From assembly GCF_003790525.1 (NCBI RefSeq), contig NZ_CP033635.1: DNA of 64,000 nucleotides, one strand, 5' to 3'. The translations under genes were made by a program, and so were the position numbers. Source of the stretch: Escherichia coli. Its GTDB lineage: Bacteria > Pseudomonadota > Gammaproteobacteria > Enterobacterales > Enterobacteriaceae. This document shows, one piece after another, positions 1 to 64,000 of the stretch; positions within the stretch are counted from its first letter, which is position 1; every line of letters begins with the position of its first letter. The notes under the pieces were generated by a model, which saw only the letters and a program-made list of their open reading frames with translations, had not been told where the DNA came from and searched no databases.

Positions 1-1
1 C

Positions 2-1819
2 GATTATCGTCTGGCGACGCCGGATCTGCGCATCGGTCTGCCGGAAACCAAACTGGGCATCATGCCGGGCTTTGGCGGTTCTGTACGTATGCCACGTATG
101 CTGGGCGCTGACAGTGCGCTGGAAATCATTGCCGCCGGTAAAGATGTCGGCGCGGATCAGGCGCTGAAAATCGGTCTGGTGGATGGTGTAGTCAAAGCAG
201 AAAAACTGATTGAAGGGGCGATGGCGATTTTACGCCAGGCCATTAACGGCGACCTCGACTGGAAAGCGAAACGTCAGCCGAAGCTGGAACCGCTAAAACT
301 GAGCGAGATTGAAGCCACCATGAGCTTCACCATCGCTAAAGGGATGGTCGCACAAACGGCGGGGAAACATTATCCGGCCCCCATCACCGCAGTAAAAACC
401 ATTGAAGCTGCGGCCCGTTTTGGTCGTGAAGAAGCCCTAAACCTGGAAAACAAAAGTTTTGTCCCGCTGGCGCATACCAACGAAGCTCGCGCACTGGTCG
501 GCATTTTCCTTAACGATCAATATGTAAAAGGCAAAGCGAAGAAACTCACCAAAGACGTTGAAACCCCGAAACAGGCCGCTGTGCTGGGCGCAGGCATTAT
601 GGGTGGCGGCATCGCTTACCAGTCTGCGTGGAAAGGCGTACCGGTTGTCATGAAAGATATCAACGACAAGTCGTTAACCCTCGGCATGACCGAAGCCGCG
701 AAACTGCTGAACAAGCAGCTTGAGCGCGGCAAGATCGATGGTCTGAAACTGGCTGGCGTGATCTCCACAATTCACCCAACGCTCGACTACGCCGGGTTTG
801 ACCGCGTGGATGTTGTGGTAGAAGCGGTTGTTGAAAACCCGAAAGTGAAAAAAGCCGTACTGGCAGAAACCGAACAAAAAGTACGCCCGGATACCGTACT
901 GGCGTCTAACACTTCAACCATTCCTATCAGCGAACTGGCCAACGCGCTGGAACGTCCGGAAAACTTCTGCGGGATGCACTTCTTTAACCCGGTCCACCGA
1001 ATGCCGTTAGTAGAAATTATTCGCGGCGAGAAAAGCTCCGACGAAACCATCGCGAAAGTCGTCGCCTGGGCGAGCAAGATGGGCAAAACGCCGATTGTGG
1101 TTAACGACTGCCCCGGCTTCTTCGTCAACCGTGTACTGTTCCCCTATTTCGCCGGTTTCAGCCAGTTGCTGCGCGACGGCGCGGATTTCCGCAAGATCGA
1201 CAAAGTGATGGAAAAACAGTTTGGCTGGCCGATGGGGCCGGCATATCTGCTGGACGTTGTGGGGATTGATACCGCGCATCACGCTCAGGCGGTGATGGCA
1301 GCAGGCTTCCCGCAGCGGATGCAGAAAGATTACCGCGATGCCATCGATGCGCTGTTTGATGCCAACCGTTTTGGTCAGAAGAACGGCCTCGGTTTCTGGC
1401 GTTATAAAGAAGACAGTAAAGGCAAGCCGAAGAAAGAAGAAGATGCCGTCGTTGACGACCTGCTGGCAGAAGTGAGCCAGCCGAAGCGCGATTTCAGCGA
1501 AGAAGAGATTATCGCCCGCATGATGATCCCGATGGTCAACGAAGTGGTGCGCTGTCTGGAAGAAGGCATTATCGCCACTCCAGCAGAAGCGGATATGGCG
1601 CTGGTCTACGGACTGGGGTTCCCTCCGTTCCACGGCGGCGCGTTCCGCTGGCTGGACACCCTCGGTAGCGCAAAATACCTCGATATGGCACAACAATATC
1701 AGCACCTCGGCCCGCTGTATGAAGTGCCGGAAGGTCTGCGTAATAAAGCGCGTCATAACGAACCGTACTATCCCCCGGTTGAGCCAGCCCGTCCGGTTGG
1801 CGACCTGAAAACGGCTTAA
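2..1819 (+). CDS. fadB: Fatty-acid oxidation complex alpha subunit FadB, 5'-truncated by the window edge
   Basis: The frame is open from nt 2 ([23 protein letters not shown]...) to TAA at 1817-1819. It carries the NAD-binding [10 protein letters not shown] motif, and fadA follows 9 nt later. Matches my recollection of the E. coli FadB C-terminal ~605 aa. Confidence 0.97.
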
Positions 1820-2992
<1,173 letters not shown>

Positions 2993-2997
2993 CCACT

Positions 2998-3109
2998 TGC
3001 CGGATGCGGCGTGAACGCCTTATCCGGTCTACCGATCCTGCACCAATATAGGCCTGATAAGACGCGCCAGCGTCGCATCAGGCATCGTGCACCGATTGCC
3101 GGATGCGAC
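2998..3109. repeat. REP/BIME cluster (2-3 REP units) downstream of fadA
   Basis: Typical REP palindromes: tgccggatgcggcgtgaacgccttatccggtctac (2998-3032), aggcctgataagacgcgccagcgtcgcatcaggcat (3050-3085), and a partial gccggatgcgac. Confidence 0.85.
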
Positions 3110-3152
3110 ATAGATCTAAATGCCACTGTATAAAGTTTTAGTTGCCGTTCTT

Positions 3153-3177
3153 CCCGCCTGTCAGGGGCGGGTTTTTT
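3153..3177 (+). terminator. Rho-independent terminator (fadBA side)
   Basis: Stem CCCGCC (3153-3158) / GGCGGG (3166-3171) with a 7-nt loop, followed by TTTTTT (3172-3177). Confidence 0.75.
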
Positions 3178-3182
3178 ATATC

Positions 3183-3884
3183 TCAGATAAATGCAAACGC
3201 ATCGCCAAACAGGCGATCTTCCCGCGCATTACGCTCGCTGCAAAACAGGTCACGGGCAATTTTCGCCATCTCAAAACGTCCGGCAATATAGATATCATGC
3301 TCTGCCAGCGTACCATGATCCTGCAATACCGCCGTTAACACGGTGCCAGTACGCCCACGCCAGCCCGCTTCCGGTTGTTCAACCACCGGCACCACTTGCA
3401 GACCAGGATGCTTCAACGAAAGCGCCTCAAGCTCGGAGAGATCATAAAGATGCTGCTCTTCACGCCCGCCCCAGTAAATGGTGATATCACGGTTTGGGTT
3501 ACGCGCCAGCGCCGTCAGCAAAATCGAGCGCGCATAAGAGAACCCGGTGCCACCCGCAATCAAAATCATCGGACGTTCTTCATCATCGCGCAGCCATGCC
3601 TCACCGTGCGGAATATCGACCACGATTTGATGATCTTTAAGAATGCGGTCCATGACTGCTTTCGCGTAAAGGTTGATTTCAGAAGCGCCAATATGCAGCT
3701 CGATGAACCCTTTTTCATCTGGCGTCGAAGCCATTGAGAACGGACGTTTGTCACGCTCATCCATCACTACCATCAAATACTGACCAGCACGAAAAGAAAA
3801 GGCCGCGTCTGGTACGATTCGGACACGGTATACGGTATCCGTGATAGCTTCTACCGAGGTCACTTTACAGCTTAAGGTTGTCAT
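3183..3884 (-). CDS. fre: NAD(P)H-flavin reductase Fre
   Basis: The ORF track gives 244 aa. The internal Met ([21 protein letters not shown]...) gives the 233-aa Fre I recall from K-12. FNR-like RPFS and GGTG motifs are present. Confidence 0.95.
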
Positions 3885-3929
3885 GCGCTTTCTCTGTCGG
3901 ATCGATAAATAGGGCAAAACAAACGCGCA

Positions 3930-5423
3930 TCAGGCGCTTTTACCGTTGTTAAAAATAGCCAGTTCATCCCAGATGGCGTCAATATGCGCGACAACATCCG
4001 GATCTTTTTTGATGGGACGTCCCCATTCACGCTGGGTTTCCCCTGGCCATTTATTCGTGGCATCCAGCCCCATTTTTGAACCCAGCCCGGACACAGGCGA
4101 GGCAAAATCCAGATAATCAATAGGCGTATTTTCGACCAACACCGTGTCCCGCGCCGGGTCCATACGGGTGGTAATCGCCCAAATCACATCGTTCCAGTCG
4201 CGTGCGTTGACGTCATCATCGCAAACGATCACAAATTTAGTGTACATAAACTGGCGTAAGAACGACCAGACGCCCATCATGACGCGCTTCGCGTGTCCGG
4301 CGTACTGTTTTTTGATCGTCACTACCGCCAGGCGATAAGAGCAGCCTTCCGGCGGCAGGTAAAAATCGACAATTTCCGGGAACTGTTTTTGCAGAATCGG
4401 CACAAACACTTCGTTCAGTGCGACACCCAGCACCGCAGGTTCATCCGGCGGACGCCCGGTATAGGTGGAATGATAAATCGCATCTTCACGCTGGGTAATA
4501 TGCGTCACGGTAAATACCGGGAAACTATCGACTTCGTTATAGTAACCGGTGTGGTCGCCATACGGCCCTTCCGGCGCAGTTTCGCCTTGTTCGATATACC
4601 CTTCCAGCACAATCTCCGCACTGGCGGGCACTTCGAGATCATTGGAAATACACTTTACTACTTCGGTTTTGGTGCCGCGTAGCAATCCGGCAAACGCATA
4701 CTCTGAAAGCGTATCCGGAACGGGGGTGACTGCACCGAGAATCGTGGCGGGATCGGCACCCAGCGCCACAGAAACCGGGAAACGTTCGCCCGGATGCGCC
4801 ACACACCACTCCTGATAATCCAGCGCGCCGCCGCGATGCGACAGCCAGCGCATAATCAGTTTGTTTTTACCAATCAGCTGCTGGCGATAAATGCCCAGAT
4901 TCTGCCGCTCTTTATGCGGGCCGCGCGTCACGGTCAGCCCCCAGGTAATCAGCGGCGCGGCATCTTCCGGCCAGCAGGTCATAATGGGAATGCGATTGAG
5001 ATCGACGTCATCGCCAGAGACGATTTTTTGTTGGCAAGGCGCACCACGCAGCCGCTTTGTCGGCATGTTCAATACTTGCTTAAACTGCGGCAGTTTATCA
5101 AACAGGTCGCGGAAACCTTTTGGCGGCTCCGGCTCTTTCAGAAACGCCAATAATTTACCAACTTCACGCAGCGCCGAAACATCTTCCTGCCCCATGCCCA
5201 TCGCCACGCGCTTTGGCGTACCGAACAGGTTGCACAGCACCGGCATTGAGTAGCCTTTAGGGTTTTCGAACAACAGCGCAGGCCCACCGGCACGCAAAGT
5301 GCGGTCAGCAATTTCAGTGATTTCCAGATGCGGATCCACCGGGAGCGTGATACGTTTTAGCTCACCCTGCTGTTCAAGCAGCGTCAAGAAGTCGCGTAAA
5401 TCGTTATATTTCATGGCGTCCAT
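3930..5423 (-). CDS. ubiD: 3-octaprenyl-4-hydroxybenzoate decarboxylase UbiD
   Basis: 497-aa ORF starting [25 protein letters not shown]..., as in E. coli UbiD. Confidence 0.97.
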
Positions 5424-5544
5424 TGTAGCCTCTTAATCTGCGCCCATTATACGGCGTTCATCTTTGCGATGCTGTAAATTTGTTAAATTAGCGTGAACTC
5501 TGACGGTATAACGCAAACCGGGGAATATAATTAACTTAGCGTAA

Positions 5545-6857
<1,313 letters not shown>

Positions 6858-6898
6858 CCTGTACTCCATATGACAACCGCCCTGACGGGCGGTTGAAT

Positions 6899-7675
6899 TT
6901 ATTCTTCAGTTTTTTCGCTTTCTGCTTCAGCGTCGTTTTCCTCTTCCCGGTTTCGACCCTTACCAACGTAAAAGCGAGAGAAGAAGACACCGATTTCAAA
7001 CAGGCAGTACATCGGGATCGCCAGCAGCGTTTGCGAGAAGACATCCGGCGGCGTCAGCAACATCCCGACAACGAATGCACCAACCAGCACATACGGGCGT
7101 TTTTTGCGTAAGTCTTCTGGCGAGGTAATCCCCATCCAGCACAGCAGCACAATTGCCACAGGCACTTCAAAGGAGACACCAAACGCCATAAACAACGCCA
7201 TAACGAAGCTTAAATAGCTGGCGATGTCGGTGGATACCTGTACCCCTTCCGGCGCGGTATTGGCAAGGAAGCCAAATGCCAGCGGAAAGACCACAAAGTA
7301 GGCGAACGCCATGCCGATATAAAAAAGCAGAGAGCTGGAAACCAGCAGCGGCACCACCAGGCGACGTTCATGCTTATACAGCGCTGGGGCGATAAACGCC
7401 CACACCTGATAGAGAATCACCGGCGCTGACAGAATCAGCGACACCATAAAGGTCAGCTTGATCGGCGTAAAGAACGGCGAGGCCACGTCGGTGGCGATCA
7501 TCGTTGAACCTTGCGGCAACTGCTTGATCAATGGCGCGGATACCAGGTGATAGATGTCATTGGCGAAATAGACCAGACACAGGAATATCACGATCACCGC
7601 GATAATGCAGTTCAGCAGACGCTTACGCAGCTCAATCAGATGCGTGATAAGCGGTTGAGTATCTTCTACAGACAT
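6899..7675 (-). CDS. tatC: Twin-arginine translocase subunit TatC
   Basis: 258-aa polytopic membrane protein starting [21 protein letters not shown]. Confidence 0.97.
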
Positions 7676-7677
7676 GT

Positions 7678-8193
7678 TTACGGTTTATCACTCGACGAAG
7701 GGGAAGGTGCAGCGGTTTTCGGTTCAGCGTCCGCAGCAGGTTTTACCACCGGCTCTGGCGTGGTTTCTGGCTTCTGTTCCGGCGAACTGGCCTGCGTTTG
7801 TGCAGCGGCAGGCGTTACGCCTTCATGCGCAGCTTCATTGTCTTTCACCACCGGGTTATGGATGGTGTGCGCTTCATCGCTCGCCTTTTCAGGATCGTTT
7901 GCAACGTAGGAACGCTTCATCGACTCCGCGGCCTGGCGTAATTCATCCATCGACGCTTTCAGTTCGGGTGTCAGGTTAGTGAGGCTCGCCTTTTCAACCT
8001 TTTTCAGACTGTCCTGAAACTCCTGGAGTTTTAACTCCTGGGTCAGTTCGTTCTGCACCGTTGTCGCCAGTGAACGCAACGCGCGAATCCAGCCCGCGAC
8101 CGTTTTTACCGCCACAGGCAGTCGTTGCGGCCCCAGAACGACGAGGCCGATGATGAATACCAATAGCAGTTCGCTAAAACCGATATCAAACAC
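7678..8193 (-). CDS. tatB: Twin-arginine translocase subunit TatB
   Basis: 171 aa starting [26 protein letters not shown]. Sits 2 nt upstream of the tatC start. Confidence 0.97.
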
Positions 8194-8196
8194 GGA

Positions 8197-8466
8197 TTAC
8201 ACCTGCTCTTTATCGTGGCGCTTCGCGTCTTGTGTTTTAGCCTGTTCCTGATTCGTATCCGCCTGCTTATCGGCGATAGTTTTCGCAGTAAAATCAGCAT
8301 CCTGACTGGTTTTATCCTGCTTTGGTTCATCATCGCTCATTGCTTTTTTAAAGCCTTTGATCGACGCACCAAGATCGGAACCGATGGAGCCGAGCTTTTT
8401 GGTGCCAAAAAGCAGTACAACGATGACGGCAATAATCAATAACTGCCAAATACTGATACCACCCAT
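8197..8466 (-). CDS. tatA: Twin-arginine translocase subunit TatA
   Basis: The ORF-track entry (103 aa) over-extends. The Met at 8466 gives the 89-aa [27 protein letters not shown]... TatA. Confidence 0.95.
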
Positions 8467-8544
8467 ACATGTTCCTCTGTGGTAGATGATGATTAAACAA
8501 GGCCGCATTATACGTTACACAGCCCGCCTTGAGCGATGAAAAAA

Positions 8545-10787
<2,243 letters not shown>

Positions 10788-10800
10788 TTCCGGTCTCCTG

Positions 10801-11556
10801 TCAGAACTTATAACCACGATGCAACGCCACAACCCCTGCCGTCAGATTGTAGTAGTCGACACTTTCGAATCCGGCATCCTGCATCATGGCTTTCAGGGTA
10901 TCCTGATCGGGATGCATACGGATGGATTCTGCCAGATAACGGTAGCTGTCGGCGTCGTTCGCGACCAGTGAGCCAATACGCGGCAGCACATGGAAGGAGT
11001 ATGCATCATAGGCTTTGCTCAGCGGCTCGATAATTGGCTTCGAGAACTCAAGCACCAGCAGGCGGCCGCCGGGTTTCAGCACGCGATACATTGAACGCAG
11101 TGCTTTATCTTTGTCGGTGACGTTACGCAGACCAAACGAAATGGTGATGCAATCAAAGGTGTTATCCGGGAACGGCAGCGCCTCAGCGTTCGCTTGAACA
11201 TACTCAACGTTGCCAATCACACCGATATTACGCAGCTTCTCGCGTCCCATTTTGAGCATGGATTCATTGATATCAGCAAGGACCACTTTGCCAGTTTCTC
11301 CGACCAGGCGGGAGAATTTCGCTGTCAGGTCGCCGGTGCCACCAGCCAGATCCAGCACGGTCTGCCCACGGCGTACGCCGCTGCAATCAATCGTGAATCG
11401 CTTCCACAAACGATGAATACCGAATGACATCAAATCATTCATGACATCGTATTTTGATGCCACGGAATGGAAAACGTGAGCGACCATATCCGCTTTTTGT
11501 TCCTTCGCGACGGTCTGAAAACCAAAGTGCGTCGTTTCTTGTGACTTATCCACCAT
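10801..11556 (-). CDS. ubiE: Demethylmenaquinone / C-methyltransferase UbiE
   Basis: 251 aa with the SAM-binding motif [10 protein letters not shown]. Matches E. coli UbiE. Confidence 0.97.
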
Positions 11557-11650
11557 CTCAATGCCTGCTCATCAAAAAATTGTTCCAGAAGTGTAACAGA
11601 TTGGGCGTCGATGCCCTAGATTTCTACCCGGCTTAACTACCCCCAATGGG

Positions 11651-13078
11651 CTAGCGCGACTGCTGATTATATTCATCATCGCGTTGATAAGCTTCATCAT
11701 TCGGCTGCTCCGGAACCGACCGCAGTCGATACTCTTCATCCTGGCTCACCGCTTGTTCAGCCAAATCCGGATTAATCTCGCGTTTAATTTCTACCCCTAA
11801 ACCGCGAAACGCTTCTGCCTGCGCCAGCACATTTCCGCGACCTGAAGAGAGTTTTTTCATTGCCTGGCGGTAGTTATCCTGCGCTTTGTCGAGACTTTGA
11901 CCAATCGCTGACATGTCATCGACGAACAAACGCATCTTGTCGTACAGCTTGCTGGCACGATCGGCGATTTGCTGGGCGTTGCGGCTTTGATGCTCATAAC
12001 GCCACAGGTTGGCGATAGTGCGCAGCGCCACCAGCAGCGTAGTCGGGCTAACCAGCATGATATTGTTTTTCAACGCTTCGGTGATCAGCTCCGGCTGGCG
12101 GTCAAGCGCCAGTAAAAAAGCGGGTTCAACGGGAATAAACATCAGAACGTAATCCAGGGTTCGCAGCCCCGGCAGCTGTTGATAATCTTTGCGTCCCAGC
12201 AAACGGATATGGTTACGCACCGACGCGATATGTTCCTGTAGCGCGCTTTCGCGGGTGTAGTCATCTTCGGCGTTGAAATAGCGTTCATAGGCGACCAGCG
12301 TCATTTTGGCGTCGATCACCACATCTTTTCCCTGCGGCAACCGCACGATGACATCCGGCTGCATCCGCGAGCGGGCGTCATTTTCGATGCTGACCTGGGT
12401 TTCATATTCATACCCTTCACGCAGACCGGAAGCCTCCAGCACCCGCGTCAATACTACCTCGCCCCAGTTGCCCTGGGTTTTATTGTCGCCTTTCAGCGCA
12501 CGCGTCAGGTTGATCGCTTCCTGGGCCATCTGGGCGTTGAGTTGCTGGAGGTTGCGGATTTCGTGAGTCAGGGTATGACGTTCTTGGGCTTCTTTACCAA
12601 AGCTGTCCTGGACCTGACGGCGGAAACCGTCCAGTTGTTCACGTAGCGGCGACAACAGGCTGTTCAGGCTCTGACGGTTTTGCTCATCAACCCGGCGATT
12701 GCTGTGCTCAAAAATACGGTTGGCGAGGTTTTCAAACTGCTCACTGAGGCGCTGCTCGCTGTTAATCATCTGGCGAATTTTATCGTCAGCATGTTGCTGT
12801 GCAGCTTCCATCCGCGTGGTTACTTCACGCAGATCGGCCTCCAGAGAGGTGTTAATACTTTGCAGGCTGCGCACTTCGTTATTGAGTAACTCGCACTCAG
12901 CGCGCCAGTGCTCGCTTTGAGTAATTTGTTGTTTTGCCGCGCTTAACTCCGCGACCATCTCTTCACGTTCAGCTAATTGCTCGGCTTTTTGCTGCGCATG
13001 TTGATAACTGGCAAACAGCCAGCCAATTGCCACACCCACCAATGCAATAACTGCGTAAACCATGATTGAGAAATCCAC
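11651..13078 (-). CDS. rmuC: DNA recombination protein RmuC
   Basis: 475 aa with an N-terminal TM segment, a long coiled-coil region and the RmuC C-terminal domain. Matches K-12 YigN/RmuC as I recall it. Confidence 0.95.
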   Translation of the reverse strand: MDFSIMVYAVIALVGVAIGWLFASYQHAQQKAEQLAEREEMVAELSAAKQQITQSEHWRAECELLNNEVRSLQSINTSLEADLREVTTRMEAAQQHADDKIRQMINSEQRLSEQFENLANRIFEHSNRRVDEQNRQSLNSLLSPLREQLDGFRRQVQDSFGKEAQERHTLTHEIRNLQQLNAQMAQEAINLTRALKGDNKTQGNWGEVVLTRVLEASGLREGYEYETQVSIENDARSRMQPDVIVRLPQGKDVVIDAKMTLVAYERYFNAEDDYTRESALQEHIASVRNHIRLLGRKDYQQLPGLRTLDYVLMFIPVEPAFLLALDRQPELITEALKNNIMLVSPTTLLVALRTIANLWRYEHQSRNAQQIADRASKLYDKMRLFVDDMSAIGQSLDKAQDNYRQAMKKLSSGRGNVLAQAEAFRGLGVEIKREINPDLAEQAVSQDEEYRLRSVPEQPNDEAYQRDDEYNQQSR

Positions 13079-13196
13079 AACGCCTCCTGACGCAACAACT
13101 TACCCGCACAAAATAGAATTGTGCTGTACAAACGTCCAGTTTGAAAGAAGTTTCCTGCGAGGCGCTACGCAAAACGATCGTTAATTTTCATTATTT

Positions 13197-13234
13197 TATC
13201 CCACAATATGAGATGGAGTTTATATTGTGGGATA
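13197..13234. promoter_or_regulatory. 13-bp perfect inverted repeat, candidate IclR-type operator
   Basis: TATCCCACAATAT (13197-13209), then a 12-nt spacer, then ATATTGTGGGATA (13222-13234). It lies about 60 nt upstream of the IclR-family start codon. A degenerate third half-site, TTATGTGGAAC, sits near 13258. Confidence 0.55.
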
Positions 13235-13294
13235 TATCACCTTTTCCCCACGTCATTATGTGGAACACTTCAGCAATATCATCAGGAGAAACGT

Positions 13295-14062
13295 ATGGCA
13301 GAAACCTCTTCAACCACCGCAGGCGCACAAACGTTATTACGTGGACTGGCGGTTCTTAATGCTGTTTATAACGGCTGCCATGACCTAAAAAGTATCGGCG
13401 AGTTCACCGGCACGACCCGGAGCACAACCCATCGTTTAGTCACCGTTCTGGTGGAACAACGCTACCTGCGCCATGTCCCAACGCAGGGCTACCAACTGGG
13501 TGCCAAACTGATCGAATTCGGTGCCAGAGCACTGGAAAGCACCTCGCTGTACGAAATTGCCCAGCCCGTTTTGCAACGCCTTGCCCGTTACACCCTGGAC
13601 ACCGTGCATCTGGGGATCGTTGAAGGCGACGAAGTGCTGTATCTGGAGAAGATCAACAGTCAGCGCGGGCTGGAAATGCGCTCACGCCCAGGCCATCGCA
13701 TGCCACTGGCAATCACCGGCATCGGCAAAGCATTGATACTCAACCGAACAGAAGAAGAGTGGCGCACGCTGTTTAAGACCTGTGGTGATGAAACAAAACT
13801 GGGCGCATTTATTCAGAACATGCGTCGTTATGCCGCCAGTGGTTTTGCTTTTGATCTGGAAGAGAACGAGCCGACTATCCGTTGCGTTGCAGCGCCGGTT
13901 TACAACGCCCGGGATGAAATTGTGGCGGCTATTTCTGTCGCCAGTACCACCACGTATATGTCGCTGGCGCGTCTGGAAGAACTGGCACCTTACGTCAAAT
14001 CCTGTGCAGAAGAGATATCCGCTGAACTGGGCTGGGGTAAGCACGTCCGCAAAGATAAATAA
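13295..14062 (+). CDS. IclR-family transcriptional regulator (KdgR-like)
   Basis: The ATG at 13295 is preceded by AGGAGA (13284-13289), giving 255 aa. It has an N-terminal wHTH (GAQTLLRGLAVLNAV...IGEFTGTTRSTTHRLV) and a C-terminal IclR effector domain. The ORF-track start at 13208 would run through the operator. Confidence 0.85.
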   Translation: MAETSSTTAGAQTLLRGLAVLNAVYNGCHDLKSIGEFTGTTRSTTHRLVTVLVEQRYLRHVPTQGYQLGAKLIEFGARALESTSLYEIAQPVLQRLARYTLDTVHLGIVEGDEVLYLEKINSQRGLEMRSRPGHRMPLAITGIGKALILNRTEEEWRTLFKTCGDETKLGAFIQNMRRYAASGFAFDLEENEPTIRCVAAPVYNARDEIVAAISVASTTTYMSLARLEELAPYVKSCAEEISAELGWGKHVRKDK

Positions 14063-14085
14063 ACCATGATTAAAGGAAACGACTA

Positions 14086-15090
14086 ATGCCGGGAGCACCC
14101 TCATTTATTGCCCTGGACTGGGGAACGTCATCGCTTCGGGCATGGCGTTTTGGCGAATCACCAAATCCACAAGAAAAACGTGAATTCCCCTGGGGGATCA
14201 TGAAATTACCCTCCCAGGCAGCAACACGTGAGGACGCTTTCCACGATACGTTTTTACGTGTCTGCGGCGACTGGCTGGCACAAACCCCATGCCCGGTACT
14301 GGCTTGCGGCATGCTCGGCAGTGCGCAAGGGTGGCAACCAGCAGCTTATTTACCTTGCCCGGTCACTCTCGAGGGTCTGGCGAAGCAGTTGACGCCAGTT
14401 ATCCACCAGCAGCAGACAATGCTGCACATCATTCCTGGCGTGATTAAAGAAGGTGAAATGCCCGAAGTGATGCGTGGCGAAGAGACACAAATCTTCGGTG
14501 CTATCTCGATGGAACCGGCCCTGCAAAACGCGATCCATCAGGGTATGCCAGTGCTGATAGGCTTACCCGGCACACATGCGAAATGGGCAGTAGTTGAAAA
14601 CAACACCATTACCGATTTCCGAACCTTTATGACGGGCGAGTTATTTGATGTTTTATCCCGCCATTCGATTCTCGGTGCCACCATGCATCCTGGAGATGAA
14701 CCGCACTGGGATGCCTTCACCCACGGGCTGACAGCAGCACAAGAGCATCATCAGACCGGATTATTATCGACGCTGTTTTCGACCCGTTCGCGCCTGCTGA
14801 CCAGTAATCTTACGTCGTCCTCGCAGGGGGATTACCTTTCCGGATTACTGATAGGCCATGAATTATGCGGTCTGGCATCCAGTTTGCTACGTGATTTACC
14901 CGCCACAACACCGATCGCCTTAATCGGTAGCGCAAATCTGAACAGCCGCTATTCACAAGCATTCAGCCACGTTTTTCCCGACAGACAGATACACGCCATT
15001 CCTAATGCCACTGAACAGGGATTATGGCGAATCGCCCACGCTGCCGGGTTACTGTCCACCAACGCCAGGGAATGTACCCATGCCATTTAA
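14086..15090 (+). CDS. 2-dehydro-3-deoxygalactonokinase-family (DgoK-like) sugar-acid kinase
   Basis: 334 aa. The N-terminal FIALDWGTSSLRAW matches the DgoK phosphate-1 motif (IAIDWGSTNLRAW in E. coli DgoK as I recall). It starts 23 nt after the regulator gene. Confidence 0.8.
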   Translation: MPGAPSFIALDWGTSSLRAWRFGESPNPQEKREFPWGIMKLPSQAATREDAFHDTFLRVCGDWLAQTPCPVLACGMLGSAQGWQPAAYLPCPVTLEGLAKQLTPVIHQQQTMLHIIPGVIKEGEMPEVMRGEETQIFGAISMEPALQNAIHQGMPVLIGLPGTHAKWAVVENNTITDFRTFMTGELFDVLSRHSILGATMHPGDEPHWDAFTHGLTAAQEHHQTGLLSTLFSTRSRLLTSNLTSSSQGDYLSGLLIGHELCGLASSLLRDLPATTPIALIGSANLNSRYSQAFSHVFPDRQIHAIPNATEQGLWRIAHAAGLLSTNARECTHAI

Positions 15091-15709
15091 GACGCTTTTG
15101 CAAAAAACCGGGTTAGTCGCCATTTTACGCGGCGTGAAACCGGATGAGATTGTCGCCATCGGTGAAAAACTGTACGCCGCCGGATTCCGCCTGATTGAGA
15201 TTCCTATGAACTCGCCGGAGGCGTTGCAAAGTATCAGTTTACTGCGCGACGCCCTGCCTAAGGATTGCCTGGTCGGAGCCGGAACTGTGCTTTCGGTAGA
15301 GCAGGTGGTTGCGGTTAAAGAGGCTGGGGGCCAGATTATCGTGATGCCGCATTGCGATACTGCGGTGATCCGTCGCGCCCGTGCGCTGGGTATGTATTGT
15401 GCGCCTGGCGTCGCCACGCCCACCGAAGCCTTTGCTGCCATTGAACATGGTGCTAATGCCATCAAGCTGTTCCCGGCTGAACAAATTACGCCAGAAGTTA
15501 CCAAAGCCTGGCGTGCGGTTATTCCACAATCCGTTCCGATGTTACCGGTTGGCGGTATCACACCGGAAACCATGGCGCGTTATCTGAGCCACGGCGCAAA
15601 CGGCTTTGGCCTCGGTTCTGCGCTATATCACCCCGGCATGACGCCAGAGCAAGTCTATGAAAATGCAGTACTGTTTATGAACGCATGGAACAATTTAAAT
15701 AGCAACTAA
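15080..15709 (+). CDS. 2-dehydro-3-deoxy-6-phosphogalactonate (KDPGal) / KDPG-type aldolase, DgoA/Eda family
   Basis: The ATG at 15080 overlaps the kinase stop (15088-15090) by 11 nt. 209 aa reading MPFKTLLQKTGLVAILRGVKPDEIVAIGEKLYAAGFRLIEIPMNSPEAL, with KLFPA and PVGGI motifs typical of class I KDPG/KDPGal aldolases. Confidence 0.85.
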   Translation: MPFKTLLQKTGLVAILRGVKPDEIVAIGEKLYAAGFRLIEIPMNSPEALQSISLLRDALPKDCLVGAGTVLSVEQVVAVKEAGGQIIVMPHCDTAVIRRARALGMYCAPGVATPTEAFAAIEHGANAIKLFPAEQITPEVTKAWRAVIPQSVPMLPVGGITPETMARYLSHGANGFGLGSALYHPGMTPEQVYENAVLFMNAWNNLNSN

Positions 15710-15733
15710 CTGATAAATAAGGATATAAAAGCA

Positions 15734-16708
15734 ATGATAAAACATCTTACCTTACCGAAAAAAATGGCTGCAATGGTACTTCTTGCAGGCGCTGCCCTCA
15801 GCATTGCGCCTGTACAGGCAGCCTCCTACCCAACCAAACAGATCGAGTTAGTCGTTCCCTACGCTGCCGGAGGCGGTACGGATCTGGTTGCCCGTGCCTT
15901 TGCTGATGCCGCCAAAAACCATTTACCCGTCAGCATCGGGGTTATCAATAAACCTGGCGGAGGCGGTGCTATCGGCCTGAGTGAAATCGCCGCTGCCCGC
16001 CCTGGCGGTTACAAAATTGGTTTAGGCACGGTTGAACTGACCACCCTTCCCAGCCTCGGAATGGTGCGTTTTAAAACCAGCGATTTTAAACCCATTGCCC
16101 GTCTAAACGCGGATCCGGCTGCTATCACCGTCCGTTCTGATGCGCCGTGGAATAGCTATGAAGAATTTATGACTTACGCCAAAGCGAATCCCGGAAAAGT
16201 ACGCATTGGTAACTCAGGCACCGGAGCTATCTGGCATCTGGCGGCAGCTGCACTGGAAGACAAAACGGGTGCGAAGTTTTCTCATGTCCCGTATGACGGC
16301 GCAGCCCCTGCCATTACAGGCCTGTTAGGCGGGCATATTGAAGCGGTTTCCGTAAGCCCAGGAGAAGTTATCAACCATGTGAAAGGCGGCAAGCTGAAGA
16401 CACTGGTAGTGATGGCGGATGAGCGAATGAAAACCATGCCTGACGTCCCGACGTTAAAAGAGAAAGGCGTTGATCTCTCCATCGGCACCTGGCGCGGCCT
16501 GATTGTGTCGCAAAAAACGCCGCAGGATGTGGTGGATGTTCTGGCAAAGGCAGCAAAAGAGACGGCTGAAGAGCCTGCATTCCAGGATGCACTGCAAAAG
16601 TTGAATCTCAACTATGCATGGCTTGACGCTGCCAGCTTCCAGACCCAAATCAGCGAACAGGAAAAGTACTTTGACGAGTTGCTGACTCGCCTGGGCCTGA
16701 AAAAATAA
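15734..16708 (+). CDS. Tripartite tricarboxylate transporter substrate-binding protein (TctC/Bug family)
   Basis: 324 aa with a Sec signal peptide (…LSIAPVQA|AS). The PYAAGGGTDLVAR motif is characteristic of Bug/TctC periplasmic receptors. Confidence 0.88.
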   Translation: MIKHLTLPKKMAAMVLLAGAALSIAPVQAASYPTKQIELVVPYAAGGGTDLVARAFADAAKNHLPVSIGVINKPGGGGAIGLSEIAAARPGGYKIGLGTVELTTLPSLGMVRFKTSDFKPIARLNADPAAITVRSDAPWNSYEEFMTYAKANPGKVRIGNSGTGAIWHLAAAALEDKTGAKFSHVPYDGAAPAITGLLGGHIEAVSVSPGEVINHVKGGKLKTLVVMADERMKTMPDVPTLKEKGVDLSIGTWRGLIVSQKTPQDVVDVLAKAAKETAEEPAFQDALQKLNLNYAWLDAASFQTQISEQEKYFDELLTRLGLKK

Positions 16709-16724
16709 ACCTGAGGTACGGTTG

Positions 16725-17231
16725 ATGAACACAAAACAGTCTGTTGCTCAACTCGCCGTACCGCACCGCAAGCGCCTTTCATCAACGATGGTGGTGGCGC
16801 TGTTACTTTGTGTGGTTGCTGGCGCGGTGATGATTAATGCCGCTGATTTTCCAGCAACTGCCATTGAAACGGATCCCGGTGCAAGTGCCTTCCCTACCTT
16901 CTATGCCTGTGCCCTGATTGTGCTCGCTGTCTTGCTGGTGATACGCGATCTTTTGCAGGCAAAACCAGCCTCTTGCGCCAACGCACAGGAAAAACCGGCA
17001 TTCAGGAAAACGGCAACAGGAATTGCGGCAACCGCGTTTTATATTGTGACGATGAGCTACTGCGGTTATCTCATTACTACTCCTGTTTTCCTCATCGTCA
17101 TTATGACGTTGATGGGCTACAGGCGATGGGTACTCACACCGGGTATTGCGCTGCTGTTAACGGCAATCCTCTGGTTGCTGTTTGTCGAAGCGTTACAGGT
17201 GCCATTGCCTGTCGGCACATTTTTCGAATAA
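16725..17231 (+). CDS. Tripartite tricarboxylate transporter small membrane subunit (TctB family)
   Basis: About 168 aa with 4 predicted TM helices, sitting between the TctC- and TctA-type genes. The ORF track starts at TTG 16722; the adjacent ATG at 16725 is more likely. Confidence 0.75.
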   Translation: MNTKQSVAQLAVPHRKRLSSTMVVALLLCVVAGAVMINAADFPATAIETDPGASAFPTFYACALIVLAVLLVIRDLLQAKPASCANAQEKPAFRKTATGIAATAFYIVTMSYCGYLITTPVFLIVIMTLMGYRRWVLTPGIALLLTAILWLLFVEALQVPLPVGTFFE

Positions 17232-17243
17232 CAGGGGCCAGCA

Positions 17244-18734
17244 ATGTTTGAAAGTGAACTTTTAACTCAGGGTTTTTCGACATTACTCAATAATCCTCAG
17301 GCGCTGCTGTTTGCCACTTTTGGGGTGATGCTGGGTATTGTGATTGGCGCTTTGCCTGGTCTGACAGCGACCATGGGTGTGGCGATTTTGCTGCCTTTCA
17401 CCTACGGCATGGAGCCTGTTTCTGGCTTGTTGATGATTTGCGGCGTCTTTTTTGGTGGCGTCTACGGTGGTTCTATCACCGCAATTTTGCTCAAAATTCC
17501 CGGAACGCCTGCCGCCGCAGCCACCGCTATTGATGGTTATGAGCTGACGAAACAGGGAAAAGCAGGGCTGGCATTGAGTGCCGCCACGTTCTCTTCCTTT
17601 AGTGGCGGAACGCTCAGCATTATCGTGCTGATGTTTCTCTCTCCGGTACTTGCCAGTTGGGCGCTGAAATTTAGTGCCTCGGAGTCCTTCGCCCTGGCAA
17701 CCTTCGGACTGAGCATTATTGCCAGTATTTCCGGTGAGTCACTGATTAAAGGGCTGATTGCCGGGGTTGGCGGATTGCTGATCGCAACGATAGGCCTTGA
17801 TCCAATGGGCGGTTTTCCACGGTTTACAGGTGGATTTGTGGAGCTGATGAATGTGCCATTTATCCCGGTGATGATTGGTTTATTTGCTGCTTCAGAAGCA
17901 TTCCGCTCTATGGAGCAAAACCAGCAAATTCGTCAGGGGGCGAAGGTGGCTATCGGCAGTCTGTTACTGCCCTGGCAAACACTACGCCGCATTGCATTAA
18001 CCATTTTGCGCTCATCAGGATTAGGGGTTTTTATCGGCATGATCCCCGGTGCGGGGGCGGATATTGCAGCTTTTGTTGCCTATAACGAAACTCGTCGTTT
18101 CAGTAAGACACCAGAAAACTTTGGTAAGGGTGAAATTAAAGCTGTGGCCTCCTGTGAGGCAGGCGCGAATGGCTGCACCGGTGGCGCATTGTTACCTATG
18201 CTGACGCTGGGGATCCCTGGCGATGCGGTAACCGCCATCATGCTGGGCGCGTTAACGTTACAGGGAATGCAACCAGGCCCGCTGATGTTTACCGACCACG
18301 GCGATATGGTTTATACACTGTTTGTCGGCATGATCTTCTGTTACTTCATGCTACTAGTTCTTGGACTGCTCTCTTTGAAAGTCATCGGTAATGTGGTGAA
18401 AATTCCCGGCAATATTCTCACACCGATGATCCTCGCACTTTGTGTGGTCGGGACTTATGCGTTGAACAATAGCCTGTTTGATGTTGGCATTATGCTGATT
18501 GCAGGCGTGGTGGGCTATTTCATGCAGAAAGGAGGATATCCGGCATCACCCGTAGTGCTGGCATTGATTATGGGGCCAATGGCGGAAAGTAATTTTCGCC
18601 GTGCGCTGTCGCTTTCTGGTGGGTCACTCGACTTTCTGTATACCCGACCGATAACTCTGGCATTGCTGACTCTGGCAGCCTTTACGCTACTGACGCCAAT
18701 AATCCGCAAAATAATGCGTTTACGGCGTCAATAA
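17244..18734 (+). CDS. Tripartite tricarboxylate transporter large permease (TctA family)
   Basis: 496-aa polytopic membrane protein with the GALPGLTATMGVAILLPFT and GIPGDAVTA motifs typical of TctA. Confidence 0.88.
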   Translation: MFESELLTQGFSTLLNNPQALLFATFGVMLGIVIGALPGLTATMGVAILLPFTYGMEPVSGLLMICGVFFGGVYGGSITAILLKIPGTPAAAATAIDGYELTKQGKAGLALSAATFSSFSGGTLSIIVLMFLSPVLASWALKFSASESFALATFGLSIIASISGESLIKGLIAGVGGLLIATIGLDPMGGFPRFTGGFVELMNVPFIPVMIGLFAASEAFRSMEQNQQIRQGAKVAIGSLLLPWQTLRRIALTILRSSGLGVFIGMIPGAGADIAAFVAYNETRRFSKTPENFGKGEIKAVASCEAGANGCTGGALLPMLTLGIPGDAVTAIMLGALTLQGMQPGPLMFTDHGDMVYTLFVGMIFCYFMLLVLGLLSLKVIGNVVKIPGNILTPMILALCVVGTYALNNSLFDVGIMLIAGVVGYFMQKGGYPASPVVLALIMGPMAESNFRRALSLSGGSLDFLYTRPITLALLTLAAFTLLTPIIRKIMRLRRQ

Positions 18735-18741
18735 CTGATAT

Positions 18742-18769
18742 CGCTCCCCGAAGTTGGGGAGCGTTTTTT
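18742..18769 (+). terminator. Rho-independent terminator of the TTT operon, overlapping the udp stop codon
   Basis: Stem CGCTCCCC (18742-18749) / GGGGAGCG (18756-18763) with a 6-nt loop, then TTTTTT (18764-18769). Confidence 0.8.
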
Positions 18770-19532
18770 ATTTCAGCAGACGACGCGCCGCTTCCACCAC
18801 GATTTTCACCGCATGGCTTTCGGTTTGTTTCATCGTCTCAGCATTCGGGATCTCTTGCTGGGTGCGGTTAACGATAACCCCCGCTACCATACCGGCACGC
18901 AGGCCCTGACTTGCACACATGGTCAGCAGGGTTGCAGATTCCATTTCATAGTTCATTACGCCCATCGCCTGCCACTCTTCCATAGAACCTTTAAAGTGAC
19001 GAACTACGCGACCAGAGTAAGTATCGTAACGTTCCTGACCCGGGTAGAAGGTATCAGAAGAAGCCGTCACACCAACGTGAGTGGTGGCACCAATTGACTT
19101 CGCCGCTTCAACCAGCGCAGTCGTACATTCGAAATCAGCGACAGCCGGGAATTCCAGCGGTGCGAAGTGCAGGCTCGCACCATCCAGACGAACAGACGCC
19201 GTGGTAACCAGGACATCGCCAACATTAATATGCGGCTGAATAGCGCCTGTTGTGCCGATACGCAGGAAGGTGCGAATGCCCAGCTGTGCCAGCTCTTCAA
19301 CAGCAATAGAGGTAGACGGGCCGCCGATACCGGTAGAGCAGACGATAACAGGTTTACCATCCAGCTCTGCACGCCAGGTGGTGAATTCGCGATGAGATGC
19401 CAGCTTAACCGGCTTATCCATCAGCGCGGCGATCTTTTCCACACGATCCGGGTCGCCAGGGACGATGGCAAGCGTAGCCCCTTGTAAATCGTTTTTAGTG
19501 AGGCCGAGATGAAAAACATCAGACTTGGACAT
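18768..19532 (-). CDS. udp: Uridine phosphorylase Udp
   Basis: [28 protein letters not shown]... The Met at 19532 gives 254 aa ending ...AARRLLK. I recall K-12 Udp as 253 aa. Confidence 0.96.
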
Positions 19533-19657
19533 ATACAACTCCTCTGTGAATCGGTTTAGTCAGAAGAAGCAAAAAGACACTTTACCGAAGGGTTTAACAT
19601 TTTTTCGTGATACTCATCACCATGACGAAAATGCGTTGCATAAATTTACCCGCCAAA

Positions 19658-19673
19658 AGTGATGCAAATCACA
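19658..19673. promoter_or_regulatory. CRP-binding site in the udp promoter region
   Basis: AGTGA-TGCAAA-TCACA is a near-perfect match to TGTGA-N6-TCACA. udp is a known CRP/CytR-controlled gene, and GTTGCAT-like CytR half-sites lie nearby (19635-19641). Confidence 0.55.
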
Positions 19674-19793
19674 TAAATCACTCTTCATTCTGCAGGACTG
19701 CATAAAAGATGAGCCGATTCAGGCAATGTGATTTGTTGCATGCTGACTATAGTTAACATTGCGCAACATTTTTATAAGGGTACGGAGAATACC

Positions 19794-20603
19794 ATGGCAA
19801 CAACACAACAATCTGGATTTGCACCTGCTGCATCGCCTCTCGCTTCGACCATCGTTCAGACTCCGGACGACGCGATTGTGGCGGGCTTCACCTCTATCCC
19901 TTCACAAGGGGATAACATGCCTGCTTACCATGCCAGACCAAGGCAAAGCGATGGCCCACTGCCAGTGGTCATTGTAGTGCAGGAAATTTTTGGCGTGCAT
20001 GAACATATCCGCGATATTTGTCGCCGTCTGGCGCTGGAGGGGTATCTGGCTATCGCACCTGAACTTTACTTCCGCGAAGGCGATCCGAATGATTTTGCCG
20101 ATATCCCTACGCTGCTTAGCGGTCTGGTAGCAAAAGTGCCTGACTCGCAGGTGCTGGCCGATCTCGATCATGTCGCCAGTTGGGCTTCCCGCAACGGCGG
20201 CGATGTTCATCGTTTAATGATCACCGGATTCTGCTGGGGTGGACGTATCACCTGGCTGTATGCCGCGCATAATCCACAACTGAAAGCAGCGGTGGCATGG
20301 TACGGCAAATTAACCGGCGATAAGACGCTGAATTCACCGAAACAACCTGTTGATATCGCAACCGATCTTAACGCGCCGGTTCTCGGCTTATATGGTGGTC
20401 AGGATAACAGCATTCCGCAAGAGAGTGTGGAAACGATGCGCCAGGCGCTGCGGGCAGCAAACGCGAAAGCAGAGATTATCGTGTACCCGGATGCAGGGCA
20501 TGCGTTCAACGCCGATTATCGTCCGAGCTATCATGCCGAGTCTGCGAAAGACGGCTGGCAGCGAATGTTGGAATGGTTTACACAGTATGGTGTTAAAAAG
20601 TAA
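19794..20603 (+). CDS. dlhH: Dienelactone hydrolase-family protein (carboxymethylenebutenolidase homologue) DlhH/YsgA
   Basis: The ATG at 19794 follows GGAGA (19784-19788). Sequence reads MATTQQSGFAPAASPLAS..., with a nucleophile-elbow-like GFCWGG motif. Matches K-12 YsgA as I recall it. Confidence 0.92.
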   Translation: MATTQQSGFAPAASPLASTIVQTPDDAIVAGFTSIPSQGDNMPAYHARPRQSDGPLPVVIVVQEIFGVHEHIRDICRRLALEGYLAIAPELYFREGDPNDFADIPTLLSGLVAKVPDSQVLADLDHVASWASRNGGDVHRLMITGFCWGGRITWLYAAHNPQLKAAVAWYGKLTGDKTLNSPKQPVDIATDLNAPVLGLYGGQDNSIPQESVETMRQALRAANAKAEIIVYPDAGHAFNADYRPSYHAESAKDGWQRMLEWFTQYGVKK

Positions 20604-20668
20604 CGCCATAGTCGCTAAATCTGATGATTAAGCTCACACAATTTCAACGATTTTTTTAATCTCAAAAC

Positions 20669-20699
20669 CATACAGCATCAAAAAATTTGTTGCTGTATG
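20669..20699. promoter_or_regulatory. 9-bp perfect inverted repeat, candidate operator upstream of the island-2 operon
   Basis: CATACAGCA (20669-20677), 13 nt, TGCTGTATG (20691-20699). The right arm plus its A/T tract (CAAAAATTTGTTGCTGT) recurs as CAAAAATTTCGTTGCTGT at 20748-20765. Confidence 0.4.
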
Positions 20700-20859
20700 C
20701 CACTCTTTGACTCCCTTCACATTCGTCATCACACCACCTGCTGAATGCAAAAATTTCGTTGCTGTGCGGCAAACTTTTTTCCTGTTTTGTGCCGCTTTTC
20801 TCCTGAATACTCGTTCTCAGAACAACTGGATCGTTTAAACATCAGACAGGAGATTTACC

Positions 20860-21528
20860 ATGACGCAATCCATTTTTCAGGCTCAACCCTTTGAATTACC
20901 TTTTGATCCGCGCACAACTGCACTGGTCATGATCGACATGCAGCGTGACTTTGTCGAAGCAGGGGGCTTCGGTGAGGCACTGGGCAATGATGTTTCACTG
21001 GTACGCACGGCTATCGCACCATGTACAGAGGTGCTGGCAGCCGCACGTCAAAAAGGAATTATGGTTATTCATACTCGTGAAGGCCATCGTGCAGACTTAA
21101 GCGACTGCCCGCCAGCCAAACTGACGCGCGGCGGAAAAACCTTTATTGGTGAACCAGGACCGATGGGACGCATTCTGGTCAGAGGTGAAGCAGGTCATGA
21201 CATCATTCCTGAACTGTACCCGGTGGCAGGCGAACCGGTGATTGATAAGCCTGGCAAAGGCGCGTTTTATCAAACCGACTTACATCTGATTTTGCAAAAC
21301 CACGGTATCAAGACGCTGATAGTTTGTGGTGTTACAACCGAAGTTTGCGTAACCACCACCGTGCGCGAAGCAAATGATCGTGGCTATGAATGCATTATCC
21401 CGGAAGATTGTGTCGGCTCCTATTTCCCGGAATTCCAGAAATACGCCCTCGAGATGATCAAAGCACAAGGTGCCATTTTCGGTTGGGTTACTGATTCCAA
21501 AGCCATTATTGCAGGCCTGGAAGGCTAA
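20860..21528 (+). CDS. Isochorismatase-like cysteine amidohydrolase (RutB / biuret-hydrolase / N-carbamoylsarcosine-amidase type)
   Basis: 222 aa. The catalytic triad context is present: ALVMIDMQRDF (Asp), KPGKGAF (Lys), LIVCGVTTEVCV (Cys). The C-terminal GAIFGWVTD resembles the RutB FFGWVSD. AGGAG lies 8 nt upstream. Confidence 0.85.
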   Translation: MTQSIFQAQPFELPFDPRTTALVMIDMQRDFVEAGGFGEALGNDVSLVRTAIAPCTEVLAAARQKGIMVIHTREGHRADLSDCPPAKLTRGGKTFIGEPGPMGRILVRGEAGHDIIPELYPVAGEPVIDKPGKGAFYQTDLHLILQNHGIKTLIVCGVTTEVCVTTTVREANDRGYECIIPEDCVGSYFPEFQKYALEMIKAQGAIFGWVTDSKAIIAGLEG

Positions 21529-21533
21529 CACCG

Positions 21534-22394
21534 ATGGTACAGGTTACGCTTTGCGCATCGTCGTTGGGATATCTTTTCCCGCAGAATGAAACGCAAGATT
21601 TACGTCTACATAGCGCTTTTAAACATGCGGTAAATCTGTATTCAGACGCGGGAACATTCATCACTCTGTTGTGTGCGCAAACGTATCTGAATCTCCCTGA
21701 TGCAGCCAGAGTCTGGCTACCTGAATGTTGGGACTGGCGAAGAGAGATTGCCCATTCAGATCCCATTCAGTTAACCCCAGGCTTACTGCGGACACCTCGA
21801 TTTTGTGTGGCGCTCGAAAACGCAACGCTCTGGCAGTCGCCATTTGTGGGGGGAATGCTGACACTTGAGGCATTCCCTTTGGTTTTCCAGCACTACCCAA
21901 CGATGGCATCGCAACGGCTTTTATTTTGTCTGGAACATAACGTTCAAAGCACATTGCACCTGCCGGATAGTCTCACGCACCAGGGATTAGCGATTATGGA
22001 GCATCCAGATGCGCTGGAACGCCAGGTGCCACAACTGATCGGCTTTGGTAAAGGCTTAACGCCCGATGGAGATGACTATTTGTTGGGCTATCTGGCAGCA
22101 CTCTGGTTATGGCAACTCCCTGCACCACTTGCCGATCATCAATACCGGTTGCAGCAGGTAATTGATCAACATGCGCACAACACCACGGATATCAGTCGTC
22201 ATTATCTGGAGCGTGCGCTTCAGGGACATTTTTCAGAACCGATTTGCCAGTTACTCGCACAACTGGTTGGGAGTGCATCGGCAATGACAATCGCATCCTG
22301 TGCAGAACAGGTCATGCAATTTGGCGCAACGTCAGGAGTAGATTGCCTTGCAGGAATGCTGCATGGCTTTCGAACCCTGAACACCATAAATTGA
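21534..22394 (+). CDS. DUF2877-family protein (YlbF-like)
   Basis: 286 aa with the GKGLTPDGDDYLLGYLAAL and TTDISRHYL motifs I associate with YlbF/DUF2877. It starts 5 nt after the hydrolase stop. Confidence 0.75.
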   Translation: MVQVTLCASSLGYLFPQNETQDLRLHSAFKHAVNLYSDAGTFITLLCAQTYLNLPDAARVWLPECWDWRREIAHSDPIQLTPGLLRTPRFCVALENATLWQSPFVGGMLTLEAFPLVFQHYPTMASQRLLFCLEHNVQSTLHLPDSLTHQGLAIMEHPDALERQVPQLIGFGKGLTPDGDDYLLGYLAALWLWQLPAPLADHQYRLQQVIDQHAHNTTDISRHYLERALQGHFSEPICQLLAQLVGSASAMTIASCAEQVMQFGATSGVDCLAGMLHGFRTLNTIN

Positions 22395-22488
22395 TTTCAA
22401 CCTTTTCTCCCGTAGCCCGTTTATGGGGCTACACGGGGATGCTTTGCCCGAATTTTGCTATCGGGCGGAATGAAACAGGCGTAACAGC

Positions 22489-24048
22489 ATGAAAGTTAAA
22501 TATAAAGTTTTCAGTAATCTTTATCAGGACTCAGTTTCTCTGATGCAGATTTCCGCGCAAATCAGCAAGTTGCCCGGTATTCAACAGGCCTCGGTCGTCA
22601 TGGGAACACCCAATAATCTCGAGCAATTGAGCGATGCGGGTCTGGGTAACGAAATCAACGCCAGTCCCAATGATTTAGTGATTGCAGTCATGGGTGAAGA
22701 AGATATTTGCAATGAAGCACTGGTACTGGCCCAGCAACGTCTGACCAGCAAACCCGATGATGAAACGGATAGTGGCATTAAAACACCGGAAAAGGTCAGC
22801 CTGGAAATGGCACTGGAAGCCGAGCCCGAAGCCAACCTGGCACTCATTTCTGTACCGGGAGACTACGCCGCCGCCGAAGCAATTAAAGCGTTAAACCTCG
22901 GAATGAACGTGATGATGTTCAGCGATAACGTCAGTATCGTGCAGGAAAAATCCATCAAAACGCTTGCCCGAGAACGTCAGCGCATCGTAATGGGACCTGA
23001 CTGTGGAACCGCCATTGTTAACGGCATTCCGTTAGGCTTCGCTAATGTGGTGAAACGCGGAGCAATTGGTGTTATTGGCGCGTCAGGCACCGGGCTACAG
23101 GAAGTGACTTGCCGAATCGACCAGCTCGGAGCGGGTATTTCTCAGGCGTTGGGAACAGGCGGACATGATCTCAGTGAAGAGATTGGTGGAATATCGATGC
23201 TCTTCGCTTTAGATGCGCTGGCGCAAGACGATGAAACTCGCGTGATTGTGCTTATTTCAAAACCGCCTTCACCGATCGTTGCCCGGACTATTCTGGAGCG
23301 TGCCGAGGCTTGTGGAAAACCCGTGGTGGTGAATTTCCTCGGTGCGAATCCGCATGATCTGGCACGTCCCAATATCACCGCGGCCACCACACTTGCCAGC
23401 GCCGCAAATATCGCCGTGGCGTTACTGAATGATCAACCACTTCCGACTATCGAGACCGAAATTTCCTGCGACGATCTCACAATGTTACAAAACGCCTGCC
23501 AGCGCCTGCCAGCCCATCGCCAGGCGATACGCGGTGTTTTCGCCGGAGGAACCTTCTGCTACGAAGCGCAACTTATCTGCCAACAAAAGGGATTCAGCGC
23601 AGCCTCCAATACGCCAGTTGCGGGTAATCGTGCTCTGGCAAATATCTGGCAAAGCGAAGATCACACGTTGATCGATATGGGCGACGATGATTTCACCCGT
23701 GGCAAACCGCATCCAATGATCGACCCGACTCTGCGCAATCAACGTCTGCTCAACGAACTCAACGACTCACACACTGCCGTCGTGTTATTCGACCTGGTAC
23801 TTGGTTATGGCGCTTCCACGACGCCTGCCAGCGAATTACTGGACCAACTTTCACACATCGACATGAATAACGCACCGTTGCTGATTGCGCACGTTTGCGG
23901 AACGGAAGCTGATCCGCAAATACGCAGTCAGCAGATAAGCGCACTACAAAATGCAGGGGTCATCATCGCCAGCAGCAATGCACAGGCGGCGTTATGGGCC
24001 AGCACCGTTGCACAGACTCAGTTGCAGAAAAAGGGGCTAAACGCATGA
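22489..24048 (+). CDS. FdrA-family protein (succinyl-CoA-synthetase-alpha-like, CoA-ligase fold)
   Basis: 519 aa with long collinear similarity to my recollection of E. coli FdrA: QDSVSLMQIS, NVMMFSDNV, MGPDCGT, IGVIGASGTGLQE, GDDDFTRGKPHPMIDPTLRNQ. Confidence 0.88.
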   Translation: MKVKYKVFSNLYQDSVSLMQISAQISKLPGIQQASVVMGTPNNLEQLSDAGLGNEINASPNDLVIAVMGEEDICNEALVLAQQRLTSKPDDETDSGIKTPEKVSLEMALEAEPEANLALISVPGDYAAAEAIKALNLGMNVMMFSDNVSIVQEKSIKTLARERQRIVMGPDCGTAIVNGIPLGFANVVKRGAIGVIGASGTGLQEVTCRIDQLGAGISQALGTGGHDLSEEIGGISMLFALDALAQDDETRVIVLISKPPSPIVARTILERAEACGKPVVVNFLGANPHDLARPNITAATTLASAANIAVALLNDQPLPTIETEISCDDLTMLQNACQRLPAHRQAIRGVFAGGTFCYEAQLICQQKGFSAASNTPVAGNRALANIWQSEDHTLIDMGDDDFTRGKPHPMIDPTLRNQRLLNELNDSHTAVVLFDLVLGYGASTTPASELLDQLSHIDMNNAPLLIAHVCGTEADPQIRSQQISALQNAGVIIASSNAQAALWASTVAQTQLQKKGLNA

Positions 24049-25469
24049 ATACCTTATTTAATCAGCCTTTGAAGGTTGTGAACGCGGGACTACACAGTTT
24101 TGCTGACAATATTCAACATGCCGGGGGAAGCGCAATTGCACTCAACTGGCAGCCACCAGCACAAGGCGATATTGACGCTGGATTGGATCTGGCATCGTTG
24201 CTACGTCATCCCCTGGTAGAAAATGCCAACCAAATCGCCATGACACGTTATCTCGAAGCACAGCCCGTGCTGGTGGATGTCATGCTCGCTAAAGAGGCCA
24301 TTCCAGAAATGGCTGAACAAAAACGTATTTTGCACTCTGGCCCGCCGATTGCCTGGGAAGAGATGTGTGGTCCGGTAAAAGGGGCGATTATTGGTGCCAT
24401 GCTGTACGAAGGTTGGGCCACCAGCCAGCAAGACGCTGAAAACCAAATAAACGCAGGCGAAATCGACCTTGCCCCTTGTCATCATTATCACGCGGTTGGC
24501 CCAATGGCAGGCATCATCAGCCCGTCGATGCCGTTATGGGTGGTAGAAAACAAAACCAACGGCCACCGTACTTTTAGCAATTTCAATGAAGGTCTGGGTA
24601 AGGTTCTCCGTTTTGGCGCCAATAACGATGAAGTTCTCAATCGTCTGGCCTGGATGCGCGATGAACTGGCGCCGGCAATGAAAGCAGCAATCGCACAACA
24701 CGGCGAGCTGGAACTCAAGCCATTAATGGCGCAGGCGCTGCATATGGGGGATGAAGTTCATAACCGCAATGCTGCCGCTACCGGTTTGCTGATTAAGCGC
24801 CTGCTCCCGGCATTGCTGGCCTGCTCTCTTCCACAGGAACATATCCAGCGCGTCGTGGCATTTATCACCGGTAACGATCACTTCTTCCTCAATCTTTCGA
24901 TGGCCGCCTGTAAAGCAATGATGGATGCCGCCGCCAATGTACCGTTCAGTTCAATGGTTACGGTGATGGCGCGTAACGGGGTGAATTTTGGTATTCGGCT
25001 TTCCGGTACTGGCGATCGCTGGTTCCAGGCTCCTGCCAATGCCGTTGAAGGTCTGTTCTTCCCCGGATTTGGCGTCGACGATGCCGCTGCTGACCTGGGT
25101 GATAGCGCAATTACTGAAACCGCAGGTGTGGGTGGCTTCGCGATGGCGTCGTCTCCGGCGATCGTCAAATTTGTGGGAGGCACCCCTGCCGATGCCACCA
25201 ATAACAGCCGTCGGATGCAAGCCGTCACCCTCGGCGGTAACCCCGCATTTACACTTCCAGCCCTCAATTTTGCCCCCACCGCAGCAGGGATTGATGCGCG
25301 TAAAGTGACCGATCGCGGCATTTTACCGGTCATCAATACGGGTATCGCCCACAAACAAGCGGGGGTCGGGCAAATTGGTGCCGGGATCACCACTGCGCCG
25401 ATGGCCTGTTTTGTCGCCGCTGTACGTGCACTGGCGGAGATCGTCGCAAAGGAGAACCATCATGGTTAA
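24045..25469 (+). CDS. DUF1116-family protein (YlbE-like)
   Basis: The ATG at 24045 overlaps the FdrA-like TGA (an ATGA junction), giving about 474 aa starting MNTLFNQPLKVVNAGL... It is the conserved partner of FdrA in fdrA-ylbE-ylbF-ybcF clusters. The ORF-track start at 23994 is probably an over-extension. Confidence 0.78.
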   Translation: MNTLFNQPLKVVNAGLHSFADNIQHAGGSAIALNWQPPAQGDIDAGLDLASLLRHPLVENANQIAMTRYLEAQPVLVDVMLAKEAIPEMAEQKRILHSGPPIAWEEMCGPVKGAIIGAMLYEGWATSQQDAENQINAGEIDLAPCHHYHAVGPMAGIISPSMPLWVVENKTNGHRTFSNFNEGLGKVLRFGANNDEVLNRLAWMRDELAPAMKAAIAQHGELELKPLMAQALHMGDEVHNRNAAATGLLIKRLLPALLACSLPQEHIQRVVAFITGNDHFFLNLSMAACKAMMDAAANVPFSSMVTVMARNGVNFGIRLSGTGDRWFQAPANAVEGLFFPGFGVDDAAADLGDSAITETAGVGGFAMASSPAIVKFVGGTPADATNNSRRMQAVTLGGNPAFTLPALNFAPTAAGIDARKVTDRGILPVINTGIAHKQAGVGQIGAGITTAPMACFVAAVRALAEIVAKENHHG

Positions 25470-26418
25470 GCCACTGGCTGTCGTCGCGGTTGGCGGCAAT
25501 GCGCTCATTCAGGACGAGCAACGCAATAGTATTCCCGATCAATATGTTGCAGTGATGGAAAGCGTGCAGCATATCGTTGATATGGTTGAAGCCGGATGGG
25601 ACCTGGTGCTAACCCACGGTAATGGCCCGCAGGTGGGCTTTATTCTGCGCCGCTCTGAACTCGCCAGTAACGAAGTTTCTCCGGTTCCACTTGATTACGC
25701 CGTGGGTGATACACAAGGTGCAATTGGCTACATGTTCCAGAAAGCACTGCATAACGAATTGGCTCGCCGTGGCATAAACAAACCGGTAATTGCCCTGGTG
25801 ACACAAACGCGAGTCAGCCCACATGACGATGCTTTCGCCAGCCCCAGTAAACCAATTGGCGCGTTTCTCGATGAAGCAACGGCCCAACAACGCCAACAAC
25901 AACTCGGCTGGACGCTGATGGAGGACGCCGGGCGTGGTTGGCGGCGTACAGTTCCCTCTCCTGCCCCACTGGAAGTTATTGAGCACGACACCATCGCTCA
26001 CCTGGTGCGCCAGGGATATCTGGTTATTGCCTGCGGCGGCGGCGGTATTCCGGTGGTGCGAGACGGACAACAACTGAAAGGTGTAGAAGCCGTGATCGAT
26101 AAAGATCTGGCCTCCGCGCTGCTCGCCAGTCAGTTAGGCGCAGATCTGCTGGTGATCCCCACCGGTGTAGAAAAAGTGGCGATTAACTTTGGTACACCAC
26201 AACAACAGTGGCTCGACGCTATCAGCGTTGCCGAAGCGCAAACGCTGTTGCGGGAAGGTCAGTTTGGTGTCGGCAGTATGCAACCCAAAGTGGAAGCCAT
26301 TGTTGATTTCATCAATGCCAGCCAGCAACAAGGCAAACAGGCCAGCGGCCTGATTACTTCACCGCAAACCATAAAAGCAGCCCTGGCGCATCAGAGCGGT
26401 ACATGGATAACCCTTTAA
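25462..26418 (+). CDS. Carbamate kinase
   Basis: The ATG at 25462 follows GGAGA (25451-25455) and overlaps the upstream stop by 8 nt, giving 318 aa. Carries AVVAVGGNAL and THGNGPQVG, the carbamate-kinase signature motifs, plus CGGGGIPV. Confidence 0.92.
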   Translation: MVKPLAVVAVGGNALIQDEQRNSIPDQYVAVMESVQHIVDMVEAGWDLVLTHGNGPQVGFILRRSELASNEVSPVPLDYAVGDTQGAIGYMFQKALHNELARRGINKPVIALVTQTRVSPHDDAFASPSKPIGAFLDEATAQQRQQQLGWTLMEDAGRGWRRTVPSPAPLEVIEHDTIAHLVRQGYLVIACGGGGIPVVRDGQQLKGVEAVIDKDLASALLASQLGADLLVIPTGVEKVAINFGTPQQQWLDAISVAEAQTLLREGQFGVGSMQPKVEAIVDFINASQQQGKQASGLITSPQTIKAALAHQSGTWITL

Positions 26419-26434
26419 TTCTCTGGAGAACACA

Positions 26435-26824
26435 ATGACTACAACGCTTTTAGCCGTTAACGGAACGCTGATGCGCGGCCTGGAACTCAACCCAAATATG
26501 CAAAAAGCGGGCGGTATTTTTGTCCGTGAAGACCGAACTGACGCCCATTACCGGTTGTGGAGTATTAATGATCGCCATCCGGGAATGATTCGCGTGAATG
26601 AAGGAGGAACACACGTCGACGTAGAAATTTGGCAATTACCGCTGGCCAGTTTTGCCGCTCTGTTAATGAGCGAACCCGCTGGGCTGGCAATTGGCAAAAT
26701 CAAACTTGCCGATGGTAGCGAAGTGCTGGGCGTACTGGCAGAAAACTGGCTGACCGAAGGCCAACGGGAAATTACAGAACTGGGTAGCTGGCGCAAATAC
26801 ACCGGGCATTTTCATACTGTGTAA
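26435..26824 (+). CDS. Stand-alone allophanate-hydrolase C-terminal-like / gamma-glutamylcyclotransferase-fold domain protein
   Basis: 129 aa. LAVNGTLMRGLELN...YRLW...PGMIRV..GG..VDVEIWQLP...F..L....P.GLAIGKIKLADGSEVLGVL...ELGSWRKY parallels the C-terminal domain of allophanate hydrolases (from memory). No amidase-signature domain is present. Confidence 0.6.
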   Translation: MTTTLLAVNGTLMRGLELNPNMQKAGGIFVREDRTDAHYRLWSINDRHPGMIRVNEGGTHVDVEIWQLPLASFAALLMSEPAGLAIGKIKLADGSEVLGVLAENWLTEGQREITELGSWRKYTGHFHTV

Positions 26825-26849
26825 CGCGCATTTATAAAGGGAACATACT

Positions 26850-28073
26850 ATGCGTAAAAAAGAAGAGAATCTGAATACGGCATCAGGATTGCGTATTGCC
26901 ATGATTTTGCTGGGTATTGCCGTCACACCTGTGCTGTTGTCATCCTCAAGCCTCGGCAATCAACTTTCCAGCGGCAGTTTAATTAGCGTCGTATTGTTAG
27001 GCGGCGTCATTCTGACCTTACTTTCAGCCATCACCATTAGCGTGGGAGAAAAAGCCCGCCTACCAACGTATGGCATTGTGAAATATTCGTTTGGCGAAAA
27101 AGGGGCCATCGCCATTAACATTTTGATGGCGATAAGTCTGTTCGGCTGGATTGCCGTTACCGCCAATATGTTTGGTCATTCGGTACATGACTTACTGGCT
27201 CAACATGGACTGGAAGTTCCACTGGCACTGTTAGTGGCGGCTGGCTGTGTCATTTTTGTCGCCTCTACGGCATTTGGCTTTGCCGTTCTGGGAAAAATTG
27301 CCCAGGTTGCCGTGCCGGTTATCGCGCTGGTGCTGTGTTACATCCTCTATGTGGCAACCCATACCGAAGTGGCAGTACCAGCGGCGATTGTGGAGATGAA
27401 TACAGGTGTCGCCGTTTCCACCGTTGTTGGCACCATTATTGTGCTGGTTGCCACACTGCCTGATTTCGGTAGTTTTGTGCATAACCGCAAACATGCGCTG
27501 ATTGCCGCAGGCGTGACGTTTCTGGTTGCCTACCCTCTGCTCTACTGGGCGGGTGCAACGCCGAGCGCCATTAGTGGTCAGGGATCTTTACTGGGTGCGA
27601 TGGCGGTATTCGGTGCGGTTCTGCCTGCGGCGCTGTTGTTGATTTTCGCCTGCGTCACCGGTAACGCGGGCAATATGTTCCAGGGCACGCTGGTGGTTTC
27701 CACACTGCTTACCCGCTTTCCCAAATGGCAGATTACCGTGGCGCTGGGTATCCTTTCCGCCATCGTAGGCAGTATGGATATTATGGCGTGGTTTATTCCG
27801 TTTCTGCTGTTCCTGGGTATCGCCACGCCACCCGTTGCCGGAATTTATATCGCTGACTTTTTCTTTTATCGCCGTAATGGCTATCAAGAGTCAGTGTTAG
27901 CCCAGGAGTCACAGATTAAAGTGCTGACATTCGCAGCATGGATCATAGGCGCAGCGGTTGGCTTTATGACCGTAAAAGGCTTATTCACCCTGACGACGAT
28001 CCCTTCGGTAGACTCGATTCTGGTGGCATGTATCGCTTATGCGATTCTCAGTCGGGCAAGTCAACACCGCTAA
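26850..28073 (+). CDS. NCS1-family permease, CodB (cytosine/purine/uracil/allantoin)-like
   Basis: 407 aa with about 12 TM helices. YSFGEKGA...LFGWIAVTANMFG and PPVAGIYIADFFFYRR align with the CodB SFGVKGS...QVGWFGVGVAMF and PPVGGVIIADYLMNRR (from memory). Confidence 0.8.
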   Translation: MRKKEENLNTASGLRIAMILLGIAVTPVLLSSSSLGNQLSSGSLISVVLLGGVILTLLSAITISVGEKARLPTYGIVKYSFGEKGAIAINILMAISLFGWIAVTANMFGHSVHDLLAQHGLEVPLALLVAAGCVIFVASTAFGFAVLGKIAQVAVPVIALVLCYILYVATHTEVAVPAAIVEMNTGVAVSTVVGTIIVLVATLPDFGSFVHNRKHALIAAGVTFLVAYPLLYWAGATPSAISGQGSLLGAMAVFGAVLPAALLLIFACVTGNAGNMFQGTLVVSTLLTRFPKWQITVALGILSAIVGSMDIMAWFIPFLLFLGIATPPVAGIYIADFFFYRRNGYQESVLAQESQIKVLTFAAWIIGAAVGFMTVKGLFTLTTIPSVDSILVACIAYAILSRASQHR

Positions 28074-28101
28074 TTCCTGGGTATACTCAGGCAATGATTA
28101 C

Positions 28102-28125
28102 GGCTGAATCTGGAGAGATTCAGCC
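28102..28125 (+). other. 10-bp perfect stem-loop between the permease and LysR genes
   Basis: GGCTGAATCT (28102-28111), loop GGAG, AGATTCAGCC (28116-28125). Only a weak U-tract (ACTTTACC) follows. It ends 25 nt before the LysR ATG. Confidence 0.5.
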
Positions 28126-28150
28126 ACTTTACCACTGACCAGGAAGCCTT

Positions 28151-29047
28151 ATGTTCATCTCAGACGAAACGCTTCGTGTTATTCATCTGGTCGCCAGACA
28201 CCAGAGCATTACCACCGCAGCCGAGCAGTTAAATAAAGTCCCTTCCGCCATCAGTTACACCATCAAGAAAGCGGAAGAGAGCCTGGGCGTTGAACTGTTC
28301 ATTCGTAAGGGACGCTATATTGAATTATCGCCAGCGGGAAGTTACTTCATCGAACATAGCAAAACTATTCTTGGCGACCTGGAAGCATTAAAGCGCAACA
28401 CAGTGCTGATTCACGATGGTATTGAGCGTGAACTGACAATTGCGGTAAACAATATTATTCCTGGTGATTTGCTGGTGGCATTTATTCGAGATTTTGAACG
28501 GCAATTCACATCAACAACACTGACGGTAGATCTTGAGGTATACAACGGCTGCTGGGATGCGCTGTACAGTAAGCGTGCCGATCTGGTCTACGGTGCTCCT
28601 CATGCAGTGCCAAGCAGTGAAGGCATCATTAGCGAACCGGTCGGACAAATGGAATGGGATTTTGTCGTCAGCCCACTCCACCCACTGGCAGCGAAGCGGC
28701 ATCCATTAGAAAACAGTGAATTGCGTCATTATCCAGCGGTTTGTATCCGCGATACCTCCGTTAACTTCCCCCCGATGCAAGCCTGGTTGTTGGAAGGACA
28801 AAAACCCATTTTTGTTCCTGACTTCGCTACGGCAATCGCCTTAATAGAACAAAACGTCGGTATTGGTTATATTCCACATCATCTGGCATTGCCGTTATTG
28901 AACAGCGGTAAATTGCTTAAAAAGCCAATGCGCGAACATAAACACGCCACCAAGTTATTTCTTGCCGCTCGTTCCGATGGTATGGGCAAAGCCTGTCAGT
29001 GGTGCATAGAATATTTAAGAAATCCGCAATTAATTTTCTGTTCCTGA
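28151..29047 (+). CDS. LysR-family transcriptional regulator
   Basis: 298 aa with an N-terminal LysR HTH (LRVIHLVARHQSITTAAEQLNKVPSAISYTIKKAEESLGVELF) and a C-terminal substrate-binding domain. Confidence 0.9.
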   Translation: MFISDETLRVIHLVARHQSITTAAEQLNKVPSAISYTIKKAEESLGVELFIRKGRYIELSPAGSYFIEHSKTILGDLEALKRNTVLIHDGIERELTIAVNNIIPGDLLVAFIRDFERQFTSTTLTVDLEVYNGCWDALYSKRADLVYGAPHAVPSSEGIISEPVGQMEWDFVVSPLHPLAAKRHPLENSELRHYPAVCIRDTSVNFPPMQAWLLEGQKPIFVPDFATAIALIEQNVGIGYIPHHLALPLLNSGKLLKKPMREHKHATKLFLAARSDGMGKACQWCIEYLRNPQLIFCS

Positions 29048-29076
29048 AGATCCACATCATACCTGGCATACATAGC

Positions 29077-29107
29077 AAAATGGCTTCCGGTGTTGGAAGC
29101 CATTATT
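29077..29107. terminator. Stem-loop terminator between the convergent LysR gene and metE
   Basis: ATGGCTTCC (29080-29088), a 6-nt loop, GGAAGCCAT (29095-29103). It is flanked by AAAA on the left (a U-run for minus-strand metE) and TTATTG on the right. Confidence 0.65.
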
Positions 29108-29140
29108 GTGCTGCAATTTACAATGACTCGTTAATACTCA

Positions 29141-31402
29141 TCATCCCCGACGCAAATTCTGCGCCGCCTGCACCATGTTCGCCAGTGCCGCGCGGGTTTC
29201 TGGCCAGCCGCGCGTTTTCAGGCCACAGTCCGGGTTGACCCACAGACGCTCTGCCGGAATGCGTTTTGCCGCTTTCTTCAGCAAGGCTTCAATCCATTCC
29301 ACGCTCGGTACGTTTGGCGAGTGAATGTCATAGACGCCAGGACCGATTTCATTTGGATAATCAAACTCTTCGAACGACTCCAGCAACTCCATGTCGGAAC
29401 GCGAGGTTTCGATGGTGATGACGTCTGCGTCCAGCGCCGCAATCGAATCCATGATGTCGTTGAACTCGCAGTAACACATGTGAGTGTGGATTTGTGTGTC
29501 ATCTTTCGCCACAGCGGCGTTGATACGGAAAGCCTCCACGCCCCACTGGAGATAGGCATCCCAGTCGCTGCGACGCAGTGGTAAACCTTCGCGCAATGCC
29601 GGTTCGTCAATCTGAATGATGCCAATTCCAGCGGCTTCCAGGTCCGCGACTTCATCACGCAGCGCCAGCGCAATTTGTTTGGCGATGGTTTCACGGCTGA
29701 CATCTTCACGCGGGAACGACCAGCAGAGAATAGTCACCGGGCCGGTCAACATCCCTTTCACCGGTTTATCAGTCAGGGATTGCGCATATTTTGCCCACTC
29801 CACGGTAATCGGTGCCGGGCGGCTAACGTCACCAATAACAATCGGTGGCTTCACGCAGCGGGAACCGTAGCTCTGTACCCAACCGTTTTGCGTAAAGACA
29901 AAGCCATCCAGATGCTCGCCAAAGTATTCCACCATGTCATTACGCTCGGCCTCGCCATGTACCAGCACATCCAGTCCCAAACGTTCCTGCTCAACAATGG
30001 CCTGCTTGATATGTTCCGCAATGCCTGTGCGGTAGTTGTTGGCGTCGAGATTACCCTTTTTGAAATCCAGACGCAGGGTACGAATCTCCGTGGTTTGCGG
30101 GAAAGAACCAATCGTGGTGGTCGGCCATGCTGGGAGTTTAAAACGCGCACGCTGGGCTTCAGCACGCACTTCATAGACATTCGCACGCTGACTGTCCTGA
30201 GCGGTGATCGCCGCCAGACGCTTTTCTACTGCCGGATTATGTACACGAGTAGAGTGACGACGCGCCTGAATCGGAGCGCTCCACGCTGCCAGAGCTGCCG
30301 TATCACCACTGTTCAACGCATCGCGCAGCAATGCCAGTTCATGACATTTTTGCAGGGCGAAGGCAAACCAGCTTTTCACTTCTGCATCAAGACGTGTTTC
30401 CACACTCAGGTCAATGGGACTGTGCAGCAGTGAGCAGGAAGATGCCACCCACAAATCACGTTTGCCGACAATGTCCTTAATTTGCGCATATTTCTCGGTA
30501 AGATCGGCGCGCCAGACGTTACGACCATTGATAAGACCCGCAGACAGCAGCCAGTCAGAAGGCAGACGCTTGTGCAGTTCAGCAACGTCATCTTTACCAT
30601 GTACAAGATCGACATGCAGACCCTGAACAGGCAGCGCAGTAATCGTGTCGAGATTTGGTGTTACGCCTTCAAAATAGGTGGTCAGCAGCAGTTTCACCTG
30701 TCCCTGGAGCGCGTCGTAAGCGGGTTTGTATGCGTCCAGCCACGCCTGCGGCAGTTCCAGTACCAGCGCGGGTTCATCAATCTGTACCCACTCGATGCCG
30801 CGTTTCGCCAGTTCTGCCAGCACTTGCTGATAAACCGGCAGAATGTCGTTCAGCAGGCTCAGGCGATCAAACTGTTCACCTTTCACTTTACCCAGCCACA
30901 GGTAGGTAACTGGCCCCAGCAGCACAGGTTTCACCTTGTGGCCCAGCGCCAGCGCCTCGTCCACTTCCTCCAGCAGCTGCGTCCAGGTCAGTTTGAACTG
31001 TTGGCCTTTAACGAACTCCGGCACCATGTAGTGATAGTTGGTGTTAAACCATTTGGTCATTTCCGCTGCCGCCGCAGGTTCGCCAGTCGGTGCACGTCCA
31101 CGACCAATACGGAACAGGGTGTCGATATCTACCGAACCATCGTTGTTCTGGTGACGCGCCGGAACATTACCCAGCAGCAGACTGGTGGTCAGTACATGAT
31201 CGTACCAGGCAAAATCGCCCACCGGCAGCAGGTCGATACCCGCTTGCTTTTGTTGCTCCCAGTGACGAGCACGTAATTCACGCCCTACCGCCAGCAGTTC
31301 TTCACGCGTGGAGTTCCCCGCCCAATAACTCTCTTGCGCTTTTTTCAGCTCGCGACGCAGGCCAACGCGAGGGAAACCGAGGGTGTGATTAAGAATTGTC
31401 AT
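29141..31402 (-). CDS. metE: Cobalamin-independent methionine synthase MetE
   Basis: 753 aa starting [29 protein letters not shown]..., matching E. coli MetE. Confidence 0.98.
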
Positions 31403-31432
31403 TATATGCCCCTTATGGAATTTTTAGTATTT

Positions 31433-31456
31433 AGCCGTCCAGATGTTTACACATCC
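31433..31456. promoter_or_regulatory. Tandem MetJ boxes in the metE-metR divergent control region
   Basis: Three contiguous 8-mers, AGCCGTCC AGATGTTT ACACATCC, compared with the met-box consensus AGACGTCT (6/8, 6/8, 4/8). MetJ is known to repress both metE and metR from this intergenic region. Confidence 0.45.
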
Positions 31457-31519
31457 ATAATTGGCGGTTACTGTATATTCCTCAAGCGCAAATTATTCAT
31501 GCCGAAGTGAAGGACTTTC

Positions 31520-32473
31520 ATGATCGAAGTAAAACACCTGAAAACGCTACAAGCGTTGCGGAACTGCGGCTCACTCGCAGCCGCTGCGGCGACGTTGCAT
31601 CAAACGCAATCCGCCCTGTCTCACCAGTTTAGCGATCTGGAACAACGCCTTGGCTTCCGGCTATTTGTGCGTAAAAGCCAGCCGCTTCGCTTTACACCGC
31701 AGGGAGAAATCCTGTTGCAACTGGCAAATCAGGTGCTGCCGCAAATTAGCCAGGCACTGCAAGCCTGCAATGAACCGCAGCAGACGCGCCTGCGCATTGC
31801 CATAGAGTGCCATAGCTGTATTCAGTGGCTGACGCCCGCATTAGAAAATTTCCATAAGAACTGGCCGCAGGTGGAGATGGATTTTAAATCGGGCGTAACG
31901 TTTGATCCGCAGCCTGCGTTGCAACAGGGCGAGCTGGATCTGGTGATGACGTCCGATATTCTGCCGCGCAGTGGCCTGCATTATTCGCCGATGTTCGACT
32001 ATGAAGTGCGTCTGGTGTTAGCACCTGACCATCCACTGGCGGCAAAAACGCGAATTACACCGGAAGATCTCGCCAGCGAGACGCTGTTGATTTATCCGGT
32101 GCAGCGTAGCCGACTGGATGTCTGGCGGCATTTTCTTCAGCCAGCAGGCGTCAGCCCGTCACTGAAAAGCGTCGATAACACCTTATTGTTGATTCAGATG
32201 GTTGCCGCACGGATGGGTATTGCCGCACTACCGCATTGGGTAGTGGAGAGTTTTGAACGCCAGGGTCTGGTGGTCACCAAAACCCTGGGCGAAGGCTTGT
32301 GGAGCCGACTGTACGCCGCCGTGCGCGATGGCGAGCAGCGTCAGCCGATTACAGAAGCGTTTATTCGTTCAGCGCGCAATCACGCCTGCGATCATCTGCC
32401 GTTTGTGAAGAGCGCGGAGCGACCCACTTACGATGCACCCACAGTGAGGCCAGGATCACCAGCGCGCCTGTAA
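31520..32473 (+). CDS. metR: LysR-family activator MetR
   Basis: 317 aa starting [37 protein letters not shown]. Confidence 0.97.
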
Positions 32474-33260
32474 TAAACGTTGGCCAGTGCGGCTGTTGGT
32501 GCCAGATAGCCAGGTTTACCAGCAGCCCTGCCGGAACGTGCATATTATTCATAATGCCCAGCGTTCCGGCGTCCACCTGCGTCGCGCCGTAGTTCCACAT
32601 AAAGTAGCCAATCCCGGAAGCCACCACGCCAAGAAACACCAGAATGCCCCATTGCAACGTGGTTTGCGGCATTTTCTGCGCATTTCCTAGCAAGAACCAT
32701 GCAATCACTGCCACCAGGAACGCGCCAAGATAGAACCACGCAAAGGCGTTATGCTGCGGCATCGGGCGAGTTTCCATCAGACGTTTGTAACCCACCATGC
32801 CGATGGCAAAAGTGATATTGGAGAGTTGCACCAGCAATAAGCCAGTCCAGAAATGGTCGGTGACCTGATCATAGCGAATAATCCCGGCACCAATCACCGC
32901 CAGCAAGGCGCTAAAAGCATAGCCCCAGCGCAGACGGCGCTTACTCATGATGTCATAAATCAGCGTGATGTAGAGCGGCGTCAGTACGGTGAACAGCAAC
33001 AGTTCGGAGACCGTCAGGTAGAGATAGGCGCGGAAACTCAGCATATACATCACACCGAGCTGCATCGCGCCCACCAGCATATACAGGCCGACCGTTTTCA
33101 GGCTATTGCCACGGGTACGCAGAAACGGCAGAAAAACGAGTGCCGCCAGGCCAACGCGCACCAGCACCGCAAAATAGCTATCGACGTGCCCCGCAAGGTA
33201 CTCGCCATAAAAGCTAAAGGAGAAGGCCCACAGAATCGTGGTGATGATAAGTAGCGCCAC
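32361..33260 (-). CDS. bioP: Biotin transporter BioP (YigM), DMT/EamA family
   Basis: 299 aa with 10 TM helices, starting [17 protein letters not shown]... The 3' end overlaps the metR 3' end by 113 nt (convergent). Confidence 0.93.
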
Positions 33261-33335
33261 AATGGAAAACTCTTTGATTAACGAGTATCCATTGTAGCGA
33301 AGTATCAGGTTGACAACTGACCAAATAAAGAACGA

Positions 33336-34136
33336 TTACGATAAATAGAGCTTACGCAGATAATGCGGCACTGCGTCCTCGGCGTTAGTACCAATCACTT
33401 CCAGTTCCGGATGCAGATCTTTCAGACGCTGGTGCGCACTGCCCATAATGCAGCCTTTCCCCGCCATCGACAGCATTTCGGCGTCGTTCATGCCATCGCC
33501 AAAGGCAATACAATCTTGCAGGCTGTAGCCCAGTTTCTTCGCCACCGCTTCCAGCGCATGGCCTTTCGACACGCCGCCCGCCATCACTTCCAGACAGGTT
33601 AAGGTAGAGAAACTAACGTTGACGCGATCGCCCCAGCGAGCATTAATCGCCTGCTCCAGCGGCAGCAGTTGTTCATGGGAATCGCAGGTGAAGAACACTT
33701 TGCTGACGCCTTCCGGCTCCAGTAATCCCGGCTCATACAGCGCATATTTGAATACCGCTTCTTTAAAAAAGCGCATCTCTTCCGGGCGATGACGATTCAT
33801 AAACCATTCGTCGTCGCGATAAACGTTAGTAATGATGTCCGGATTGTCGTTGACTACGCCAAACAGATCGCTGGCAATATCGCGATCCAGGTTATGAGCA
33901 AAAATCAGATTGCCATCCAGATCGTGAACGCGCGCGCCATTGGAGGTAATCATGTAAGACTTAATCTCCAGATTATCGCGAATTTGCCCCACATCAACGT
34001 GGTGACGACCGGTCGCAAATACAAAGTTGATGCCGCGCGCGGTGAGCAGCTTCAGAGTTTCTTTGGCGTAAGGGGATAACGTATGGTCGGGAGAAAGTAA
34101 CGTGCCATCTAAATCAGACGCAACAACCTGGTACAT
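33336..34136 (-). CDS. yigL: HAD-family sugar-phosphate phosphatase YigL
   Basis: The Met at 34136 (MYQVVASDLDGTLL...) gives the 266-aa K-12 length and carries the HAD motif I DLDGT. The ORF-track 308-aa form would overlap pldB. Confidence 0.94.
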   Translation of the reverse strand: MYQVVASDLDGTLLSPDHTLSPYAKETLKLLTARGINFVFATGRHHVDVGQIRDNLEIKSYMITSNGARVHDLDGNLIFAHNLDRDIASDLFGVVNDNPDIITNVYRDDEWFMNRHRPEEMRFFKEAVFKYALYEPGLLEPEGVSKVFFTCDSHEQLLPLEQAINARWGDRVNVSFSTLTCLEVMAGGVSKGHALEAVAKKLGYSLQDCIAFGDGMNDAEMLSMAGKGCIMGSAHQRLKDLHPELEVIGTNAEDAVPHYLRKLYLS

Positions 34137-34143
34137 AAGAAAT

Positions 34144-35166
34144 TTAAACCTCTGTAGAGCGGTTTCCGCTGGGTGAGTTATGCCTGTTGAAAAAATCAAC
34201 GATAGCGTGGAGCGCGACTGAGCGCATTGCGTCCTTTTCAAAAAGGATCTCATGGTACGCACCTTTAATTACCAACGGCCGTCCTCCTTCGACAGGATGG
34301 CCCGCAGCGGTGCGTAGTTCACAAAAACGGTCGTGCATGCGGTTATCCACCACGCGTTCCTCTTCAGCTTGTAAGAGAAGCGTTGGCGTGGCGTCATCAC
34401 CCGCACCGGCTAACACCTGTTCGCCAGCCAGAATACTTTCGCGTACCCAATGGTAGGTCGGCCCACCGACGCGAATCGTTGGGTCATCAGCATAAAAGCG
34501 TAAGTTACGTCGATATCGCTGTCTGCTGTGGGTCAGTACGTTGATAGCAAACGGCAACGCGCGCCAGCGCCCGGTGCCTATTGCATAGCCATCACGGAAA
34601 CGTGGATGCGCTTCGGCCCAGTTGAGGATCTGCCGTGCCATAAATGACGGCATACGAATCACGATCCCAAACATTGGCGCAGTTAGCGCAATGGCGTCAC
34701 ATACACCTGGATGGCGTTGCAGAAATAATGTGGAGATCGCACCGCCCATTGAATGTGCCAGTATATAGCGTTTACGCCACGGACCGGGCTGAACCTCCTG
34801 CTGCCAGAATGCCGCCAGATCATCAACATAATCATTAAAGCGATTAACATGCCCGAGATGCGGATCGGCTAACAGGCGACCGGAACGTCCCTGCCCGCGA
34901 TGGTCGATGATTAAGACATCAAACCCCAAATGGAACAGGTCATAGGCCAGTTCCGCATATTTTACGTAGCTCTCAATACGCCCCGGGCAGATGACTACCA
35001 CCCGGTCATGGTGCTGTGCGCGAAAACGGACAAAGCGCACCGGAATGTCATCCACACCAGTAAATTCTGCTTCATCACGCTGACGCCAGAAATCAGTCAG
35101 CGGTCCCATGGTAAAAGCAGCAAACGCGTTTTCTCTTGTTTCCCAGTCTTTTTGCTGCTGAAACAT
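34144..35166 (-). CDS. pldB: Lysophospholipase L2 PldB
   Basis: 340 aa, alpha/beta hydrolase with the GHSMGG nucleophile elbow. Its stop is 7 nt before the yigL start (the known pldB-yigL operon). Confidence 0.96.
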   Translation of the reverse strand: MFQQQKDWETRENAFAAFTMGPLTDFWRQRDEAEFTGVDDIPVRFVRFRAQHHDRVVVICPGRIESYVKYAELAYDLFHLGFDVLIIDHRGQGRSGRLLADPHLGHVNRFNDYVDDLAAFWQQEVQPGPWRKRYILAHSMGGAISTLFLQRHPGVCDAIALTAPMFGIVIRMPSFMARQILNWAEAHPRFRDGYAIGTGRWRALPFAINVLTHSRQRYRRNLRFYADDPTIRVGGPTYHWVRESILAGEQVLAGAGDDATPTLLLQAEEERVVDNRMHDRFCELRTAAGHPVEGGRPLVIKGAYHEILFEKDAMRSVALHAIVDFFNRHNSPSGNRSTEV

Positions 35167-35276
35167 CGGGTAATCTGCCTCTTAAACCACGTAAAATCGT
35201 TTTTTTAAGCGTGCCTGACACAACGCTGCGACAGTAGCGTATTGTGGCACAAAAATAGACACACCGGGAGTTCATC

Positions 35277-35897
35277 ATGACCTTAGAATGGTGGTTTGCC
35301 TACCTGCTGACATCGATCATTTTAAGCCTGTCGCCAGGCTCTGGCGCAATCAACACCATGACCACCTCGCTCAACCACGGTTATCGCGGCGCGGTGGCGT
35401 CTATTGCTGGGCTTCAGACCGGACTGGCGATTCATATTGTGCTGGTTGGCGTGGGGTTGGGGACGCTATTTTCCCGCTCAGTGATTGCGTTTGAAGTGTT
35501 GAAGTGGGCAGGCGCAGCTTACTTGATTTGGCTGGGAATACAGCAATGGCGCGCCGCTGGTGCAATTGACCTTAAATCGCCAGCCTCTACTCAATCGCGC
35601 CGACATTTGTTCCAGCGCGCAGTTTTTGTGAATCTTACCAATCCCAAAAGTATTGTGTTTCTGGCGGCGCTATTTCCGCAATTCATCATGCCGCAGCAGC
35701 CACAACTGATGCAGTATATCGTGCTCGGCGTCACCACTATTGTGGTCGATATTATTGTGATGATCGGTTACGCCACCCTTGCTCAACGGATTGCTCTATG
35801 GATTAAAGGACCAAAGCAGATGAAGGCGCTGAATAAGATTTTCGGCTCGTTGTTTATGCTGGTGGGAGCGCTGTTAGCATCGGCGAGGCATGCGTGA
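35277..35897 (+). CDS. rhtC: Threonine efflux protein RhtC (LysE/RhtB family)
   Basis: 206 aa starting [28 protein letters not shown]. Confidence 0.95.
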
Positions 35898-35906
35898 AAA
35901 ATAATG

Positions 35907-35939
35907 TCGGATGCGGCGTAAACGCCTTATCCGACTTAC
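35907..35939. repeat. REP element between rhtC and rhtB
   Basis: gtcggatgcggcgtaaacgccttatccgacttac, a canonical REP palindrome. Confidence 0.85.
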
Positions 35940-35958
35940 TCTGATGACGCGTCTGGCA

Positions 35959-36579
35959 TCAACGCGAAATAATCAAATGAATGCCAAATCCGGCAAATAA
36001 CGCCCCGGCAAAACCATCAATCCACTTCGCCAGACGTTGATAACCACGGCGCATTTGCGGCAGGGCAAACAGGCTGGCAACGACGGTAAACCACGCCAGT
36101 GTTTCGATAATAATCAACGCGAAAATGCCCCAGCGCTCAGTGGTGCCGACGTTATCGCCGACAAACAGCGAGAATACCGAACCAAAGTAGATAATCGCTT
36201 TCGGATTGGCGAGATTGGTCAGTAAGCCTTTCAGGAAACTGCGCCCGCTTTTTGCCAGCTCAACCTGTGGTGCAGGCGCAGAAACCGCCTCTTTTTTCAG
36301 TGCACCGCGTAGCATCTGGTAACCCATCCAGCAGAGATACAGGCCACCGCCCACCATAATCAGCGTATGCAGCCAGGCCATTTTTTCGATAATCAAATGT
36401 AGGCCAAGCAACGCAATCCCAGCCCAAACCATTACGCCGCAGGTAATGCCCAGCACGCCCATCATCGCTTCTTTACGGGAACGACTGACAGCGGTCTGAG
36501 AGACAAAAAAGAAATCGGGACCGGGGCTCATAAGCGCCACAATGTGCACCATGGCGACGGTGAGGAATAACATCAACAT
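35959..36579 (-). CDS. rhtB: Homoserine/homoserine-lactone efflux protein RhtB
   Basis: 206 aa starting MLMLFLTVAMVHIVALMSPGPDFFFV. LysE/RhtB family. Confidence 0.95.
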   Translation of the reverse strand: MLMLFLTVAMVHIVALMSPGPDFFFVSQTAVSRSRKEAMMGVLGITCGVMVWAGIALLGLHLIIEKMAWLHTLIMVGGGLYLCWMGYQMLRGALKKEAVSAPAPQVELAKSGRSFLKGLLTNLANPKAIIYFGSVFSLFVGDNVGTTERWGIFALIIIETLAWFTVVASLFALPQMRRGYQRLAKWIDGFAGALFAGFGIHLIISR

Positions 36580-36642
36580 ACATTAGACTCGCGGGGGAAA
36601 CGTTTACGGAGTCTTCATCCTGGCACTTTTTTATGCTGCTGA

Positions 36643-38472
36643 CTACTCTTCGTCGTCACCATCGACATGCGCGCGGATAAGCGCCATAAACGGTTTACCA
36701 AAGCGTTCCAGCTTGCGCATCCCAACGCCGTTAACGCTGAGCATTTCGCTGGCGGTGATCGGCATCTGTTCAGCCATCTCAATCAAGGTTGCGTCGTTAA
36801 ACACCACGTACGGCGGGACATTGCTTTCATCGGCAATCGATTTACGCAGTTTGCGTAATTTGGCGAACAGTTTGCGATCATAGTTGCCGCCGAAGGATTT
36901 CTGCATCGCTTTCGGTTTGAGCGCCACGATACGCGGCACGGCAAGTTGCAAAGAGGATTCGCCGCGCAGCACCGGACGCGCAGCCTCTGTCAGTTGTAGG
37001 GCAGAATGCTGGGCAATATTTTGCGTCACCAGGCCGAGGTGAATCAGCTGGCGGATCACGCTCACCCAATGTTCATGGCTTTTATCACGGCCCATGCCAT
37101 AGACTTTCAGTTTGTCATGACCATAGTCGCGGATACGCTGATTATTAGCACCGCGAATAACTTCCACCACATAGCCCATCCCAAACCGCTGATTCACACG
37201 ACCAATGGTGGAAAGGGCAATCTGAGCATCGGTTGAACCATCGTATTGTTTCGGCGGATCGAGGCAGATATCGCAGTTCCCGCACGGCTCCTGCCGCCCT
37301 TCGCCAAAGTAGTTCAGCAGCACCAGACGACGGCAAGTTTGCGCTTCGGCAAACGCGCCCATCGCATTGAGTTTATGGCGCTCGATATCCTGCAATTGCC
37401 CCTGCGGCTTCTCTTCCAGACAACGGCGTAGCCACGCCATATCGGCCGGATCGTAAAACAGCATCGCTTCCGCGGGCAGGCCATCACGCCCGGCGCGACC
37501 GGTTTCCTGATAATAGGATTCGATATTGCGCGGAATATCAAAGTGGACCACGAAGCGGACGTTAGGCTTGTTGATGCCCATGCCAAACGCCACGGTCGCC
37601 ACCACAATTTGCAGGTCATCGCGCTGAAATTTTTCCTGCACGTCGGCGCGGACATTATTTTCCAGCCCGGCATGATAGGCCGCCGCGCTAATACCCTTGC
37701 TTTGCAGGCGCGCAGCGGTGTCTTCTACTTTCGCCCGGCTGTTGCAGTAGATAATGCCGGACTTACCGCGCTGTTCCTGCACGTAGCGCATCAACTGATC
37801 GAGCGGTTTGAACTTCTCCATCAGCATGTAGCGAATATTCGGACGATCAAAACTGCTGATTTGAATCAGCGGATCGTTCAGCCCCAGCAGGCGCACGATA
37901 TCCTGGCGCGTGGTGTCATCGGCTGTGGCAGTCAGCGCCATAAACGGCAGCGTCGGAAAACGCTGACGCAGCTGACCGAGGGCAGCGTATTCCGGGCGGA
38001 AATCGTGACCCCATTGGGAGATACAGTGCGCTTCATCAACGGCTAATAACACCGGATTCCAGTGCGCCAGATGCTCAAGAAAGTTATCCAGCATCAGGCG
38101 TTCCGGCGCGATATAAAGCAGGCGGATTTGCCCGGTGCGACAGCCTGTCATCACTTCAAGTTGCTGCTCGCGGGTTTGCGTCGAGTTAAGGCACACCGCC
38201 GCCACGCCGTTGGCTTGCAGTTGATCCACCTGATCTTTCATCAACGAAATCAGCGGTGAAACAACCACGGTAAGGCCGTTTAGCAATAAGGCAGGGATTT
38301 GATAGCAAAGGGATTTTCCGCCACCAGTGGGCATGACAACGAGGCAATCGCGGCCGGAAAGCACAGTGTCGATAATTTCTTCCTGGCCGGGGCGAAACTG
38401 TTGGTAGCCAAAGGTTTCTTGTAAAACCTGTTTAGCCCCGGACTCCAGATTCAACACTTCCGCCTGCGCCAC
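36643..38472 (-). CDS. recQ: ATP-dependent DNA helicase RecQ (GTG start)
   Basis: The helicase motifs are present ([19 protein letters not shown] and HRDC regions). There are two in-frame GTGs at 38478 and 38472. The K-12 609-aa form ([11 protein letters not shown]...) corresponds to 38472. Confidence 0.95.
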
Positions 38473-38490
38473 ATTCACCCCGATTGCCTG

Positions 38491-38521
38491 AAATAAAAAC
38501 AGGCGCTATTTTCAGCGCCTG
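38491..38521 (-). terminator. pldA Rho-independent terminator
   Basis: Minus-strand reading is CAGGCGCT-gaaaat-AGCGCCTG followed by TTTTTATTT. In plus coordinates the stem is 38500-38507 / 38514-38521 and the A-run is 38491-38499. Confidence 0.8.
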
Positions 38522-38596
38522 CGCGAGAAACTGCAATGCTTTTAGTCTCTGAGAGGGTAATCCTGGATGCTGGATTCCAGATTTGCCAACCATTCA

Positions 38597-39466
38597 TCAA
38601 AACAGGTCGTTTAGCATAACTCCCACACCAACGCGGGTCTGGTTGAAGTTATAGTCGATGAGCGATTCGCCATAGCCGCTGTAAACCTGAGTATAAAGGC
38701 GCACATGTTTGGTGATCGGGTAACTTAAGCCTAACTCCGCGCCGCCGTAGCCCGTGTTCCAGTTGTACTGTCCTTTCGCACTCAACACCGCATCACCGAG
38801 GTGATAGCCGATTTTAAGCTGGTAGTAACCCATATATTTGGTGATATCCGGGTTATCGTCAGTATTACCCACCACATACCACGGCTTCACCTCTACCAGC
38901 CAGTTACCGTTTTCTGCCATCAGGCGTGTATAAAGGCGGTTCCAGCTGCGGGAGGTCGGGTCTGAACGCCCGTTAGAGTCGTGGTTATAACCCATCTCCA
39001 CATCGCGCAGCGTCCAACCTGCAAAACGGTAATCGGTGGCAAAACCGAGGAACAATTGCGGTTCGTAGTTGGTTTCACGAAACGGTGAAGACTCTTCGCT
39101 ATTGGACAGTTGCCACCAGGATTTTTGCGTGTAAGACGCACCCAATACCGAGTTCGGGCCTAAAATCCCACGCCACAGCGGAAATGCCAGGCTCAACTGA
39201 AACTTTACTTCATCCTTACGCGCATTTTCCGCCCAGTCGTAACTGGCAATCGCTTCTTTATTCAGATCGCTGGTTTGGGTGTAGATGATGTAGTTGGTGT
39301 CATAAGGATAAAGGGTGAACGGATTGTCATGCTCCTGCAGCATATTGGCGATAATACTGCCACGCACCGCTGGCGCGTCATGCACCTCTTTCACCGTTGC
39401 CTCTTGTGCATATACTGCCATAGGCAACATAAACACCGGCAACAACCAGCCCTGCAGAGTCCGCAT
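38597..39466 (-). CDS. pldA: Outer-membrane phospholipase A PldA
   Basis: 289 aa with a signal peptide (…PMAVYA|QE) and the beta-barrel OMPLA sequence with the YNHDSNG active-site region. Confidence 0.97.
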   Translation of the reverse strand: MRTLQGWLLPVFMLPMAVYAQEATVKEVHDAPAVRGSIIANMLQEHDNPFTLYPYDTNYIIYTQTSDLNKEAIASYDWAENARKDEVKFQLSLAFPLWRGILGPNSVLGASYTQKSWWQLSNSEESSPFRETNYEPQLFLGFATDYRFAGWTLRDVEMGYNHDSNGRSDPTSRSWNRLYTRLMAENGNWLVEVKPWYVVGNTDDNPDITKYMGYYQLKIGYHLGDAVLSAKGQYNWNTGYGGAELGLSYPITKHVRLYTQVYSGYGESLIDYNFNQTRVGVGVMLNDLF

Positions 39467-39630
39467 CGCTCGTGTTCTCCGTAACGAATTATTGATAAGG
39501 TGAATATTTTTCTGCGGGCTATTTTACATACTTAACTCCATAGCCGTTAGTTATCCCTTCCTAAAGTAGAAATCAACAATAAAGAAGCATAAAATCAACA
39601 TTTCATTAACTAATGAAGTGTAAGGATGAT

Positions 39631-40098
39631 ATGTCTGCCGTACTGACCGCTGAACAAGCCCTGAAATTAGTGGGTGAGATGTTTGTTTATCACATGCCGT
39701 TTAACCGCGCATTGGGGATGGAACTGGAGCGTTACGAAAAAGAGTTCGCACAGCTGGCCTTTAAAAATCAGCCAATGATGGTGGGTAACTGGGCGCAAAG
39801 CATTTTGCACGGCGGGGTCATTGCGTCGGCGCTGGATGTCGCCGCCGGTCTGGTGTGCGTGGGAAGTACCTTAACCCGCCACGAAACCATCAGTGAAGAT
39901 GAACTACGCCAGCGGCTATCGCGGATGGGGACCATTGATCTTCGCGTCGATTATCTGCGCCCAGGCAGAGGCGAGCGTTTTACTGCTACCAGTAGCCTGT
40001 TACGTGCAGGCAATAAAGTCGCCGTCGCCCGCGTTGAATTACACAATGAAGAACAGCTTTATATTGCCAGTGCCACCGCCACCTATATGGTAGGTTGA
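39631..40098 (+). CDS. yigI: Hotdog-fold acyl-CoA thioesterase YigI
   Basis: The Met at 39631 ([18 protein letters not shown]...) gives 155 aa, as in K-12. PaaI/4HBT-like fold. Confidence 0.92.
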
Positions 40099-40149
40099 AG
40101 ACATAAAAGCAGGTAAACTGCTGTTACCAATTAAAAATGAGTATTCCCG

Positions 40150-41040
40150 ATGGATGCAAAACAAACGCGGCAGGGCGTATTACTCGCTCTTGCCGCTTAT
40201 TTTATTTGGGGTATTGCGCCAGCGTACTTCAAGCTGATTTACTACGTGCCCGCCGATGAGATCCTGACGCATCGCGTGATCTGGTCGTTTTTCTTTATGG
40301 TGGTGCTGATGAGCATTTGCCGCCAGTGGTCCTATTTAAAAACGCTGATTCAGACGCCACAGAAAATTTTTATGCTGGCAGTCTCTGCCGTGCTGATTGG
40401 TGGCAACTGGCTACTGTTTATCTGGGCGGTGAACAATCACCATATGCTGGAAGCGAGCCTTGGTTACTTTATTAACCCACTGGTGAACATTGTGCTGGGG
40501 ATGATTTTCCTCGGCGAGCGATTCCGCCGGATGCAATGGCTGGCGGTGATTCTGGCGATATGTGGCGTGTTGGTTCAGTTGTGGACTTTTGGTTCACTGC
40601 CGATTATCGCGCTGGGGCTGGCGTTTAGTTTTGCCTTCTACGGCCTGGTACGCAAGAAGATTGCTGTTGAAGCGCAAACCGGCATGTTAATCGAAACTAT
40701 GTGGTTGCTGCCCGTGGCGGCGATTTACCTGTTTGCTATTGCCGACAGCTCAACCAGCCATATGGGGCAAAACCCGATGTCGCTGAATTTACTGCTGATC
40801 GCCGCCGGTATTGTCACTACCGTACCGCTGTTGTGTTTTACTGCGGCTGCGACACGCCTGCGTCTCTCAACGTTAGGCTTTTTTCAGTACATTGGCCCGA
40901 CGCTGATGTTCCTGCTGGCTGTGACGTTTTATGGTGAAAAACCGGGTGCCGATAAGATGGTAACCTTCGCCTTTATTTGGGTGGCGCTGGCAATTTTTGT
41001 GATGGATGCGATTTATACGCAGCGTAGAACGTCCAAATAA
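40150..41040 (+). CDS. rarD: EamA/DMT-family membrane protein RarD
   Basis: 296 aa with 10 TM helices, starting MDAKQTRQGVLLALAAYFIWGIAPAYFK. Confidence 0.95.
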   Translation: MDAKQTRQGVLLALAAYFIWGIAPAYFKLIYYVPADEILTHRVIWSFFFMVVLMSICRQWSYLKTLIQTPQKIFMLAVSAVLIGGNWLLFIWAVNNHHMLEASLGYFINPLVNIVLGMIFLGERFRRMQWLAVILAICGVLVQLWTFGSLPIIALGLAFSFAFYGLVRKKIAVEAQTGMLIETMWLLPVAAIYLFAIADSSTSHMGQNPMSLNLLLIAAGIVTTVPLLCFTAAATRLRLSTLGFFQYIGPTLMFLLAVTFYGEKPGADKMVTFAFIWVALAIFVMDAIYTQRRTSK

Positions 41041-41055
41041 AAAATAAATATATTC

Positions 41056-41095
41056 TGAAAAAATATGCCGACTCTTGCATGAGAGTGGGCATATT
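41056..41095 (-). terminator. Orphan minus-strand Rho-independent terminator just after the rarD stop
   Basis: The stem is AATATGCCgACTCT (41062-41075) / AGAGTgGGCATATT (41082-41095), 13 bp with one G-G mismatch and a 6-nt loop. The only U-run lies on the minus-strand side (plus-strand AAAAAA at 41056-41061). Confidence 0.5.
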
Positions 41096-41349
41096 GCCAT
41101 GCTGACAGGAGACTCACATAAGGAAAGGCAGAATTTCCAGACGTCGTTGTATATTTTCATTTGCTTTAATAAATTTCATTTTTGGTAAATTCAGCATTAT
41201 GTTATTAGCGATGAGCAAGACCAATCATTAACCAAGTTCTCTTCAGAATGTAATGAAAAATGTGAAGTGCATTTCTTTTTTAAAATTTTTTACCCTATTA
41301 TTTCTTATCAAATTAACATTGCCCTTAATTATAAGAAAGGAGAATATAA

Positions 41350-42198
41350 ATGAACAACATATTAGGCTCATCAATTAATATGCCCTGTACACTTTTCGAA
41401 ACTATTACTTTATTCGATGATTTTTCTGCTGATGATATGCAGTATGGGGATATGGAAGAACAAGATTTTCTCTCACTCGGCTTAAGCGACATCTCTGCAA
41501 AAGTTGATCCTTACCGCCTCATTAAATACCATTTTCCTGGGCCGAATTCTACTTATGGTGCTTTTAGTGTTCCAACTTCTGGAACAAAAATATCACAAAG
41601 TGAATGTATTGATATTTTATTTGCAGAAATGAAAGATCTGGCAAAAATGTTTTCCTTTTTTGGACAATACAAAACACTCATCCAGGATCTGATTGATCAT
41701 TTTAGATATGGAAATGGCAACAGTTTCCATAGCCAGGAATTGAACTTATCTTTTCATGAACGAATAAACAAATATGATTATAATAGCCCAATACGTGTAA
41801 TCAAAGAATGTATCGAAAATGATATTTCTTCAACACCTACGATAGGATACCGGCCTCTTCTCCTACAAAAGATTAAGACCGAATTACTTTCATCAAGACT
41901 AAATAAATTCAATGATTTTAAAGATAATTTTAATGGCATGGGAATCAGCATTCATGATATCTCAGCTCAAAAAATATCTCTTTTAAATTTTCAAAAATAT
42001 CCTATGGGCTGGAGCGCTACCATTCATTTCATAGCACAAGACCACTTTGGTTTGGATGTGACTGATATAAAAAACAAGATTTACAACAAGTATAGATTTT
42101 TTCGCATATGGTTCTTTTTACAACGGCATAAAGACTTTGCTTTCAAACCTTTTTTCACCAATTTTAACACTATCGAAAGAATCGAAAATTATCTATGA
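41350..42198 (+). CDS. Hypothetical protein, probably DUF3289 family; no signal peptide
   Basis: 282-aa ORF in an AT-rich islet, with AAGGAG 7 nt upstream. The motifs FNGMGISIHD, QDHFGLD, FRFFRIWFFLQR and FKPFFTNF resemble DUF3289 proteins as I remember them (unverified). Confidence 0.7.
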   Translation: MNNILGSSINMPCTLFETITLFDDFSADDMQYGDMEEQDFLSLGLSDISAKVDPYRLIKYHFPGPNSTYGAFSVPTSGTKISQSECIDILFAEMKDLAKMFSFFGQYKTLIQDLIDHFRYGNGNSFHSQELNLSFHERINKYDYNSPIRVIKECIENDISSTPTIGYRPLLLQKIKTELLSSRLNKFNDFKDNFNGMGISIHDISAQKISLLNFQKYPMGWSATIHFIAQDHFGLDVTDIKNKIYNKYRFFRIWFFLQRHKDFAFKPFFTNFNTIERIENYL

Positions 42199-42692
42199 AA
42201 AGAAAACTCCAGAAAATTATATTATATTTATTTCTTCTATGCTGCATCTATAATTTATGGACATTGCGTCCTGTACAGATTTTGTATACATACTCTGATG
42301 CTGGCAATTCAGTCTTTCTGGTCGTTGATCATCTGCCATGGACTGACAGCGATAAAATAAATTGGTATCTGAAGCATCAGAATGAAATTAAAAATCAACA
42401 CCCCCTACCAGAAGGTAGTTGGCATACCTGGTATGTTATTGATATCGGTAATGGCTTCACTGACTATAAAAAATATATCGAAGGGCCGTATGAAGATCTC
42501 TACTGTTTCCCGACGATTAAGAGCAATGATAATTGCATCGTAAAAAACTATTTAATGGTTATTAATGAATATCCTTACCGTAATACTCATTTTTTTATTG
42601 CTGATAACAATGAGTATCAACTAACCCAGGAAAATAAGATAGAGCGAGTGTTCAACCCGCATGACTTTGAAAAAGACAATTTTCAGCAATAA
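42195..42692 (+). CDS. Hypothetical membrane-anchored protein, probably DUF943 family
   Basis: 165 aa. The ATG overlaps the upstream TGA (ATGA at 42195-42198). It has an N-terminal signal-anchor, KIILYLFLLCCIYNLWTL. LPWTDSDKINWYLKHQ resembles the DUF943 FPFTDKGKINWWLKN (from memory). Confidence 0.65.
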   Translation: MKRKLQKIILYLFLLCCIYNLWTLRPVQILYTYSDAGNSVFLVVDHLPWTDSDKINWYLKHQNEIKNQHPLPEGSWHTWYVIDIGNGFTDYKKYIEGPYEDLYCFPTIKSNDNCIVKNYLMVINEYPYRNTHFFIADNNEYQLTQENKIERVFNPHDFEKDNFQQ

Positions 42693-42720
42693 GCCGGATA
42701 AAGAACAATCTTTACCCGGC
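42693..42720. terminator. Stem-loop between the convergent DUF943-like gene and corA
   Basis: GCCGGaTAAAGA (42693-42704), loop ACAA, TCTTTAcCCGGC (42709-42720), with one A-C mismatch. Flanks are AT-rich on both sides. Confidence 0.55.
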
Positions 42721-42727
42721 ATTTATA

Positions 42728-43678
42728 TTACAACCAGTTCTTCCGCTTAAAGTACAGATACGGTGCCAGGCCCGCGAGGATCATAAAGATAATCGCGCCA
42801 GGGTAGCCGAAGCTCCACTTCAGTTCCGGCATAAACTCAAAGTTCATCCCGTAGCTGGAAGCGACCAGCGTCGGTGGCAGGAACACCACGGATACCACCG
42901 AGAAGATTTTGATGATGCGGTTCTGCTCGATATTGATAAAGCCCATCGCCGCCTGCATCAGGAAGTTCACCTTCTGGAACAGGGATTCGTTATGCGGCAG
43001 CAGGGATTCGATATCTCGCAGGATTTCACGCGCCTGCTCCAGTTGCCCACCCGGTAAGCGTGCTTTACGTACCAGGAAGTTGAGCGCGCGCTGGGTATCC
43101 ATCAGACACAGGCGAACTTTCCAGCCGATATCTTCCAGTTCCGCCAGCGTGGAGAGCGCCTCGTCGTACTCATCGCCCTGATGCCCTTCCATAATTACCC
43201 GGCTCAACTGCTCCAGGTCACTGTAGATATTTTCAATTTCATCCGCCAACTGTTCGATTTTGGTTTCGAACAGATCCAGCAACAGCTCGTAGGCGTTACC
43301 GTCCACCATCGACTGGCTACGGGCACGCATACGATACAGACGAAAAGCGGGCAGTTCACGCTCACGCAGAGTAAACAGACGACCATCACGAATGGTAAAT
43401 GCCACAGTGGAGTTACCGGCGTGATCTTCCGCATCTTCAAAGAAGAAGAAGGAGTGAATATGCAGGCCGTCATCGTCTTCAAAGAAACGTGCCGATGCTT
43501 CGATGTCTTCCAGTTCCGGGCGGGTTGCCAGGCTCTGGCCAAGTTCAGATTGTACGCGCAGTCGCTCGTCGTCGTCCGGTTCGACAAGATCAATCCATAC
43601 TGCATTTACAAGGGGTTGTGACTCTTCGACTTCCAGCCGGGTCAGTCGGTTATTTTCCAGTTGAAATGCGCTCAGCAT
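42728..43678 (-). CDS. corA: Magnesium/cobalt/nickel transporter CorA
   Basis: The Met at 43678 ([17 protein letters not shown]...) gives 316 aa. The YGMNF signature is present near the C-terminus. Confidence 0.97.
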
Positions 43679-44047
43679 GACCGGGACTCCCAATGCTTAA
43701 AATATCGGACAGTTCGGTGGGCACACAGAAACAAATTGGGTTTCAGACCATTAAACAGCCTGACTCAGCGCGACGGGAAAAATTGAGGTCGCTGACAACC
43801 GCTAAGGCTATCAGCAAAAAGGGATAGCCTTAGGAGTTGATCCTGGATGACAGGATAGTGAGCCAGTATCTACTGGGTGTGTCCAAGGCGAATGTCCTCT
43901 TAGAGTGATCGTGCGCGCATGTTACGCCAGCAAAATTTTGCCGTCAACACGCAACAGAACACCACAGAACAATAGTTGAACTTCGCGCTTTTTGGTACTC
44001 GTCAAGGTCGCTAACAGGATAAAAAAATCCCACATCCAGGACCTATA

Positions 44048-44812
44048 ATGGCGCATCGGCTACTCATTGGTAAAGGAATGATCACCTTGAATCTCAAACG
44101 GATTTTTCTCACCTTCACCTTACTTCCCTTGTTTGCTGTTGCCGCTGATGATTGCGCACTCTCAGATCCGACGCTGACCGTACAGGCGTATACCGTTAAT
44201 CCTCAAACAGAGCGGGTGAAAATGTACTGGCAAAAAGCCAATGGCGAAGCGTGGGGAACGTTACATGCTCTGCTGGCGGATATGAATAGTCAGGGTCAGG
44301 TGCAGATGGCGATGAACGGCGGCATCTATGATGAAAGCTATGCGCCGCTCGGTTTGTACATCGAAAACGGTCAGCAGAAGGTGGCGTTAAATCTCGCTTC
44401 AGGTGAAGGGAATTTCTTTATTCGTCCTGGCGGCGTGTTTTATGTCGCGGGAGATAAAGTCGGCATCGTTCGTCTGGATGCCTTTAAAACCAGTAAAGAG
44501 ATTCAGTTTGCAGTGCAGTCAGGGCCAATGTTATTAGAAAACGGCGTAATTAATCCACGCATTCACCCGAATGTTGCCTCGCGTAAAATTCGTAACGGTG
44601 TAGGGATTAATAAACAAGGGAACGCCGTGTTTTTGTTGAGCCAGCAGGCGACAAATTTTTATGATTTTGCCTGCTATGCCAAAGCGAAACTGAACGTTGA
44701 GCAGCTGCTTTATCTTGATGGCACAATTTCACATATGTATATGAAAGGCTGGGCAATCCCGTGGCAACACTATCCTTTTGTTACCATGATTTCCGTCGAG
44801 TGGAAAGGTTAA
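44048..44812 (+). CDS. yigE: DUF2233-family periplasmic protein YigE
   Basis: 254-aa ORF matching the K-12 YigE length, with a hydrophobic signal-like segment (IFLTFTLLPLFAVA|AD). Confidence 0.85.
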   Translation: MAHRLLIGKGMITLNLKRIFLTFTLLPLFAVAADDCALSDPTLTVQAYTVNPQTERVKMYWQKANGEAWGTLHALLADMNSQGQVQMAMNGGIYDESYAPLGLYIENGQQKVALNLASGEGNFFIRPGGVFYVAGDKVGIVRLDAFKTSKEIQFAVQSGPMLLENGVINPRIHPNVASRKIRNGVGINKQGNAVFLLSQQATNFYDFACYAKAKLNVEQLLYLDGTISHMYMKGWAIPWQHYPFVTMISVEWKG

Positions 44813-44894
44813 GCATTGTACACTCGAGGAGGCCAGACAAACTGGGACTGGCTACACAGCTGGAAAATCATCAGATAAATGAAGGGAAACAAAA

Positions 44895-45797
44895 ATGAAA
44901 AAAAGGCTCGCAACGTTATTTTTATTAACGTGTCTGGGATCATCATCCGCCTATGCGGATAACGCTTTGATTTTACAAACTGATTTTAGCCTGAAAGATG
45001 GTGCCGTCTCGGCGATGAAAGGGGTCGCATTCGGCGTTGACCATAATCTTAAAATCTTTGATTTAACACACGAAATTCCACCGTATAACATCTGGGAAGG
45101 CGCTTATCGCCTGTATCAGACTGCCAGTTACTGGCCGCAAGGTTCGGTGTTTGTTAGCGTGGTCGATCCGGGCGTAGGCACTGACCGTAAATCGGTAGTG
45201 CTGAAAACCAAAAACGGTCAATACTTCGTTTCACCAGATAACGGTACGCTCACTTTGGTGGCACAAACTCTGGGTATTGATAGCGTCCGAGAAATCGACG
45301 AAAAAGCTAACCGCCTGAAAGGTTCTGAAAAGTCATATACCTTCCACGGTCGTGACGTGTATGCCTACACCGGTGCGCGTCTGGCTTCCGGGGCGATTAC
45401 GTTCGAACAGGTGGGGCCAGAGCTTCCTGCAAAAGTTGTCGAACTTTCTTATCAGAAAGCAAAAGCAACAAAAGGTGAAGTGAAGGGCAATATCCCGATT
45501 CTCGATATTCAGTACGGCAACGTCTGGAGCAATATCAGCGACGAGTTGCTGAATCAGGCAGGAATCAAACTCAACGACACGTTGTGTGTGACCATTTCCG
45601 AAGGTTCCCAGCAAAAATACGCAGGGAAAATGCCATATGTCGCAAGCTTCGGCGATGTGCCGGAAGGCCAGCCGATGGTGTATCTGAACAGCTTATTGAA
45701 TGTTTCCGTGGCGCTGAATATGGATAATTTTGCGCAGAAACATCAGGTTGCGTCTGGTGCTGACTGGAATATTGATGTGAAGAAGTGCGCTAAGTAA
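44895..45797 (+). CDS. SAM hydroxide adenosyltransferase / SAM hydrolase family (DUF62) protein with an N-terminal Sec signal peptide
   Basis: 300 aa. The signal peptide is MKKRLATLFLLTCLGSSSAYA|DN. The mature part carries DUF62 hallmarks: LQTDFSLKDGAVSAMKGV, DLTHEIPPYNI, VDPGVGTDRK, VSPDNGTLTLV. Confidence 0.8.
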   Translation: MKKRLATLFLLTCLGSSSAYADNALILQTDFSLKDGAVSAMKGVAFGVDHNLKIFDLTHEIPPYNIWEGAYRLYQTASYWPQGSVFVSVVDPGVGTDRKSVVLKTKNGQYFVSPDNGTLTLVAQTLGIDSVREIDEKANRLKGSEKSYTFHGRDVYAYTGARLASGAITFEQVGPELPAKVVELSYQKAKATKGEVKGNIPILDIQYGNVWSNISDELLNQAGIKLNDTLCVTISEGSQQKYAGKMPYVASFGDVPEGQPMVYLNSLLNVSVALNMDNFAQKHQVASGADWNIDVKKCAK

Positions 45798-45851
45798 GGT
45801 GCTGATGCCGAATGCGGTGTGGCGCACCGCATCCTGCAACGGAGTTGTAAA

Positions 45852-48014
45852 TTACACCGTCTCCAGTCGGGCATAAGCCGCCACCAGCCATTTAATACCC
45901 TGGCCCTGGAATGCCACCTGCAAACGGCTATGCTCGCCGCTGCCTTCCATATTGACGATGGTGCCTTCACCAAACTTAGCGTGGCGTACGCGCTGGCCGA
46001 GCTTGTAGCCGCTGTCGTTCTCGACCATCGGCGTACCCATCCGTTGATGGCTGACCGGGCGGCTTACCGTAGCGCGCAGGCGCACCTCTTCCACACACTC
46101 TTCCGGCAACTCACCGATAAAGCGCGACGGGCGATGGTAAACCTCTTTGCCATACAGACGGCGAGTTTCCGCGTAGGTCAGCGTCAGTTTCTGCATCGCG
46201 CGGGTTACGCCAACGTAGGCCAGACGGCGTTCTTCTTCCAGACGTCCGCCTTCATCCAGCGACATCTGGCTTGGGAACATGCCCTCTTCCATACCAACGA
46301 TAAACACCTGCGGGAACTCCAGGCCTTTCGCCGAGTGTAGCGTCATCAACTGCACCGCGTCCTGCCAGGTATCCGCCTGCCCCTCGCCCGCTTCCAGCGC
46401 CGCATGGGAGAGGAATGCCTGCAGCGGCATTAAATCTTCGTCTTCTTCGTTGTAGCTGAACTGGCGCGTTGCCGTCACCAGTTCCTCCAGGTTTTCGATA
46501 CGCGTCTGACCTTTTTCGCCCTTCTCCTGCTCGTACATGGTGCGCAAGCCGGAGTCTTTAATTACCCGGTCAGTCTGTACATGCAGCGGCATATCGGCAG
46601 TTTCCTGCGCTAAGGCGTCGATCAGCTCCATAAACCGCTGTAAGGCACTGGCAGCACGTCCGGCGAGGGCTTTTTCCTGCAACAGTTCACGACATGCCTG
46701 CCAGAGTGTTAACTGGCGATCACGCGATGTCTGACGTACCACGTCCAGCGTCCGGTCACCAATACCCCGCGTTGGTGTATTCACCACGCGCTCAAAGGCC
46801 GCGTCGTCATTACGGTTGGCAATCAGGCGCAGATACGAGAGCGCATCTTTGATTTCCTGGCGTTCGAAGAATCGCATCCCGCCGTAAATACGGTACGGCA
46901 TACTTGCCTGTAACAGTGCTTCTTCCAGCACACGCGACTGGGCGTTGCTGCGGTAGAGAATGGCGCACTCGGCAAGCGCCCCGCCGTTGTCCTGCCAGGT
47001 TTTGATACGGTTAACCACAAAACGCGCTTCATCGAGTTCGTTAAAAGCGCAATAGAGGGAAATAGGCTCACCATCCGCGCCATCGGTCCACAGTTTTTTA
47101 CCCAAACGCCCGTTGTTGTTTTCAATCAGGGCGTTCGCGGCGCTCAGAATATTGCTGGTAGAGCGGTAGTTCTGCTCCAGACGGATAGTTTCAGCACCGG
47201 GGAAATCATTGAGGAAACGCTGAATATTCTCCACCTGCGCTCCGCGCCAGCCGTAGATTGACTGATCGTCATCGCCAACGATCATCACTTTGCCGGTATC
47301 GCCCGCCAGCAGGCGGATCCACGCATACTGAATGTTGTTGGTATCCTGGAATTCGTCCACCAGGATATTGGTAAACCGTTCGCGATAGTGCTGAAGGATA
47401 TGCGGCTTGTTAAGCCACAACTCGTGAGCACGTAGCAGCAGCTCGGCGAAGTCCACCAGCCCCGCGCGGTCACACGCTTCCTGATACGCCTGATACACCT
47501 TCTGCCAGGTCTGCTCCACCGGATTACCGTAGCTTTGAATATGATGTGGACGCAGGCCTTCATCTTTCTGGCTGTTGATGTACCACATTGCCTGGCGCGG
47601 CGGCCACTGCTTCTCGTCGAGGTTCATCGCCTTGATTAGGCGTTTGAGCAGGCGTAGCTGGTCCTCGCTGTCGAGGATCTGAAAATCCTGCGGCAGATTG
47701 GCGTCCATATGGTGCGCACGCAGCAGACGGTGCGCCAGCCCGTGGAAGGTGCCGACCCACATGCCGCCCTGGCTGGTGCCCATCAGCTGCCCGATACGAT
47801 GACGCATCTCCGCCGCCGCTTTGTTGGTAAACGTTACCGCCATAATCGAGTATGGCGAGCAGTTTTCCACGCTCATCAGCCAGGCGATACGATGCACCAG
47901 TACGCGCGTCTTACCACTGCCCGCGCCCGCCAGCACCAGAAGGTTGCTGCGTGGCGCGGCCACCGCTTCGCGCTGTTTGTCATTAAGGCTGTCGAGCAGG
48001 TAAGAAACGTCCAT
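45852..48014 (-). CDS. uvrD: DNA helicase II UvrD
   Basis: The Met at 48014 (MDVSYLLDSLNDKQREAVAAP...) gives the canonical 720 aa. The 782-aa ORF-track form runs through the LexA box into yigB. Confidence 0.97.
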   Translation of the reverse strand: MDVSYLLDSLNDKQREAVAAPRSNLLVLAGAGSGKTRVLVHRIAWLMSVENCSPYSIMAVTFTNKAAAEMRHRIGQLMGTSQGGMWVGTFHGLAHRLLRAHHMDANLPQDFQILDSEDQLRLLKRLIKAMNLDEKQWPPRQAMWYINSQKDEGLRPHHIQSYGNPVEQTWQKVYQAYQEACDRAGLVDFAELLLRAHELWLNKPHILQHYRERFTNILVDEFQDTNNIQYAWIRLLAGDTGKVMIVGDDDQSIYGWRGAQVENIQRFLNDFPGAETIRLEQNYRSTSNILSAANALIENNNGRLGKKLWTDGADGEPISLYCAFNELDEARFVVNRIKTWQDNGGALAECAILYRSNAQSRVLEEALLQASMPYRIYGGMRFFERQEIKDALSYLRLIANRNDDAAFERVVNTPTRGIGDRTLDVVRQTSRDRQLTLWQACRELLQEKALAGRAASALQRFMELIDALAQETADMPLHVQTDRVIKDSGLRTMYEQEKGEKGQTRIENLEELVTATRQFSYNEEDEDLMPLQAFLSHAALEAGEGQADTWQDAVQLMTLHSAKGLEFPQVFIVGMEEGMFPSQMSLDEGGRLEEERRLAYVGVTRAMQKLTLTYAETRRLYGKEVYHRPSRFIGELPEECVEEVRLRATVSRPVSHQRMGTPMVENDSGYKLGQRVRHAKFGEGTIVNMEGSGEHSRLQVAFQGQGIKWLVAAYARLETV

Positions 48015-48072
48015 TGGCACCGCCGCGTAAAAATAGGTTGGGCGGAGAAGCGCAACGCCCTCCGCCAAAAAG

Positions 48073-48088
48073 CTGGGTATATATACAG
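48073..48088 (-). promoter_or_regulatory. LexA (SOS) box of uvrD
   Basis: The minus strand reads CTGTATATATACCCAG, against the consensus CTGT-N8-ACAG (one mismatch). It lies about 60 nt upstream of the uvrD start. uvrD is a known SOS gene. Confidence 0.8.
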
Positions 48089-48097
48089 ATTTGCTGA

Positions 48098-48814
48098 TTA
48101 TATCAGCGAGGTCAGAGATGCCAACCGGGAAATTTCCAGATGCGGGAGTAAACGGCTGTCCCAGGTTTGCATCAGATCGCCATTTTCCGGTCTGATCCAA
48201 CAGGCCTGCATTCCGCTGCGAATTGCCCCACCCACGTCAGTGGTGAGATCGTCCCCGACATGTAAGATCTCGCCGATCGGCACGTTGAGTTTTTCCGCCG
48301 CCAGGAAGTACATATCGCTGAACGGTTTTGAGCGCCCGTGCGGGCCAGCGCGCAACACAAACTCAAAATAATCCCCTAAACCAAACAGCTCCGGCTGGGC
48401 GTTACCGTTGGTGATCGCCACCAGCGGCCATTTCTTCGCCAGCTGTTTTAAGGTGTCGTGGGTTTGCTGCGGGACATCGATTCGGCTGCGCCATTTGGCA
48501 AAGTTGATCATTGCTGCGTGTGCGCCTGCACTGGCTTCTTCGGCACTCAGCCCGGCGTCGAGCATGGCTTGTTCAATCGAACGAAAACGCCAGCGCGTCA
48601 CGTCGTGATAAATCTCGGGTTCCGCTTCCCGTACCGCCTGGCGCAGGCGTTGCAGATCTTCATTCTGGAAGCTGCGCAGCGCCGGATGATAATTTTGCAC
48701 AAAGGTAAGCGCCTCTCGCTCGGTGCGCAAAATCACCGGACGGTTATCGTAAAGGGTATCATCCAGGTCAAAGGTGAGCGCCGAGATGCGCCCCAAAGGC
48801 CGGTAAAAACGCAT
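48098..48814 (-). CDS. yigB: HAD-family 5-amino-6-(5-phospho-D-ribitylamino)uracil phosphatase YigB
   Basis: 238 aa with the HAD motif I FDLDDTLY. The start codon shares one nt with the xerC stop (TAATG). Confidence 0.94.
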
Positions 48815-49710
48815 TATTTCCCCCGTTTGGCGCGTGGATGCGCCGCATCGTACACCGAGGCAAGGTGTTGAAAATCAAGATGAGTATAGATTTGCGTGGT
48901 GGAGAGGTTGGCATGACCCAGCAGCTCCTGCACACCACGAAGATCGCCGCTCGACTCCAGCATATGCGTAGCGAACGAGTGACGTAATTTATGCGGGTGA
49001 ACGTGATTATTCAGCCCCTGTTTTATTCCCCATTCGGCAAAGCGTTTTTGCACATTACGCGCGGAGATACGCTTGCCCAGTTTCGACAGGAAAAGCGCGT
49101 CGTCTTCGCTGCCAAACAGGTCGCGCAAATCAAGCCAGTGCTCAATCCACGCCACGGCGTTACGACCAATCGGCAGGCGGCGCTCTTTGCTGCCTTTCCC
49201 CATCACCCACACTTCGCCGGACTCCAGGTCGAGGTGTTTGATATCGAGCCCCACCAGTTCGGAAAGACGCAGCCCCGCGCCGTACATCACTTCCAGCATT
49301 GCCCGATCGCGCACGGCGAGGGGATCGTTGATATCAATATCCAGCAGCCGATTCATATCATCGACGTCGATGTTTTTCGGCAGATGACGCGGCGCTTTCG
49401 GTGCCGACACACCTTTCGCCGGGTTGGCTTTGAGTTCGTTCTGGCTGACCAGCCAGTCAAAAAAGCTACGTAGCGCAGAAAGCCGTAACGCCAGACTTGC
49501 AGCTCCCAGCCCTTTACGGCGGCTGCGTACAGCGAAATTGCGCACCATCGTCACATCACATTGCTGCCAGCTTTGCAGGCCGTTTTCACTGGCAAAATTG
49601 ATGATCGCCTCAAGCTGACGCTGATAGTTAAGTAGGGTTATCGGGCTAAGCTGACGCTCCACGCTCAGATAACGTAGGTAGCGTTCTACATCGGTGTGTA
49701 AATCGGTCAT
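48814..49710 (-). CDS. xerC: Tyrosine site-specific recombinase XerC
   Basis: 298 aa starting [26 protein letters not shown], with a C-terminal [14 protein letters not shown]...[13 protein letters not shown] catalytic region. Confidence 0.97.
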
Positions 49711-50414
49711 ACGCGTTCAATCCAACGCTCCAGAAGCTCCGGCAACATCAGCGCAATTTCATGAAGTAACTGCGTTCCCTGCCCTTGTTGATAGTGACTG
49801 GCATCGCGACTGGTAAACAGCACGACACCCAAATCAGCATCGCTTCCCAGCATCGACATCGCCACCGATCCCACCGCTTTCGCTTCCGGTAGCACCACCA
49901 GAAGCTCCGGTCCGTTAAGTGGCCCCAGATAGTGCTGTTCCTGCCCCAGACGCTGAATACGCAGCGGTTCGAAAGACTGACGGCTTAATGCCAGATGAGT
50001 GTGGTTCGACGGCGCACCTAAACGCCAGCGATCCGGGAACAGGCGTAGGCTCGCACCCGCCAGGCCGAGATCGCGCGCCCAGCGGTGAAAGCGCATCAGC
50101 ATATCATCGAGACTGCTGGCGGCGGTGAGACTGCGCTGCAGGTAGAGTAGACGATAAAACAGGCCTTCGTTGGCAATAGCCTGTTCCATCAACAACGCCA
50201 TGTTCTCTTCCAGAACATGAATGTGATTACGTGCGCGGGCCATGTGCCATTCGACCAACGAAACGGTGCCGCGTACCGGATGCGGCACACGTATCGCTTC
50301 AACTGCGCGCGCATTGCGGATAAAAAACTCAGGATTTTTAATCAGATAATCGACAACCGCCCGGTCATCAAGCTCCGTGAGTGTTTCCTGCAGTTCTTCC
50401 CCTGGTTGCTTCAT
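49707..50414 (-). CDS. yigA: DUF484-family protein YigA
   Basis: 235 aa with 4-nt overlaps to both dapF (upstream) and xerC (downstream). Part of the dapF-yigA-xerC-yigB operon. Confidence 0.92.
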
Positions 50415-51235
50415 AGATGAATAAATCCGTCGTAGACATGTACCGCCGGGCCAGTCATATATAACGGGTGACCCGGACCTTTCCAGGCGATATCAAGACG
50501 ACCGCCGGGGAGTTCCACGCGTACTTCTTCGGCCAGCAAACCTTGCTGAATCCCTACCGCCACCGCCGCACATGCGCCGCTGCCGCAGGCCTGGGTTTCT
50601 CCTGCCCCACGCTCATAAACGCGTAAACGAATATGCTCGCGCTTAACCACTTGCATAAAACCGATATTGGCGCGCTCCGGGAAACGTTCGTGGCTTTCCA
50701 GAACAGGACCAAGCGTTTCTACCGCCGCGGTATCGACATCATCGACCTGAATCACGCAATGCGGATTTCCCATCGACACCACGCCGCATAAGATTGTCTG
50801 CTCGGCGGCGCGCATAATATAGGTCTTTTCCGCTTTGTTAGCGCGAAACGGCACGGCAGAAGGTTCGAAGTTGGGTTCGCCCATATTTACGCGGACCAGA
50901 TCATCATCGGTGACGGTAAGAACCATCCGCCCGTTGGCGGTGCTGACGCGGATATCGCGCTTATTGGTCAGCCCTTTCAGACGCACAAAACGGGCAAAGC
51001 AGCGTGCTCCGTTGCCGCACTGCGCCACTTCACTGCCATCAGCATTGAAAATGCGATAGTGAAAATCCAGTTCAGGATCATACGGCGGCTCAACCACCAG
51101 CAGTTGGTCAAACCCTACCCCCAGGTGCCGATCAGCCAGGCGACGAATCAGCTCCGGTGAAAAAAAGACATTCTGCGTTACCGCGTCGACGACCATAAAA
51201 TCGTTGCCAAGGCCATGCATTTTCGAGAACTGCAT
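50411..51235 (-). CDS. dapF: Diaminopimelate epimerase DapF
   Basis: [19 protein letters not shown]..., 274 aa from the second Met. The two catalytic Cys contexts are present ([22 protein letters not shown]). Confidence 0.97.
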
Positions 51236-51271
51236 CATTTACTCCAATCACGCGGGTACAGAAACTGACTT

Positions 51272-51475
51272 TTAGTAATTCACCTGGGATGGACCATCGC
51301 CAGTGGCGCGGTCGTTTTTATCCGGCACCGTGGATTGCGTTTGCGTCTCTACCGGTTTGGTCGGTGGCGGTGCGTTTTTATCTGCAGGCGGGAAATAGAG
51401 CGGACCTTTCAGACCGCAGCCCGTCAGGCTGAAGAGAGTAAGTAATACAGTGAGTGCCTTAAACACGTTTTTCAT
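51272..51475 (-). CDS. lptM: Small lipoprotein LptM (YifL)
   Basis: 67 aa. The signal peptide carries the lipobox LTGC (MKNVFKALTVLLTLFSLTG|C). Confidence 0.9.
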   Translation of the reverse strand: MKNVFKALTVLLTLFSLTGCGLKGPLYFPPADKNAPPPTKPVETQTQSTVPDKNDRATGDGPSQVNY

Positions 51476-51944
51476 TATGGATTGCCTGTAAAGTTCATCG
51501 CTTTCTGCTTTCTATCATCGCAGGAGAAGACGTAAAAGCAAGCGTTTAGCGACTCTTTATGAAGTCTGAAAAGTGAGGAAATGCTGCGAGTATAACGCTT
51601 ACACGTGGCGATTTATGTTTTGCTGGCAGTTTCGTGATCGGCACCTCGCGCCAGGATGGCTTTATGCACTATCGCAACGTGGTTTGTTTGTTGTCTTGTT
51701 CGTTGTTCTTATCGTCGGCATGGGGATGTCGGCTTTCCGCGCCTGAACATAATATTTACCAGAAACAGGGAAAAGGCGTGGTGTACCTGCGTCCTTATGA
51801 AAAGACCAATCTTTCGCTATATAGAGATATTATTATTCCGTTGACGGATGAATCATGCCGTAACGCAGCCGCAGACGGGCAAACTTTGAAGCCCTGACCC
51901 CATACCGCTATACTGCCGCCATCACTTAAAAACAGGATACAACA

Positions 51945-52265
51945 ATGAACGACAGTGAATTTCATCGCCTGGCTGATCAACTGTGGCTGACCATTGAAGA
52001 GCGTCTGGACGACTGGGATGGCGATAGCGATATCGACTGCGAAATCAACGGCGGCGTGCTGACCATTACCTTTGAAAACGGGAGCAAAATCATTATCAAC
52101 CGCCAGGAACCGCTGCACCAGGTATGGCTGGCAACCAAACAGGGCGGCTACCATTTTGATATGAAAGGCGATGAGTGGATTTGCGATCGTAGCGGCGAAA
52201 CCTTCTGGGATTTGCTGGAACAGGCGGCAACGCAGCAAGCGGGTGAAACAGTCAGTTTCCGCTAA
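51945..52265 (+). CDS. cyaY: Frataxin homologue CyaY
   Basis: 106 aa starting [33 protein letters not shown]. Confidence 0.97.
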
Positions 52266-52304
52266 GATTGCATGCCGGATAAGCCTCGCTTTCCGGCACG
52301 CTCA

Positions 52305-54851
52305 TCACGAAAAATACTGCTGTAATAGCGGCGTGTCGTGATCCTGATTGGCAGGCGGCATGTTGCCAATCGATTTGGTGCGGAACGGAATCACCTGTTC
52401 ACGACCATCAACCTTCACAATCTGATAGAACTGCGGCAGGTTGAAGTTGATGAAGCTTGAGCCGTAGGTAAAACGGTCGTGCGATGACGAGTAGAAGCGA
52501 CTGACGTCACGCACCAGCTCCTCTTTGCTGCCTTCGCAGTGGTGATACACCTCAACCCGGTTGCTTTCGTCGAGAATGTAGATATTAAAGCCATTCTCGT
52601 CTTGCGTTTCTTCGAAGAAGAACTGGATGATCCCTTCGCTGGCAAAGCCGTCCACCACCGCCGGTAATTTGACGTGATTGGTTTCAACCTGCACTGACAG
52701 GCCGTGCAGTTTGTTATGCGAAATAGCGCCATAAAACTCGATGGCATTTTCTAGTTTCTGTACCGATACATTCAGGCGTTCGAAGAATAAGCCCCAGGTT
52801 TGACCAGAAACGCGCAGCGCCTTGAAACGTCCGGTTTCCTGGCGGGTGCTGGAAAGACGCAGTTCAATGCACTCAGAAACCAGTTGCTGCACGCGAGTAC
52901 GGATTAATCCGCGCAGATGCTGGCTATAACAGAAGACTTCCACGCTATCTGGCGGTGCGGCGTCCTGATGCATTTTACCGAGAATGGTTTTCAGGGCTTC
53001 GATCATCGACTGCTCGCCGTTGAAGTGCAACGTACGCACTTCGTTCCACGAGTTGCGGTACAGCAGGTCCACGCTACCTACCAGGCAATTTTGATTCTCG
53101 CCAAAGCTGAAGACGTCCAGCTTACGGAAATCAAAATGCACCACCTGATTGCGGAACGCAGCTGTCGGGTCATATTCCAGGTTAACGATAATCGCCAGAT
53201 GGCGAATCTCACATGGGCTGTAGAGCGCTTTTGGCGTCGGTGCAGGCAGGCGCAGCGGGAAATGGTGCGACACGTCGGCGACCATCTCCTGCAACTTAGG
53301 CAAATCGACAATGCCGTTGCCTTTAATATACAAGCGGGTGCGCGAGGTCAGCAGGCCGTTAAACCATGCCCACGCCACCAGTTTATTCAGGTAACGGTTA
53401 TATTCCAGCGGCTGATGGCTGATGATCGACTCAATATTTGGCGCGCGGTTATACAGATACCAACCTGAACGGTTAGCCCGGCCCGGCGGCACATAAATAA
53501 AGGTCAGATTCGGTTCCGAGAGATCGGGCGAAATCTGCGGGTTTACCAGCGTCACTTTACCTGGCAATGCTTCAAACGCGGCGTACAGCTTACGTGTCAG
53601 CACGCCGATATCCTGCGGGCTGGCGGAGACGCTAAGGTTATTGCGGCGCGCAAAGCGGATCAGATTACGGTAGCTCTGCATCATCGCGTCGAGCAGCTCG
53701 TTGTGCGCCTCACGCACCTGATCAATCTTCCAGTTGGCGCGGTTATCGAGCATTGCCAGACGCGCATCGTCCCATTCCCACTCTTTCACTAACTGGGTTA
53801 GCACTTCACGACGCCAGCCTACGCAAGCGCGTTCGCGGCTGAGTTTTTCGCACACTTTTAAATAGAAGCAGCGGCGTACTAAATCCAGACGGGTGAAATC
53901 TTCAATCGCCGTCAGGTATTCCGTAACACGCTCCAGCATCATGCAGTATGGATCGAGGCCAAACGACACAATCTCGCCGTCGTGCAAACGCTGTTTGATA
54001 TCTTTCGCCAGCAGGCGTGGGTTGGGATATTCCCAGGAATAGGCTTCCAATAGCAGTGTTTTCAGCACCGCTTTGTATGGGGAATCGATACTCTTGTAGA
54101 GCTGCCAAAGGCTGGCACCAAAGTACTCTTCAGCAGAAAGCGAGCTTAAGCCACCAAGATCCAGCCATTCATTAGGAGTAAGCACGCCCTGCGCGTAAAG
54201 CGTCATCACATAGTCGTCGTAATGCTCTTCTTCGTCGCACGGCACCATATTCCACAGAATACGCTTACCGGCGAGACGCACGGCGGTACGATAAAATTCG
54301 TCAAGCAGCAGTATATGCTGGGTGGAGCCACAATCTTCGCCCCCCAGGCTGCCGCTTTCATTATGACGGAAGCGATTTTCATCAATCAGGAAGAAGCTGA
54401 CTTCCACACCCAGCGAGGCGGCCCAGCTTTCCAGCAGACTACATTTACGTTGTAGTAACTGGCGCTCTTCGCTATCGAGCCAGGATTGATGACAGACCCA
54501 GATATCCAGGTCAGAGGAACAACTTTGCCCTACGGACGAGGTGCTGCCCATGGTGTATACACCAGTAATTGGAAGCTCACCTTTCGGCGGATCCTGTACT
54601 GACATTCCACGATACAGTTCAAGCTCGTTCAGGTAGTGGCGTTGAGTTTCATCAGGCGTGTAAAGGCAAATGCCTTTGGGAACGTTACCATCAAGGTAAC
54701 CCGGCATTAGCGGATGGTGATAGTGCAACAATGTCGGCAGTAGACTGTAGACCTGTTGGAATGCAGGCCCCATAGCAGCAAGCGCGCGATCCACACGCAA
54801 TTGATTTATGGCATCCAGTCTCTGTTTCAGAGTCTCAATATAGAGGTACAA
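52305..54851 (-). CDS. cyaA: Class I adenylate cyclase CyaA (TTG start)
   Basis: 848 aa starting (M)[28 protein letters not shown]. The codon at 54849-54851 is caa on the plus strand, i.e. TTG, consistent with the known TTG initiation of cyaA. Confidence 0.97.
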
Positions 54852-55004
54852 GACGTATCGCCTGATTTGCTACCCGTCATGACTGTGATTCCGCCAACAT
54901 CAACGGTAACACGCGGCATTCGGGATATTTCGTATGTCAAAGGTAACCGTTACCACTTTTCGCGCCTGGTTTTTTTAGTTTCACGACGAAAAAATGGTCT
55001 AAAA

Positions 55005-55020
55005 CGTGATCAATTTAACA
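55005..55020. promoter_or_regulatory. CRP-like site in the cyaA promoter/leader region
   Basis: CGTGA-TCAATT-TAACA compared with TGTGA-N6-TCACA. cyaA P2 is known to be repressed by cAMP-CRP. Placement relative to the TSS is not verifiable here. Confidence 0.4.
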
Positions 55021-55237
55021 CCTTGCTGATTGACCGTAAAGAAAGATGCGCTACATACAAGTGTAGCACCGTTTATTCTCTGTAAATTCCTTATTACGAC
55101 GGCGTGAAACGCCTGTCAGGATCCACTGCCAGACCTCATTTTACGGTTTGCGCAGGCGTCTACGTTTCACCACAACACTGACATCGCTCTGGCAAGGATG
55201 TTAGGATGGACCACGGATGATAATGACGGTAACAAGC

Positions 55238-56179
55238 ATGTTAGACAATGTTTTAAGAATTGCCACACGCCAAAGCCCACTTGCACTCTGGCAGGCACAC
55301 TATGTCAAAGACAAGTTGATGGCGAGCCATCCGGGCCTGGTCGTTGAACTGGTACCGATGGTGACGCGCGGCGATGTGATTCTTGATACGCCGCTGGCGA
55401 AAGTAGGCGGAAAAGGCTTATTTGTTAAAGAGCTGGAAGTCGCGCTCCTGGAGAATCGCGCCGATATCGCCGTACATTCAATGAAAGATGTGCCGGTTGA
55501 ATTCCCGCAAGGTCTGGGGCTGGTCACCATTTGCGAGCGTGAAGATCCTCGCGATGCCTTTGTGTCCAATAACTATGAAAGTCTGGATGCGTTACCGGCA
55601 GGCAGTATCGTCGGGACGTCCAGTTTACGTCGCCAGTGCCAACTGGCTGAACGCCGCCCGGATCTGATTATCCGCTCCCTGCGCGGCAACGTCGGCACTC
55701 GCCTGAGTAAACTGGATAACGGCGAATACGATGCCATCATTCTTGCCGTAGCCGGACTAAAACGTTTAGGTCTGGAGTCCCGCATTCGCGCCGCATTGCC
55801 ACCCGAGATTTCTCTTCCGGCGGTAGGACAAGGTGCGGTGGGTATTGAATGCCGCCTTGATGATTCTCGCACTCGCGAGCTGCTTGCCGCGCTGAATCAC
55901 CACGAAACTGCACTGCGCGTTACCGCAGAACGCGCCATGAATACCCGTCTCGAAGGCGGATGTCAGGTGCCAATTGGTAGCTACGCCGAGCTTATTGATG
56001 GCGAAATCTGGCTGCGTGCGCTGGTCGGCGCGCCGGACGGTTCGCAGATTATTCGCGGTGAACGCCGCGGTGCGCCGCAAGATGCCGAACAAATGGGGAT
56101 TTCGCTGGCAGAAGAGCTACTGAATAACGGCGCGCGCGAGATCCTCGCTGAAGTCTATAACGGAGACGCCCCGGCATGA
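55238..56179 (+). CDS. hemC: Porphobilinogen deaminase HemC
   Basis: The Met at 55238 ([20 protein letters not shown]...) gives 313 aa. The stop overlaps the hemD start (ATGA). Confidence 0.97.
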
Positions 56180-56916
56180 GTATCCTGGTCACCCGCCCGT
56201 CTCCCGCTGGAGAAGAGTTAGTGAGCCGTCTGCGCACACTGGGGCAGGTGGCCTGGCATTTTCCGCTGATTGAGTTTTCTCCGGGTCGACAATTACCGCA
56301 ACTTGCTGATCAACTGGCAGCGCTGGGGGAGAGCGATCTGTTGTTTGCCCTCTCGCAACACGCGGTTGCTTTTGCCCAATCACAGCTACATCAGCAAGAT
56401 CGTAAATGGCCCCGATTACCTGATTATTTCGCCATTGGACGCACCACCGCACTGGCATTACATACCGTAAGCGGACAGAAGATTCTCTACCCGCAGGATC
56501 GGGAAATCAGCGAAGTCTTGCTACAATTACCTGAATTACAAAATATTGCGGGCAAACGTGCGCTGATATTACGTGGCAATGGCGGTCGTGAGCTAATTGG
56601 GGATTCCCTGACGGCGCGCGGTGCTGAGGTCACTTTTTGTGAATGTTATCAACGATGCGCAATCCATTACGATGGTGCAGAAGAAGCGATGCGCTGGCAA
56701 TCCCGCGAGGTGACGACGGTCGTTGTTACCAGCGGTGAAATGTTGCAGCAACTCTGGTCGCTGATCCCACAATGGTATCGTGAGCACTGGTTACTACGCT
56801 GTCGACTATTGGTCGTCAGTGAGCGTTTGGCGAAACTCGCCCGGGAACTGGGCTGGCAAGACATTAAGGTCGCCGATAACGCTGACAACGATGCGCTTTT
56901 ACGGGCATTACAATAA
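56176..56916 (+). CDS. hemD: Uroporphyrinogen-III synthase HemD
   Basis: 246 aa starting [34 protein letters not shown]. Confidence 0.96.
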
Positions 56917-56937
56917 CTCTCATAACAGGAAGCCATA

Positions 56938-58131
56938 ATGACGGAACAAGAAAAAACCTCCGCCGTGGTTGAAGAGACCAGGGAGGCCGTGGACACCACG
57001 TCACAACCTGTCGCAACAGAAAAAAAGAGTAAGAACAATACCGCATTGATTCTCAGCGCGGTGGCTATCGCTATTGCTCTGGCGGCGGGCGTCGGTTTGT
57101 ATGGCTGGGGTAAACAACAGGCCGTCAATCAGACTGCCACCAGCGATGCCCTGGCTAACCAACTTACTGCACTGCAAAAAGCCCAGGAGAGCCAAAAAGC
57201 CGAGCTGGAAGGCATTATCAAGCAACAAGCTGTACAGCTTGAGCAGGCGAATCGTCAGCAAGAAACGCTGGCAAAACAGCTGGATGAAGTCCAACAAAAG
57301 GTCGCCACCATTTCCGGCAGCGATGCTAAAACCTGGCTGCTGGCTCAGGCTGATTTCCTGGTGAAACTCGCCGGACGGAAGCTGTGGAGCGATCAGGACG
57401 TCACGACCGCTGCAGCGTTGCTGAAAAGTGCAGACGCCAGCCTGGCGGATATGAATGACCCGAGTCTGATTACCGTTCGCCGGGCAATTACCGATGATAT
57501 CGCCAGCCTTTCTGCGGTATCGCAGGTGGATTATGACGGCATTATCCTTAAGCTTAATCAGCTTTCAAATCAGGTAGATAACCTGCGTCTTGCTGATAAT
57601 GATAGCGATGGTTCGCCGATGGATTCCGACGGTGAAGAGCTTTCCAGTTCCATCAGCGAATGGCGTATCAATCTGCAAAAAAGCTGGCAGAACTTTATGG
57701 ACAACTTCATTACGATTCGCCGTCGTGATGACACCGCCGTACCGCTGTTAGCGCCAAATCAGGATATCTATCTGCGCGAAAATATTCGCTCTCGCCTGCT
57801 GGTCGCAGCACAAGCTGTACCGCGTCACCAGGAAGAGACTTATCGCCAGGCGCTGGAGAACGTCTCCACCTGGGTACGTGCTTACTACGATACTGATGAT
57901 GCCACCACCAAAGCGTTCCTCGACGAGGTGGACCAGTTAAGCCAGCAAAATATCTCGATGGATCTTCCGGAAACCCTGCAAAGCCAGGCGATGCTGGAAA
58001 AATTGATGCAGACCCGCGTGCGTAACCTGCTGGCACAACCGGCAGCAGGGACAACGGAAGCTAAACCTGCACCTGCACCTGCACCTGCACCGCAAGCTGA
58101 TACTCCGGCAGCCGCGCCGCAAGGAGAATAA
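56938..58131 (+). CDS. hemX: HemX membrane protein (putative uroporphyrinogen-III C-methyltransferase-family annotation)
   Basis: 397 aa with a TM segment ([22 protein letters not shown]), a coiled-coil region and a Pro/Ala-rich C-terminus. Confidence 0.93.
58066..58089 (+). repeat. Hexanucleotide tandem repeat (CCTGCA)x4 encoding (PA)n in hemX
   Basis: Four perfect CCTGCA units run from 58066 to 58089, followed by CC. They translate to PAPAPAPAP. Confidence 0.95.
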
Positions 58132-58133
58132 CC

Positions 58134-59330
58134 ATGCTAAAAGTGTTATTGCTCTTTGTTTTGCTGATTGCGGGGATCGTGGTTGGCCCGATGATTGCCG
58201 GTCATCAGGGGTACGTATTGATTCAGACCGACAACTACAATATCGAAACCAGCGTCACTGGCCTCGCGATTATTTTGATTCTGGCGATGGTAGTGCTGTT
58301 TGCCATTGAGTGGCTACTGCGGCGGATCTTCCGCACAGGCGCGCACACCCGTGGGTGGTTTGTCGGACGTAAGCGTCGCCGTGCCCGTAAGCAGACCGAA
58401 CAGGCGCTGCTGAAACTAGCGGAAGGCGATTATCAGCAAGTTGAAAAGCTGATGGCGAAAAATGCCGATCACGCTGAACAACCGGTGGTGAACTATCTGC
58501 TGGCTGCCGAAGCCGCGCAACAACGCGGTGATGAAGCACGCGCCAACCAACATCTGGAACGCGCAGCGGAGCTGGCCGGCAACGACACAATTCCGGTAGA
58601 AATCACCCGTGTACGTCTGCAACTGGCCCGTAATGAAAACCATGCTGCACGCCACGGCGTGGATAAGCTGCTGGAAGTTACGCCACGCCATCCGGAAGTA
58701 TTACGTCTGGCGGAACAGGCGTATATCCGCACTGGTGCATGGAGTTCGCTGCTGGATATCATCCCATCAATGGCGAAAGCCCACGTTGGCGATGAAGAAC
58801 ATCGTGCAATGCTGGAACAACAGGCATGGATTGGCCTGATGGATCAGGCGCGTGCCGATAACGGTAGCGAAGGTTTGCGTAACTGGTGGAAAAACCAAAG
58901 CCGGAAAACGCGTCATCAGGTGGCGTTACAGGTGGCAATGGCGGAACACCTTATTGAGTGTGATGACCATGACACCGCCCAGCAAATTATCATCGACGGC
59001 CTGAAACGCCAGTATGACGATCGCCTGCTGCTGCCGATCCCGCGTCTGAAAACCAATAACCCGGAACAGCTGGAAAAAGTGCTGCGCCAACAGATCAAAA
59101 ACGTGGGCGATCGCCCGTTGTTGTGGAGCACACTGGGTCAGTCGCTGATGAAGCACGGCGAATGGCAGGAAGCATCGCTCGCCTTCCGCGCGGCGCTGAA
59201 ACAACGTCCGGACGCCTACGATTACGCATGGCTTGCCGACGCGCTGGACAGACTGCACAAACCGGAAGAAGCCGCAGCGATGCGTCGCGATGGCTTGATG
59301 CTGACCTTACAGAATAACCCGTCACAGTAG
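58134..59330 (+). CDS. hemY: HemY (TPR-containing inner-membrane protein)
   Basis: 398 aa starting MLKVLLLFVLLIAGIVVGPMIAGHQGYVLIQ. Starts 2 nt after the hemX stop. Confidence 0.96.
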   Translation: MLKVLLLFVLLIAGIVVGPMIAGHQGYVLIQTDNYNIETSVTGLAIILILAMVVLFAIEWLLRRIFRTGAHTRGWFVGRKRRRARKQTEQALLKLAEGDYQQVEKLMAKNADHAEQPVVNYLLAAEAAQQRGDEARANQHLERAAELAGNDTIPVEITRVRLQLARNENHAARHGVDKLLEVTPRHPEVLRLAEQAYIRTGAWSSLLDIIPSMAKAHVGDEEHRAMLEQQAWIGLMDQARADNGSEGLRNWWKNQSRKTRHQVALQVAMAEHLIECDDHDTAQQIIIDGLKRQYDDRLLLPIPRLKTNNPEQLEKVLRQQIKNVGDRPLLWSTLGQSLMKHGEWQEASLAFRAALKQRPDAYDYAWLADALDRLHKPEEAAAMRRDGLMLTLQNNPSQ

Positions 59331-59340
59331 TTCTTTCTCA

Positions 59341-59362
59341 CCCGGAGGCAAGCACCTCCGGG
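59341..59362 (+). terminator. Stem-loop after hemY (weak terminator)
   Basis: CCCGGAGG (59341-59348), a 6-nt loop, CCTCCGGG (59355-59362), followed by a short ACCTTTCT tract. Confidence 0.5.
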
Positions 59363-59376
59363 ACCTTTCTGATACA

Positions 59377-59584
59377 TAAAAAAACGCCTGCTCTTATTAC
59401 GGAGCAGGCGTTAAAACAGGTCTGTATGACAACAAGTGGGTGCTTCACTCAACGTTGTGTCCATGGTGTCTGATGAGGCATAAGCGACATCTGTCAGTGG
59501 ACGATAAGCACCGTAAACGGCTCTGCGTCATTCCGGAGTTTATGAGGCACTAAGGCGAACATAAGAGATGGAATGAGCATCTAC
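59377..59584 (-). ncRNA. glmZ: GlmZ small RNA (SraJ/RyiA), activator of glmS translation
   Basis: The minus strand reads GTAGATGCTCATTCCATCTCTTATGTTCGCCTTAGTGCCTCATAAACTCCGG...ACGCCTGCTCcgtaataaGAGCAGGCGTTTTTTTT, which matches the GlmZ sequence I recall. The terminator stem is 59384-59393 / 59402-59411 with a U-run at 59377-59383. Its location between hemY and aslA agrees with K-12. Confidence 0.9.
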
Positions 59585-59590
59585 TCGTTT

Positions 59591-59599
59591 ATTATGCCA
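59591..59599 (-). promoter_or_regulatory. Extended -10 promoter element of glmZ
   Basis: The minus strand reads TGGCATAAT (TGn + CATAAT), with the hexamer ending 6 nt upstream of the inferred 5' end (59584). No good -35 or sigma-54 -12 element was seen. Confidence 0.5.
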
Positions 59600-59993
59600 C
59601 AGAGAACCGGGAAATAACATCCCTTAACACTTGTTATGAGATAATTCTGTAATCCTCTTTGCTTCCTGAGTGAATATTTCTCCTGCGCACGATTCTACAC
59701 ATATATATAATGAATAATAAAATTCATTCAATTAATAACATATATATTAATTGCCGTTAAAACTAAAAACAGCATCAATAATCAACGCGATATAACATCA
59801 CCGCCTTACATATCACCTGCGCCAGAGGTAGGATTGAAAACGCTCTCCTGATTTTCCAATTCATTTTCTGGATAAATAAATAATTTATTTTTATCACTAT
59901 TATTTATGCAATCATCCTGTCAGGGAGAGGGATCTCAATTATCAATGCTTAATTACGTCAACATTTTGACGACATGAAACCGGAGCATTTTGC

Positions 59994-61649
59994 ATGGAAT
60001 TTTCGTTTTCACCCAAACTTCTTGTTGTAGCTGTCGCCGCCGCTCTTCCACTCATGGCCAACGCAGCAGATACCCCGTCAACCGCCACCGCACGCAAAGG
60101 CTTTGCCGGATACGATCACCCAAACCAGTATCTGGTTAAACCGGCGACCACTATTGCCGACAACATGATGCCGGTGATGCAGCATCCTGCACAAGACAAA
60201 GAAACCCAGCAGAAGCTGGCAGAACTTGAGAAAAAAACCGGTAAGAAACCGAACGTGGTTGTTTTCTTGCTGGATGATGTGGGCTGGATGGATGTTGGCT
60301 TTAACGGCGGCGGCGTGGCGGTGGGTAACCCTACACCAGATATCGACGCCGTTGCCAGCCAGGGGCTGATTTTAACTTCGGCGTATTCTCAACCGAGTTC
60401 TTCCCCAACCCGCGCCACGATTCTTACCGGACAATACTCCATCCACCACGGCATTCTGATGCCGCCAATGTACGGGCAACCGGGCGGTCTGCAAGGGTTA
60501 ACCACTCTGCCGCAGTTGCTGCACGATCAGGGCTACGTCACTCAGGCCATCGGGAAATGGCATATGGGGGAAAACAAAGAGTCGCAGCCGCAGAACGTTG
60601 GCTTTGATGATTTCCGCGGCTTTAACTCGGTATCCGATATGTATACCGAATGGCGTGATGTTCACGTCAACCCGGAAGTCGCCCTGAGCCCGGATCGTTC
60701 TGAATACATCCAAAAACTGCCGTTCAGCAAAGATGACGTTCATGCCGTGCGCGGCGGTGAACAGGAAGCCATTGCCGACATTACGCCGAAATATATGGAA
60801 GACCTGGATCAACGCTGGATGGAATATGGCGTTAAGTTCCTCGACAAGATGGCGAAGAGCGATAAGCCTTTCTTCCTCTACTACTGCACTCGCGGCTGTC
60901 ACTTCGATAACTACCCAAATGCGAAATATGCGGGTAGCTCTCCGGCGCGCACCTCTTACGGCGACTGCATGGTGGAGATGAACGATATCTTCGCCAATCT
61001 GTATAAAGCACTGGAGAAAAACGGTCAGCTTGATAACACGCTGATTGTGTTCACCTCTGATAACGGTCCGGAAGCCGAAGTTCCGCCGCACGGTCGCACG
61101 CCGTTCCGCGGTGCGAAAGGTTCTACATGGGAAGGCGGCGTTCGTGTGCCAACCTTCGTTTACTGGAAAGGCATGATCCAACCGCGTAAATCTGACGGCA
61201 TTGTCGATCTGGCGGATCTCTTCCCTACGGCGCTGGATCTGGCGGGGCATCCTGGGGCGAAGGTAGCGAATTTAGTACCGAAAACCACCTTTATCGATGG
61301 TGTGGACCAGACATCTTTCTTCCTGGGAACAAATGGTCAGTCTAACCGTAAGGCCGAGCACTACTTCCTCAACGGTAAACTTTCTGCTGTGCGTATGGAT
61401 GAGTTCAAGTATCACGTCCTGATCCAGCAACCGTACGCGTATACCCAGAGCGGGTATCAGGGTGGATTCACCGGCACAGTAATGCAAACGGCGGGATCGT
61501 CGGTGTTTAACCTGTACACCGATCCGCAGGAAAGCGACTCCATCGGCGTGCGCCATATTCCGATGGGTGTACCGCTACAGACCGAAATGCACGCGTATAT
61601 GGAGATCCTGAAAAAATATCCACCACGCGCGCAGATTAAATCTGACTAA
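59994..61649 (+). CDS. aslA: Arylsulfatase-like protein AslA
   Basis: 551 aa with a signal peptide (…LPLMANA|AD) and the sulfatase signature region [15 protein letters not shown] (Ser-type FGly motif SxPxR). Confidence 0.95.
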
Positions 61650-61676
61650 GCCGGCGCTATCGCTGAGATCTGCCTT

Positions 61677-61782
61677 TGCCGGATGCGATGCTGACGCATC
61701 TTATCCAGCCTACAGAACGCTGCAATTTATTGAATTTGCAAGGATTGTAGGCCGGATAAGGCGTTCACGCCGCATCCGGCAA
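61677..61782. repeat. BIME: two inverted REP elements between aslA and aslB
   Basis: tgccggatgcgatgctgacgcatcttatccagcctaca (61677-61714) and tgtaggccggataaggcgttcacgccgcatccggcaa (61746-61782), in opposite orientation. Confidence 0.85.
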
Positions 61783-61806
61783 TCAACCGCAGGCGGCCGC
61801 CGATTT

Positions 61807-63042
61807 CTACTTATTCACCACCATCAAATGCGCCTGCATAATGTCGCTGGCCGGACGACCGTGCGCCAGCAAATCAGCCATTGCTTTAAGATATGGCGGT
61901 AGATGGCGGAAATAACGCTGATACCCGGCACACAAATAATTCAGCCCCGGTTTGCCGCTGGCATCGAGCATAAAGCGGTGTTTCGGGCAGCCTCCCCAAC
62001 ATGCTTTTAACACGTTACAACTGCGACACTGCGCTGGTAACTGCTTAAATTTATCTTCACCAAACACCTGCTGTTGCGGGGAATCTACCATTTCTGCAAT
62101 TGTCTGCTGAAGCATATTCCCCAGTCGATATTGCGAATAAACATAGTGATCGCAGGCGTAAACGTCGCCGTTGTGTTCAACAATCACCGAGCGCCCACAG
62201 GTTGGCTGATGATGGCAAACCGCTCCTGGCGCACCGACAAAATTGGCAAACGCCCATTCGATATTCATCACGAAAATCTTGCCGACGTCGCGTTTGATCC
62301 AGTGGTCGAATATCGCCACCAAAAATTCACCGAACTCATCGGGGCGTACCGACCATTCCGTCAGTTCGCCCTGAATATCGCCGGGAGCATGTAGCTTAAG
62401 TCCAGCATGAACAGCCGTTTCATCAGCCAGGCGTTCGACCACAGGAATAAACTGGATAAACTCAACGCCTGCATCACACAGAAAATCATAGACTTGCAAA
62501 GGTTGTAACGCACTGGTGCGATTTACGCAGACCAGCACGTTATAGTTGACATGATGTTTTTGCAGGAGCGTCAGGGCACGCATCACCAGCTTATGCGTTG
62601 GTCTGCCGCCTTTGGTCACGCGATATTGATTGTGGATCTCAGCCGGACCATCCAGCGATAACCCAACAAGAAAATGATTTTCTGCCAGAAATGCACACCA
62701 TTCGTCATCAAGCAGAACGCCGTTAGTCTGGAAGCTGTTACTTATCTTCCTGCCAGCACCATATTTCGCCTGTAGCGCCACGGCACGGCGGTAAAAATCC
62801 AGCCCGAGTAACGTTGGTTCGCCACCCTGCCAGGTAAAAGCCACTTCGTTTTGGGTTTCGCTGGCAGCGATATAGTGACGGACATACGCTTCCAGCGTGT
62901 CATCGTCCATATGCGTGACTGGCTTTTCGCGGTAAAGGGATTGTTTTTCGAGATAAAAACAGTAGTCACAGTTCAGATTACAATCGGAACCGCTCGGTTT
63001 CGCCATCACATGAAAAGCACGCGTTGGAACCTGTTGCAGCAT
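61807..63042 (-). CDS. aslB: Anaerobic sulfatase-maturating radical-SAM enzyme homologue AslB
   Basis: The Met at 63042 (MLQQVPTRAFHVMAKPSGSDCNLNCDYCFY) gives 411 aa, with a CxxxCxxC radical-SAM cluster motif plus C-terminal SPASM cysteines. Confidence 0.94.
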   Translation of the reverse strand: MLQQVPTRAFHVMAKPSGSDCNLNCDYCFYLEKQSLYREKPVTHMDDDTLEAYVRHYIAASETQNEVAFTWQGGEPTLLGLDFYRRAVALQAKYGAGRKISNSFQTNGVLLDDEWCAFLAENHFLVGLSLDGPAEIHNQYRVTKGGRPTHKLVMRALTLLQKHHVNYNVLVCVNRTSALQPLQVYDFLCDAGVEFIQFIPVVERLADETAVHAGLKLHAPGDIQGELTEWSVRPDEFGEFLVAIFDHWIKRDVGKIFVMNIEWAFANFVGAPGAVCHHQPTCGRSVIVEHNGDVYACDHYVYSQYRLGNMLQQTIAEMVDSPQQQVFGEDKFKQLPAQCRSCNVLKACWGGCPKHRFMLDASGKPGLNYLCAGYQRYFRHLPPYLKAMADLLAHGRPASDIMQAHLMVVNK

Positions 63043-63188
63043 GGTCGCTCCTTGCCTGAAGTCATCCTTCAATAAGTTAAGGGCGAAATCATACCGTGGC
63101 GCAATGCGTTATTACGGGCGTTTATTGCGAAGGGAAAGTGACGAAATGCACAGAAAACAAAAAACCCCGCCGAAGCGGGGTTCAAAAT

Positions 63189-63265
63189 TGGTCGGCGAGA
63201 GAGGATTCGAACCTCCGACCCACTGGTCCCAAACCAGTTGCGCTACCAAGCTGCGCTACTCGCCG
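63189..63265 (-). tRNA. proM: tRNA-Pro (UGG)
   Basis: The reverse complement gives CGGCGAGTAGCGCAGCTTGGTAGCGCAACTGGTTTGGGACCAGTGGGTCGGAGGTTCGAATCCTCTCTCGCCGACCA. 77 nt with anticodon-loop TTTGGGA and an encoded CCA. Confidence 0.97.
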
Positions 63266-63307
63266 AAATACTGCTTTTTGAATTTTTAGTTCAATTCTTT
63301 AAAGTCG

Positions 63308-63394
63308 TGGTGCGAGGGGGGGGACTTGAACCCCCACGTCCGTAAGGACACTAACACCTGAAGCTAGCGCGTCTACCAATTCCGCCACCTTCGC
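63308..63394 (-). tRNA. leuT: tRNA-Leu (CAG)
   Basis: The reverse complement gives GCGAAGGTGGCGGAATTGGTAGACGCGCTAGCTTCAGGTGTTAGTGTCCTTACGGACGTGGGGGTTCAAGTCCCCCCCCTCGCACCA. 87 nt, class II with a long variable arm. Confidence 0.97.
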
Positions 63395-63414
63395 ATTGTC
63401 ACAACTTCTAATAA

Positions 63415-63491
63415 TGGGGTGGCTAATGGGATTCGAACCCACGACAACTGGAATCACAATCCAGGGCTCTACCAACTGAGCTATAGCCACC
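63415..63491 (-). tRNA. hisR: tRNA-His (GUG)
   Basis: The reverse complement gives GGTGGCTATAGCTCAGTTGGTAGAGCCCTGGATTGTGATTCCAGTTGTCGTGGGTTCGAATCCCATTAGCCACCCCA. It includes the His-specific extra 5' G(-1). Confidence 0.97.
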
Positions 63492-63548
63492 ACTACAAAT
63501 CTTGTTACGCGGTATTACTACCACCGCAGCTCAAGCGCCGGGACTAAA

Positions 63549-63625
<77 letters not shown>

Positions 63626-63646
63626 TTAGCGCCGTTGCGGGGGTGG

Positions 63647-63700
63647 ATAATACGGACTTCCCACCCCTCTGTCTAGTCCCTTTTTAAATAAATTGCGCGT
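63647..63700 (-). promoter_or_regulatory. argX-hisR-leuT-proM tRNA operon promoter
   Basis: The minus strand has -35 TAGACA (63670-63675), a 17-nt spacer and -10 TATTAT (63647-63652). A GC-rich discriminator (CCACCCCCGC) follows, and an A/T-rich UP-like tract (aatttatttaaaaaggg) lies upstream. Confidence 0.65.
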
Positions 63701-63727
63701 TTGGTTACGGTTTGTGCGTTTTGCTGC

Positions 63728-64000
63728 TTATTCCTCCAGTTTATGCGCTTTACCGTGGCGATTAAGCCCAAAAATTTTATAAATCGCCGTCACCGCCAGC
63801 ATAAAGATGATGCCGACAAACAGCGACATACGCGTATCTTCATTAAAGTACATGCCGATCAAAACGCAAATCAGGAATGCCATTGTTACGTAGTTGGCCC
63901 ACGGGAACAGGATTGAGCGGAACGGATGGCTGGCAATCGCCGCTTTATGCGCACGACGAAAACGCAGCTGGCTTATCAATATCACAAACCATGGCACCAT
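63728..64000 (-). CDS. yifK: Amino-acid permease YifK (APC family), 3' part only; gene continues beyond the window
   Basis: The C-terminal 90 aa are visible (…[50 protein letters not shown]…KAHKLEE). Its position next to argX matches K-12. Confidence 0.88.

Follow-up and report, generated by a model that had tools for sequence, protein, structure and literature searches.

What does a six-gene block set between rmuC and udp in Escherichia coli SMS-3-5 do, and which molecule would its transporter bring into the cell? In the window, the whole 64,000-nucleotide stretch of DNA analysed here, rmuC (11651-13078) and udp (18768-19538), both on the minus strand, enclose six plus-strand genes which are real and already annotated in RefSeq. 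Their order is IclR regulator, DGOK-family kinase, KDPGal-type aldolase, TctC, TctB and TctA. The coordinates, the shared direction opposite to both flanks and the gene families given in the initial annotation were all borne out, the families by Pfam and NCBIfam profiles. The features of the locus are as follows.

13079..13174, no strand: part of the rmuC-udp spacer that K-12 also has, marking the left boundary of the extra DNA (K-12 spacer alignment)
13197..13234, plus strand: perfect 13-nt inverted repeat TATCCCACAATAT-N12-ATATTGTGGGATA, candidate IclR operator (repeat search)
13226..13241, plus strand: CRP-like site TGTGG-N6-TCACC, candidate for catabolite control (sequence reading)
13295..14062, plus strand: IclR-family regulator, 255 aa, encoded first in the operon (Pfam IclR_C with an E-value in the 1e-38 range, and HTH_IclR)
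14086..15090, plus strand: sugar-acid kinase of the DGOK family, 334 aa, paralogous to core DgoK (Pfam DGOK, 298 bits, full length)
15080..15709, plus strand: class I aldolase of KDPGal type, 209 aa, paralogous to core DgoA (NCBIfam PRK09140, 320 bits)
15734..16708, plus strand: TctC/Bug-type periplasmic solute-binding protein, 324 aa (Pfam TctC, 186 bits)
16725..17231, plus strand: TctB small membrane subunit, RefSeq start with an alternative TTG at 16722 (Pfam TctB, 77 bits)
17244..18734, plus strand: TctA large membrane subunit, 496 aa (Pfam TctA, 506 bits)
18742..18773, plus strand: intrinsic terminator closing the operon, a stem of 9 bp, 7 of them GC, and then TTTTTTATTT (terminator scan)

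In an MG1655 derivative (K-12) the rmuC-udp spacer is 140 bp, of which only the first 96 nt are common with the SMS-3-5 window; this part, 13079-13174, shows ~96% identity to genomes without the block. The remaining ~44 nt of the K-12 spacer, including the udp terminator hairpin, are exchanged in SMS-3-5 for ~5.6 kb, and the alignment places the terminator at 18742-18773 in the position of the lost hairpin, with the udp stop codon inside its T-tract. The locus had been called a K-12-absent island. The absence stands, but "island" overstates mobility, since neither an integrase or tRNA gene nor a flanking repeat or unusual GC content was found at the block and the identical site is occupied in other genera, the six genes lying at udp also in Metakosakonia, Pseudocitrobacter and Klebsiella indica.

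Enzymes, regulator and binding protein

Both enzymes fall within the DgoK and KDPG/KDPGal families to which they had been assigned, the aldolase exceeding the PRK09140 (KDPGal aldolase) cut-off of 207 bits and also matching Pfam KDPG/KHG aldolase. Identity to the core copies in SMS-3-5 is 34% for the kinase and 46% for the aldolase. The kinase is homologous to PDB 3R1X and 3T69 and keeps the DWGTS..LR and PGTHxKW motifs. The aldolase retains Arg14, Glu37, Lys126 and Val154 in the numbering of E. coli DgoA; at position 154 E. coli DgoA has Val and Eda has Thr. Membership of the DGOK family and the Val at the DgoA-V154 position mark the pair as of D-galacto type. Uronate or polysaccharide breakdown, proposed initially as the source of the substrate, yields, by the chemistry known for it, gluco-configured KDG or L-KDGal and is a poor fit with such a pair.

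In the E. coli dgoRKADT operon, as in the block, the gene of a DGOK-family kinase directly precedes and overlaps that of a KDPGal-type aldolase, a regulator and a transporter are encoded alongside, and the catalytic residues of the aldolase are identical, including the Val154 position. Unlike dgoRKADT, the block is without the DgoD dehydratase, its regulator is of IclR type rather than a GntR-type DgoR, and its uptake system is a binding-protein-dependent TTT instead of the MFS carrier DgoT. Units of keto-deoxy-acid genes without a dehydratase are known from B. subtilis (kdgRKAT) and from the KdgR regulon of E. coli (kdgT, kdgK, eda). These systems, and the KdgR regulon of Dickeya, follow the same logic as the block, in which a regulator is combined with a transporter for a keto-deoxy acid, a kinase and an aldolase, all serving a pre-formed 2-keto-3-deoxy-hexonate, although their kinase is PfkB rather than DGOK, their aldolase Eda-type rather than galacto-type and their transporter KdgT rather than TTT. 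Work on KDG transport in K-12 is cited in PMC11219438.

Enterobacterial KdgR is, like the regulator of the block (WP_000852398.1), an IclR-family protein. The block regulator, whose start is 13295 in RefSeq and 13208 in the longer ORF, lies under the cut-off of every NCBIfam equivalog, reaching 129.7 of the 275 bits required for KdgR and a slightly higher 142.7 of 350 for BhcR. The KdgR-type repressors invoked in the initial annotation find no support in these scores, by which the protein is a generic member of the family.

The TctC-type protein begins with a signal-like sequence that ends in VQA, and its closest solved homologue is Polaromonas PDB 4X9T (E-value 3e-99), an apo structure with no ligand. 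The closest homologue with a characterised ligand is TTT-C of Vibrio sp. C42 (PDB 25HK, E-value 7e-64), which belongs to an alginate utilisation locus and binds unsaturated alginate oligosaccharides, with 4-deoxy unsaturated uronate as the terminal residue (PMC13390454). Such a uronate may be regarded as akin to the ring form of a 2-keto-3-deoxy acid. Equivalents of Gly24, Thr25, Asp26, Pro104, Gly183, Thr225 and Arg227 are kept in the E. coli protein, whereas Ser164 and Glu165 are replaced by Ala-Pro, and a GNSGTGAIWH loop with three extra residues is invariant in the E. coli clade.

Gene neighbourhoods and the imported molecule

The initial annotation had remarked on the lack of a dehydratase, and this extends well beyond E. 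coli: none was found in the SMS-3-5 module nor in ~20 intact homologues of it in alpha-, beta- and gammaproteobacteria. A tblastn search with SMS-3-5 DgoD gave matches at 3 of 88 loci, none of them adjacent to the module; at one Azospirillum locus a DgoD-like gene lies ~6 kb away. When 82 neighbouring genes were scanned with Pfam and the 25 commonest families listed, SDR (six genes) was the sole enzyme family in that list to recur. A divergent SDR gene stands beside the module in Rhodoferax and Azospirillum, and the Rhodoferax module is flanked by the SDR and an SMP-30-type (SGL-type) lactonase.

Relatives of the binding protein (40-65% identity) adjoin genes for KDG-kinase-like PfkB proteins, for aldolases of KDPG type or for KdgT permeases. 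Modules of IclR, TTT, PfkB (KDG/KDGal-kinase-like) and aldolase genes occur in Bacillaceae, Brevibacillus, Fictibacillus and Sphaerochaeta, and no dehydratase is present in them; the Fictibacillus module is immediately preceded by genes for an SDR and a cupin. At the Paenibacillus loci (n=9) an orphan binding protein has a Cache-AraC membrane regulator on one side and a KdgT permease on the other. DGOK accompanies the E. coli binding-protein clade at 20 of 21 loci, with Val at the DgoA-154 position in every aldolase recovered; the sister Firmicute clade goes with a PfkB kinase and a Thr-type aldolase. The type of enzyme follows the binding-protein clade.

As the relatives of the binding protein are repeatedly linked to 2-keto-3-deoxy-hexonate genes, a ready-made 2-keto-3-deoxy acid is the best reading of the imported molecule. 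This favours the 2-keto-3-deoxy-aldonate of the initial proposal; the aldarate also named there is unlikely because of the C6 kinase. We consider the chances about even that these genes form a substrate-inducible, self-contained operon with which the cell scavenges a 2-keto-3-deoxy-hexonate, most likely 2-keto-3-deoxy-D-galactonate (KDGal). The periplasmic TctC-type protein would bind the free acid, TctB and TctA would move it over the inner membrane by secondary transport, the DGOK-family kinase would phosphorylate it at C6, and the DgoA-like Schiff-base aldolase would release pyruvate and D-glyceraldehyde-3-phosphate. Until it binds the acid or the acid's phosphate, the IclR-family protein would keep the operon repressed from the repeat at 13197-13234, and the CRP-like site may add catabolite control. 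A dehydratase would not be needed, since the substrate is already dehydrated, and a separate kinase and aldolase would be needed because core dgoRKADT is switched on by D-galactonate only.

Several points count against KDGal. To our knowledge there is no well-documented environmental source of free D-KDGal, and on stereochemical reasoning the known extracellular keto-deoxy acids that derive from pectin, alginate and glycosaminoglycans are KDG, of gluco configuration. The apo state of 4X9T and the failure to find a consensus promoter (see below) also weigh against it, as does the intact core dgoRKADT of SMS-3-5, whose dgoD could supply the missing step. The Rhodoferax SDR and lactonase look like the galactonate-producing upper De Ley-Doudoroff steps, and D-galactonate was assigned to a similar cluster by Leyn et al. 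(2017, PMC5507952).

Import of D-galactonate by the TTT, with core DgoD or another dehydratase forming KDGal and the block kinase and aldolase adding lower-pathway capacity, would accommodate the last of these points, the intact dgoRKADT and the Azospirillum DgoD-like gene, and the Rhodoferax flanks fit a route from galactose to galactonate; it is the chief rival reading, which we regard as somewhat unlikely. Classical dgoD adjoins dgoK and dgoA, yet none of the ~20 intact modules in three proteobacterial classes has a dehydratase. D-galactonate induces core dgoK and dgoA, so its import would render the block paralogues redundant, although they are intact in ~1,450 genomes, and the binding-protein relatives go with KDG-type kinases and KdgT rather than aldonate dehydratases. 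The precedent is the IclR(GalR)-dgoK-TTT cluster of Salinivirga fredricksonii HL-109, a purely genomic prediction which, compared by its published description (PMC5507952), shares IclR, dgoK and TTT with the block, without galactose dehydrogenase or lactonase.

Another explanation is uptake of gluco-configured KDG, of both C4 epimers or of 4-deoxy-5-keto-uronate, the unsaturated uronate monomer, from polysaccharide-degrading neighbours, implying enzymes less epimer-specific than their family names. Sister-clade binding proteins (60-65% identical) with PfkB KDG-kinase-like genes and Thr-type aldolases, the Fictibacillus SDR and cupin, which recall unsaturated-uronate pathways, the divergent SDR of Rhodoferax and Azospirillum and the alginate oligosaccharides bound by Vibrio TTT-C all lend themselves to it. 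We judge it improbable: the E. coli module is without SDR, cupin and KduI, its kinase is DGOK and not PfkB, and its aldolase scores above the KDPGal cut-off with Val as in DgoA rather than Thr as in Eda. The gluco route in E. coli is moreover already served by KdgT, KdgK, Eda, KduI and KduD, and the DGOK-linked binding proteins form a clade of their own, which suggests a ligand shift.

Control signals and distribution

The layout agrees with the single operon proposed initially. Kinase and aldolase genes do overlap by 11 nt (15080-15090), and the other gaps, for which the 13-25 nt given earlier holds in essence, measure 23, 24, 13 and 12 nt, the 13-nt gap becoming 16 nt if the RefSeq ATG at 16725 is used. 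The terminator at 18742-18773 is the best terminator-like site of the region and the only strong one, placed after tctA, and there is one operator-like repeat upstream. A promoter had also been claimed at 13.2 kb. A consensus scan of the plus strand upstream of the regulator gene found no sigma-70-like site, and what lies there is the operator-like repeat and the CRP-like site. In Metakosakonia, Pseudocitrobacter, K. indica and E. hormaechei the orthologous promoters retain the repeat motif, TCCCAC-ATAT..GGGAT / TTATATTGTGGGAT, amid otherwise divergent sequence, and 13197-13234 is thus a plausible operator for the IclR regulator. While one CRP-like site alone is not statistically significant, a TGTGn-N6-TCAnn element occupies the equivalent place in 5/5 enterobacterial orthologous promoters.

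By blastn, tctA is present in 1,456 of 5,426 complete E. coli genomes (~27%), with zero matches in the others; the lack of a TTT in K-12, stated in the initial annotation, agrees with this search at DNA-level sensitivity. Carriers, among them uropathogens, include CFT073, ST131, LF82 and the laboratory strain BL21(DE3). A reading of these genes as a cryptic or decaying remnant that plays no present role in E. coli would account for its dispensability in K-12 and ~73% of complete genomes, the missing consensus promoter, the lack of phenotype reports and the silence of the BL21(DE3) metabolic model paper on it. We consider this very improbable, as each of the six ORFs is intact in SMS-3-5, CFT073 and BL21(DE3), nearly all carriers have a tctA of at least 98% identity, catalytic residues are kept and promoter motifs are conserved across genera. 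Away from the udp site, with unrelated flanks, the intact module occurs in Brenneria, E. hormaechei, Rhodoferax, Rhodocyclaceae, Azospirillum, an Acetobacteraceae strain and a Moraxellaceae MAG. The cluster itself is already listed, as c4774-c4779 of CFT073 since 2010, and one of similar kind was already predicted in 2017.

Gene content and family assignment

The ORF listing, RefSeq and profile searches agree on the genes of the rmuC-udp interval, and the six-gene content, strands and layout described in the initial annotation are therefore correct. RefSeq already gives the module genes their correct family names. In the genome comparison, 13079-18767 matches E. coli SMS-3-5 (NC_010498.1) with 100 % identity.

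Genes of the rmuC-udp interval in window positions, with the evidence for each
11651-13078, - strand, rmuC (ORF listing and RefSeq agree)
13295-14062, + strand, IclR-family regulator (profiles IclR_C and HTH_IclR)
14086-15090, + strand, DGOK-family kinase (Pfam DGOK profile)
15080-15709, + strand, KDPGal-type aldolase (Pfam KDPG/KHG aldolase and NCBIfam PRK09140)
15734-16708, + strand, TctC-type periplasmic binding protein (PF03401, 186 bits)
16725-17231, + strand, TctB (PF07331, 77 bits)
17244-18734, + strand, TctA (PF01970, 506 bits)
18768-19538, - strand, udp (ORF listing and RefSeq agree)

The 3' end of the kinase gene overlaps the aldolase gene by 11 nt, intergenic gaps elsewhere in the module are 12-24 nt, and the PF03401, PF07331 and PF01970 matches in consecutive genes make up a complete TTT transporter. 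The kinase covers positions 1-281 of the 281 of the DGOK profile with 298.3 bits (cut-off 25) and has homologues of known structure in 3R1X and 3T69; the profile search gave it no NCBIfam equivalog match, and it is 34 % identical to the core DgoK of E. coli. It is a member of the DGOK family and is predicted to phosphorylate 2-keto-3-deoxy-D-galactonate (KDGal) at C6. The aldolase scored 320.1 bits against PRK09140, the KDPGal aldolase model (cut-off 207), and 135.8 bits on the best Eda model, which is below both the cut-off of 156 and its PRK09140 score. The two products thus fall inside the DgoK and KDPG/KDPGal aldolase families to which they had initially been assigned. On alignment with 2V81 and with core DgoA, to which it is 46 % identical, the aldolase retains Arg14, Glu37, the Schiff-base Lys126 and Val154, the last of these columns being Thr in E. 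coli Eda. Residue 154 reportedly contributes to galacto-versus-gluco stereoselectivity, according to the structural work on E. coli DgoA.

The core dgoRKADT operon for D-galactonate is intact in SMS-3-5, approximately 155 kb from the module, and the module kinase and aldolase are old paralogues of core DgoK and DgoA rather than recent duplicates. The two systems differ in their remaining components, as the classical operon has a GntR-type DgoR and the MFS carrier DgoT whereas the module has an IclR-type regulator and a TTT transporter, the true dgoR and dgoT of SMS-3-5 being located in the distant core operon. The classical operon also contains DgoD, whereas the ORF listing and profile search detected no DgoD-type enolase-superfamily dehydratase between 13079 and 18767. 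With regard to the regulator, the profiles show an IclR-family member, as first proposed, but it falls short of the KdgR equivalog model, at 129.7 bits against a cut-off of 275, and BhcR scored higher (142.7).

Chromosomal site, distribution and regulatory signals

The rmuC-udp spacer of the MG1655 derivative used for comparison is 140 bp long, which confirms the absence of the module from K-12. Its first 96 nt are common to the window, where about 5.6 kb takes the place of the other ~44 nt and, with them, of the udp terminator hairpin. The initial annotation termed the block an island. No flanking direct repeats were found at its junctions, no integrase, transposase or tRNA was seen at the block by gene content and profile search, and its GC content (0.47-0.56) is comparable to that of the flanks. 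The same site is filled in three further enterobacterial genera (Metakosakonia, Pseudocitrobacter and K. indica), and to call the block an 'island' overstates how mobile it is. Module proteins of E. coli and these genera are 50-90 % identical and the flanking core proteins 72-96 %, figures which are compatible with either ancient residence and repeated loss or exchange through the flanks by recombination, amino-acid identity alone not separating an ancestral from an acquired block.

The BLAST survey suggested in the initial annotation placed at least 80 % of the block in 1,452 of 5,426 complete E. coli genomes, and a more sensitive blastn search with tctA gave 1,456 carriers with no match in the rest. 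Amongst the reference strains checked by name, CFT073 has the block at the same rmuC-udp site (c4774-c4779), and O25b:H4-ST131 strains and LF82 are also carriers. BL21(DE3) has the six genes intact at this site (NZ_CP053602.1, 3919886-3925325, our comparison locus L093), with tctA 99.8 % identical; since K-12 lacks the block, a ready-made plus/minus strain pair is available for a cheap test. The CFT073 genes were noticed in 2010, when a comparison of 20 genomes included them in a 21-gene 'Entner-Doudoroff pathway' set reported to be common to CFT073, F11, 536 and UTI89 (PMC2831201), and a similar module was interpreted from genomes in 2017. Literature searches on the operon, on the binding-protein clade and on TTT systems together with KDG (the gluco epimer of KDGal), galactonate, fitness data or BL21 retrieved no experimental work on this operon or clade, and a search on the tags c4774-c4779 returned unrelated papers only.

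The sole strong terminator-like site lies directly 3' of tctA, at 18742-18763, followed by TTTTTTATTT. A perfect 13-nt inverted repeat (13197-13209 / 13222-13234) precedes the regulator gene, and alignment of the promoters of Metakosakonia, Pseudocitrobacter, K. indica and E. hormaechei shows it to be kept while its surroundings diverge. A CRP-site-like element, TGTGn-N6-TCAnn, lies beside the repeat and is likewise kept in these four orthologous promoters. No sigma-70 promoter emerged from a consensus scan of the + strand 5' of the regulator gene, which gives no support to the promoter initially placed at 13.2 kb, and an Rfam scan of 12900-19000 gave no match at E <= 0.1. Considering the terminator, the conserved repeat and the CRP-like element, a single autoregulated, catabolite-controlled transcript is plausible. 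The module could also be regarded as a cryptic remnant, yet with intact genes and conserved promoter motifs this is very improbable.

In block-carrying strains, the T-tract of the tctA terminator (18742-18773) contains the stop codon of udp, and Udp gains one C-terminal Lys (254 aa vs 253). The K-12 udp terminator hairpin (AAGGCCGAACGCGTCGGCCTT; 2597-2640 of the K-12 comparison locus L002) is absent from these strains, and udp transcripts may therefore run antisense into tctA.

Related modules and the binding-protein family

Homologues of the binding protein are abundant in homology searches. We sampled 80 of their loci from species-representative genomes and seven more with precomputed gene calls, the ORFs of high-GC loci (clusters c5 and c17) being called with a GC3 filter against antisense ORFs. 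The same six genes occur at the udp site in Metakosakonia, Pseudocitrobacter and K. indica, and at other genome sites in Brenneria, E. hormaechei, Rhodoferax, two Rhodocyclaceae, several Azospirillum, an Acetobacteraceae strain and a Moraxellaceae MAG, with unrelated flanks among the copies outside the udp site. The lack of a dehydratase, to which the initial annotation drew attention, extends beyond E. coli, as tblastn with the DgoD of this genome found DgoD-like genes in 3 of 88 loci, never adjoining the module.

Within the top 25 families shown by the Pfam scan of 82 neighbouring genes, SDRs (six genes) are the sole enzyme family that recurs, usually divergent from the regulator gene; for those of Rhodoferax and Azospirillum, NCBIfam gives 'generic SDR' and no more specific name. 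The operon might take up D-galactonate and depend on core DgoD, which is the published prediction for a similar Salinivirga cluster (PMC5507952) and fits the SDR and lactonase beside the Rhodoferax copy. We consider this explanation rather doubtful, and were it true, the module would be a redundant transporter variant of minor interest.

Individual copies show further variation. In Rhodoferax (L004 6512-7288 and 13184-14098) and Azospirillum (L015 6383-7159) the module is joined by a divergent classical SDR, and in Rhodoferax an SMP-30/gluconolactonase-like gene also follows tctA. In Metakosakonia massiliensis (L003 6546-7591) the module lies between ubiE and udp with no rmuC called, the distance from ubiE to the regulator gene being only about 290 bp. 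Accompanying the module in Enterobacter hormaechei (L005 5079-7258 and 13239-14003) are an additional DGOK-family gene and an Fe-dependent alcohol dehydrogenase, both divergent, as well as a second IclR gene downstream.

The neighbour-joining tree places the E. coli binding protein in a clade with a DGOK gene at 20 of its 21 loci. Members of a sister clade (Brevibacillus, Fictibacillus), 60-65 % identical, occur in IclR-TTT-PfkB-aldolase modules, as do further clades from Bacillaceae and Sphaerochaeta. These modules likewise contain no dehydratase; their PfkB kinases match KDG/KDGal kinase models best and Thr occupies the DgoA-154 position in the Bacillaceae aldolases. In nine Paenibacillus loci, an orphan binding protein is flanked by a Cache-AraC membrane regulator on one side and a KdgT 2-keto-3-deoxygluconate permease on the other, an arrangement reminiscent of a binding-protein-dependent sensor that governs the uptake of keto-deoxy-gluconate. 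DHDPS-family aldolases and Dak1/Dak2 kinases are linked to a deeper clade. With KDG/KDGal-type kinases, aldolases and KdgT beside its members, the whole family is thus associated with 2-keto-3-deoxy acid metabolism, and the clade of the E. coli protein is the one paired with galacto-type enzymes.

The sister clades, and an SDR-plus-cupin pair in Fictibacillus, suggest that the transported compound could instead be KDG, both epimers or unsaturated uronate monomers. However, the module enzymes are of galacto type, and the SDR, the cupin and KduI are absent from the E. coli module, making this alternative unlikely. The uronate or polysaccharide origin envisaged initially fits the galacto-type enzymes of the module less well than the gluco epimer, and an aldarate substrate, also considered then, is unlikely because the module contains a C6 kinase. 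Of the common 4-deoxy-5-hexosulose uronates, the L-threo form yields L-KDGal and the L-erythro form KDG; direct reduction of unsaturated uronate to D-KDGal was rejected by our own reasoning on stereochemistry.

The Paenibacillus orphan binding proteins (L048, L051, L052, L054, L057, L058, L062, L065 and L066, around 7300-12000) are 45-48 % identical to that of E. coli, and the accompanying Cache-AraC regulator has ~780 aa. In Fictibacillus norfolkensis (L024 8558-15300) TctC-TctB-TctA is immediately preceded by an SDR and a cupin of 159 aa and followed by a GntR-like gene (named from sequence alone), a PfkB kinase and an aldolase, a layout that recalls unsaturated-uronate (KdgF/DEH-reductase) pathways.

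The best PDB matches of the E. coli binding protein are 4X9T from Polaromonas (E = 3e-99), an apo structure whose ligand a 2018 review lists as unknown, and 25HK (E = 7e-64), the TTT-C of Vibrio sp. C42, which binds unsaturated alginate oligosaccharides and showed no binding of citrate, glucuronate or malate. Amongst the contact residues of the Vibrio protein, Gly24, Thr25, Asp26, Pro104, Gly183, Thr225 and Arg227 are kept, whereas Ser164 and Glu165 are replaced by Ala-Pro in E. coli, and the E. coli clade differs by three extra residues in an invariant GNSGTGAIWH loop. From these comparisons we infer a related but smaller pocket.

Proposed function and implications

We propose, with about even confidence, that the operon imports, phosphorylates and cleaves a pre-formed 2-keto-3-deoxy-hexonate, most likely D-KDGal, under the control of the IclR regulator and probably also of CRP. 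The ready-formed acid would enter through the TTT transporter, be phosphorylated and then be cleaved to pyruvate and glyceraldehyde-3-phosphate. Dehydratase-less units are known for KDG (kdgRKAT, the KdgR regulon), and the module matches their logic. According to published work, the core dgo genes respond to D-galactonate and not to KDGal, which under the KDGal-import reading would explain why a paralogous kinase and aldolase are retained. More tentatively, free D-KDGal or another keto-deoxy monocarboxylic sugar acid that other microbes release may be both sensed and taken up with high affinity through the TctC-type receptor.

A free keto-deoxy sugar acid, were it the ligand, would be a nutrient separating about a quarter of E. 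coli, including CFT073, ST131, LF82 and BL21/REL606-type B strains, from K-12. Such a ligand would also assign a function to a widespread clade of TTT binding proteins whose sole solved close member, 4X9T, is apo, and lead to corrected genome-scale models of BL21 and ExPEC metabolism. Uptake of free KDGal or a like acid from other microbes would represent a cross-feeding niche not previously recognised for E. coli and confined to ExPEC-rich lineages and E. coli B, and would provide the first defined ligand for a large, phylum-spanning TTT binding-protein clade.

A second K-12-absent block was observed between ysgA and metE (20860-29047 of the window), encoding a cysteine hydrolase, DUF2877, FdrA, DUF1116, a carbamate kinase, an allophanate-hydrolase-related protein, a cytosine permease and a LysR regulator. 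BL21(DE3) and CFT073 have this block as well, with an extra hxlB-ptsG-tkt-rpiR segment at this place in CFT073.

Follow-up and report, generated by a model that had tools for sequence, protein, structure and literature searches.

The eight-gene block between ysgA and metE in Escherichia coli most likely forms a catabolic operon that is complete in itself and serves to break down triuret or an acyl-ureide very similar to it. We hold it to be somewhat probable that a TrtA-type hydrolase feeds a phosphorolytic carbamoyltransferase of the AllFGH type and a carbamate kinase.

Layout and distribution of the ysgA–metE block

The window analyzed here is a stretch of 64,000 nucleotides from the E. coli contig NZ_CP033635.1. 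Its positions 20860–29047 hold, on the plus strand, eight co-directional ORFs between ysgA and metE, exactly at the coordinates given by the first-pass annotation, and the RefSeq annotation of E. coli SMS-3-5 (100% identical over the window) gives the same eight ORFs. The features are as follows.

20604..20859, no strand: upstream region, 256 bp before the operon, where the promoter and regulator sites are presumed to lie
20860..21528, +: gene 1, TrtA-type cysteine amidohydrolase with an isochorismatase-like fold (Pfam Isochorismatase, 163.7 bits)
21534..22394, +: AllH-like (DUF2877) subunit of a three-subunit carbamoyltransferase (Pfam AllH, 95.3 bits)
22489..24048, +: AllF/FdrA-like subunit with a succinyl-CoA-synthetase-alpha-like fold (Pfam CoA_binding and Ligase_CoA)
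24045..25469, +: AllG-like (DUF1116) subunit, its start overlapping the FdrA-like stop (Pfam AllG, 329.8 bits)
25462..26418, +: carbamate kinase (carbamoyl phosphate + ADP -> ATP + carbamate; TIGR00746 arcC, 364.4 bits against a cut-off of 358.25)
26435..26824, +: ORF6, free-standing AH_C-fold protein (Pfam AH_C, 141.6 bits; solved structure PDB 5C5Z)
26850..28073, +: NCS1-family permease, distant from CodB, the presumed substrate importer (Pfam Transp_cyt_pur, 54.4 bits)
28151..29047, +: LysR-type regulator of the PunR/AllS/YahB group (HTH_1 and LysR_substrate domains)
29048..29140, no strand: intergenic region from the LysR gene to the convergent metE, with a 9-bp-stem hairpin at about 29080–29103

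The junctions are as tight as first described: a 5-nt gap separates gene 1 from the DUF2877 gene (21529–21533), the FdrA-like stop and the DUF1116 start share an ATGA (24045–24048), and the DUF1116 and carbamate kinase genes overlap by 8 nt (25462–25469). The motifs quoted at the time are present in the translations. In the upstream region, a sigma-70 and terminator scan gave matches no more numerous than in shuffled sequence, and an Rfam search returned no family at threshold. A perfect 6+6 inverted repeat at 20672–20696 is conserved neither in the plasmid copy nor in other genera, and the inverted-repeat search, with one mismatch allowed, also gave at least one match in 12 of 100 shuffles. 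The downstream hairpin, ATGGCTTCC-GGTGTT-GGAAGCCAT, was read from the sequence and not called by the terminator scan.

The ysgA–metE gap of MG1655 (K-12) measures 39 bp and represents the empty site, and homology to K-12 restarts exactly at the metE stop codon. In the pangenome survey proposed by the first-pass annotation, 1553 genomes out of 5426 complete ones of E. coli carry the block, or about three in ten strains, K-12 not among them; BL21(DE3)/C43 is one of the carriers. The word “island” implies an insertion, which is doubtful here. The order udp-ysgA, cassette, metE-metR recurs in Citrobacter amalonaticus, Buttiauxella and an uncultured member of the Enterobacteriaceae; no integrase, tRNA or flanking repeat was found at the block, and its GC content resembles that of the surroundings. 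The K-12 state may therefore reflect a loss rather than an insertion elsewhere. The same seven or eight genes occur between unrelated flanks in Caballeronia, Avibacterium and Psychrobacter, and the cassette genes are found together in about 20 further species. Allantoin genes do not accompany the unit. These observations support the earlier view that the eight genes behave as a single self-contained unit.

The encoded proteins and their known relatives

Gene 1 is predicted to encode a triuret hydrolase with the products carboxybiuret and NH3. Its closest solved relative is TrtA of Herbaspirillum (6XIX/6XJ4/6XJE, 270.6 bits), a characterized triuret hydrolase (PMC7948467); the BiuH structures score about 234–237 bits, and identity amounts to 58.7% with TrtA and 48.9% with a BiuH-type enzyme. 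Gene 1 has the same residue as TrtA at each of the 15 positions compared for catalysis, binding and specificity (D24, F29, F35, N41, E72, K129, K132, A134, V157, T158, E160, C162, Y187, Q202 and I205), as does every member of its clade. The RutB/BiuH-type label first given to it has to be abandoned: the specificity residues are TrtA-type at six of six positions and BiuH-type at none of six, and the protein fails the equivalog models of both BiuH (279.8 bits against 370) and RutB (111.9 bits against 378). These residues do separate the types, as the four second hydrolases in Nitrospira loci are all BiuH-type at six of six; one of them, tested on the BiuH equivalog, passes (408 against 370), whereas TrtA-type proteins fail. 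Triuret itself (carbonyldiurea) arises when uric acid is oxidized without the help of an enzyme.

Pfam and NCBIfam profile searches agree with the original placement of the next four proteins in the DUF2877, FdrA, DUF1116 and carbamate kinase families. The FdrA-like protein falls into the FdrA subfamily NF004760 (496.4 bits against a cut-off of 433), and the kinase also matches NF009007 (376.7 against 266). The allantoin-linked allFGHK set is not, as had been supposed, the only other such quartet in E. coli: K-12 also carries yahE-yahF-yahG-(yahH)-yahI, with the LysR gene yahB and the amidohydrolase gene yahJ, and the genes described here are a third paralogue set. The DUF2877 protein is 26% identical to YahE and 33% to AllH (partial alignment), the FdrA-like protein 41.7% to YahF and 40.5% to AllF, the DUF1116 protein 46.0% to YahG and 48.5% to AllG, and the kinase 48.3% to YahI and 38.5% to AllK. 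In a neighbor-joining tree, the AllG of the block belongs to a clade apart from both YahG and AllG.

The experimental assignment mentioned in the first-pass annotation does exist: AllFGH is the oxamic transcarbamylase, which interconverts oxalurate and Pi with carbamoyl phosphate and oxamate (PMC11326118), and AllK acts as a carbamate kinase in catabolism (PMC9843812). Like the block, allFGHK combines the three shared families and a carbamate kinase in one operon, with an AllS-type LysR gene nearby, and the presumed chemistry is the same, namely phosphorolysis of the terminal carbamoyl group of an acyl-ureide followed by ATP formation. The two differ in sequence (33–49% identity), in gene order (H-F-G-K in the block, F-G-H-K in the allantoin region), in AllG clade and in context, the block having no allantoin genes and instead a TrtA-type hydrolase, an AH_C protein and its own permease. 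These differences make oxalurate unlikely as its substrate. The uncharacterized yahB-yahJ cluster of K-12 shares the order DUF2877, FdrA, DUF1116, carbamate kinase and a LysR gene (26–48% identity), but has an ankyrin protein and the YahJ amidohydrolase in place of the TrtA-type hydrolase and the AH_C protein.

ORF6 is 100% identical over 129 residues to PDB 5C5Z, which we take to be c4763 of the uropathogenic strain CFT073; the crystal structure of c4763 has reportedly been published, in a paper cited by PMC7558591. That structure is the sole experimental datum for proteins of the locus, and from the directly observed gene content, family membership, residue identities and co-occurrence, we infer all substrates, reactions and mechanism. 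The AH_C domain of allophanate hydrolase handles the N-carboxy product of the preceding amidase step. ORF6 belongs to the same fold family as that domain (4GYR and 4ISS; PMC5770610), as first noted, yet it is free-standing, lacks an amidase domain and carries Leu12 at the site of a His that is invariant in ten confirmed and three solved allophanate hydrolases (His492 of the K. lactis enzyme, 5I8I numbering). The free-standing AH_C proteins all lack this His and have their own invariant polar set (N9, T11, R14, D46, H48 and E80). Because the His is absent, ORF6 cannot simply be read as having allophanate-hydrolase-C activity.

The permease is an NCS1 family member, as first annotated, but is only distantly related to CodB (146 bits on the NCBIfam cytosine permease model against a cut-off of 326). 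In other taxa, the cassette has instead a 529-aa permease without a Pfam match or a Bmp-type ABC system. The regulator, recognized as LysR-type from the outset, scores 286.7 bits on the PunR model (cut-off 345) and 214.3 bits on the AllS model, and is 34% identical to YahB and likewise to AllS. By these scores it belongs to the purine-linked PunR/AllS group, which we count in favor of triuret.

The locus has been noticed before as GR29 (PMC12928451), and a search of the literature found no published functional assignment, substrate or pathway for it. The ORFs do belong to the families first named, the block is not a relocated allantoin region, and the searchable literature holds no prior characterization.

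Gene neighborhoods and alternative readings

We scanned one genome per species with AllG as the query and kept the 36 loci in which AllG reached 57% identity or more and neither flank was shorter than 6 kb. A TrtA-type hydrolase gene lies near the AllG gene in 29 of these 36 loci, which are not phylogenetically independent, and is missing nearby in the other seven; it is found in one of nine loci of the yah-like group. This association outside allantoin clusters, the neighborhood comparison proposed earlier, spans Gamma-, Beta- and Alphaproteobacteria, Actinomycetes, Nitrospira, Chloroflexota and others, with three transporter types. The alternative neighbors comprise cyanuric acid hydrolase, BiuH and allophanate hydrolase, each of which belongs to the funnel of triuret, biuret and cyanuric acid breakdown. 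Relatives of the yah cluster in other phyla lie beside cyclase, molybdenum hydroxylase, NCS2 permease and PucR-type genes. Cyanuric acid hydrolase (NF052395, 535–555 bits against 360) stands beside AllF/AllG in four loci, two of which (L059 and L072) had no gene-1-type hydrolase within the locus. Eight loci, each viewed over about 20 kb, combine a TrtA-type gene, allophanate hydrolase (TIGR02713, 793–821 bits against 511), AllF/AllG and carbamate kinase without BiuH, which leaves the removal of one carbamoyl group, carboxybiuret to allophanate, as the only step uncovered; BiuH, AtzF or urease could lie elsewhere in those genomes.

Known pathways share parts of this logic. The Herbaspirillum sp. 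BH-1 route (TrtA, TrtB, BiuH and AtzF; PMC7948467) has the same predicted entry enzyme and first intermediate, carboxybiuret, but is purely hydrolytic, whereas the block lacks TrtB, BiuH and AtzF and would continue by ATP-yielding phosphorolysis. Pseudomonas sp. ADP (AtzD, AtzEG, AtzH and AtzF; PMC7948467) likewise handles carboxybiuret before it decays to biuret, but through deamination by the amidase AtzEG, and none of its proteins is encoded in the block. Carboxybiuret is the product of both TrtA and cyanuric acid hydrolase. The trtA/biuH clusters of comammox Nitrospira and ammonia-oxidizing archaea (PMC12625717), represented in our scan by L031, L044 and L047, join a TrtA-type gene to AllFGH-type genes and carbamate kinase; unlike the E. 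coli cassette, a minimal form without BiuH and AtzF, they include both of these and an ABC transporter.

ORF6 might instead decarboxylate carboxybiuret and so take the place of TrtB without being its homolog, an alternative that we regard as unlikely. The entry step would be unchanged, but the transferase would have to use biuret (biuret + Pi -> carbamoyl phosphate + urea), with urea excreted by the urease-negative E. coli, as oxamate is in the allantoin pathway. A TrtA and AH_C pair would repeat the logic of allophanate hydrolase, whose N- and C-domain reactions run sequentially (PMC5770610), and the AH_C gene lies directly beside the TrtA-type gene in eight of the 30 loci having both. Moreover, the Nitrospira clusters are reported without trtB (PMC12625717), yet two have a free-standing AH_C gene next to trtA; the absence of AH_C from some loci fits a helper of a reaction that is also spontaneous, and E. 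coli already wastes half of the oxalurate nitrogen as oxamate (PMC11326118). Against this, the His of real AH_C domains is missing from all the free-standing proteins, the allophanate hydrolase of the eight BiuH-less loci would have no substrate, biuret lacks the carboxylate common to oxalurate and carboxybiuret, and losing two of four nitrogens as urea would be poorer value for a cassette that spreads from host to host.

Slightly less probable still is a substrate other than triuret (biuret, a pyrimidine-derived ureide or an unknown acyl-urea), on which the hydrolase and then the transferase would act in series. Gene 1 could differ from TrtA in substrate, since it lies in a sister clade at the identity given above; the permease is of the nucleobase/cytosine type, the analogues tried on TrtA were few (biuret, 1-nitrobiuret, formylurea and acetylurea; PMC7948467), and GR29 of strain BEN2908 has been proposed, on account of its resemblance to RutB and CodB, to break down pyrimidines (PMC12928451). 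However, the 15 functional positions are those of TrtA throughout the clade, and mutation at most of the tested specificity positions lowered TrtA activity (PMC7948467). Both the RutB and CodB models stay far below their cut-offs, the cassette has no RutA-like or other ring-opening enzyme, and the alternative neighbors all come from the funnel described above. Among the candidates first listed, biuret- or allophanate-like compounds fit the triuret reading, whereas hydantoin, pyrimidine and ureidoacrylate found no support.

Finally, a triuret hydrolase and a second oxalurate-specific transcarbamylase with its kinase could simply stand side by side, both serving purine breakdown, as the nitrifier clusters were read by their authors (two neighboring pathways, triuret and oxalurate; PMC12625717), given that oxalurate is the only biochemically known substrate of the enzyme family (PMC11326118) and that urate or allantoin is the origin of both compounds; this is improbable in view of the single permease and regulator, the translational coupling, the association across several phyla and transporter types, the dead end at biuret for a triuret hydrolase without BiuH, the allFGHK set already present in K-12 at only 33–49% identity, and the absence of any oxalurate-making enzyme traveling with the cassette.

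Proposed triuret pathway

Import followed by amide hydrolysis, carbamoyl phosphate and ATP, the route first outlined, remains the best reading. The NCS1 permease would take up triuret or a near acyl-ureide, and the TrtA-type hydrolase would cut off the amide at one end (triuret + H2O -> carboxybiuret + NH3). Carboxybiuret (H2N-CO-NH-CO-NH-COO-) has one NH more than oxalurate (H2N-CO-NH-CO-COO-). The half-life of carboxybiuret, which decays to biuret, is about 20 min (PMC7948467), and BiuH is not encoded in the block, so an enzyme that captures carboxybiuret would avoid a dead end. We tentatively propose, as a possible course, that the AllH/AllF/AllG-type enzyme phosphorolyzes the terminal carbamoyl group (carboxybiuret + Pi -> carbamoyl phosphate + allophanate). 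A second round (allophanate + Pi -> carbamoyl phosphate + carbamate) would be pure conjecture. Carbamate kinase would then form ATP from carbamoyl phosphate and ADP, and the carbamate would decay to NH3 and CO2. The AH_C-fold protein may hold or act on an unstable N-carboxy intermediate, and the LysR protein would activate the operon on sensing the substrate or one of the intermediates. If this is true, E. coli strains with the block would obtain ammonia, CO2 and ATP from triuret via a new relative of the oxalurate-cleaving enzyme, itself a recent discovery.

Gene content and setting of the ysgA–metE block

Eight co-directional open reading frames, ORF1–ORF8, lie between ysgA, which ends at 20603, and the convergent metE, which ends at 29141. 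Their coordinates and starts agree with the RefSeq annotation of strain SMS-3-5 (NC_010498.1), which is 100% identical to the window, and the junctions reported in the first-pass annotation—a 5-nt gap at 21529–21533, an ATGA overlap at 24045–24048, and an 8-nt overlap at 25462–25469—are exact.

Table. Genes of the block (20860–29047, plus strand) and their profile matches
ORF1: isochorismatase-like cysteine hydrolase; Pfam Isochorismatase, 163.7 bits
ORF2: AllH/DUF2877; 95.3 bits
ORF3: FdrA/AllF; NF004760, 496 bits (cut-off 433)
ORF4: AllG/DUF1116; 329.8 bits
ORF5: carbamate kinase; TIGR00746 (arcC equivalog), 364.4 bits (cut-off 358.25)
ORF6: AH_C (allophanate hydrolase C-domain family) domain alone; 141.6 bits
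ORF7: NCS1 permease; cytosine-permease model, 146 bits (cut-off 326)
ORF8: LysR regulator; nearest models PunR (286.7 bits) and AllS (214.3 bits)

The earlier placement of ORF2–ORF4 in the AllH, AllF, and AllG families is borne out by Pfam and NCBIfam matches that all exceed the curated cut-offs. Both features that define the AllFGH-type carbamoyltransferase family, three subunits encoded together and an operonic carbamate kinase, are found here. ORF2–ORF4 are three separate subunits with adjacent genes, two of which overlap their neighbours, and ORF5, a predicted catabolic carbamate kinase in the same operon, passes the arcC equivalog model and overlaps ORF4 by 8 nt. As the first-pass annotation supposed, this family has recently received an experimental assignment: work on the purified AllFGH identified it as the oxamic transcarbamylase in 2024 (PMC11326118), after AllK had proved to be a catabolic carbamate kinase in 2022 (PMC9843812).

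The block is not the second such module of E. coli, as had been supposed, since K-12 already holds two, allFGHK and yahE-yahF-yahG-yahH-yahI, the latter in a cluster with yahB (LysR), yahD (ankyrin), and yahJ (amidohydrolase). The identities to the All and Yah sets are 40.5% and 41.7% for the AllF-like ORF3, 48.5% and 46.0% for the AllG-like ORF4, and 38.5% and 48.3% for the kinase ORF5. The island proteins are thus about equally distant from both sets and therefore form a third paralogous set, with the gene order of the yah cluster. Orthology with K-12 AllFGH, the oxamic transcarbamylase proper, which interconverts oxalurate plus phosphate and carbamoyl phosphate plus oxamate, was rejected because the identity (33–49%) roughly equals that to the Yah paralogues and the proteins fall in a separate tree clade. 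The block does not follow allantoin genes (allECD), and no all or gcl genes occur within it or the related cassettes.

In K-12 MG1655, metE and ysgA are 39 bp apart; homology with K-12 is lost within the final few ysgA codons and is back at the metE stop codon. A mobile-element origin of the chromosomal block was considered and rejected. The hallmarks of a horizontally acquired island (an integrase, a tRNA target, flanking repeats, or atypical composition) were not seen at the block, the GC content of which (44–59% in 500-bp windows) resembles that of the flanks, and cross-genus synteny was found instead: the order udp-ysgA, cassette, metE-metR also occurs in Citrobacter amalonaticus, Buttiauxella, and one uncultured member of the Enterobacteriaceae. 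Because an integrase, a tRNA, and repeats are absent, the locus looks old, and the empty state of K-12 may represent a loss.

Sigma-70 promoter and terminator scans gave matches no more frequent than in shuffled sequence, and an Rfam scan of 20300–29400 gave two sub-threshold matches only. A perfect inverted repeat, ACAGCA-N13-TGCTGT at 20672–20696, was rejected as an operator: neither the plasmid copy nor other genera have it, and comparison with shuffles showed no significance. At the edges of the block, the C-terminus of YsgA reads FTQYGVKK in SMS-3-5 and FKQYGGKKSL in K-12 (window 20540–20603 compared with K-12), and the K-12 intergenic hairpin ACCGGGTGGTATTACCACCCGGT is missing from the window, which has a different hairpin at about 29080–29103. 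A second K-12-absent block, at 13208–18734, separates rmuC and udp, which we take to be adjacent genes in K-12; it encodes an IclR regulator, a 2-dehydro-3-deoxygalactonokinase, a KDPGal aldolase, and a tripartite tricarboxylate transporter (Bug-family binding protein, TctB, and TctA).

The hydrolase ORF1 and the AH_C protein ORF6

ORF1 had been described as a RutB/BiuH-type hydrolase, a label that falls below both curated cut-offs: the protein scores 279.8 bits against the BiuH model NF050097 (cut-off 370) and 111.9 bits against the RutB model TIGR03614 (cut-off 377.95), and it has none of the six BiuH-type residues. The solved structures that match it best are 6XIX, 6XJ4, and 6XJE (270.6 bits, as compared to about 234–237 for the BiuH structures and about 105 for RutB), all of them from the triuret hydrolase TrtA of Herbaspirillum sp. 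BH-1 (PMC7948467). TrtA uses the triad D24, K129, and C162 with the contact residues F29, E72, K132, and Q202, and it differs from BiuH at six positions, with F35, N41, A134, E160, Y187, and I205 in place of Y, Y, S, D, T, and V (PMC7948467). In the alignment to 6XIX, ORF1 retains the triad and the V157-T158 cis-peptide pair, is identical to TrtA at all four contact residues, and is TrtA-type at all six discriminating positions. Its sequence identity is 58.7% with TrtA, as against 48.9% with a BiuH-type protein. In a neighbour-joining tree without support values, the ORF1 clade is sister to Herbaspirillum TrtA and the Nitrospira TrtA-type group, with the BiuH-type proteins outside both. By these residues and scores, ORF1 is TrtA-type and a predicted triuret hydrolase.

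Is ORF6 an allophanate hydrolase? The protein is 100% identical to PDB 5C5Z, which we take to be c4763 of the uropathogenic E. coli (UPEC) strain CFT073. A structure paper on c4763 is cited in PMC7558591. ORF6 has 129 residues, covering only positions 440–562 of the 563-position allophanate hydrolase model (99.2 bits; cut-off 511), and no amidase domain is encoded in the block. The two domains of allophanate hydrolase, N and C, act in sequence (PMC5770610). We rejected ORF6 as a full enzyme of the AtzF or DUR1,2 type, because it has no fused N-terminal amidase-signature domain.

We aligned 14 free-standing AH_C proteins, including ORF6, against ten C domains taken from confirmed allophanate hydrolases. 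Both groups share the core V8, G10, Y39, R40, P49, E64, G87, G94, W119, R120, and Y122. Position 12 is Leu in all 14 free-standing proteins, and His in 10/10 full-length enzymes and in three PDB enzymes. This His of the V-x-G-A-H motif, which the Granulibacter and K. lactis structures also have, corresponds to His492 in K. lactis by 5I8I numbering and was reportedly proposed by Fan et al. in 2013 as the catalytic residue of the C domain. The free-standing group has invariant polar residues of its own (N9, T11, R14, D46, H48, and E80). The earlier description of an allophanate-hydrolase-C-like domain thus holds as to the family, but the motif His of the catalytic C domain is replaced by Leu. 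Given this replacement and the distinct polar set, homology alone does not justify calling ORF6 an N-carboxycarbamate decarboxylase.

We also rejected ORF6 as a homologue of TrtB, the carboxybiuret decarboxylase. TrtB aligns with AtzH and HpxZ (supplementary Fig. S11 of PMC12625717), and ORF6 belongs to AH_C, a different family. A role as a functional, non-homologous analogue of TrtB, which ORF6 might conceivably play, is kept only as a rival. If carboxybiuret is the substrate of the neighbouring carbamoyltransferase, then the AH_C domain would have been re-purposed here as a free-standing protein and would have acquired a new active site. The role of ORF6 is the weakest part of our model.

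The cassette across species and within E. coli

Homologues of ORF1 with 79–88% identity occur in Enterobacteriaceae, Edwardsiella, Silvimonas, Caballeronia, Dyella, Photobacterium, Vibrio, Shewanella, Avibacterium, Psychrobacter, and others. In Caballeronia, Avibacterium, and Psychrobacter, these same seven or eight genes stay together amid unrelated flanks, and a further enzyme was never seen within the compact form. The cassette is a unit.

We scanned one genome per species with an AllG-type alignment and kept the best 80 loci (51–85% identity to ORF4). Their ORFs, with about 20 kb seen per gene and rough calls at high GC, were annotated against reference proteins, Pfam, and NCBIfam. A neighbour-joining tree of AllG without support values, with K-12 AllG as the outgroup, separates a large ORF4 clade, to which almost every locus with an AllG of 57% identity or more belongs, from a yah-like group. 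The neighbours were counted at the 36 ORF4-clade loci with at least 6 kb on each side. This count replaces an initial AH_C count of 34/41, discarded because it mixed free-standing with full-length enzymes and included loci fetched by the hydrolase.

Table. Neighbours of AllG in the 36 ORF4-clade loci (counts ignore shared ancestry)
TrtA-type hydrolase and free-standing AH_C: 19
TrtA-type hydrolase and full-length allophanate hydrolase: 5
TrtA-type and BiuH-type hydrolases, with AH_C or allophanate hydrolase: 3
TrtA-type hydrolase only: 2
Cyanuric acid hydrolase without TrtA-type (one also with allophanate hydrolase): 2
Allophanate hydrolase only: 1
None of these: 4

A TrtA-type hydrolase lies beside AllG in 29 of the 36 ORF4-clade loci versus one of nine yah-like loci, uncorrected for shared ancestry. 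Nearly all of the hydrolases adjoining the ORF4 clade are TrtA-type at six of six positions, with five of six in four loci. BiuH-type hydrolases (YYSDTV) were found only as second copies in Nitrospira loci; the one scored reaches 408.3 bits and passes the BiuH equivalog, confirming that the residue test works.

The same enzymes are accompanied by three transport systems: NCS1, a 529-aa permease without a Pfam match, and a Bmp-type ABC system. The second, a polytopic membrane protein of about 529 aa with 11 hydrophobic segments (L041, 3409–4998 in the locus's own numbering), has homologues in 20 loci (e.g., L024, L029, L035, L048, L053, and L063). It replaces the NCS1 permease in many cassettes, has no Pfam or NCBIfam match, and may form a transporter family, so far undescribed, that handles triuret- or biuret-like compounds. 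Another membrane protein, of 418–444 aa with 8–10 hydrophobic segments, 35–53% identity between loci, and no Pfam match, lies directly beside cyanuric acid hydrolase (L059 6985–8319, L072 1384–2640, and L088 4842–6116) and may be a cyanuric acid transporter.

The yah-like group has cyclase, molybdenum hydroxylase, NCS2 permease, and PucR-type genes as neighbours. Its AllF/AllG genes occur in Bacillota, Spirochaetota, and Thermotogota (L074, L082–L084, L086, and L090; L076, L083, L086, L087, and L089), next to Pfam "Cyclase" proteins, molybdenum hydroxylase-like proteins, NCS2 permeases, and PucR-like regulators. These neighbours hint that the yahEFG family serves another purine-derived substrate.

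Within E. coli, where the first-pass annotation had left the pangenome distribution to be mapped, the complete block is present in 1553 of 5426 complete genomes. Laboratory B strains carry it, including C43(DE3), and K-12 does not. It corresponds to GR29 of the avian strain BEN2908, for which only a similarity-based guess of pyrimidine breakdown was offered (PMC12928451). A copy 94–95% identical to the chromosomal block (about 94.6%) resides on 82 PLSDB plasmids, 78 from E. coli and four from Klebsiella, all 82 predicted to be conjugative. Among 15 records sampled evenly down the ranking, the source was chicken, turkey, or hen in 10; the sampled poultry records include APEC IMT5155 and NC_007675, and the plasmids are large. 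Birds excrete uric acid, and the poultry link fits a urate-derived substrate, as a correlation only. On the IncF plasmid pMTY17668_IncF (NZ_CP134354.1, L002), the cassette adjoins eitABCD and colicin-type genes, and about 7 kb downstream lies a yah-like module (L002 25171–28183; LysR, ankyrin-repeat, AllH-family, and FdrA genes), so that one plasmid holds two paralogous carbamoyltransferase sets.

Among the matches listed, most E. coli genomes align to the block only as far as query position 8431, which lies about 106 bp short of metE. The metE–ysgA region spans 16 kb in BEN2908 (PMC12928451). Many strains therefore seem to carry additional genes in the interval from the LysR gene to metE. Nearby in CFT073, c4756–c4759, annotated as PTS genes, and c4760–c4780 are UPEC-associated metabolic gene sets (PMC2831201).

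Carboxybiuret as a candidate carbamoyl donor

What could the carbamoyltransferase act on? We infer each function proposed here from homology, residues, and gene neighbourhood. TrtA produces carboxybiuret. This compound has a half-life of about 20 min, decaying to biuret, and two enzymatic fates are known for it, the TrtB decarboxylase and the AtzEG deaminase (PMC7948467); its other known source is cyanuric acid hydrolase. The latter enzyme adjoins AllF/AllG in four loci (535–555 bits; cut-off 360), two of which, L059 and L072, have no ORF1-type cysteine hydrolase. In addition, eight loci (L048, L053, L057, L060, L063, L066, L067, and L077) encode a TrtA-type hydrolase, AllF/AllG, a carbamate kinase, and an allophanate hydrolase passing its equivalog (793–821 bits; cut-off 511), and no BiuH-type hydrolase was found in the approximately 20 kb seen of each. 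Since TrtA supplies carboxybiuret and allophanate hydrolase uses allophanate, the uncovered step is the loss of one carbamoyl group. AllFGH removes just such a group from oxalurate, and oxalurate and carboxybiuret are one NH apart.

The cyanuric acid hydrolase neighbours, the gap-filling loci, and the chemical similarity together led us to propose carboxybiuret phosphorolysis. The ORF2–ORF4 enzyme would convert carboxybiuret and phosphate into carbamoyl phosphate and allophanate, and the kinase would then form ATP. The E. coli form of the cassette has no allophanate hydrolase; conjecturally, allophanate could be cleaved again by the same enzyme to carbamoyl phosphate and carbamate, be processed with the aid of ORF6, or decay to urea. 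Our tentative proposal, which we rate as somewhat short of probable, is that the AllFGH-type enzymes of the ORF4 clade are carboxybiuret (perhaps allophanate) carbamoyltransferases, providing a third, phosphorolytic fate beside TrtB and AtzEG.

The location of trtA/biuH beside allFGHK in comammox Nitrospira and archaea has been interpreted as two adjacent pathways (PMC12625717). Apart from this co-location, full-text searches, which left most subscription journals out of reach and may thus have missed reports, returned no published substrate for the locus and no link of triuret, biuret, or carboxybiuret to any carbamoyltransferase. The protein families and the AllFGH-plus-kinase logic are known; the predicted substrate, the partners, and the physiological role would be new.

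If the carboxybiuret proposal is true, the cassette would funnel nitrogen from triuret and cyanuric acid into ATP through substrate-level phosphorylation, without BiuH, AtzF, or urease, as a new energy-conserving branch in triuret, biuret, and cyanuric acid breakdown. These compounds originate in the oxidation of urate, in urea fertiliser, and in triazine herbicides. Triuret has also been reported from human urine (PMC7948467). Some 29% of E. coli, among them the B/BL21 lineage, UPEC CFT073, and the hosts of poultry ColV-type plasmids, would be equipped to use a uric acid oxidation product. An accessory operon common in extraintestinal and avian E. coli would then have an explanation, and with it ORF6, a protein with a structure solved without a function. 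Moreover, an enzyme family first assigned only in 2024 would gain a second substrate, with a hint as to the function of yahEFG.

What the first reader, a model, noticed from the sequence alone, without database searches (positions are those of the whole stretch)
26435..26824. Free-standing allophanate-hydrolase C-terminal-like domain with no amidase domain
Seen: a 129-aa ORF sits between the carbamate kinase and the permease. Its sequence is LAVNGTLMRGLELN...AHYRLW...PGMIRVNEGGTHVDVEIWQLPLASFAALL...GLAIGKIKLADGSEVLGVL...ELGSWRKY. From memory, this is collinear with the C-terminal, GGCT-like domain that is normally fused to the amidase-signature domain of allophanate hydrolases (AtzF / DUR1,2 type).

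Inference: a solo copy next to a carbamoyl-transfer complex suggests one of two roles. It may handle an unstable N-carboxy or carbamate intermediate, or it may act as a docking subunit. The function of this domain is itself poorly defined, so a genetically separated version offers a clean handle on it.
Basis: partly seen in the sequence, partly recalled or inferred. Interest (0 to 1): 0.55.

Follow-up and report, generated by a model that had tools for sequence, protein, structure and literature searches.

The report
Stand-alone allophanate-hydrolase C-domain protein (c4763)
This small E. coli protein really is a free-standing copy of the tail domain of allophanate hydrolase, which was already shown by a 2015 crystal structure; its function is still unknown, and comparative genomics ties it to a mobile operon that probably breaks down triuret (a urate-oxidation product) while making ATP.

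Summary
ORF 26435-26824 (+) encodes a 129-aa protein that matches Pfam AH_C (allophanate hydrolase C-terminal domain) end to end at E=1.6e-41 and has no amidase domain.

It is not new. The window is E. coli, and the protein is 100% identical to PDB 5C5Z ("c4763, a uropathogenic E. coli-specific protein", released 2015). RefSeq already calls it "allophanate hydrolase-related protein". Its function remains unknown.

What I add:
- The neighbouring "cysteine hydrolase" carries the exact residue signature of triuret hydrolase TrtA, not biuret hydrolase.
- In 80 species loci the solo domain sits next to a TrtA-type hydrolase in at least 69. In 58 it also sits next to the FdrA/DUF1116/carbamate-kinase module.
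- It occurs fused to carbamate kinase, AllG, BiuH-type hydrolases and a cupin.
- In related clusters it is replaced, mutually exclusively, by a full-length allophanate hydrolase.
- It belongs to an "NGTLMRG" subfamily. This subfamily lacks the His found in amidase-fused C domains but keeps the GGCT-superfamily Glu.

Best reading (about 0.35): it removes allophanate, by decarboxylation, in a phosphorolytic route from triuret through carboxybiuret that yields ATP. Interest is moderate.

The parts
26435..26824 (+). Solo AH_C-domain protein (c4763 / WP_000214035.1), 129 aa, 'NGTLMRG' subfamily, Glu64 conserved
   Evidence: 100% identical to PDB 5C5Z; motif subfamilies; fold; Glu64 aligns with the GGACT-family Glu of YtfP.
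20860..21528 (+). Isochorismatase-like cysteine hydrolase with triuret hydrolase (TrtA) signature
   Evidence: Pfam Isochorismatase. NCBIfam BiuH 280 bits, below the cut-off of 370. Best PDB hit is TrtA 6XIX at 271 bits, against BiuH at 237. All 13 signature sites, DFFNEKKAECYQI, equal TrtA. 58.7% identity to TrtA and 52.0% to BiuH.
21534..22394 (+). AllH-like (DUF2877) subunit of an oxamate-carbamoyltransferase-like complex
   Evidence: Pfam AllH E=4e-27. It is the least conserved gene of the operon.
22489..24048 (+). FdrA/AllF-like subunit
   Evidence: NCBIfam FdrA 496 bits, above the cut-off of 433. 40% identity to E. coli FdrA according to PMC12928451.
24045..25469 (+). AllG-like (DUF1116) subunit; its start overlaps the FdrA stop
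   Evidence: Pfam AllG E=9e-99. RefSeq coordinates.
25462..26418 (+). Catabolic-type carbamate kinase; overlaps the AllG stop by 8 nt
   Evidence: NCBIfam arcC 364 bits, above the cut-off of 358. RefSeq start.
26850..28073 (+). NCS1 (cytosine-permease-like) transporter, the presumed substrate importer
   Evidence: Pfam Transp_cyt_pur. Co-occurs in 42 of 58 type I loci and is replaced by a 530-aa permease in 13.
28151..29047 (+). LysR-family regulator (PunR/AllS-like)
   Evidence: Conserved downstream of the permease in enterobacterial loci.

Best explanation
c4763 is a stand-alone, dimeric GGCT-fold protein of the allophanate hydrolase C-domain family. It works as the last enzyme of a seven-gene catabolic operon, which is followed on the same strand by a LysR-family regulator gene.

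Proposed pathway:
1. The NCS1 permease imports triuret.
2. The TrtA-type cysteine hydrolase converts triuret to 1-carboxybiuret plus NH3.
3. The AllH/FdrA/AllG paralogue of oxamate carbamoyltransferase cleaves the terminal ureido group with phosphate. This gives carbamoyl phosphate plus allophanate.
4. Carbamate kinase turns carbamoyl phosphate into ATP, NH3 and CO2.
5. c4763 removes the other, unstable N-carboxy product, allophanate. It does this by protonating the nitrogen through Glu64 and releasing CO2, which yields urea.

Step 5 would pull the unfavourable phosphorolysis forward.

What is shown: the domain identity, the fold, the TrtA signature of the neighbour, the conserved linkage, the fusions and the mutually exclusive replacement by full-length allophanate hydrolase.

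What is inferred: the substrate of the AllHFG-like enzyme, the substrate of c4763, and the chemistry. The broader claim, that c4763 catalytically processes an N-carboxylated ureide intermediate of triuret breakdown, I put at about 0.6. The specific allophanate claim I put at 0.35.
For: Identity and fold.

Neighbour is TrtA-type:
- Its best PDB hit is 6XIX.
- It carries the catalytic triad plus all six residues that discriminate TrtA from BiuH, as defined in PMC7948467.

Linkage:
- Of 80 species-representative loci, 58 carry the AllFG/CK module, and 56 of those have a TrtA-type hydrolase.
- CK is followed directly by AH_C (AH_C starts about 950-1,040 nt after the CK start) in almost all of them.
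- Reverse test in metagenomes: 22 of 22 loci with AllG >=90% identical, and 8 of 10 with 70-90%, have the solo domain.

The module's substrate is carboxybiuret. The same module (AllG 79% identical) is also found fed by a bona fide cyanuric acid hydrolase instead of TrtA (L111; NCBIfam 579 bits, above the cut-off of 360). The products of the two feeders converge on 1-carboxybiuret (PMC7948467).

Allophanate is an intermediate. Five clusters of TrtA-type hydrolase plus FdrA/AllG/CK-type genes (AllH-like detected in three) have no solo AH_C (L125, L126, L131, L132, L155). They carry a full-length allophanate hydrolase instead (NCBIfam 805 bits, above the cut-off of 511; the L131 copy was scanned). 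No locus has both.

Rosetta-stone fusions of the same NGTLM-type domain are seen with CK, AllG, BiuH-type hydrolases (whose product is allophanate) and Cupin_7.

Catalytic potential:
- Glu64 is conserved at 97-100% in every AH_C group.
- It aligns with the Glu of the GGACT-family 'GEVY' motif.
- The His of amidase-fused C domains (KlAH His492) is Leu12 here. This fits a substrate with a neutral carbamoyl group instead of a second carboxylate, but that link is inference.

Operon unity: the genes overlap or lie close together, and the whole cluster moves as a unit on 82 conjugative plasmids.
Against: - There is no biochemical evidence for any step in E. coli.
- The IS-flanked cyanuric-acid version of the module (L111) has neither a solo AH_C nor an allophanate hydrolase. 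The function is therefore dispensable, or supplied from elsewhere in that genome.
- Urea is a dead end in urease-negative E. coli, so half the nitrogen would be wasted. A second phosphorolysis of allophanate would be more economical and would need no AH_C.
- Eleven loci have the solo domain with TrtA, BiuH and a cupin but no AllFG/CK module. Five further full-length loci show no partner at all.
- Published work on AtzF (Balotra et al. 2015, recalled from memory) found no physiologically relevant catalysis by the allophanate hydrolase C domain.
- The hhalign match to YtfP is weak (probability 21%).
Confidence: 0.35

Rival explanations
1. c4763 is a carboxybiuret decarboxylase, a functional analogue of TrtB. 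It converts the TrtA product 1-carboxybiuret to biuret plus CO2. Biuret is then the substrate of the AllHFG-like enzyme (giving carbamoyl phosphate plus urea) or, in type II loci, of BiuH.
For: - The domain co-varies with TrtA rather than with the AllFG/CK module. It is absent when TrtA is replaced (L111) and present with TrtA in loci that lack the module.
- In allophanate hydrolase, the C domain is proposed to act on the N-carboxy product of its partner amidohydrolase. By analogy, the TrtA product would be the substrate here.
- Carboxybiuret decays spontaneously with a half-life of about 20 min. An accelerator would therefore be useful but dispensable.
- AH_C-BiuH fusions fit supplying BiuH with biuret.
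Against: - Biuret is a dead end in E. coli, which has no BiuH in the cluster, and it inhibits TrtA.
- This reading does not explain why full-length allophanate hydrolase takes the place of the solo domain in otherwise equivalent clusters.
- The cyanuric acid hydrolase cluster makes the same carboxybiuret yet lacks the domain.
Confidence: 0.2
2. c4763 is a non-catalytic adaptor. It binds labile N-carboxy intermediates or bridges TrtA, the AllHFG-like complex and CK, so that intermediates are channelled and shielded from solvent decarboxylation. This is the role proposed for the C domain of AtzF.
For: - Fusions to three different partners (CK, AllG and isochorismatase-like cysteine hydrolases) suggest physical association.
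- The K. lactis C domain mediates dimerisation: the G559E/G572E mutant is monomeric. Gly572 corresponds to the conserved Gly87.
- The His of amidase-fused C domains is absent.
- Balotra et al. 2015 proposed scaffolding for AtzF (recalled from memory).
Against: - About 48 invariant positions persist across Gamma- and Betaproteobacteria at 62-88% identity. They include many buried-pocket-type polar residues (N9, T11, R14, R31, D36, Y39, R40, H48, R53, E64, E80, K88, E103).
- The superfamily's catalytic Glu is retained.
- The domain also occurs with quite different partners (Cupin_7, DUF3810, flavodoxin-like, GGT-like).
Confidence: 0.15
3. c4763 has the same chemistry as the allophanate hydrolase C domain, that is, decarboxylation of N-carboxycarbamate. 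In this reading the cysteine hydrolase (or another enzyme) deamidates allophanate, so that cysteine hydrolase plus c4763 form a split allophanate hydrolase. Alternatively, c4763 simply speeds breakdown of the carbamate released by CK.
For: - Pfam and NCBIfam place it in the allophanate hydrolase C-domain family.
- Its architecture parallels amidase-AH_C, as seen in the IHL-AH_C fusions.
- Its gene follows CK invariably, and CK-AH_C fusions exist.
Against: - The His that is 92% conserved in amidase-fused C domains is Leu in 97% of orthologues.
- TrtA is described as ultraspecific for triuret.
- Type II loci have no CK, and therefore no carbamate source.
- Carbamate decomposes very fast without help (general chemistry).
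Confidence: 0.12
4. c4763 is a genuine gamma-glutamyl-type cyclotransferase or another GGCT-fold activity, unrelated to ureide chemistry and only carried along in the island.
For: It has the GGCT fold, a 'xGTL' motif and the conserved Glu. Database names include GGCT/AIG2-like.
Against: - Pfam GGACT scores below threshold.
- Fold and profile searches rank allophanate hydrolase C domains well above GGCT/GGACT.
- Linkage to TrtA-type hydrolases is tight and spans several phyla.
Confidence: 0.05

Closest known systems
c4763 of uropathogenic E. coli CFT073 (PDB 5C5Z; Kim et al. 2015, Acta Cryst F 71:1042)
   Same: It is the same protein, 100% identical over 129 residues. That paper, recalled from memory and cited in PMC7558591, already reported a dimeric GGCT-like fold most similar to the K. 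lactis allophanate hydrolase C domain, and suggested a link to urea metabolism.
   Different: Nothing differs in the molecule. New here are the TrtA identity of the neighbour, the two conserved operon architectures, the fusions, the replacement by full-length allophanate hydrolase, and the NGTLM versus GxH subfamily split.
C-terminal domain of allophanate hydrolase (K. lactis DUR1,2 / KlAH 4ISS, G. bethesdensis 4GYR, AtzF; Pfam PF21986)
   Same: - Same Pfam family and fold, collinear over the whole domain.
- Shared conserved core: V8, G10, G15, Y39, P49, G58, E64, P81, G87, G99, W119 and R120.
   Different: - It is not fused to an amidase-signature domain.
- Only about 27% identical.
- The motif G-A-H (KlAH His492) is G-T-L here.
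- It has its own invariant polar set: R31, D36, H48, E80 and K88.
- It partners with cysteine hydrolases and a carbamoyltransferase/kinase module.
GGCT / GGACT / AIG2-like cyclotransferases (e.g. E. coli YtfP, human GGACT)
   Same: Same fold. The N-terminal 'x-G-S/T-L' motif and a Glu on the central strand align.
   Different: - Below the Pfam GGACT threshold.
- TM-score only 0.5-0.6.
- No gamma-glutamyl context in the neighbourhood.
Triuret/biuret pathway TrtA-TrtB-BiuH-AtzF (Herbaspirillum; PMC7948467)
   Same: It shares the TrtA-type hydrolase, and in type II loci BiuH as well. The same unstable intermediates arise: carboxybiuret and allophanate.
   Different: The E. coli operon has no BiuH, no AtzF amidase and no TrtB annotated. 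It has an OXTCase-like complex, a carbamate kinase and the solo AH_C instead.
Oxamate carbamoyltransferase AllFGH + carbamate kinase AllK of E. coli (PMC11326118)
   Same: Same three subunit families plus a catabolic carbamate kinase. The same logic is presumed: phosphorolysis of an N-acyl urea to carbamoyl phosphate, then ATP.
   Different: - These are paralogues (about 40-46% identity).
- They are fed by TrtA or cyanuric acid hydrolase rather than by the allantoin pathway.
- They are accompanied by AH_C.

Membership tests
Allophanate hydrolase C-terminal domain (Pfam PF21986 AH_C) | Sequence matches the family HMM above the gathering score over the full domain | tested here: met
   141.6 bits against a cut-off of 27; profile positions 2-122 of 123.
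Allophanate hydrolase C-terminal domain (Pfam PF21986 AH_C) | GGCT-like fold closest to solved allophanate hydrolase C domains | tested here: met
   Foldseek: 4ISS and 5I8I at E~1e-9 and TM 0.75, ahead of GGCT/GGACT. The crystal structure 5C5Z exists.
Allophanate hydrolase (AtzF / DUR1,2 type enzyme) | Amidase-signature domain N-terminal to the C domain | tested here: not met
   The ORF is 129 aa, with an in-frame stop 8 codons upstream and carbamate kinase directly upstream. It reaches 99-105 bits against NCBIfam cut-offs of 487-511.
Allophanate hydrolase C domain as N-carboxycarbamate decarboxylase (Fan et al. 2013, recalled from memory) | Conserved His of the V-G-A-H motif (KlAH His492) | tested here: not met
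   His is present in 92% of 13 amidase-fused domains. The position is Leu12 in 97% of 116 orthologues. The numbering was verified through Gly559 and Gly572.
Allophanate hydrolase C domain as N-carboxycarbamate decarboxylase | Catalytic activity on N-carboxycarbamate | not testable with these tools
   This needs an enzyme assay.
Allophanate hydrolase C domain as dimerisation element | Interface glycines (KlAH Gly559, Gly572) | tested here: inconclusive
   Gly572 corresponds to the conserved Gly87. Gly559 corresponds to Ala74. 5C5Z has two chains.
GGACT/AIG2-like (Pfam PF06094) | HMM match above the gathering score | tested here: not met
   20.0 bits against a cut-off of 22.8.
GGCT-fold superfamily | N-terminal YGSL-type motif and catalytic Glu | tested here: met
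   In hhalign against YtfP, VNGTL aligns with VYGSL, and Glu64 aligns with the Glu of 'GEVY' (low probability of 21%). Glu64 is conserved at 97-100%.
Triuret hydrolase TrtA (neighbouring gene 20860-21528) | Asp/Lys/Cys triad plus TrtA-type residues at F35, N41, A134, E160, Y187 and I205 | tested here: met
   The signature DFFNEKKAECYQI is identical to 6XIX; BiuH has DFYYEKKSDCTQV.
Biuret hydrolase BiuH (neighbouring gene) | NCBIfam equivalog cut-off and BiuH-type residues | tested here: not met
   280 bits, below the cut-off of 370. All six discriminating residues are TrtA-type.
Oxamate carbamoyltransferase AllFGH | Three subunits of the AllF (FdrA), AllG (DUF1116) and AllH (DUF2877) families, encoded together with a carbamate kinase | tested here: met
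   Pfam and NCBIfam hits.
Oxamate carbamoyltransferase AllFGH | Oxalurate as substrate / orthology to E. coli allFGH | tested here: inconclusive
   Only 40-46% identity to FdrA and YahG. The genomic feeders are TrtA or cyanuric acid hydrolase, not allantoin genes. Activity was not testable.
Carboxybiuret decarboxylase TrtB | Sequence family of TrtB | not tested
   The defining paper (Aukema et al. 2020) is not held, and no reference sequence was available.

The most novel reading that the evidence does not exclude
The island encodes a previously undescribed, ATP-yielding phosphorolytic route for 1-carboxybiuret, which arises from triuret via TrtA or from cyanuric acid via cyanuric acid hydrolase.

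- An oxamate-carbamoyltransferase paralogue makes carbamoyl phosphate plus allophanate.
- The NGTLM-type solo AH_C protein is a new enzyme, an allophanate (N-carboxyurea) decarboxylase. It would settle whether allophanate hydrolase C domains are catalytic.
- In uropathogenic and other extraintestinal E. coli, the operon would let a urease-negative bacterium harvest nitrogen and ATP from a urate-oxidation product that is present in urine.
Probability: 0.3. Interest if true: 0.7.

Novelty: new variant of a known kind. Interest (0 to 1): 0.45.

Why it matters
The bare observation is already in the literature, through the 5C5Z structure and the RefSeq name, so it earns little on its own.

Three things make it matter:
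1. The role of the allophanate hydrolase C domain, catalytic or scaffold, is disputed. This conserved, soluble, already crystallised stand-alone relative now has a defined set of candidate substrates (allophanate, carboxybiuret) and partners (TrtA, AllG, CK) to test.
2. The operon suggests that FdrA/DUF1116/DUF2877 complexes are general phosphorylases of N-acyl ureas. The route for triuret and cyanuric acid would then conserve energy as ATP.
3. The cluster is in about 29% of complete E. coli genomes and on conjugative plasmids, and triuret occurs in human urine. A nutritional role in extraintestinal E. coli is therefore plausible and easy to test.

Tried and rejected
- **BiuH assignment of the neighbouring hydrolase** (best NCBIfam hit): rejected. 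It scores below the cut-off and carries the full TrtA signature.
- **Barbiturase reading of the AtzD-family enzyme in L111**: rejected. It passes the cyanuric acid hydrolase equivalog cut-off and scores 582 bits against 329 for barbiturase.
- **Apparent long fusions in L044 and L055 (about 465 aa), and an AllG part in the L075 open frame**: rejected as shadow reading frames of GC-rich DNA. Only CK-AH_C (P0125, L075), AllG-AH_C (L066), Cupin_7-AH_C (P0128, L080) and IHL-AH_C (P0132, P0136, P0202) are accepted.
- **Broken or pseudogenised allophanate hydrolase**: rejected, because an in-frame stop lies upstream and no amidase remnant is present.
- **Generic GGCT**: rejected.
- **Promoter/terminator scan**: no more hits than in shuffled sequence, so uninformative.
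- **Papers wanted but not held**: Fan 2013, Kim 2015, Balotra 2015, Lin 2013 and Aukema 2020. Their content is cited from memory only.
- **Searches for CFT073 locus tags c4758-c4764**: nothing functional found.
Full report
**1. Observation**

The ORF at 26435-26824 (+) starts with ATG and ends with TAA. A GGAG lies 6 nt before the start. The ORF begins 16 nt after the stop of the carbamate kinase gene and ends 25 nt before the permease gene.

The frame is open for only 8 codons upstream, so this is not the remnant of a longer gene.

Pfam AH_C (PF21986, allophanate hydrolase C-terminal domain) matches at E=1.6e-41 over profile positions 2-122 of 123. The generic GGACT model stays below its threshold. 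NCBIfam allophanate hydrolase models align only with their last ~125 positions.

**2. It is already known as an object**

The window is E. coli. The 8.4-kb stretch 20700-29100 is 100% identical to strain SMS-3-5 and is present in 1559 of 5426 complete E. coli genomes. It lies between ysgA and metE.

RefSeq names the ORF "allophanate hydrolase-related protein". PDB 5C5Z, [quoted passage not shown], released 2015-08-19, is identical over all 129 residues.

The paper (Kim et al. 2015, Acta Cryst F) is not held. It is cited in PMC7558591 as describing a homologue of allophanate hydrolase. From memory, it reports a dimeric GGCT-like fold closest to the K. lactis allophanate hydrolase C domain and speculates about urea use. 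The function was not determined.

**3. Fold and family**

An AF2 model (pLDDT 76) finds 5C5Z first. The C domains of K. lactis allophanate hydrolase and urea amidolyase come next (E~1e-9, TM 0.75). Generic GGCT-fold proteins follow only after that: PH0828, GGCT, GGACT and YkqA (E 1e-4 to 1e-2, TM 0.5-0.6).

**4. The family splits in two**

I aligned 116 close orthologues, 33 diverse solo proteins, 50 other architectures and 13 amidase-fused allophanate hydrolases.

- A common core is conserved in all groups: V8, G10, G15, L18, Y39, P49, G58, E64, P81, L84, G87, L91, G94, G99, I113 and W119.
- At positions 9-13, amidase-fused domains read (V/C)-G-(A/L)-H-(L/M) in 12 of 13 cases.
- The E. coli-type proteins read N-G-T-L-M in 112 of 116 cases. 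So do all fusions to partners other than an amidase.

The His is KlAH His492. I checked the numbering: residues 559 and 572 of the same numbering are the two glycines named in PMC5770610. From memory, His492 is the residue Fan et al. 2013 implicated in C-domain catalysis. I could not re-read that paper.

Glu64 is conserved at 97-100% in every group. In a profile alignment with E. coli YtfP it pairs with the Glu of the GGACT-family "GEVY" motif, and VNGTL pairs with VYGSL (weak, probability 21%). The catalytic role of that Glu in GGCT (Glu98) and GGACT (Glu82) is established knowledge.

The solo protein therefore keeps the superfamily's catalytic Glu but not the allophanate-hydrolase-specific His. 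It is a paralogous subfamily, not a detached allophanate hydrolase tail.

**5. The neighbours**

The operon on the + strand comprises:
- a cysteine hydrolase (20860-21528)
- an AllH-like gene (21534-22394)
- an FdrA/AllF-like gene (22489-24048)
- an AllG-like gene (24045-25469)
- a carbamate kinase (25462-26418)
- c4763
- an NCS1 permease (26850-28073)
- a LysR regulator (28151-29047)

The FdrA/AllG and AllG/CK gene pairs overlap. AllFGH is the oxamate (oxamic) carbamoyltransferase of E. coli (PMC11326118). The copies here are paralogues, at 40-46% identity to FdrA and YahG (PMC12928451).

The cysteine hydrolase scores below the NCBIfam BiuH cut-off (280 against 370). Its best solved relative is triuret hydrolase TrtA (6XIX, 271 bits), ahead of BiuH (237 bits).

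PMC7948467 defines the catalytic triad and six second-shell residues that separate TrtA from BiuH. At all 13 sites I scored, the window protein equals TrtA (DFFNEKKAECYQI), whereas BiuH has DFYYEKKSDCTQV. Overall identity is 58.7% to TrtA and 52.0% to BiuH. TrtA converts triuret to 1-carboxybiuret plus NH3. Carboxybiuret decays to biuret with a half-life of about 20 min.

**6. Conservation of linkage**

A scan of one genome per species found at least 585 species with a relative, and the best 80 loci were analysed. All of these are stand-alone ORFs of about 130 aa, apart from a few true fusions. They fall into these classes:

| Class | Loci | Notes |
|---|---|---|
| Type I: AllFG/CK module present | 58 | 56 have a TrtA-type hydrolase; AH_C directly follows CK; NCS1 permease in 42; an unannotated 530-aa multi-TM permease in 13 |
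| Type II: no module | 11 | Verrucomicrobiota, Chloroflexota and others |
| TrtA only | 2 | |
| No partner found | 9 | 4 are on short contigs |

Type II loci contain TrtA, the 530-aa permease, a bona fide BiuH (413 bits, above the cut-off of 370), a 119-aa Cupin_7 protein and AH_C. A CHASE histidine kinase and a sigma-54 regulator lie upstream. There is no amidase and no AllFG/CK module.

For the reverse test I used the window's AllG to pull 80 metagenomic loci. Among loci with enough downstream sequence, the solo domain was present as follows:

| AllG identity to window | Loci with solo AH_C |
|---|---|
| >=90% | 22 of 22 |
| 70-90% | 8 of 10 |
| 60-70% | 4 of 9 |
| 50-60% | 0 of 13 (these also lack CK) |

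**7. The informative exceptions**

(a) L111 and L112 (AllG 79% identical) have AllH-FdrA-AllG-CK-LysR but no TrtA, no AH_C and no NCS1 permease. A cyanuric acid hydrolase and a xanthine/uracil-family permease sit upstream instead. The hydrolase scores 579 bits on the NCBIfam equivalog (cut-off 360) and 582 bits against 6BUM, compared with 329 for barbiturase. The whole unit lies between IS1 and IS66 transposases.

Cyanuric acid hydrolase and TrtA make the same product, 1-carboxybiuret (PMC7948467). Two unrelated feeders converging on one metabolite is the best available evidence that carboxybiuret is the substrate of this AllHFG-like enzyme.

(b) L125, L126, L131, L132 and L155 (AllG 60-64% identical) have a TrtA-type hydrolase with FdrA/AllG/CK-type genes (AllH-like detected in three of them; L155 ends inside AllG). 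Four of the five also have the 530-aa permease. All lack a solo AH_C. Each carries a full-length allophanate hydrolase instead (Amidase plus a GAH-type AH_C; 805 bits against a cut-off of 511 for the L131 copy).

No locus has both. Solo AH_C and allophanate hydrolase thus behave as alternates, which points to allophanate, or what derives from it, as the shared target.

(c) In L113 and L143, AH_C follows AllG directly without a CK.

**8. Fusions**

The NGTLM-type domain is found fused in frame to:
- carbamate kinase (P0125, L075)
- AllG (L066)
- BiuH-type hydrolases (P0132, P0136, P0202)
- Cupin_7 (P0128, L080)
- a GGT-like fragment, DUF3810 and a flavodoxin-like domain

**9. Mechanistic synthesis**

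- Shown: identity, fold, neighbours, linkage, fusions and mutual exclusivity with allophanate hydrolase.
- Inferred: triuret is imported and deamidated to carboxybiuret. The OXTCase paralogue phosphorolyses its terminal ureido group to carbamoyl phosphate plus allophanate, by analogy with oxalurate giving carbamoyl phosphate plus oxamate. CK makes ATP.

The remaining N-carboxy product, allophanate, is either hydrolysed by allophanate hydrolase (some taxa) or handled by the solo AH_C (E. coli and most others).

I favour decarboxylation to urea, with Glu64 acting as general acid on the nitrogen. This is the same type of reaction proposed for allophanate hydrolase C domains on N-carboxycarbamate. 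It removes a product of an unfavourable phosphorolysis, which explains the adjacency and fusion to AllG and CK. It also explains the BiuH fusions, because BiuH makes allophanate. Finally, the His-to-Leu change fits a neutral carbamoyl group in place of a second carboxylate.

Weak points:
- Urea is wasted in urease-negative E. coli.
- The cyanuric acid version lacks the domain.
- There is no biochemistry.

Rivals are carboxybiuret decarboxylation (a TrtB analogue), a non-catalytic channelling adaptor (as proposed for AtzF), a split allophanate hydrolase or carbamate breakdown, and unrelated GGCT chemistry.

**10. Novelty**

In the held literature, only PMC12625717 notes that trtA/biuH genes lie next to allFGHK in comammox bacteria and ammonia-oxidising archaea. 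It interprets allFGHK as a separate oxalurate pathway. No held paper proposes a phosphorolytic carboxybiuret route or a role for c4763 in triuret catabolism.

The protein itself and its resemblance to the allophanate hydrolase C domain are already known. The subfamily distinction and the pathway context are a new variant of known kinds.

**11. Verdict**

Interest is moderate (0.45). It rests on a concrete, cheap-to-test hypothesis for an unassigned, crystallised protein and for a mobile E. coli operon.

Noticed in passing
window 20860-29047; plasmid hits H11-H18: The whole eight-gene cluster is also carried as a unit, at about 95% identity, on 82 conjugative plasmids (78 E. coli, 4 Klebsiella). 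There are 129 plasmid copies among complete E. coli genomes.
   Followed up: partly
L111 315-13148 (also L112): An IS1/IS66-flanked module holds a DcuC-like transporter, a cyanuric acid hydrolase, a xanthine/uracil permease, AllH-FdrA-AllG-CK and a LysR regulator. It looks like a transposable cyanuric-acid version of the operon, without TrtA or AH_C.
   Followed up: yes
L047 10398-11996; L074 1067-2761; 30 loci in all: A conserved multi-TM protein of about 530 aa, with no Pfam or NCBIfam match, takes the place of the NCS1 permease in many clusters. It is probably an undescribed transporter family for triuret-like ureides.
   Followed up: partly
window 21534-22394; L007, L012, L013, L030, L032-L034, L105: The AllH-like (DUF2877) gene is by far the least conserved of the operon, at 24-59% identity against 57-92% for the others. 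It is missing between TrtA and FdrA in several species. This raises doubt that it is an obligatory subunit.
   Followed up: no
P0202 (644 aa): This triple-domain protein combines AH_C, a BiuH-type hydrolase and a TrtA-like domain. In the TrtA-like domain the catalytic Asp and Cys are Asn and Gly, so it is probably a pseudo-enzyme domain.
   Followed up: no
L046 9608-9967; L051, L056, L060, L074 and others; P0128; L080 1270-2205: A 119-aa Cupin_7 (ChrR-like) protein always sits directly upstream of AH_C in the module-less (type II) loci and is sometimes fused to it. It is a candidate second decarboxylase or hydrolase of the triuret pathway.
   Followed up: partly
window 26435-26824; database names: Many database entries, including the molecule name of PDB 5C5Z, call the solo protein 'glutamyl-tRNA amidotransferase'. 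The name is carried over from the amidase half of allophanate hydrolase, which this protein lacks.
   Followed up: yes
L079 8868-11363; L071 8920-10375: In a cyanobacterial locus and a Chthoniobacter locus the solo domain sits inside or beside ABC-transporter genes. L079 has a Bmp/PnrA-type binding protein; L071 only an ABC ATPase. No TrtA or AllFG lies within 10 kb. The Bmp/PnrA family is the one reported next to trtA/biuH in nitrifiers.
   Followed up: no

Follow-up and report, generated by a model that had tools for sequence, protein, structure and literature searches.

The AT-rich islet between rarD and corA of Escherichia coli SMS-3-5: a DUF3289/DUF943 gene pair that is probably an orphan T6SS effector/immunity locus

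The window considered here is a 64-kb stretch of E. coli DNA, in which an islet of 1687 nt (positions 41041–42727) separates rarD from corA. The islet and the core gene that follows it include the following features.

41041–41124, no strand: intergenic DNA downstream of rarD, outside the imported block (K-12-type strains match these first 84 nt past the rarD stop at 96–99%)
41125–41186, plus strand: remnant of the yigG 5' end (blastn alignment with yigG)
41187–41349, plus strand: AT-rich, imported leader 5' of ORF1 (similarity to ES5/O157-type DNA)
41350–42198, plus strand: ORF1, 282 aa, stand-alone toxin module of the DUF3289/YPO3983 family
42195–42692, plus strand: ORF2, 165 aa, DUF943 immunity protein (Pfam, hydropathy, modelled helix)
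42693–42720, no strand: hairpin with a 12-bp stem, flanked by the stop codons of ORF2 and of the converging corA (terminator scan)
42728–43678, minus strand: corA, flanking core gene

The G+C content of the islet is 0.329, against a mean of 0.519 (sd 0.034) for all 1687-nt windows of the 64 kb. This is the minimum among these windows, the second non-overlapping minimum being 0.466. GC3 is 0.29 in ORF1 and 0.36 in ORF2, compared with 0.62 in rarD. The sharp drop between rarD and corA described in the first-pass annotation is thereby borne out (33% in the islet, 52% in the window on average), and its hand count of about 30% G+C for positions 41341–41400 was recomputed as exactly 30%.

A Shine-Dalgarno sequence (AAGGAG, 41337–41342) is located 7 nt from the ATG of ORF1. 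The junction of the two ORFs is the ATGA overlap already seen in the first-pass annotation, ...CTATGAAA, by which ORF2 would be translationally coupled to ORF1. The hairpin at 42693–42720 is likely to serve both convergent genes as a shared or bidirectional terminator. A promoter scan gave 7 promoter-like matches, a number not above chance (8.4 were expected from shuffling).

K-12 carries yigG and yigF between rarD and corA, as the first-pass annotation states, and the islet was initially taken for a replacement of these two genes. Both are indeed absent as full genes, but the exchange was not a one-step event, since a yigG stub survives and other E. coli strains hold the toxin/immunity pair alongside yigG and yigF. 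Positions 40150–41124 align to positions 1610–2584 of the homologous locus L084 (blastn). Next to this DNA, at about 41125–41186, the 5' end of yigG persists over some 60 nt; the start codon was lost through a 38-nt deletion, as seen in the alignment, and positions 41133–41184 correspond to codons ~13–30 of K-12/ES5 yigG (blastn). The remnant ends at a deletion junction, with ...TTTCATTTTTG on its left and GTAAATTC on its right. From position 41168 onward, the islet matches at 92% the DNA to the right of a corA' fragment in ES5 and an O157-type strain.

This fragment duplicates the last 147 nt of corA (42728–42874); ES5/O157-type E. coli have it 5' of the pair. In blastn, 42728–42874 aligns to L084 3410–3556 (92.5%) and to positions 2006–2157 of another locus, L086. 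The duplicates are annotated as pseudogenes ("CorA ... missing N-terminus"), and Atlantibacter carries a longer one, an 80-aa fragment. The alignments show insertion first and deletion later, which left the yigG 5' stub. The block recombined into the 3' end of corA, an event still marked in other lineages by the corA duplicate, and the SMS-3-5/B2 lineage later shed yigG, yigF and the corA fragment by deletion at a microhomology. Horizontal acquisition of the AT-rich block, which had been proposed earlier, is supported within the effector/immunity reading developed below.

ORF1 matches Pfam DUF3289 (PF11692) with E = 7.7e-83 and 278.6 bits (cut-off 25 bits), over residues 10–278 and positions 2–270 of the 272-position model. 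Its match to the YPO3983 family of NCBIfam (TIGR03034) reaches E = 1e-118 and 395.7 bits (cut-off 156.45 bits). With scores far over both curated cut-offs, ORF1 is a full-length member of these families, and the DUF3289 identity suggested in the first-pass annotation is confirmed. No TM segment was found by hydropathy, as stated earlier: the maximum KD19 is 1.17, compared with a usual TM level of ~1.6. The protein also has no signal peptide, PAAR domain or other recognised delivery domain. A PIX delivery domain (~140 aa) is unlikely in ORF1, because the DUF3289 model spans residues 10–278 of 282 and the same full model trails PAAR in the homologous locus L062. The best structural match of ORF1 is a solved T6SS effector domain. 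ORF1 is predicted to be a T6SS cargo effector acting in the periplasm of the target cell.

ORF2 matches Pfam DUF943 (PF06092) over residues 3–152 (E = 8.2e-28, 97.3 bits, cut-off 25 bits), and together with its N-terminal membrane anchor this score places it in the family that the first-pass annotation had named. The protein starts with MKRKLQK, followed by a hydrophobic stretch at residues 8–26 (KD19 1.59), and the AF2 model has a helix at residues 2–22. It contains 5 Trp and 14 Tyr, so the anchor and the Trp/Tyr richness both agree with the first reading. ORF2 is made up of an inner-membrane anchor (about residues 7–26) and a predicted periplasmic domain. This domain contains C104 and C114, both invariant in the DUF943 alignment. 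Foldseek searches with the AF2 model of ORF2, which is poor (pLDDT 61), returned only noise. Comparison of alleles shows purifying selection on both genes, with dN/dS of 0.19 for ORF1 and 0.17 for ORF2. Toxin alleles that are 84% identical and immunity alleles that are 92% identical occur, O157-type strains having the second allele.

The first-pass annotation regarded both families as having no known function, which no longer holds, since toxin and immunity roles are published for them (PMC11148199, PMC12135965). In Yersinia, a PAAR-DUF3289 protein is toxic in the periplasm and causes cell rounding, from which cells are rescued by DUF943 (Geller 2024, PMC11148199). The pair in question, T6EC1/T6IC1 of Yersinia pseudotuberculosis IP32881, resembles ORF1/ORF2 in Pfam families and gene order, and T6IC1, like ORF2, has an N-terminal TM helix (residues 7–26) and a periplasmic domain (PMC11148199). 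T6EC1 differs in being fused to PAAR and encoded inside a T6SS operon, whereas ORF1 is the toxin module alone, located in a core-genome gap of a strain with no detectable T6SS.

An orphan DUF3289 protein of Aeromonas jandaei DSM 7311 (WP_042032936.1) is secreted by the T6SS and kills kin deleted for immunity (Fridman 2025, PMC12135965). It is encoded apart from T6SS clusters, as is ORF1, but its host has an active T6SS, none being detectable in SMS-3-5, and immunity is conferred there not by DUF943 but by an unrelated protein of 95 aa that has a signal peptide and three TM helices (PMC12135965). In Enterobacterales, PIX-, PAAR- and M23-linked DUF3289 effectors are often found at orphan loci with an immunity gene downstream (bioRxiv 10.1101/2023.07.16.549128; PMC10763514). 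They share the toxin module of ORF1, employed as a polymorphic payload; however, their N-terminus is a domain for delivery or a second toxic domain (PIX of 140 aa, PAAR, or M23 as in loci L076/L078), for which ORF1 has no room. A DUF3289–DUF943 link is also described for Klebsiella T6SS loci (PMC12469244). A further comparable system, the C-terminal domain of BtpeA (Bfe5) with BtpiA (PDB 9JDI, 9JG8, 9JG9), comes from Bacteroides fragilis, a member of another phylum than E. coli, and belongs to a 608-aa effector (PDB 9JG8), called PAAR-tipped in one paper.

Homologous loci were surveyed at 73 sites in Enterobacterales. A DUF943 gene lies directly 3' of the toxin gene in 66 of the 73 full-length cases, and 32 of these 66 pairs overlap by 1 or 4 nt, so the order of toxin gene and conserved cognate immunity gene seen at the ATGA junction is the rule in the family. 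The loci contain 112 immunity ORFs (32 without an adjoining toxin) and 19 toxin fragments; pairing, solo immunity ORFs and toxin fragments together form the pattern of polymorphic effector/immunity loci. The first-pass annotation had suggested looking for homologues beside vgrG, hcp or PAAR genes or in defence islands. A PAAR-DUF3289 fusion is confirmed by Pfam in L062, and the toxins of L054, L059, L060 and L070 are about as long. The hcp gene adjoins the pair in L053, L042, L037, L073 and L075 and is nearby in L033. Linkage to secreted T6SS parts is therefore found for homologues and not for the SMS-3-5 locus, near which no T6SS genes were found.

Homologues lie beside housekeeping genes or T6SS parts rather than in defence islands, and this bears on whether the compact, tightly coupled and horizontally acquired cassette, inserted in a variable spot, could be an anti-phage module or an addiction module of the classical toxin-antitoxin type. 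Neither protein has a match at E <= 1 in the PADLOC-DB HMM search, on which ground the anti-phage reading, an alternative of the first-pass annotation, was rejected. The sole demonstration of toxicity in the family used a periplasm-targeted toxin, and the DUF943 partner faces the periplasm (PMC11148199), so it could not neutralise a cytoplasmic toxin in the manner of a type II antitoxin. A defence or addiction function is, in our judgement, extremely unlikely.

The pair occupies the rarD-corA site in 2119 of 5426 complete E. coli genomes (about 39%), among them Nissle 1917, CFT073, ATCC 25922 and O157-lineage strains. When 60 E. coli genomes were sampled at even spacing, tssC of T6SS-1 or T6SS-2 was present in 24 of 29 islet carriers and in 16 of the 31 genomes without the islet (Fisher p = 0.014, uncorrected for phylogeny). 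In SMS-3-5 and its clonal relatives, megablast matched none of the probes used, three for tssC (T6SS-1, -2 and -3) and two each for hcp and vgrG (T6SS-1 and -2), while CFT073 and Nissle were positive in the same search; the absence in SMS-3-5 is bounded by megablast sensitivity, and its plasmids were not inspected one by one. The aspV and metV T6SS sites of SMS-3-5 are empty. Neither the probes nor these sites revealed a T6SS that could deliver the toxin, and nothing usable was found in the literature on T6SS in this strain or, in any study, on the E. coli rarD-corA locus itself. SMS-3-5 thus appears to have no T6SS at all, so that the toxin is probably undeliverable there.

With no T6SS probe matching in the SMS-3-5 lineage, the AT-rich DNA having no clear promoter, and toxin genes frameshifted or split elsewhere (e.g., in ES5 and in S. 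diarizonae loci L029 and L015, among the 19 fragments), the islet could be a silenced, for instance H-NS-bound, leftover of a T6SS-bearing ancestor, with no fitness role and with decay to come. However, both ORFs are intact in SMS-3-5, as they are in 25 complete but near-clonal genomes whose islet is 100% identical, and purifying selection acts on both genes across alleles. Orphan immunity genes, moreover, are of clear selective use where T6SS-positive relatives share the toxin, and 99%-identical alleles are carried by CFT073 and Nissle. A mere relic is accordingly a minority reading, to which we give some weight but which we hold to be unlikely.

Persistence of intact genes in lineages with no T6SS could also be explained by a T6SS-independent bacteriocin that leaves the producer and enters its target in the manner of colicin M, ORF2 being a Cmi-like immunity protein. 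A fold relationship of DUF3289 to colicin M/PaeM has been proposed in the literature, and colicin M likewise has a periplasmic target and a membrane-anchored periplasmic immunity protein. Over 153 residues the fold of ORF1 may weakly resemble that of PaeM, the topology of ORF2 (membrane anchor plus periplasmic domain) is that of Cmi, and the target of the family toxin is periplasmic (PMC11148199). Profile comparison, however, gave no similarity: hhalign probabilities are 0.3% for ORF1 against authentic ColM and 0.2% for ORF2 against Cmi, and homology to both was rejected at this level. Colicin_M of Pfam has no match in ORF1 at E <= 1, and a regex search located the catalytic motif DxYD(x5)HR at residue 226 of the ColM control but nowhere in ORF1. 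The sole local match in the profile comparisons is an H-x-x-x-G-N-G motif (E = 0.24, not significant). No report of lipid II cleavage by any DUF3289 protein was found in the literature, and the label "colicin M homolog" for DUF3289 rests on weak fold similarity only.

In this reading, the helical N-terminal two-thirds of ORF1 would serve uptake and the conserved C-terminus killing. The payload of PAAR fusions, however, is the entire 272-position DUF3289 model, which makes the N-terminal part a piece of the toxin module and not an uptake domain. Most islet carriers, besides, possess a T6SS, and all experimentally tested homologues are T6SS-linked. The bacteriocin reading is consequently improbable, and we doubt strongly that lineages such as SMS-3-5 wield the intact protein by colicin M-like import or by other means, e.g., vesicles. 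If they did, DUF3289 proteins would bridge bacteriocins and T6SS payloads.

An orphan T6SS antibacterial effector with its cognate immunity protein, having mainly an immunity role in SMS-3-5, is likely what the islet encodes. Family membership, the fold match, the pairing rule, the T6SS links of homologues, purifying selection, the locus history and the missing T6SS probe matches were all observed directly. The first-pass suggestion, a pair made up of an orphan T6SS effector or polymorphic toxin and its immunity protein, is supported by the literature, the structural match, the pairing and the PAAR/hcp links. Since this DUF3289 toxin/DUF943 immunity family is already published, the pair, as a member of it, is largely explained.

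How the toxin is delivered, what it targets and which role the pair now has in SMS-3-5 we infer as follows. ORF1, the complete DUF3289 toxin module also found behind the PAAR spike in specialised effectors, would be loaded as cargo where a T6SS is present and fired into a neighbouring Gram-negative cell. In the target periplasm it may act on the cell wall, the published phenotype being cell rounding; colicin M-like lipid II cleavage is a proposed activity of the DUF3289 toxin. Having no export signal, ORF1 should be harmless in the cytoplasm of the producer. ORF2, anchored in the inner membrane, would bind and block in the periplasm the toxin arriving from sister cells. In SMS-3-5, the pair is probably an immunity locus or a relic; most likely it functions only as immunity against T6SS-positive E. 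coli with near-identical toxin alleles, ORF1 being an unexpressed or undeliverable passenger.

While the islet otherwise confirms published biology and does not represent a new kind of system, the pair probably acts widely in the gut as a determinant of antagonism between strains and of resistance to it. Its T6SS-less carriers are a simple natural experiment on whether it is the immunity gene that makes orphan effector-immunity loci persist.

The segment that separates the stop codons of rarD (41040) and corA (42728) is an AT-rich islet, as the first-pass annotation had observed. At 0.329, its G+C content is lower than that of any other 1687-nt window in the 64 kb, where the mean is 0.519 (sd 0.034) and the second-lowest independent window has 0.466. 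The line previously counted by hand is exactly 30% G+C. GC3 is 0.29 in ORF1 and 0.36 in ORF2 versus 0.62 in rarD. The window is from E. coli SMS-3-5: positions 40500–43300 correspond to NC_010498.1 4285147–4282347 with 100% identity. Two genes are encoded:

41350–42198, + strand: ORF1, 282 aa, DUF3289 protein
42195–42692, + strand: ORF2, 165 aa, DUF943 protein

A Shine-Dalgarno sequence (AAGGAG) is located 7 nt upstream of the ORF1 start, and the ATGA overlap reported to join the two ORFs is seen in the sequence. ORF1 is free of hydrophobic segments and ORF2 carries N-terminal MKRKLQK, then a hydrophobic stretch (residues 8–26), and is Trp/Tyr-rich, both in agreement with the first description. 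The families suggested for the two proteins were correct: ORF1 is a full-length DUF3289 protein (Pfam 7.7e-83, residues 10–278), which also belongs to NCBIfam TIGR03034 ('YPO3983 family', 1e-118), and ORF2 is a DUF943 protein (8.2e-28). Neither ORF matches the PADLOC defence models. Readings of the pair as a phage defence system or a toxin–antitoxin (TA) module have little support.

The locus is an orphan DUF3289/DUF943 type VI secretion (T6SS) effector-immunity pair of a kind already published, and the toxin/immunity reading proposed earlier agrees with that kind and with the T6SS links of the homologues. T6EC1 of Yersinia pseudotuberculosis is a PAAR-DUF3289 protein whose gene lies within a T6SS operon (Geller et al. 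2024, PMC11148199). Periplasm-targeted T6EC1 is toxic to E. coli and causes cell rounding; rescue is provided by the downstream DUF943 protein, which has a TM helix at 7–26 and is otherwise periplasmic (PMC11148199). Colicin M-like action on lipid II was proposed from Foldseek similarity to PaeM (4G76), the mechanism and T6SS dependence being unproven according to the authors themselves (PMC11148199). Aeromonas jandaei has an orphan DUF3289 protein that the T6SS secretes and that kills kin lacking the effector-immunity pair; there, immunity is conferred by a small membrane protein of a different kind (Fridman et al. 2025, PMC12135965). DUF3289 is also described as a payload behind PIX (bioRxiv 10.1101/2023.07.16.549128), and together with M23 adjoining a VgrG (PMC10763514); in Klebsiella, T6SS loci link it to DUF943 (PMC12469244). 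The literature search found no paper on the E. coli rarD–corA locus and no biochemical proof of lipid II cleavage by DUF3289.

Homologues were scanned in one genome per GTDB species, and ORFs were called and clustered in the resulting 77 loci. All have Enterobacterales titles except three short E. coli-like contigs, with 81–84% identity to ORF1, from metagenome bins labelled Alistipes, Clostridium and Mucilaginibacter. A toxin homologue is present in 73 loci. Of the 73 full-length toxin ORFs, 66 have a DUF943-cluster gene directly downstream, and in 32 of these cases the two genes overlap by 1 or 4 nt. Immunity ORFs number 112; 32 have no toxin next to them, among them runs of extra copies (loci L035, L047–L049, L063). 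There are 19 toxin fragments, and tandem arrays occur, one of them with five pairs (L065). Pairing, surplus immunity genes, fragments and arrays typify polymorphic effector-immunity loci. The L065 array (Tatumella terrea, 8337–17000) comprises one truncated and four full-length DUF3289-DUF943 pairs, then two extra immunity genes.

Some loci are linked to the T6SS directly. A PAAR-DUF3289 fusion is confirmed by Pfam in locus L062, and L054, L059, L060 and L070 encode proteins of the same 395–420 aa class; in L076 and L078 the fusion protein is 746 aa long and matches M23 weakly. The hcp gene is directly upstream of the pair in L053 and L042, downstream in L037, L073 and L075, and nearby in L033. 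The majority of the remaining loci, those of the closest ORF1 relatives among them, are orphans in housekeeping gaps (for example fadH–lsrK, polB–rapA, valS, malPQ, a chemoreceptor gene), like the SMS-3-5 pair.

Homologues that adjoin hcp or are fused to PAAR suggest that the toxin is loaded on Hcp or the spike. Made without an export signal, it would be harmless in the cytoplasm. The T6SS would fire the toxin into neighbouring cells, where it would damage the cell wall in the target periplasm, and the membrane-anchored periplasmic DUF943 protein would neutralise it.

The AlphaFold2 model of ORF1 (21 aligned sequences) has a pLDDT of 75.6 and a pTM of 0.72. The chain of its top structural match, a solved T6SS effector domain, is also related to ORF1 by phmmer (1.6e-5), and the motifs DHFGLD, FRxWFxLQ and KPFxT are common to both in the aligned region. 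With the authentic ColM and Cmi locus as hhalign references, the probability was 0.3% for DUF3289 versus ColM and 0.2% for DUF943 versus Cmi, and ORF1 does not contain DxYDx5HR, the catalytic motif of ColM. By analogy with a homologue studied in published experiments, periplasmic action of the DUF3289 toxin on the cell wall is supported, whereas, given these profile scores and the missing motif, a colicin M-type lipid II hydrolase is only hypothetical. A T6SS-independent bacteriocin has little support. The sole hhalign match to ColM (E 0.24, alone not significant) aligns the nearly invariant H-F-R-Y-G-N-G of ORF1 (residues 117–123, window 41698–41718) to H-Y-L-W-G-N-G, within aligned ColM residues 118–143. 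The ORF2 model (pLDDT 61) is too poor for use; its two invariant cysteines, C104 and C114, are compatible with a periplasmic domain.

The gene order in K-12 is rarD–yigG–yigF–corA. In E. coli ES5 (L084), rarD–yigG–yigF is followed by a 147-nt duplicate of the end of corA (3' part, corA'), 186 nt, the pair with a frameshifted toxin gene, and corA. Both corA' and the pair also occur in O157-type strains. Atlantibacter subterraneus is arranged like ES5, its corA fragment being 80 aa long; Salmonella diarizonae has rarD–toxin (split)–immunity–corA. The rarD–corA gap is a multi-allelic hotspot. In the O157-type lineage (strain ERL06-2497, L086 1031–2010), the K-12 yigG/yigF position is taken by some 980 nt of unrelated DNA, which encodes two small, hydrophobic membrane proteins of 104 aa (− strand) and 128 aa (+ strand). 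The corA 3' duplicate lies upstream of the toxin gene at:

L084 3410–3556: ES5
L086 2011–2157: O157-type
L005 9271–9513: Atlantibacter subterraneus

It is an insertion scar common to different genera, and the corA 3' direct repeat flanking the insert is as would be expected from Campbell-type integration via corA homology. In SMS-3-5, K-12-shared DNA extends to 41124; a yigG 5' stub follows (~41125–41186), its start codon lost to a 38-nt deletion. At the junction of ...TTTCATTTTTG with GTAAATTC, the stub meets DNA found right of corA' in ES5 and the O157-type strain (92% identity). The islet had been regarded as a replacement of yigG and yigF. Both genes do occupy the K-12 position, but the stub and its junction indicate insertion, then microhomology deletion of yigG, yigF and corA'.

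A T6SS is located at aspV in Sakai (T6SS-2) and at metV in CFT073 (T6SS-1). In SMS-3-5 the aspV site runs directly into yafV and the metV site holds a small PTS islet only, with no T6SS at either. Chimeric megablast queries combined a window segment, which ranks SMS-3-5 top, with T6SS probes, and matching places were counted per record. The tssC probes of T6SS-1 and T6SS-2 gave one place in SMS-3-5 and 24 other records with a 100%-identical islet, versus two in CFT073, Nissle, ABU83972 and ATCC 25922 (islet 99.0% identical). EAEC 042 aai (T6SS-3) tssC with T6SS-1 and T6SS-2 hcp and vgrG probes gave one place in SMS-3-5 and three in strains with a 99.1%-identical islet. SMS-3-5 is without a T6SS within megablast sensitivity, plasmids not being viewed separately. 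The tssF gene of the CFT073 T6SS-1 cluster (L083 29164–30922) is annotated as frameshifted, so some 'T6SS-positive' carriers may have a defective machine.

Among 5426 complete E. coli genomes, 2119 contain the islet, judged by coverage of window 40500–43300 to 80% or more. Among 60 evenly spaced E. coli records, with the separately matched rarD place subtracted in five rows, T6SS-1 or T6SS-2 tssC was detected in 24/29 carriers versus 16/31 non-carriers (odds ratio 4.5, Fisher p = 0.014, without correction for phylogeny). The pair tends to travel with T6SS; about one carrier in six is without it.

Table. SMS-3-5 allele versus O157-type allele (window 41350–42692 versus L086 2344–3680) and flanking genes: amino acid identity; dS; dN/dS
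ORF1: 84%; 0.41; 0.19
ORF2: 92%; 0.23; 0.17
rarD: 99%; 0.14; 0.04
corA: 100%; 0.11; 0.00

Both ORFs are under purifying selection, and their alleles either predate the core DNA around them or arrived by separate import. The toxin (84%) is more diverged than the immunity protein (92%). ORF1 changes cluster at residues 1–205, residues 205–282 being almost invariant; this distribution suggests that ORF2 recognises the invariant C-terminal part of ORF1, and the two alleles may cross-protect.

Elsewhere in the window, an eight-gene cluster lies between metE and ysgA (20860–29047: LysR regulator, cytosine permease, allophanate-hydrolase-related protein, carbamate kinase arcC, DUF1116, fdrA, DUF2877, cysteine hydrolase); since metE adjoins ysgA in K-12, this too is probably an islet that varies among strains. 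Between udp and rmuC (13295–18734), a second islet of accessory metabolic genes encodes a three-gene tripartite tricarboxylate transporter, 2-dehydro-3-deoxygalactonokinase, an aldolase and an IclR regulator. A 300-aa protein of the SAM hydrolase/SAM-dependent halogenase family (44895–45797), also present in ES5, adjoins yigE, and a DKNYY-family fragment between cyaY and lptM (51634–51819) is annotated as a pseudogene. Rfam matches at gathering score are:

10182–10433, − strand: Erse sRNA (318.7 bits)
59378–59584, − strand: GlmZ (218.4 bits)
63192–63625, − strand: four tRNA genes

A second flagellar gene set (flhA, flhB, fliP/Q/R, fliE-J, flgN/M/A), which we take to be the Flag-2 lateral flagellar cluster, adjoins rayT in SMS-3-5 (L001 30186–50000, record 255186–275000).

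Lineages without a T6SS retain an intact toxin gene. In SMS-3-5 the ORF1 toxin is probably undeliverable; the pair would then either be a relic or confer immunity to T6SS-positive relatives whose alleles are near-identical.
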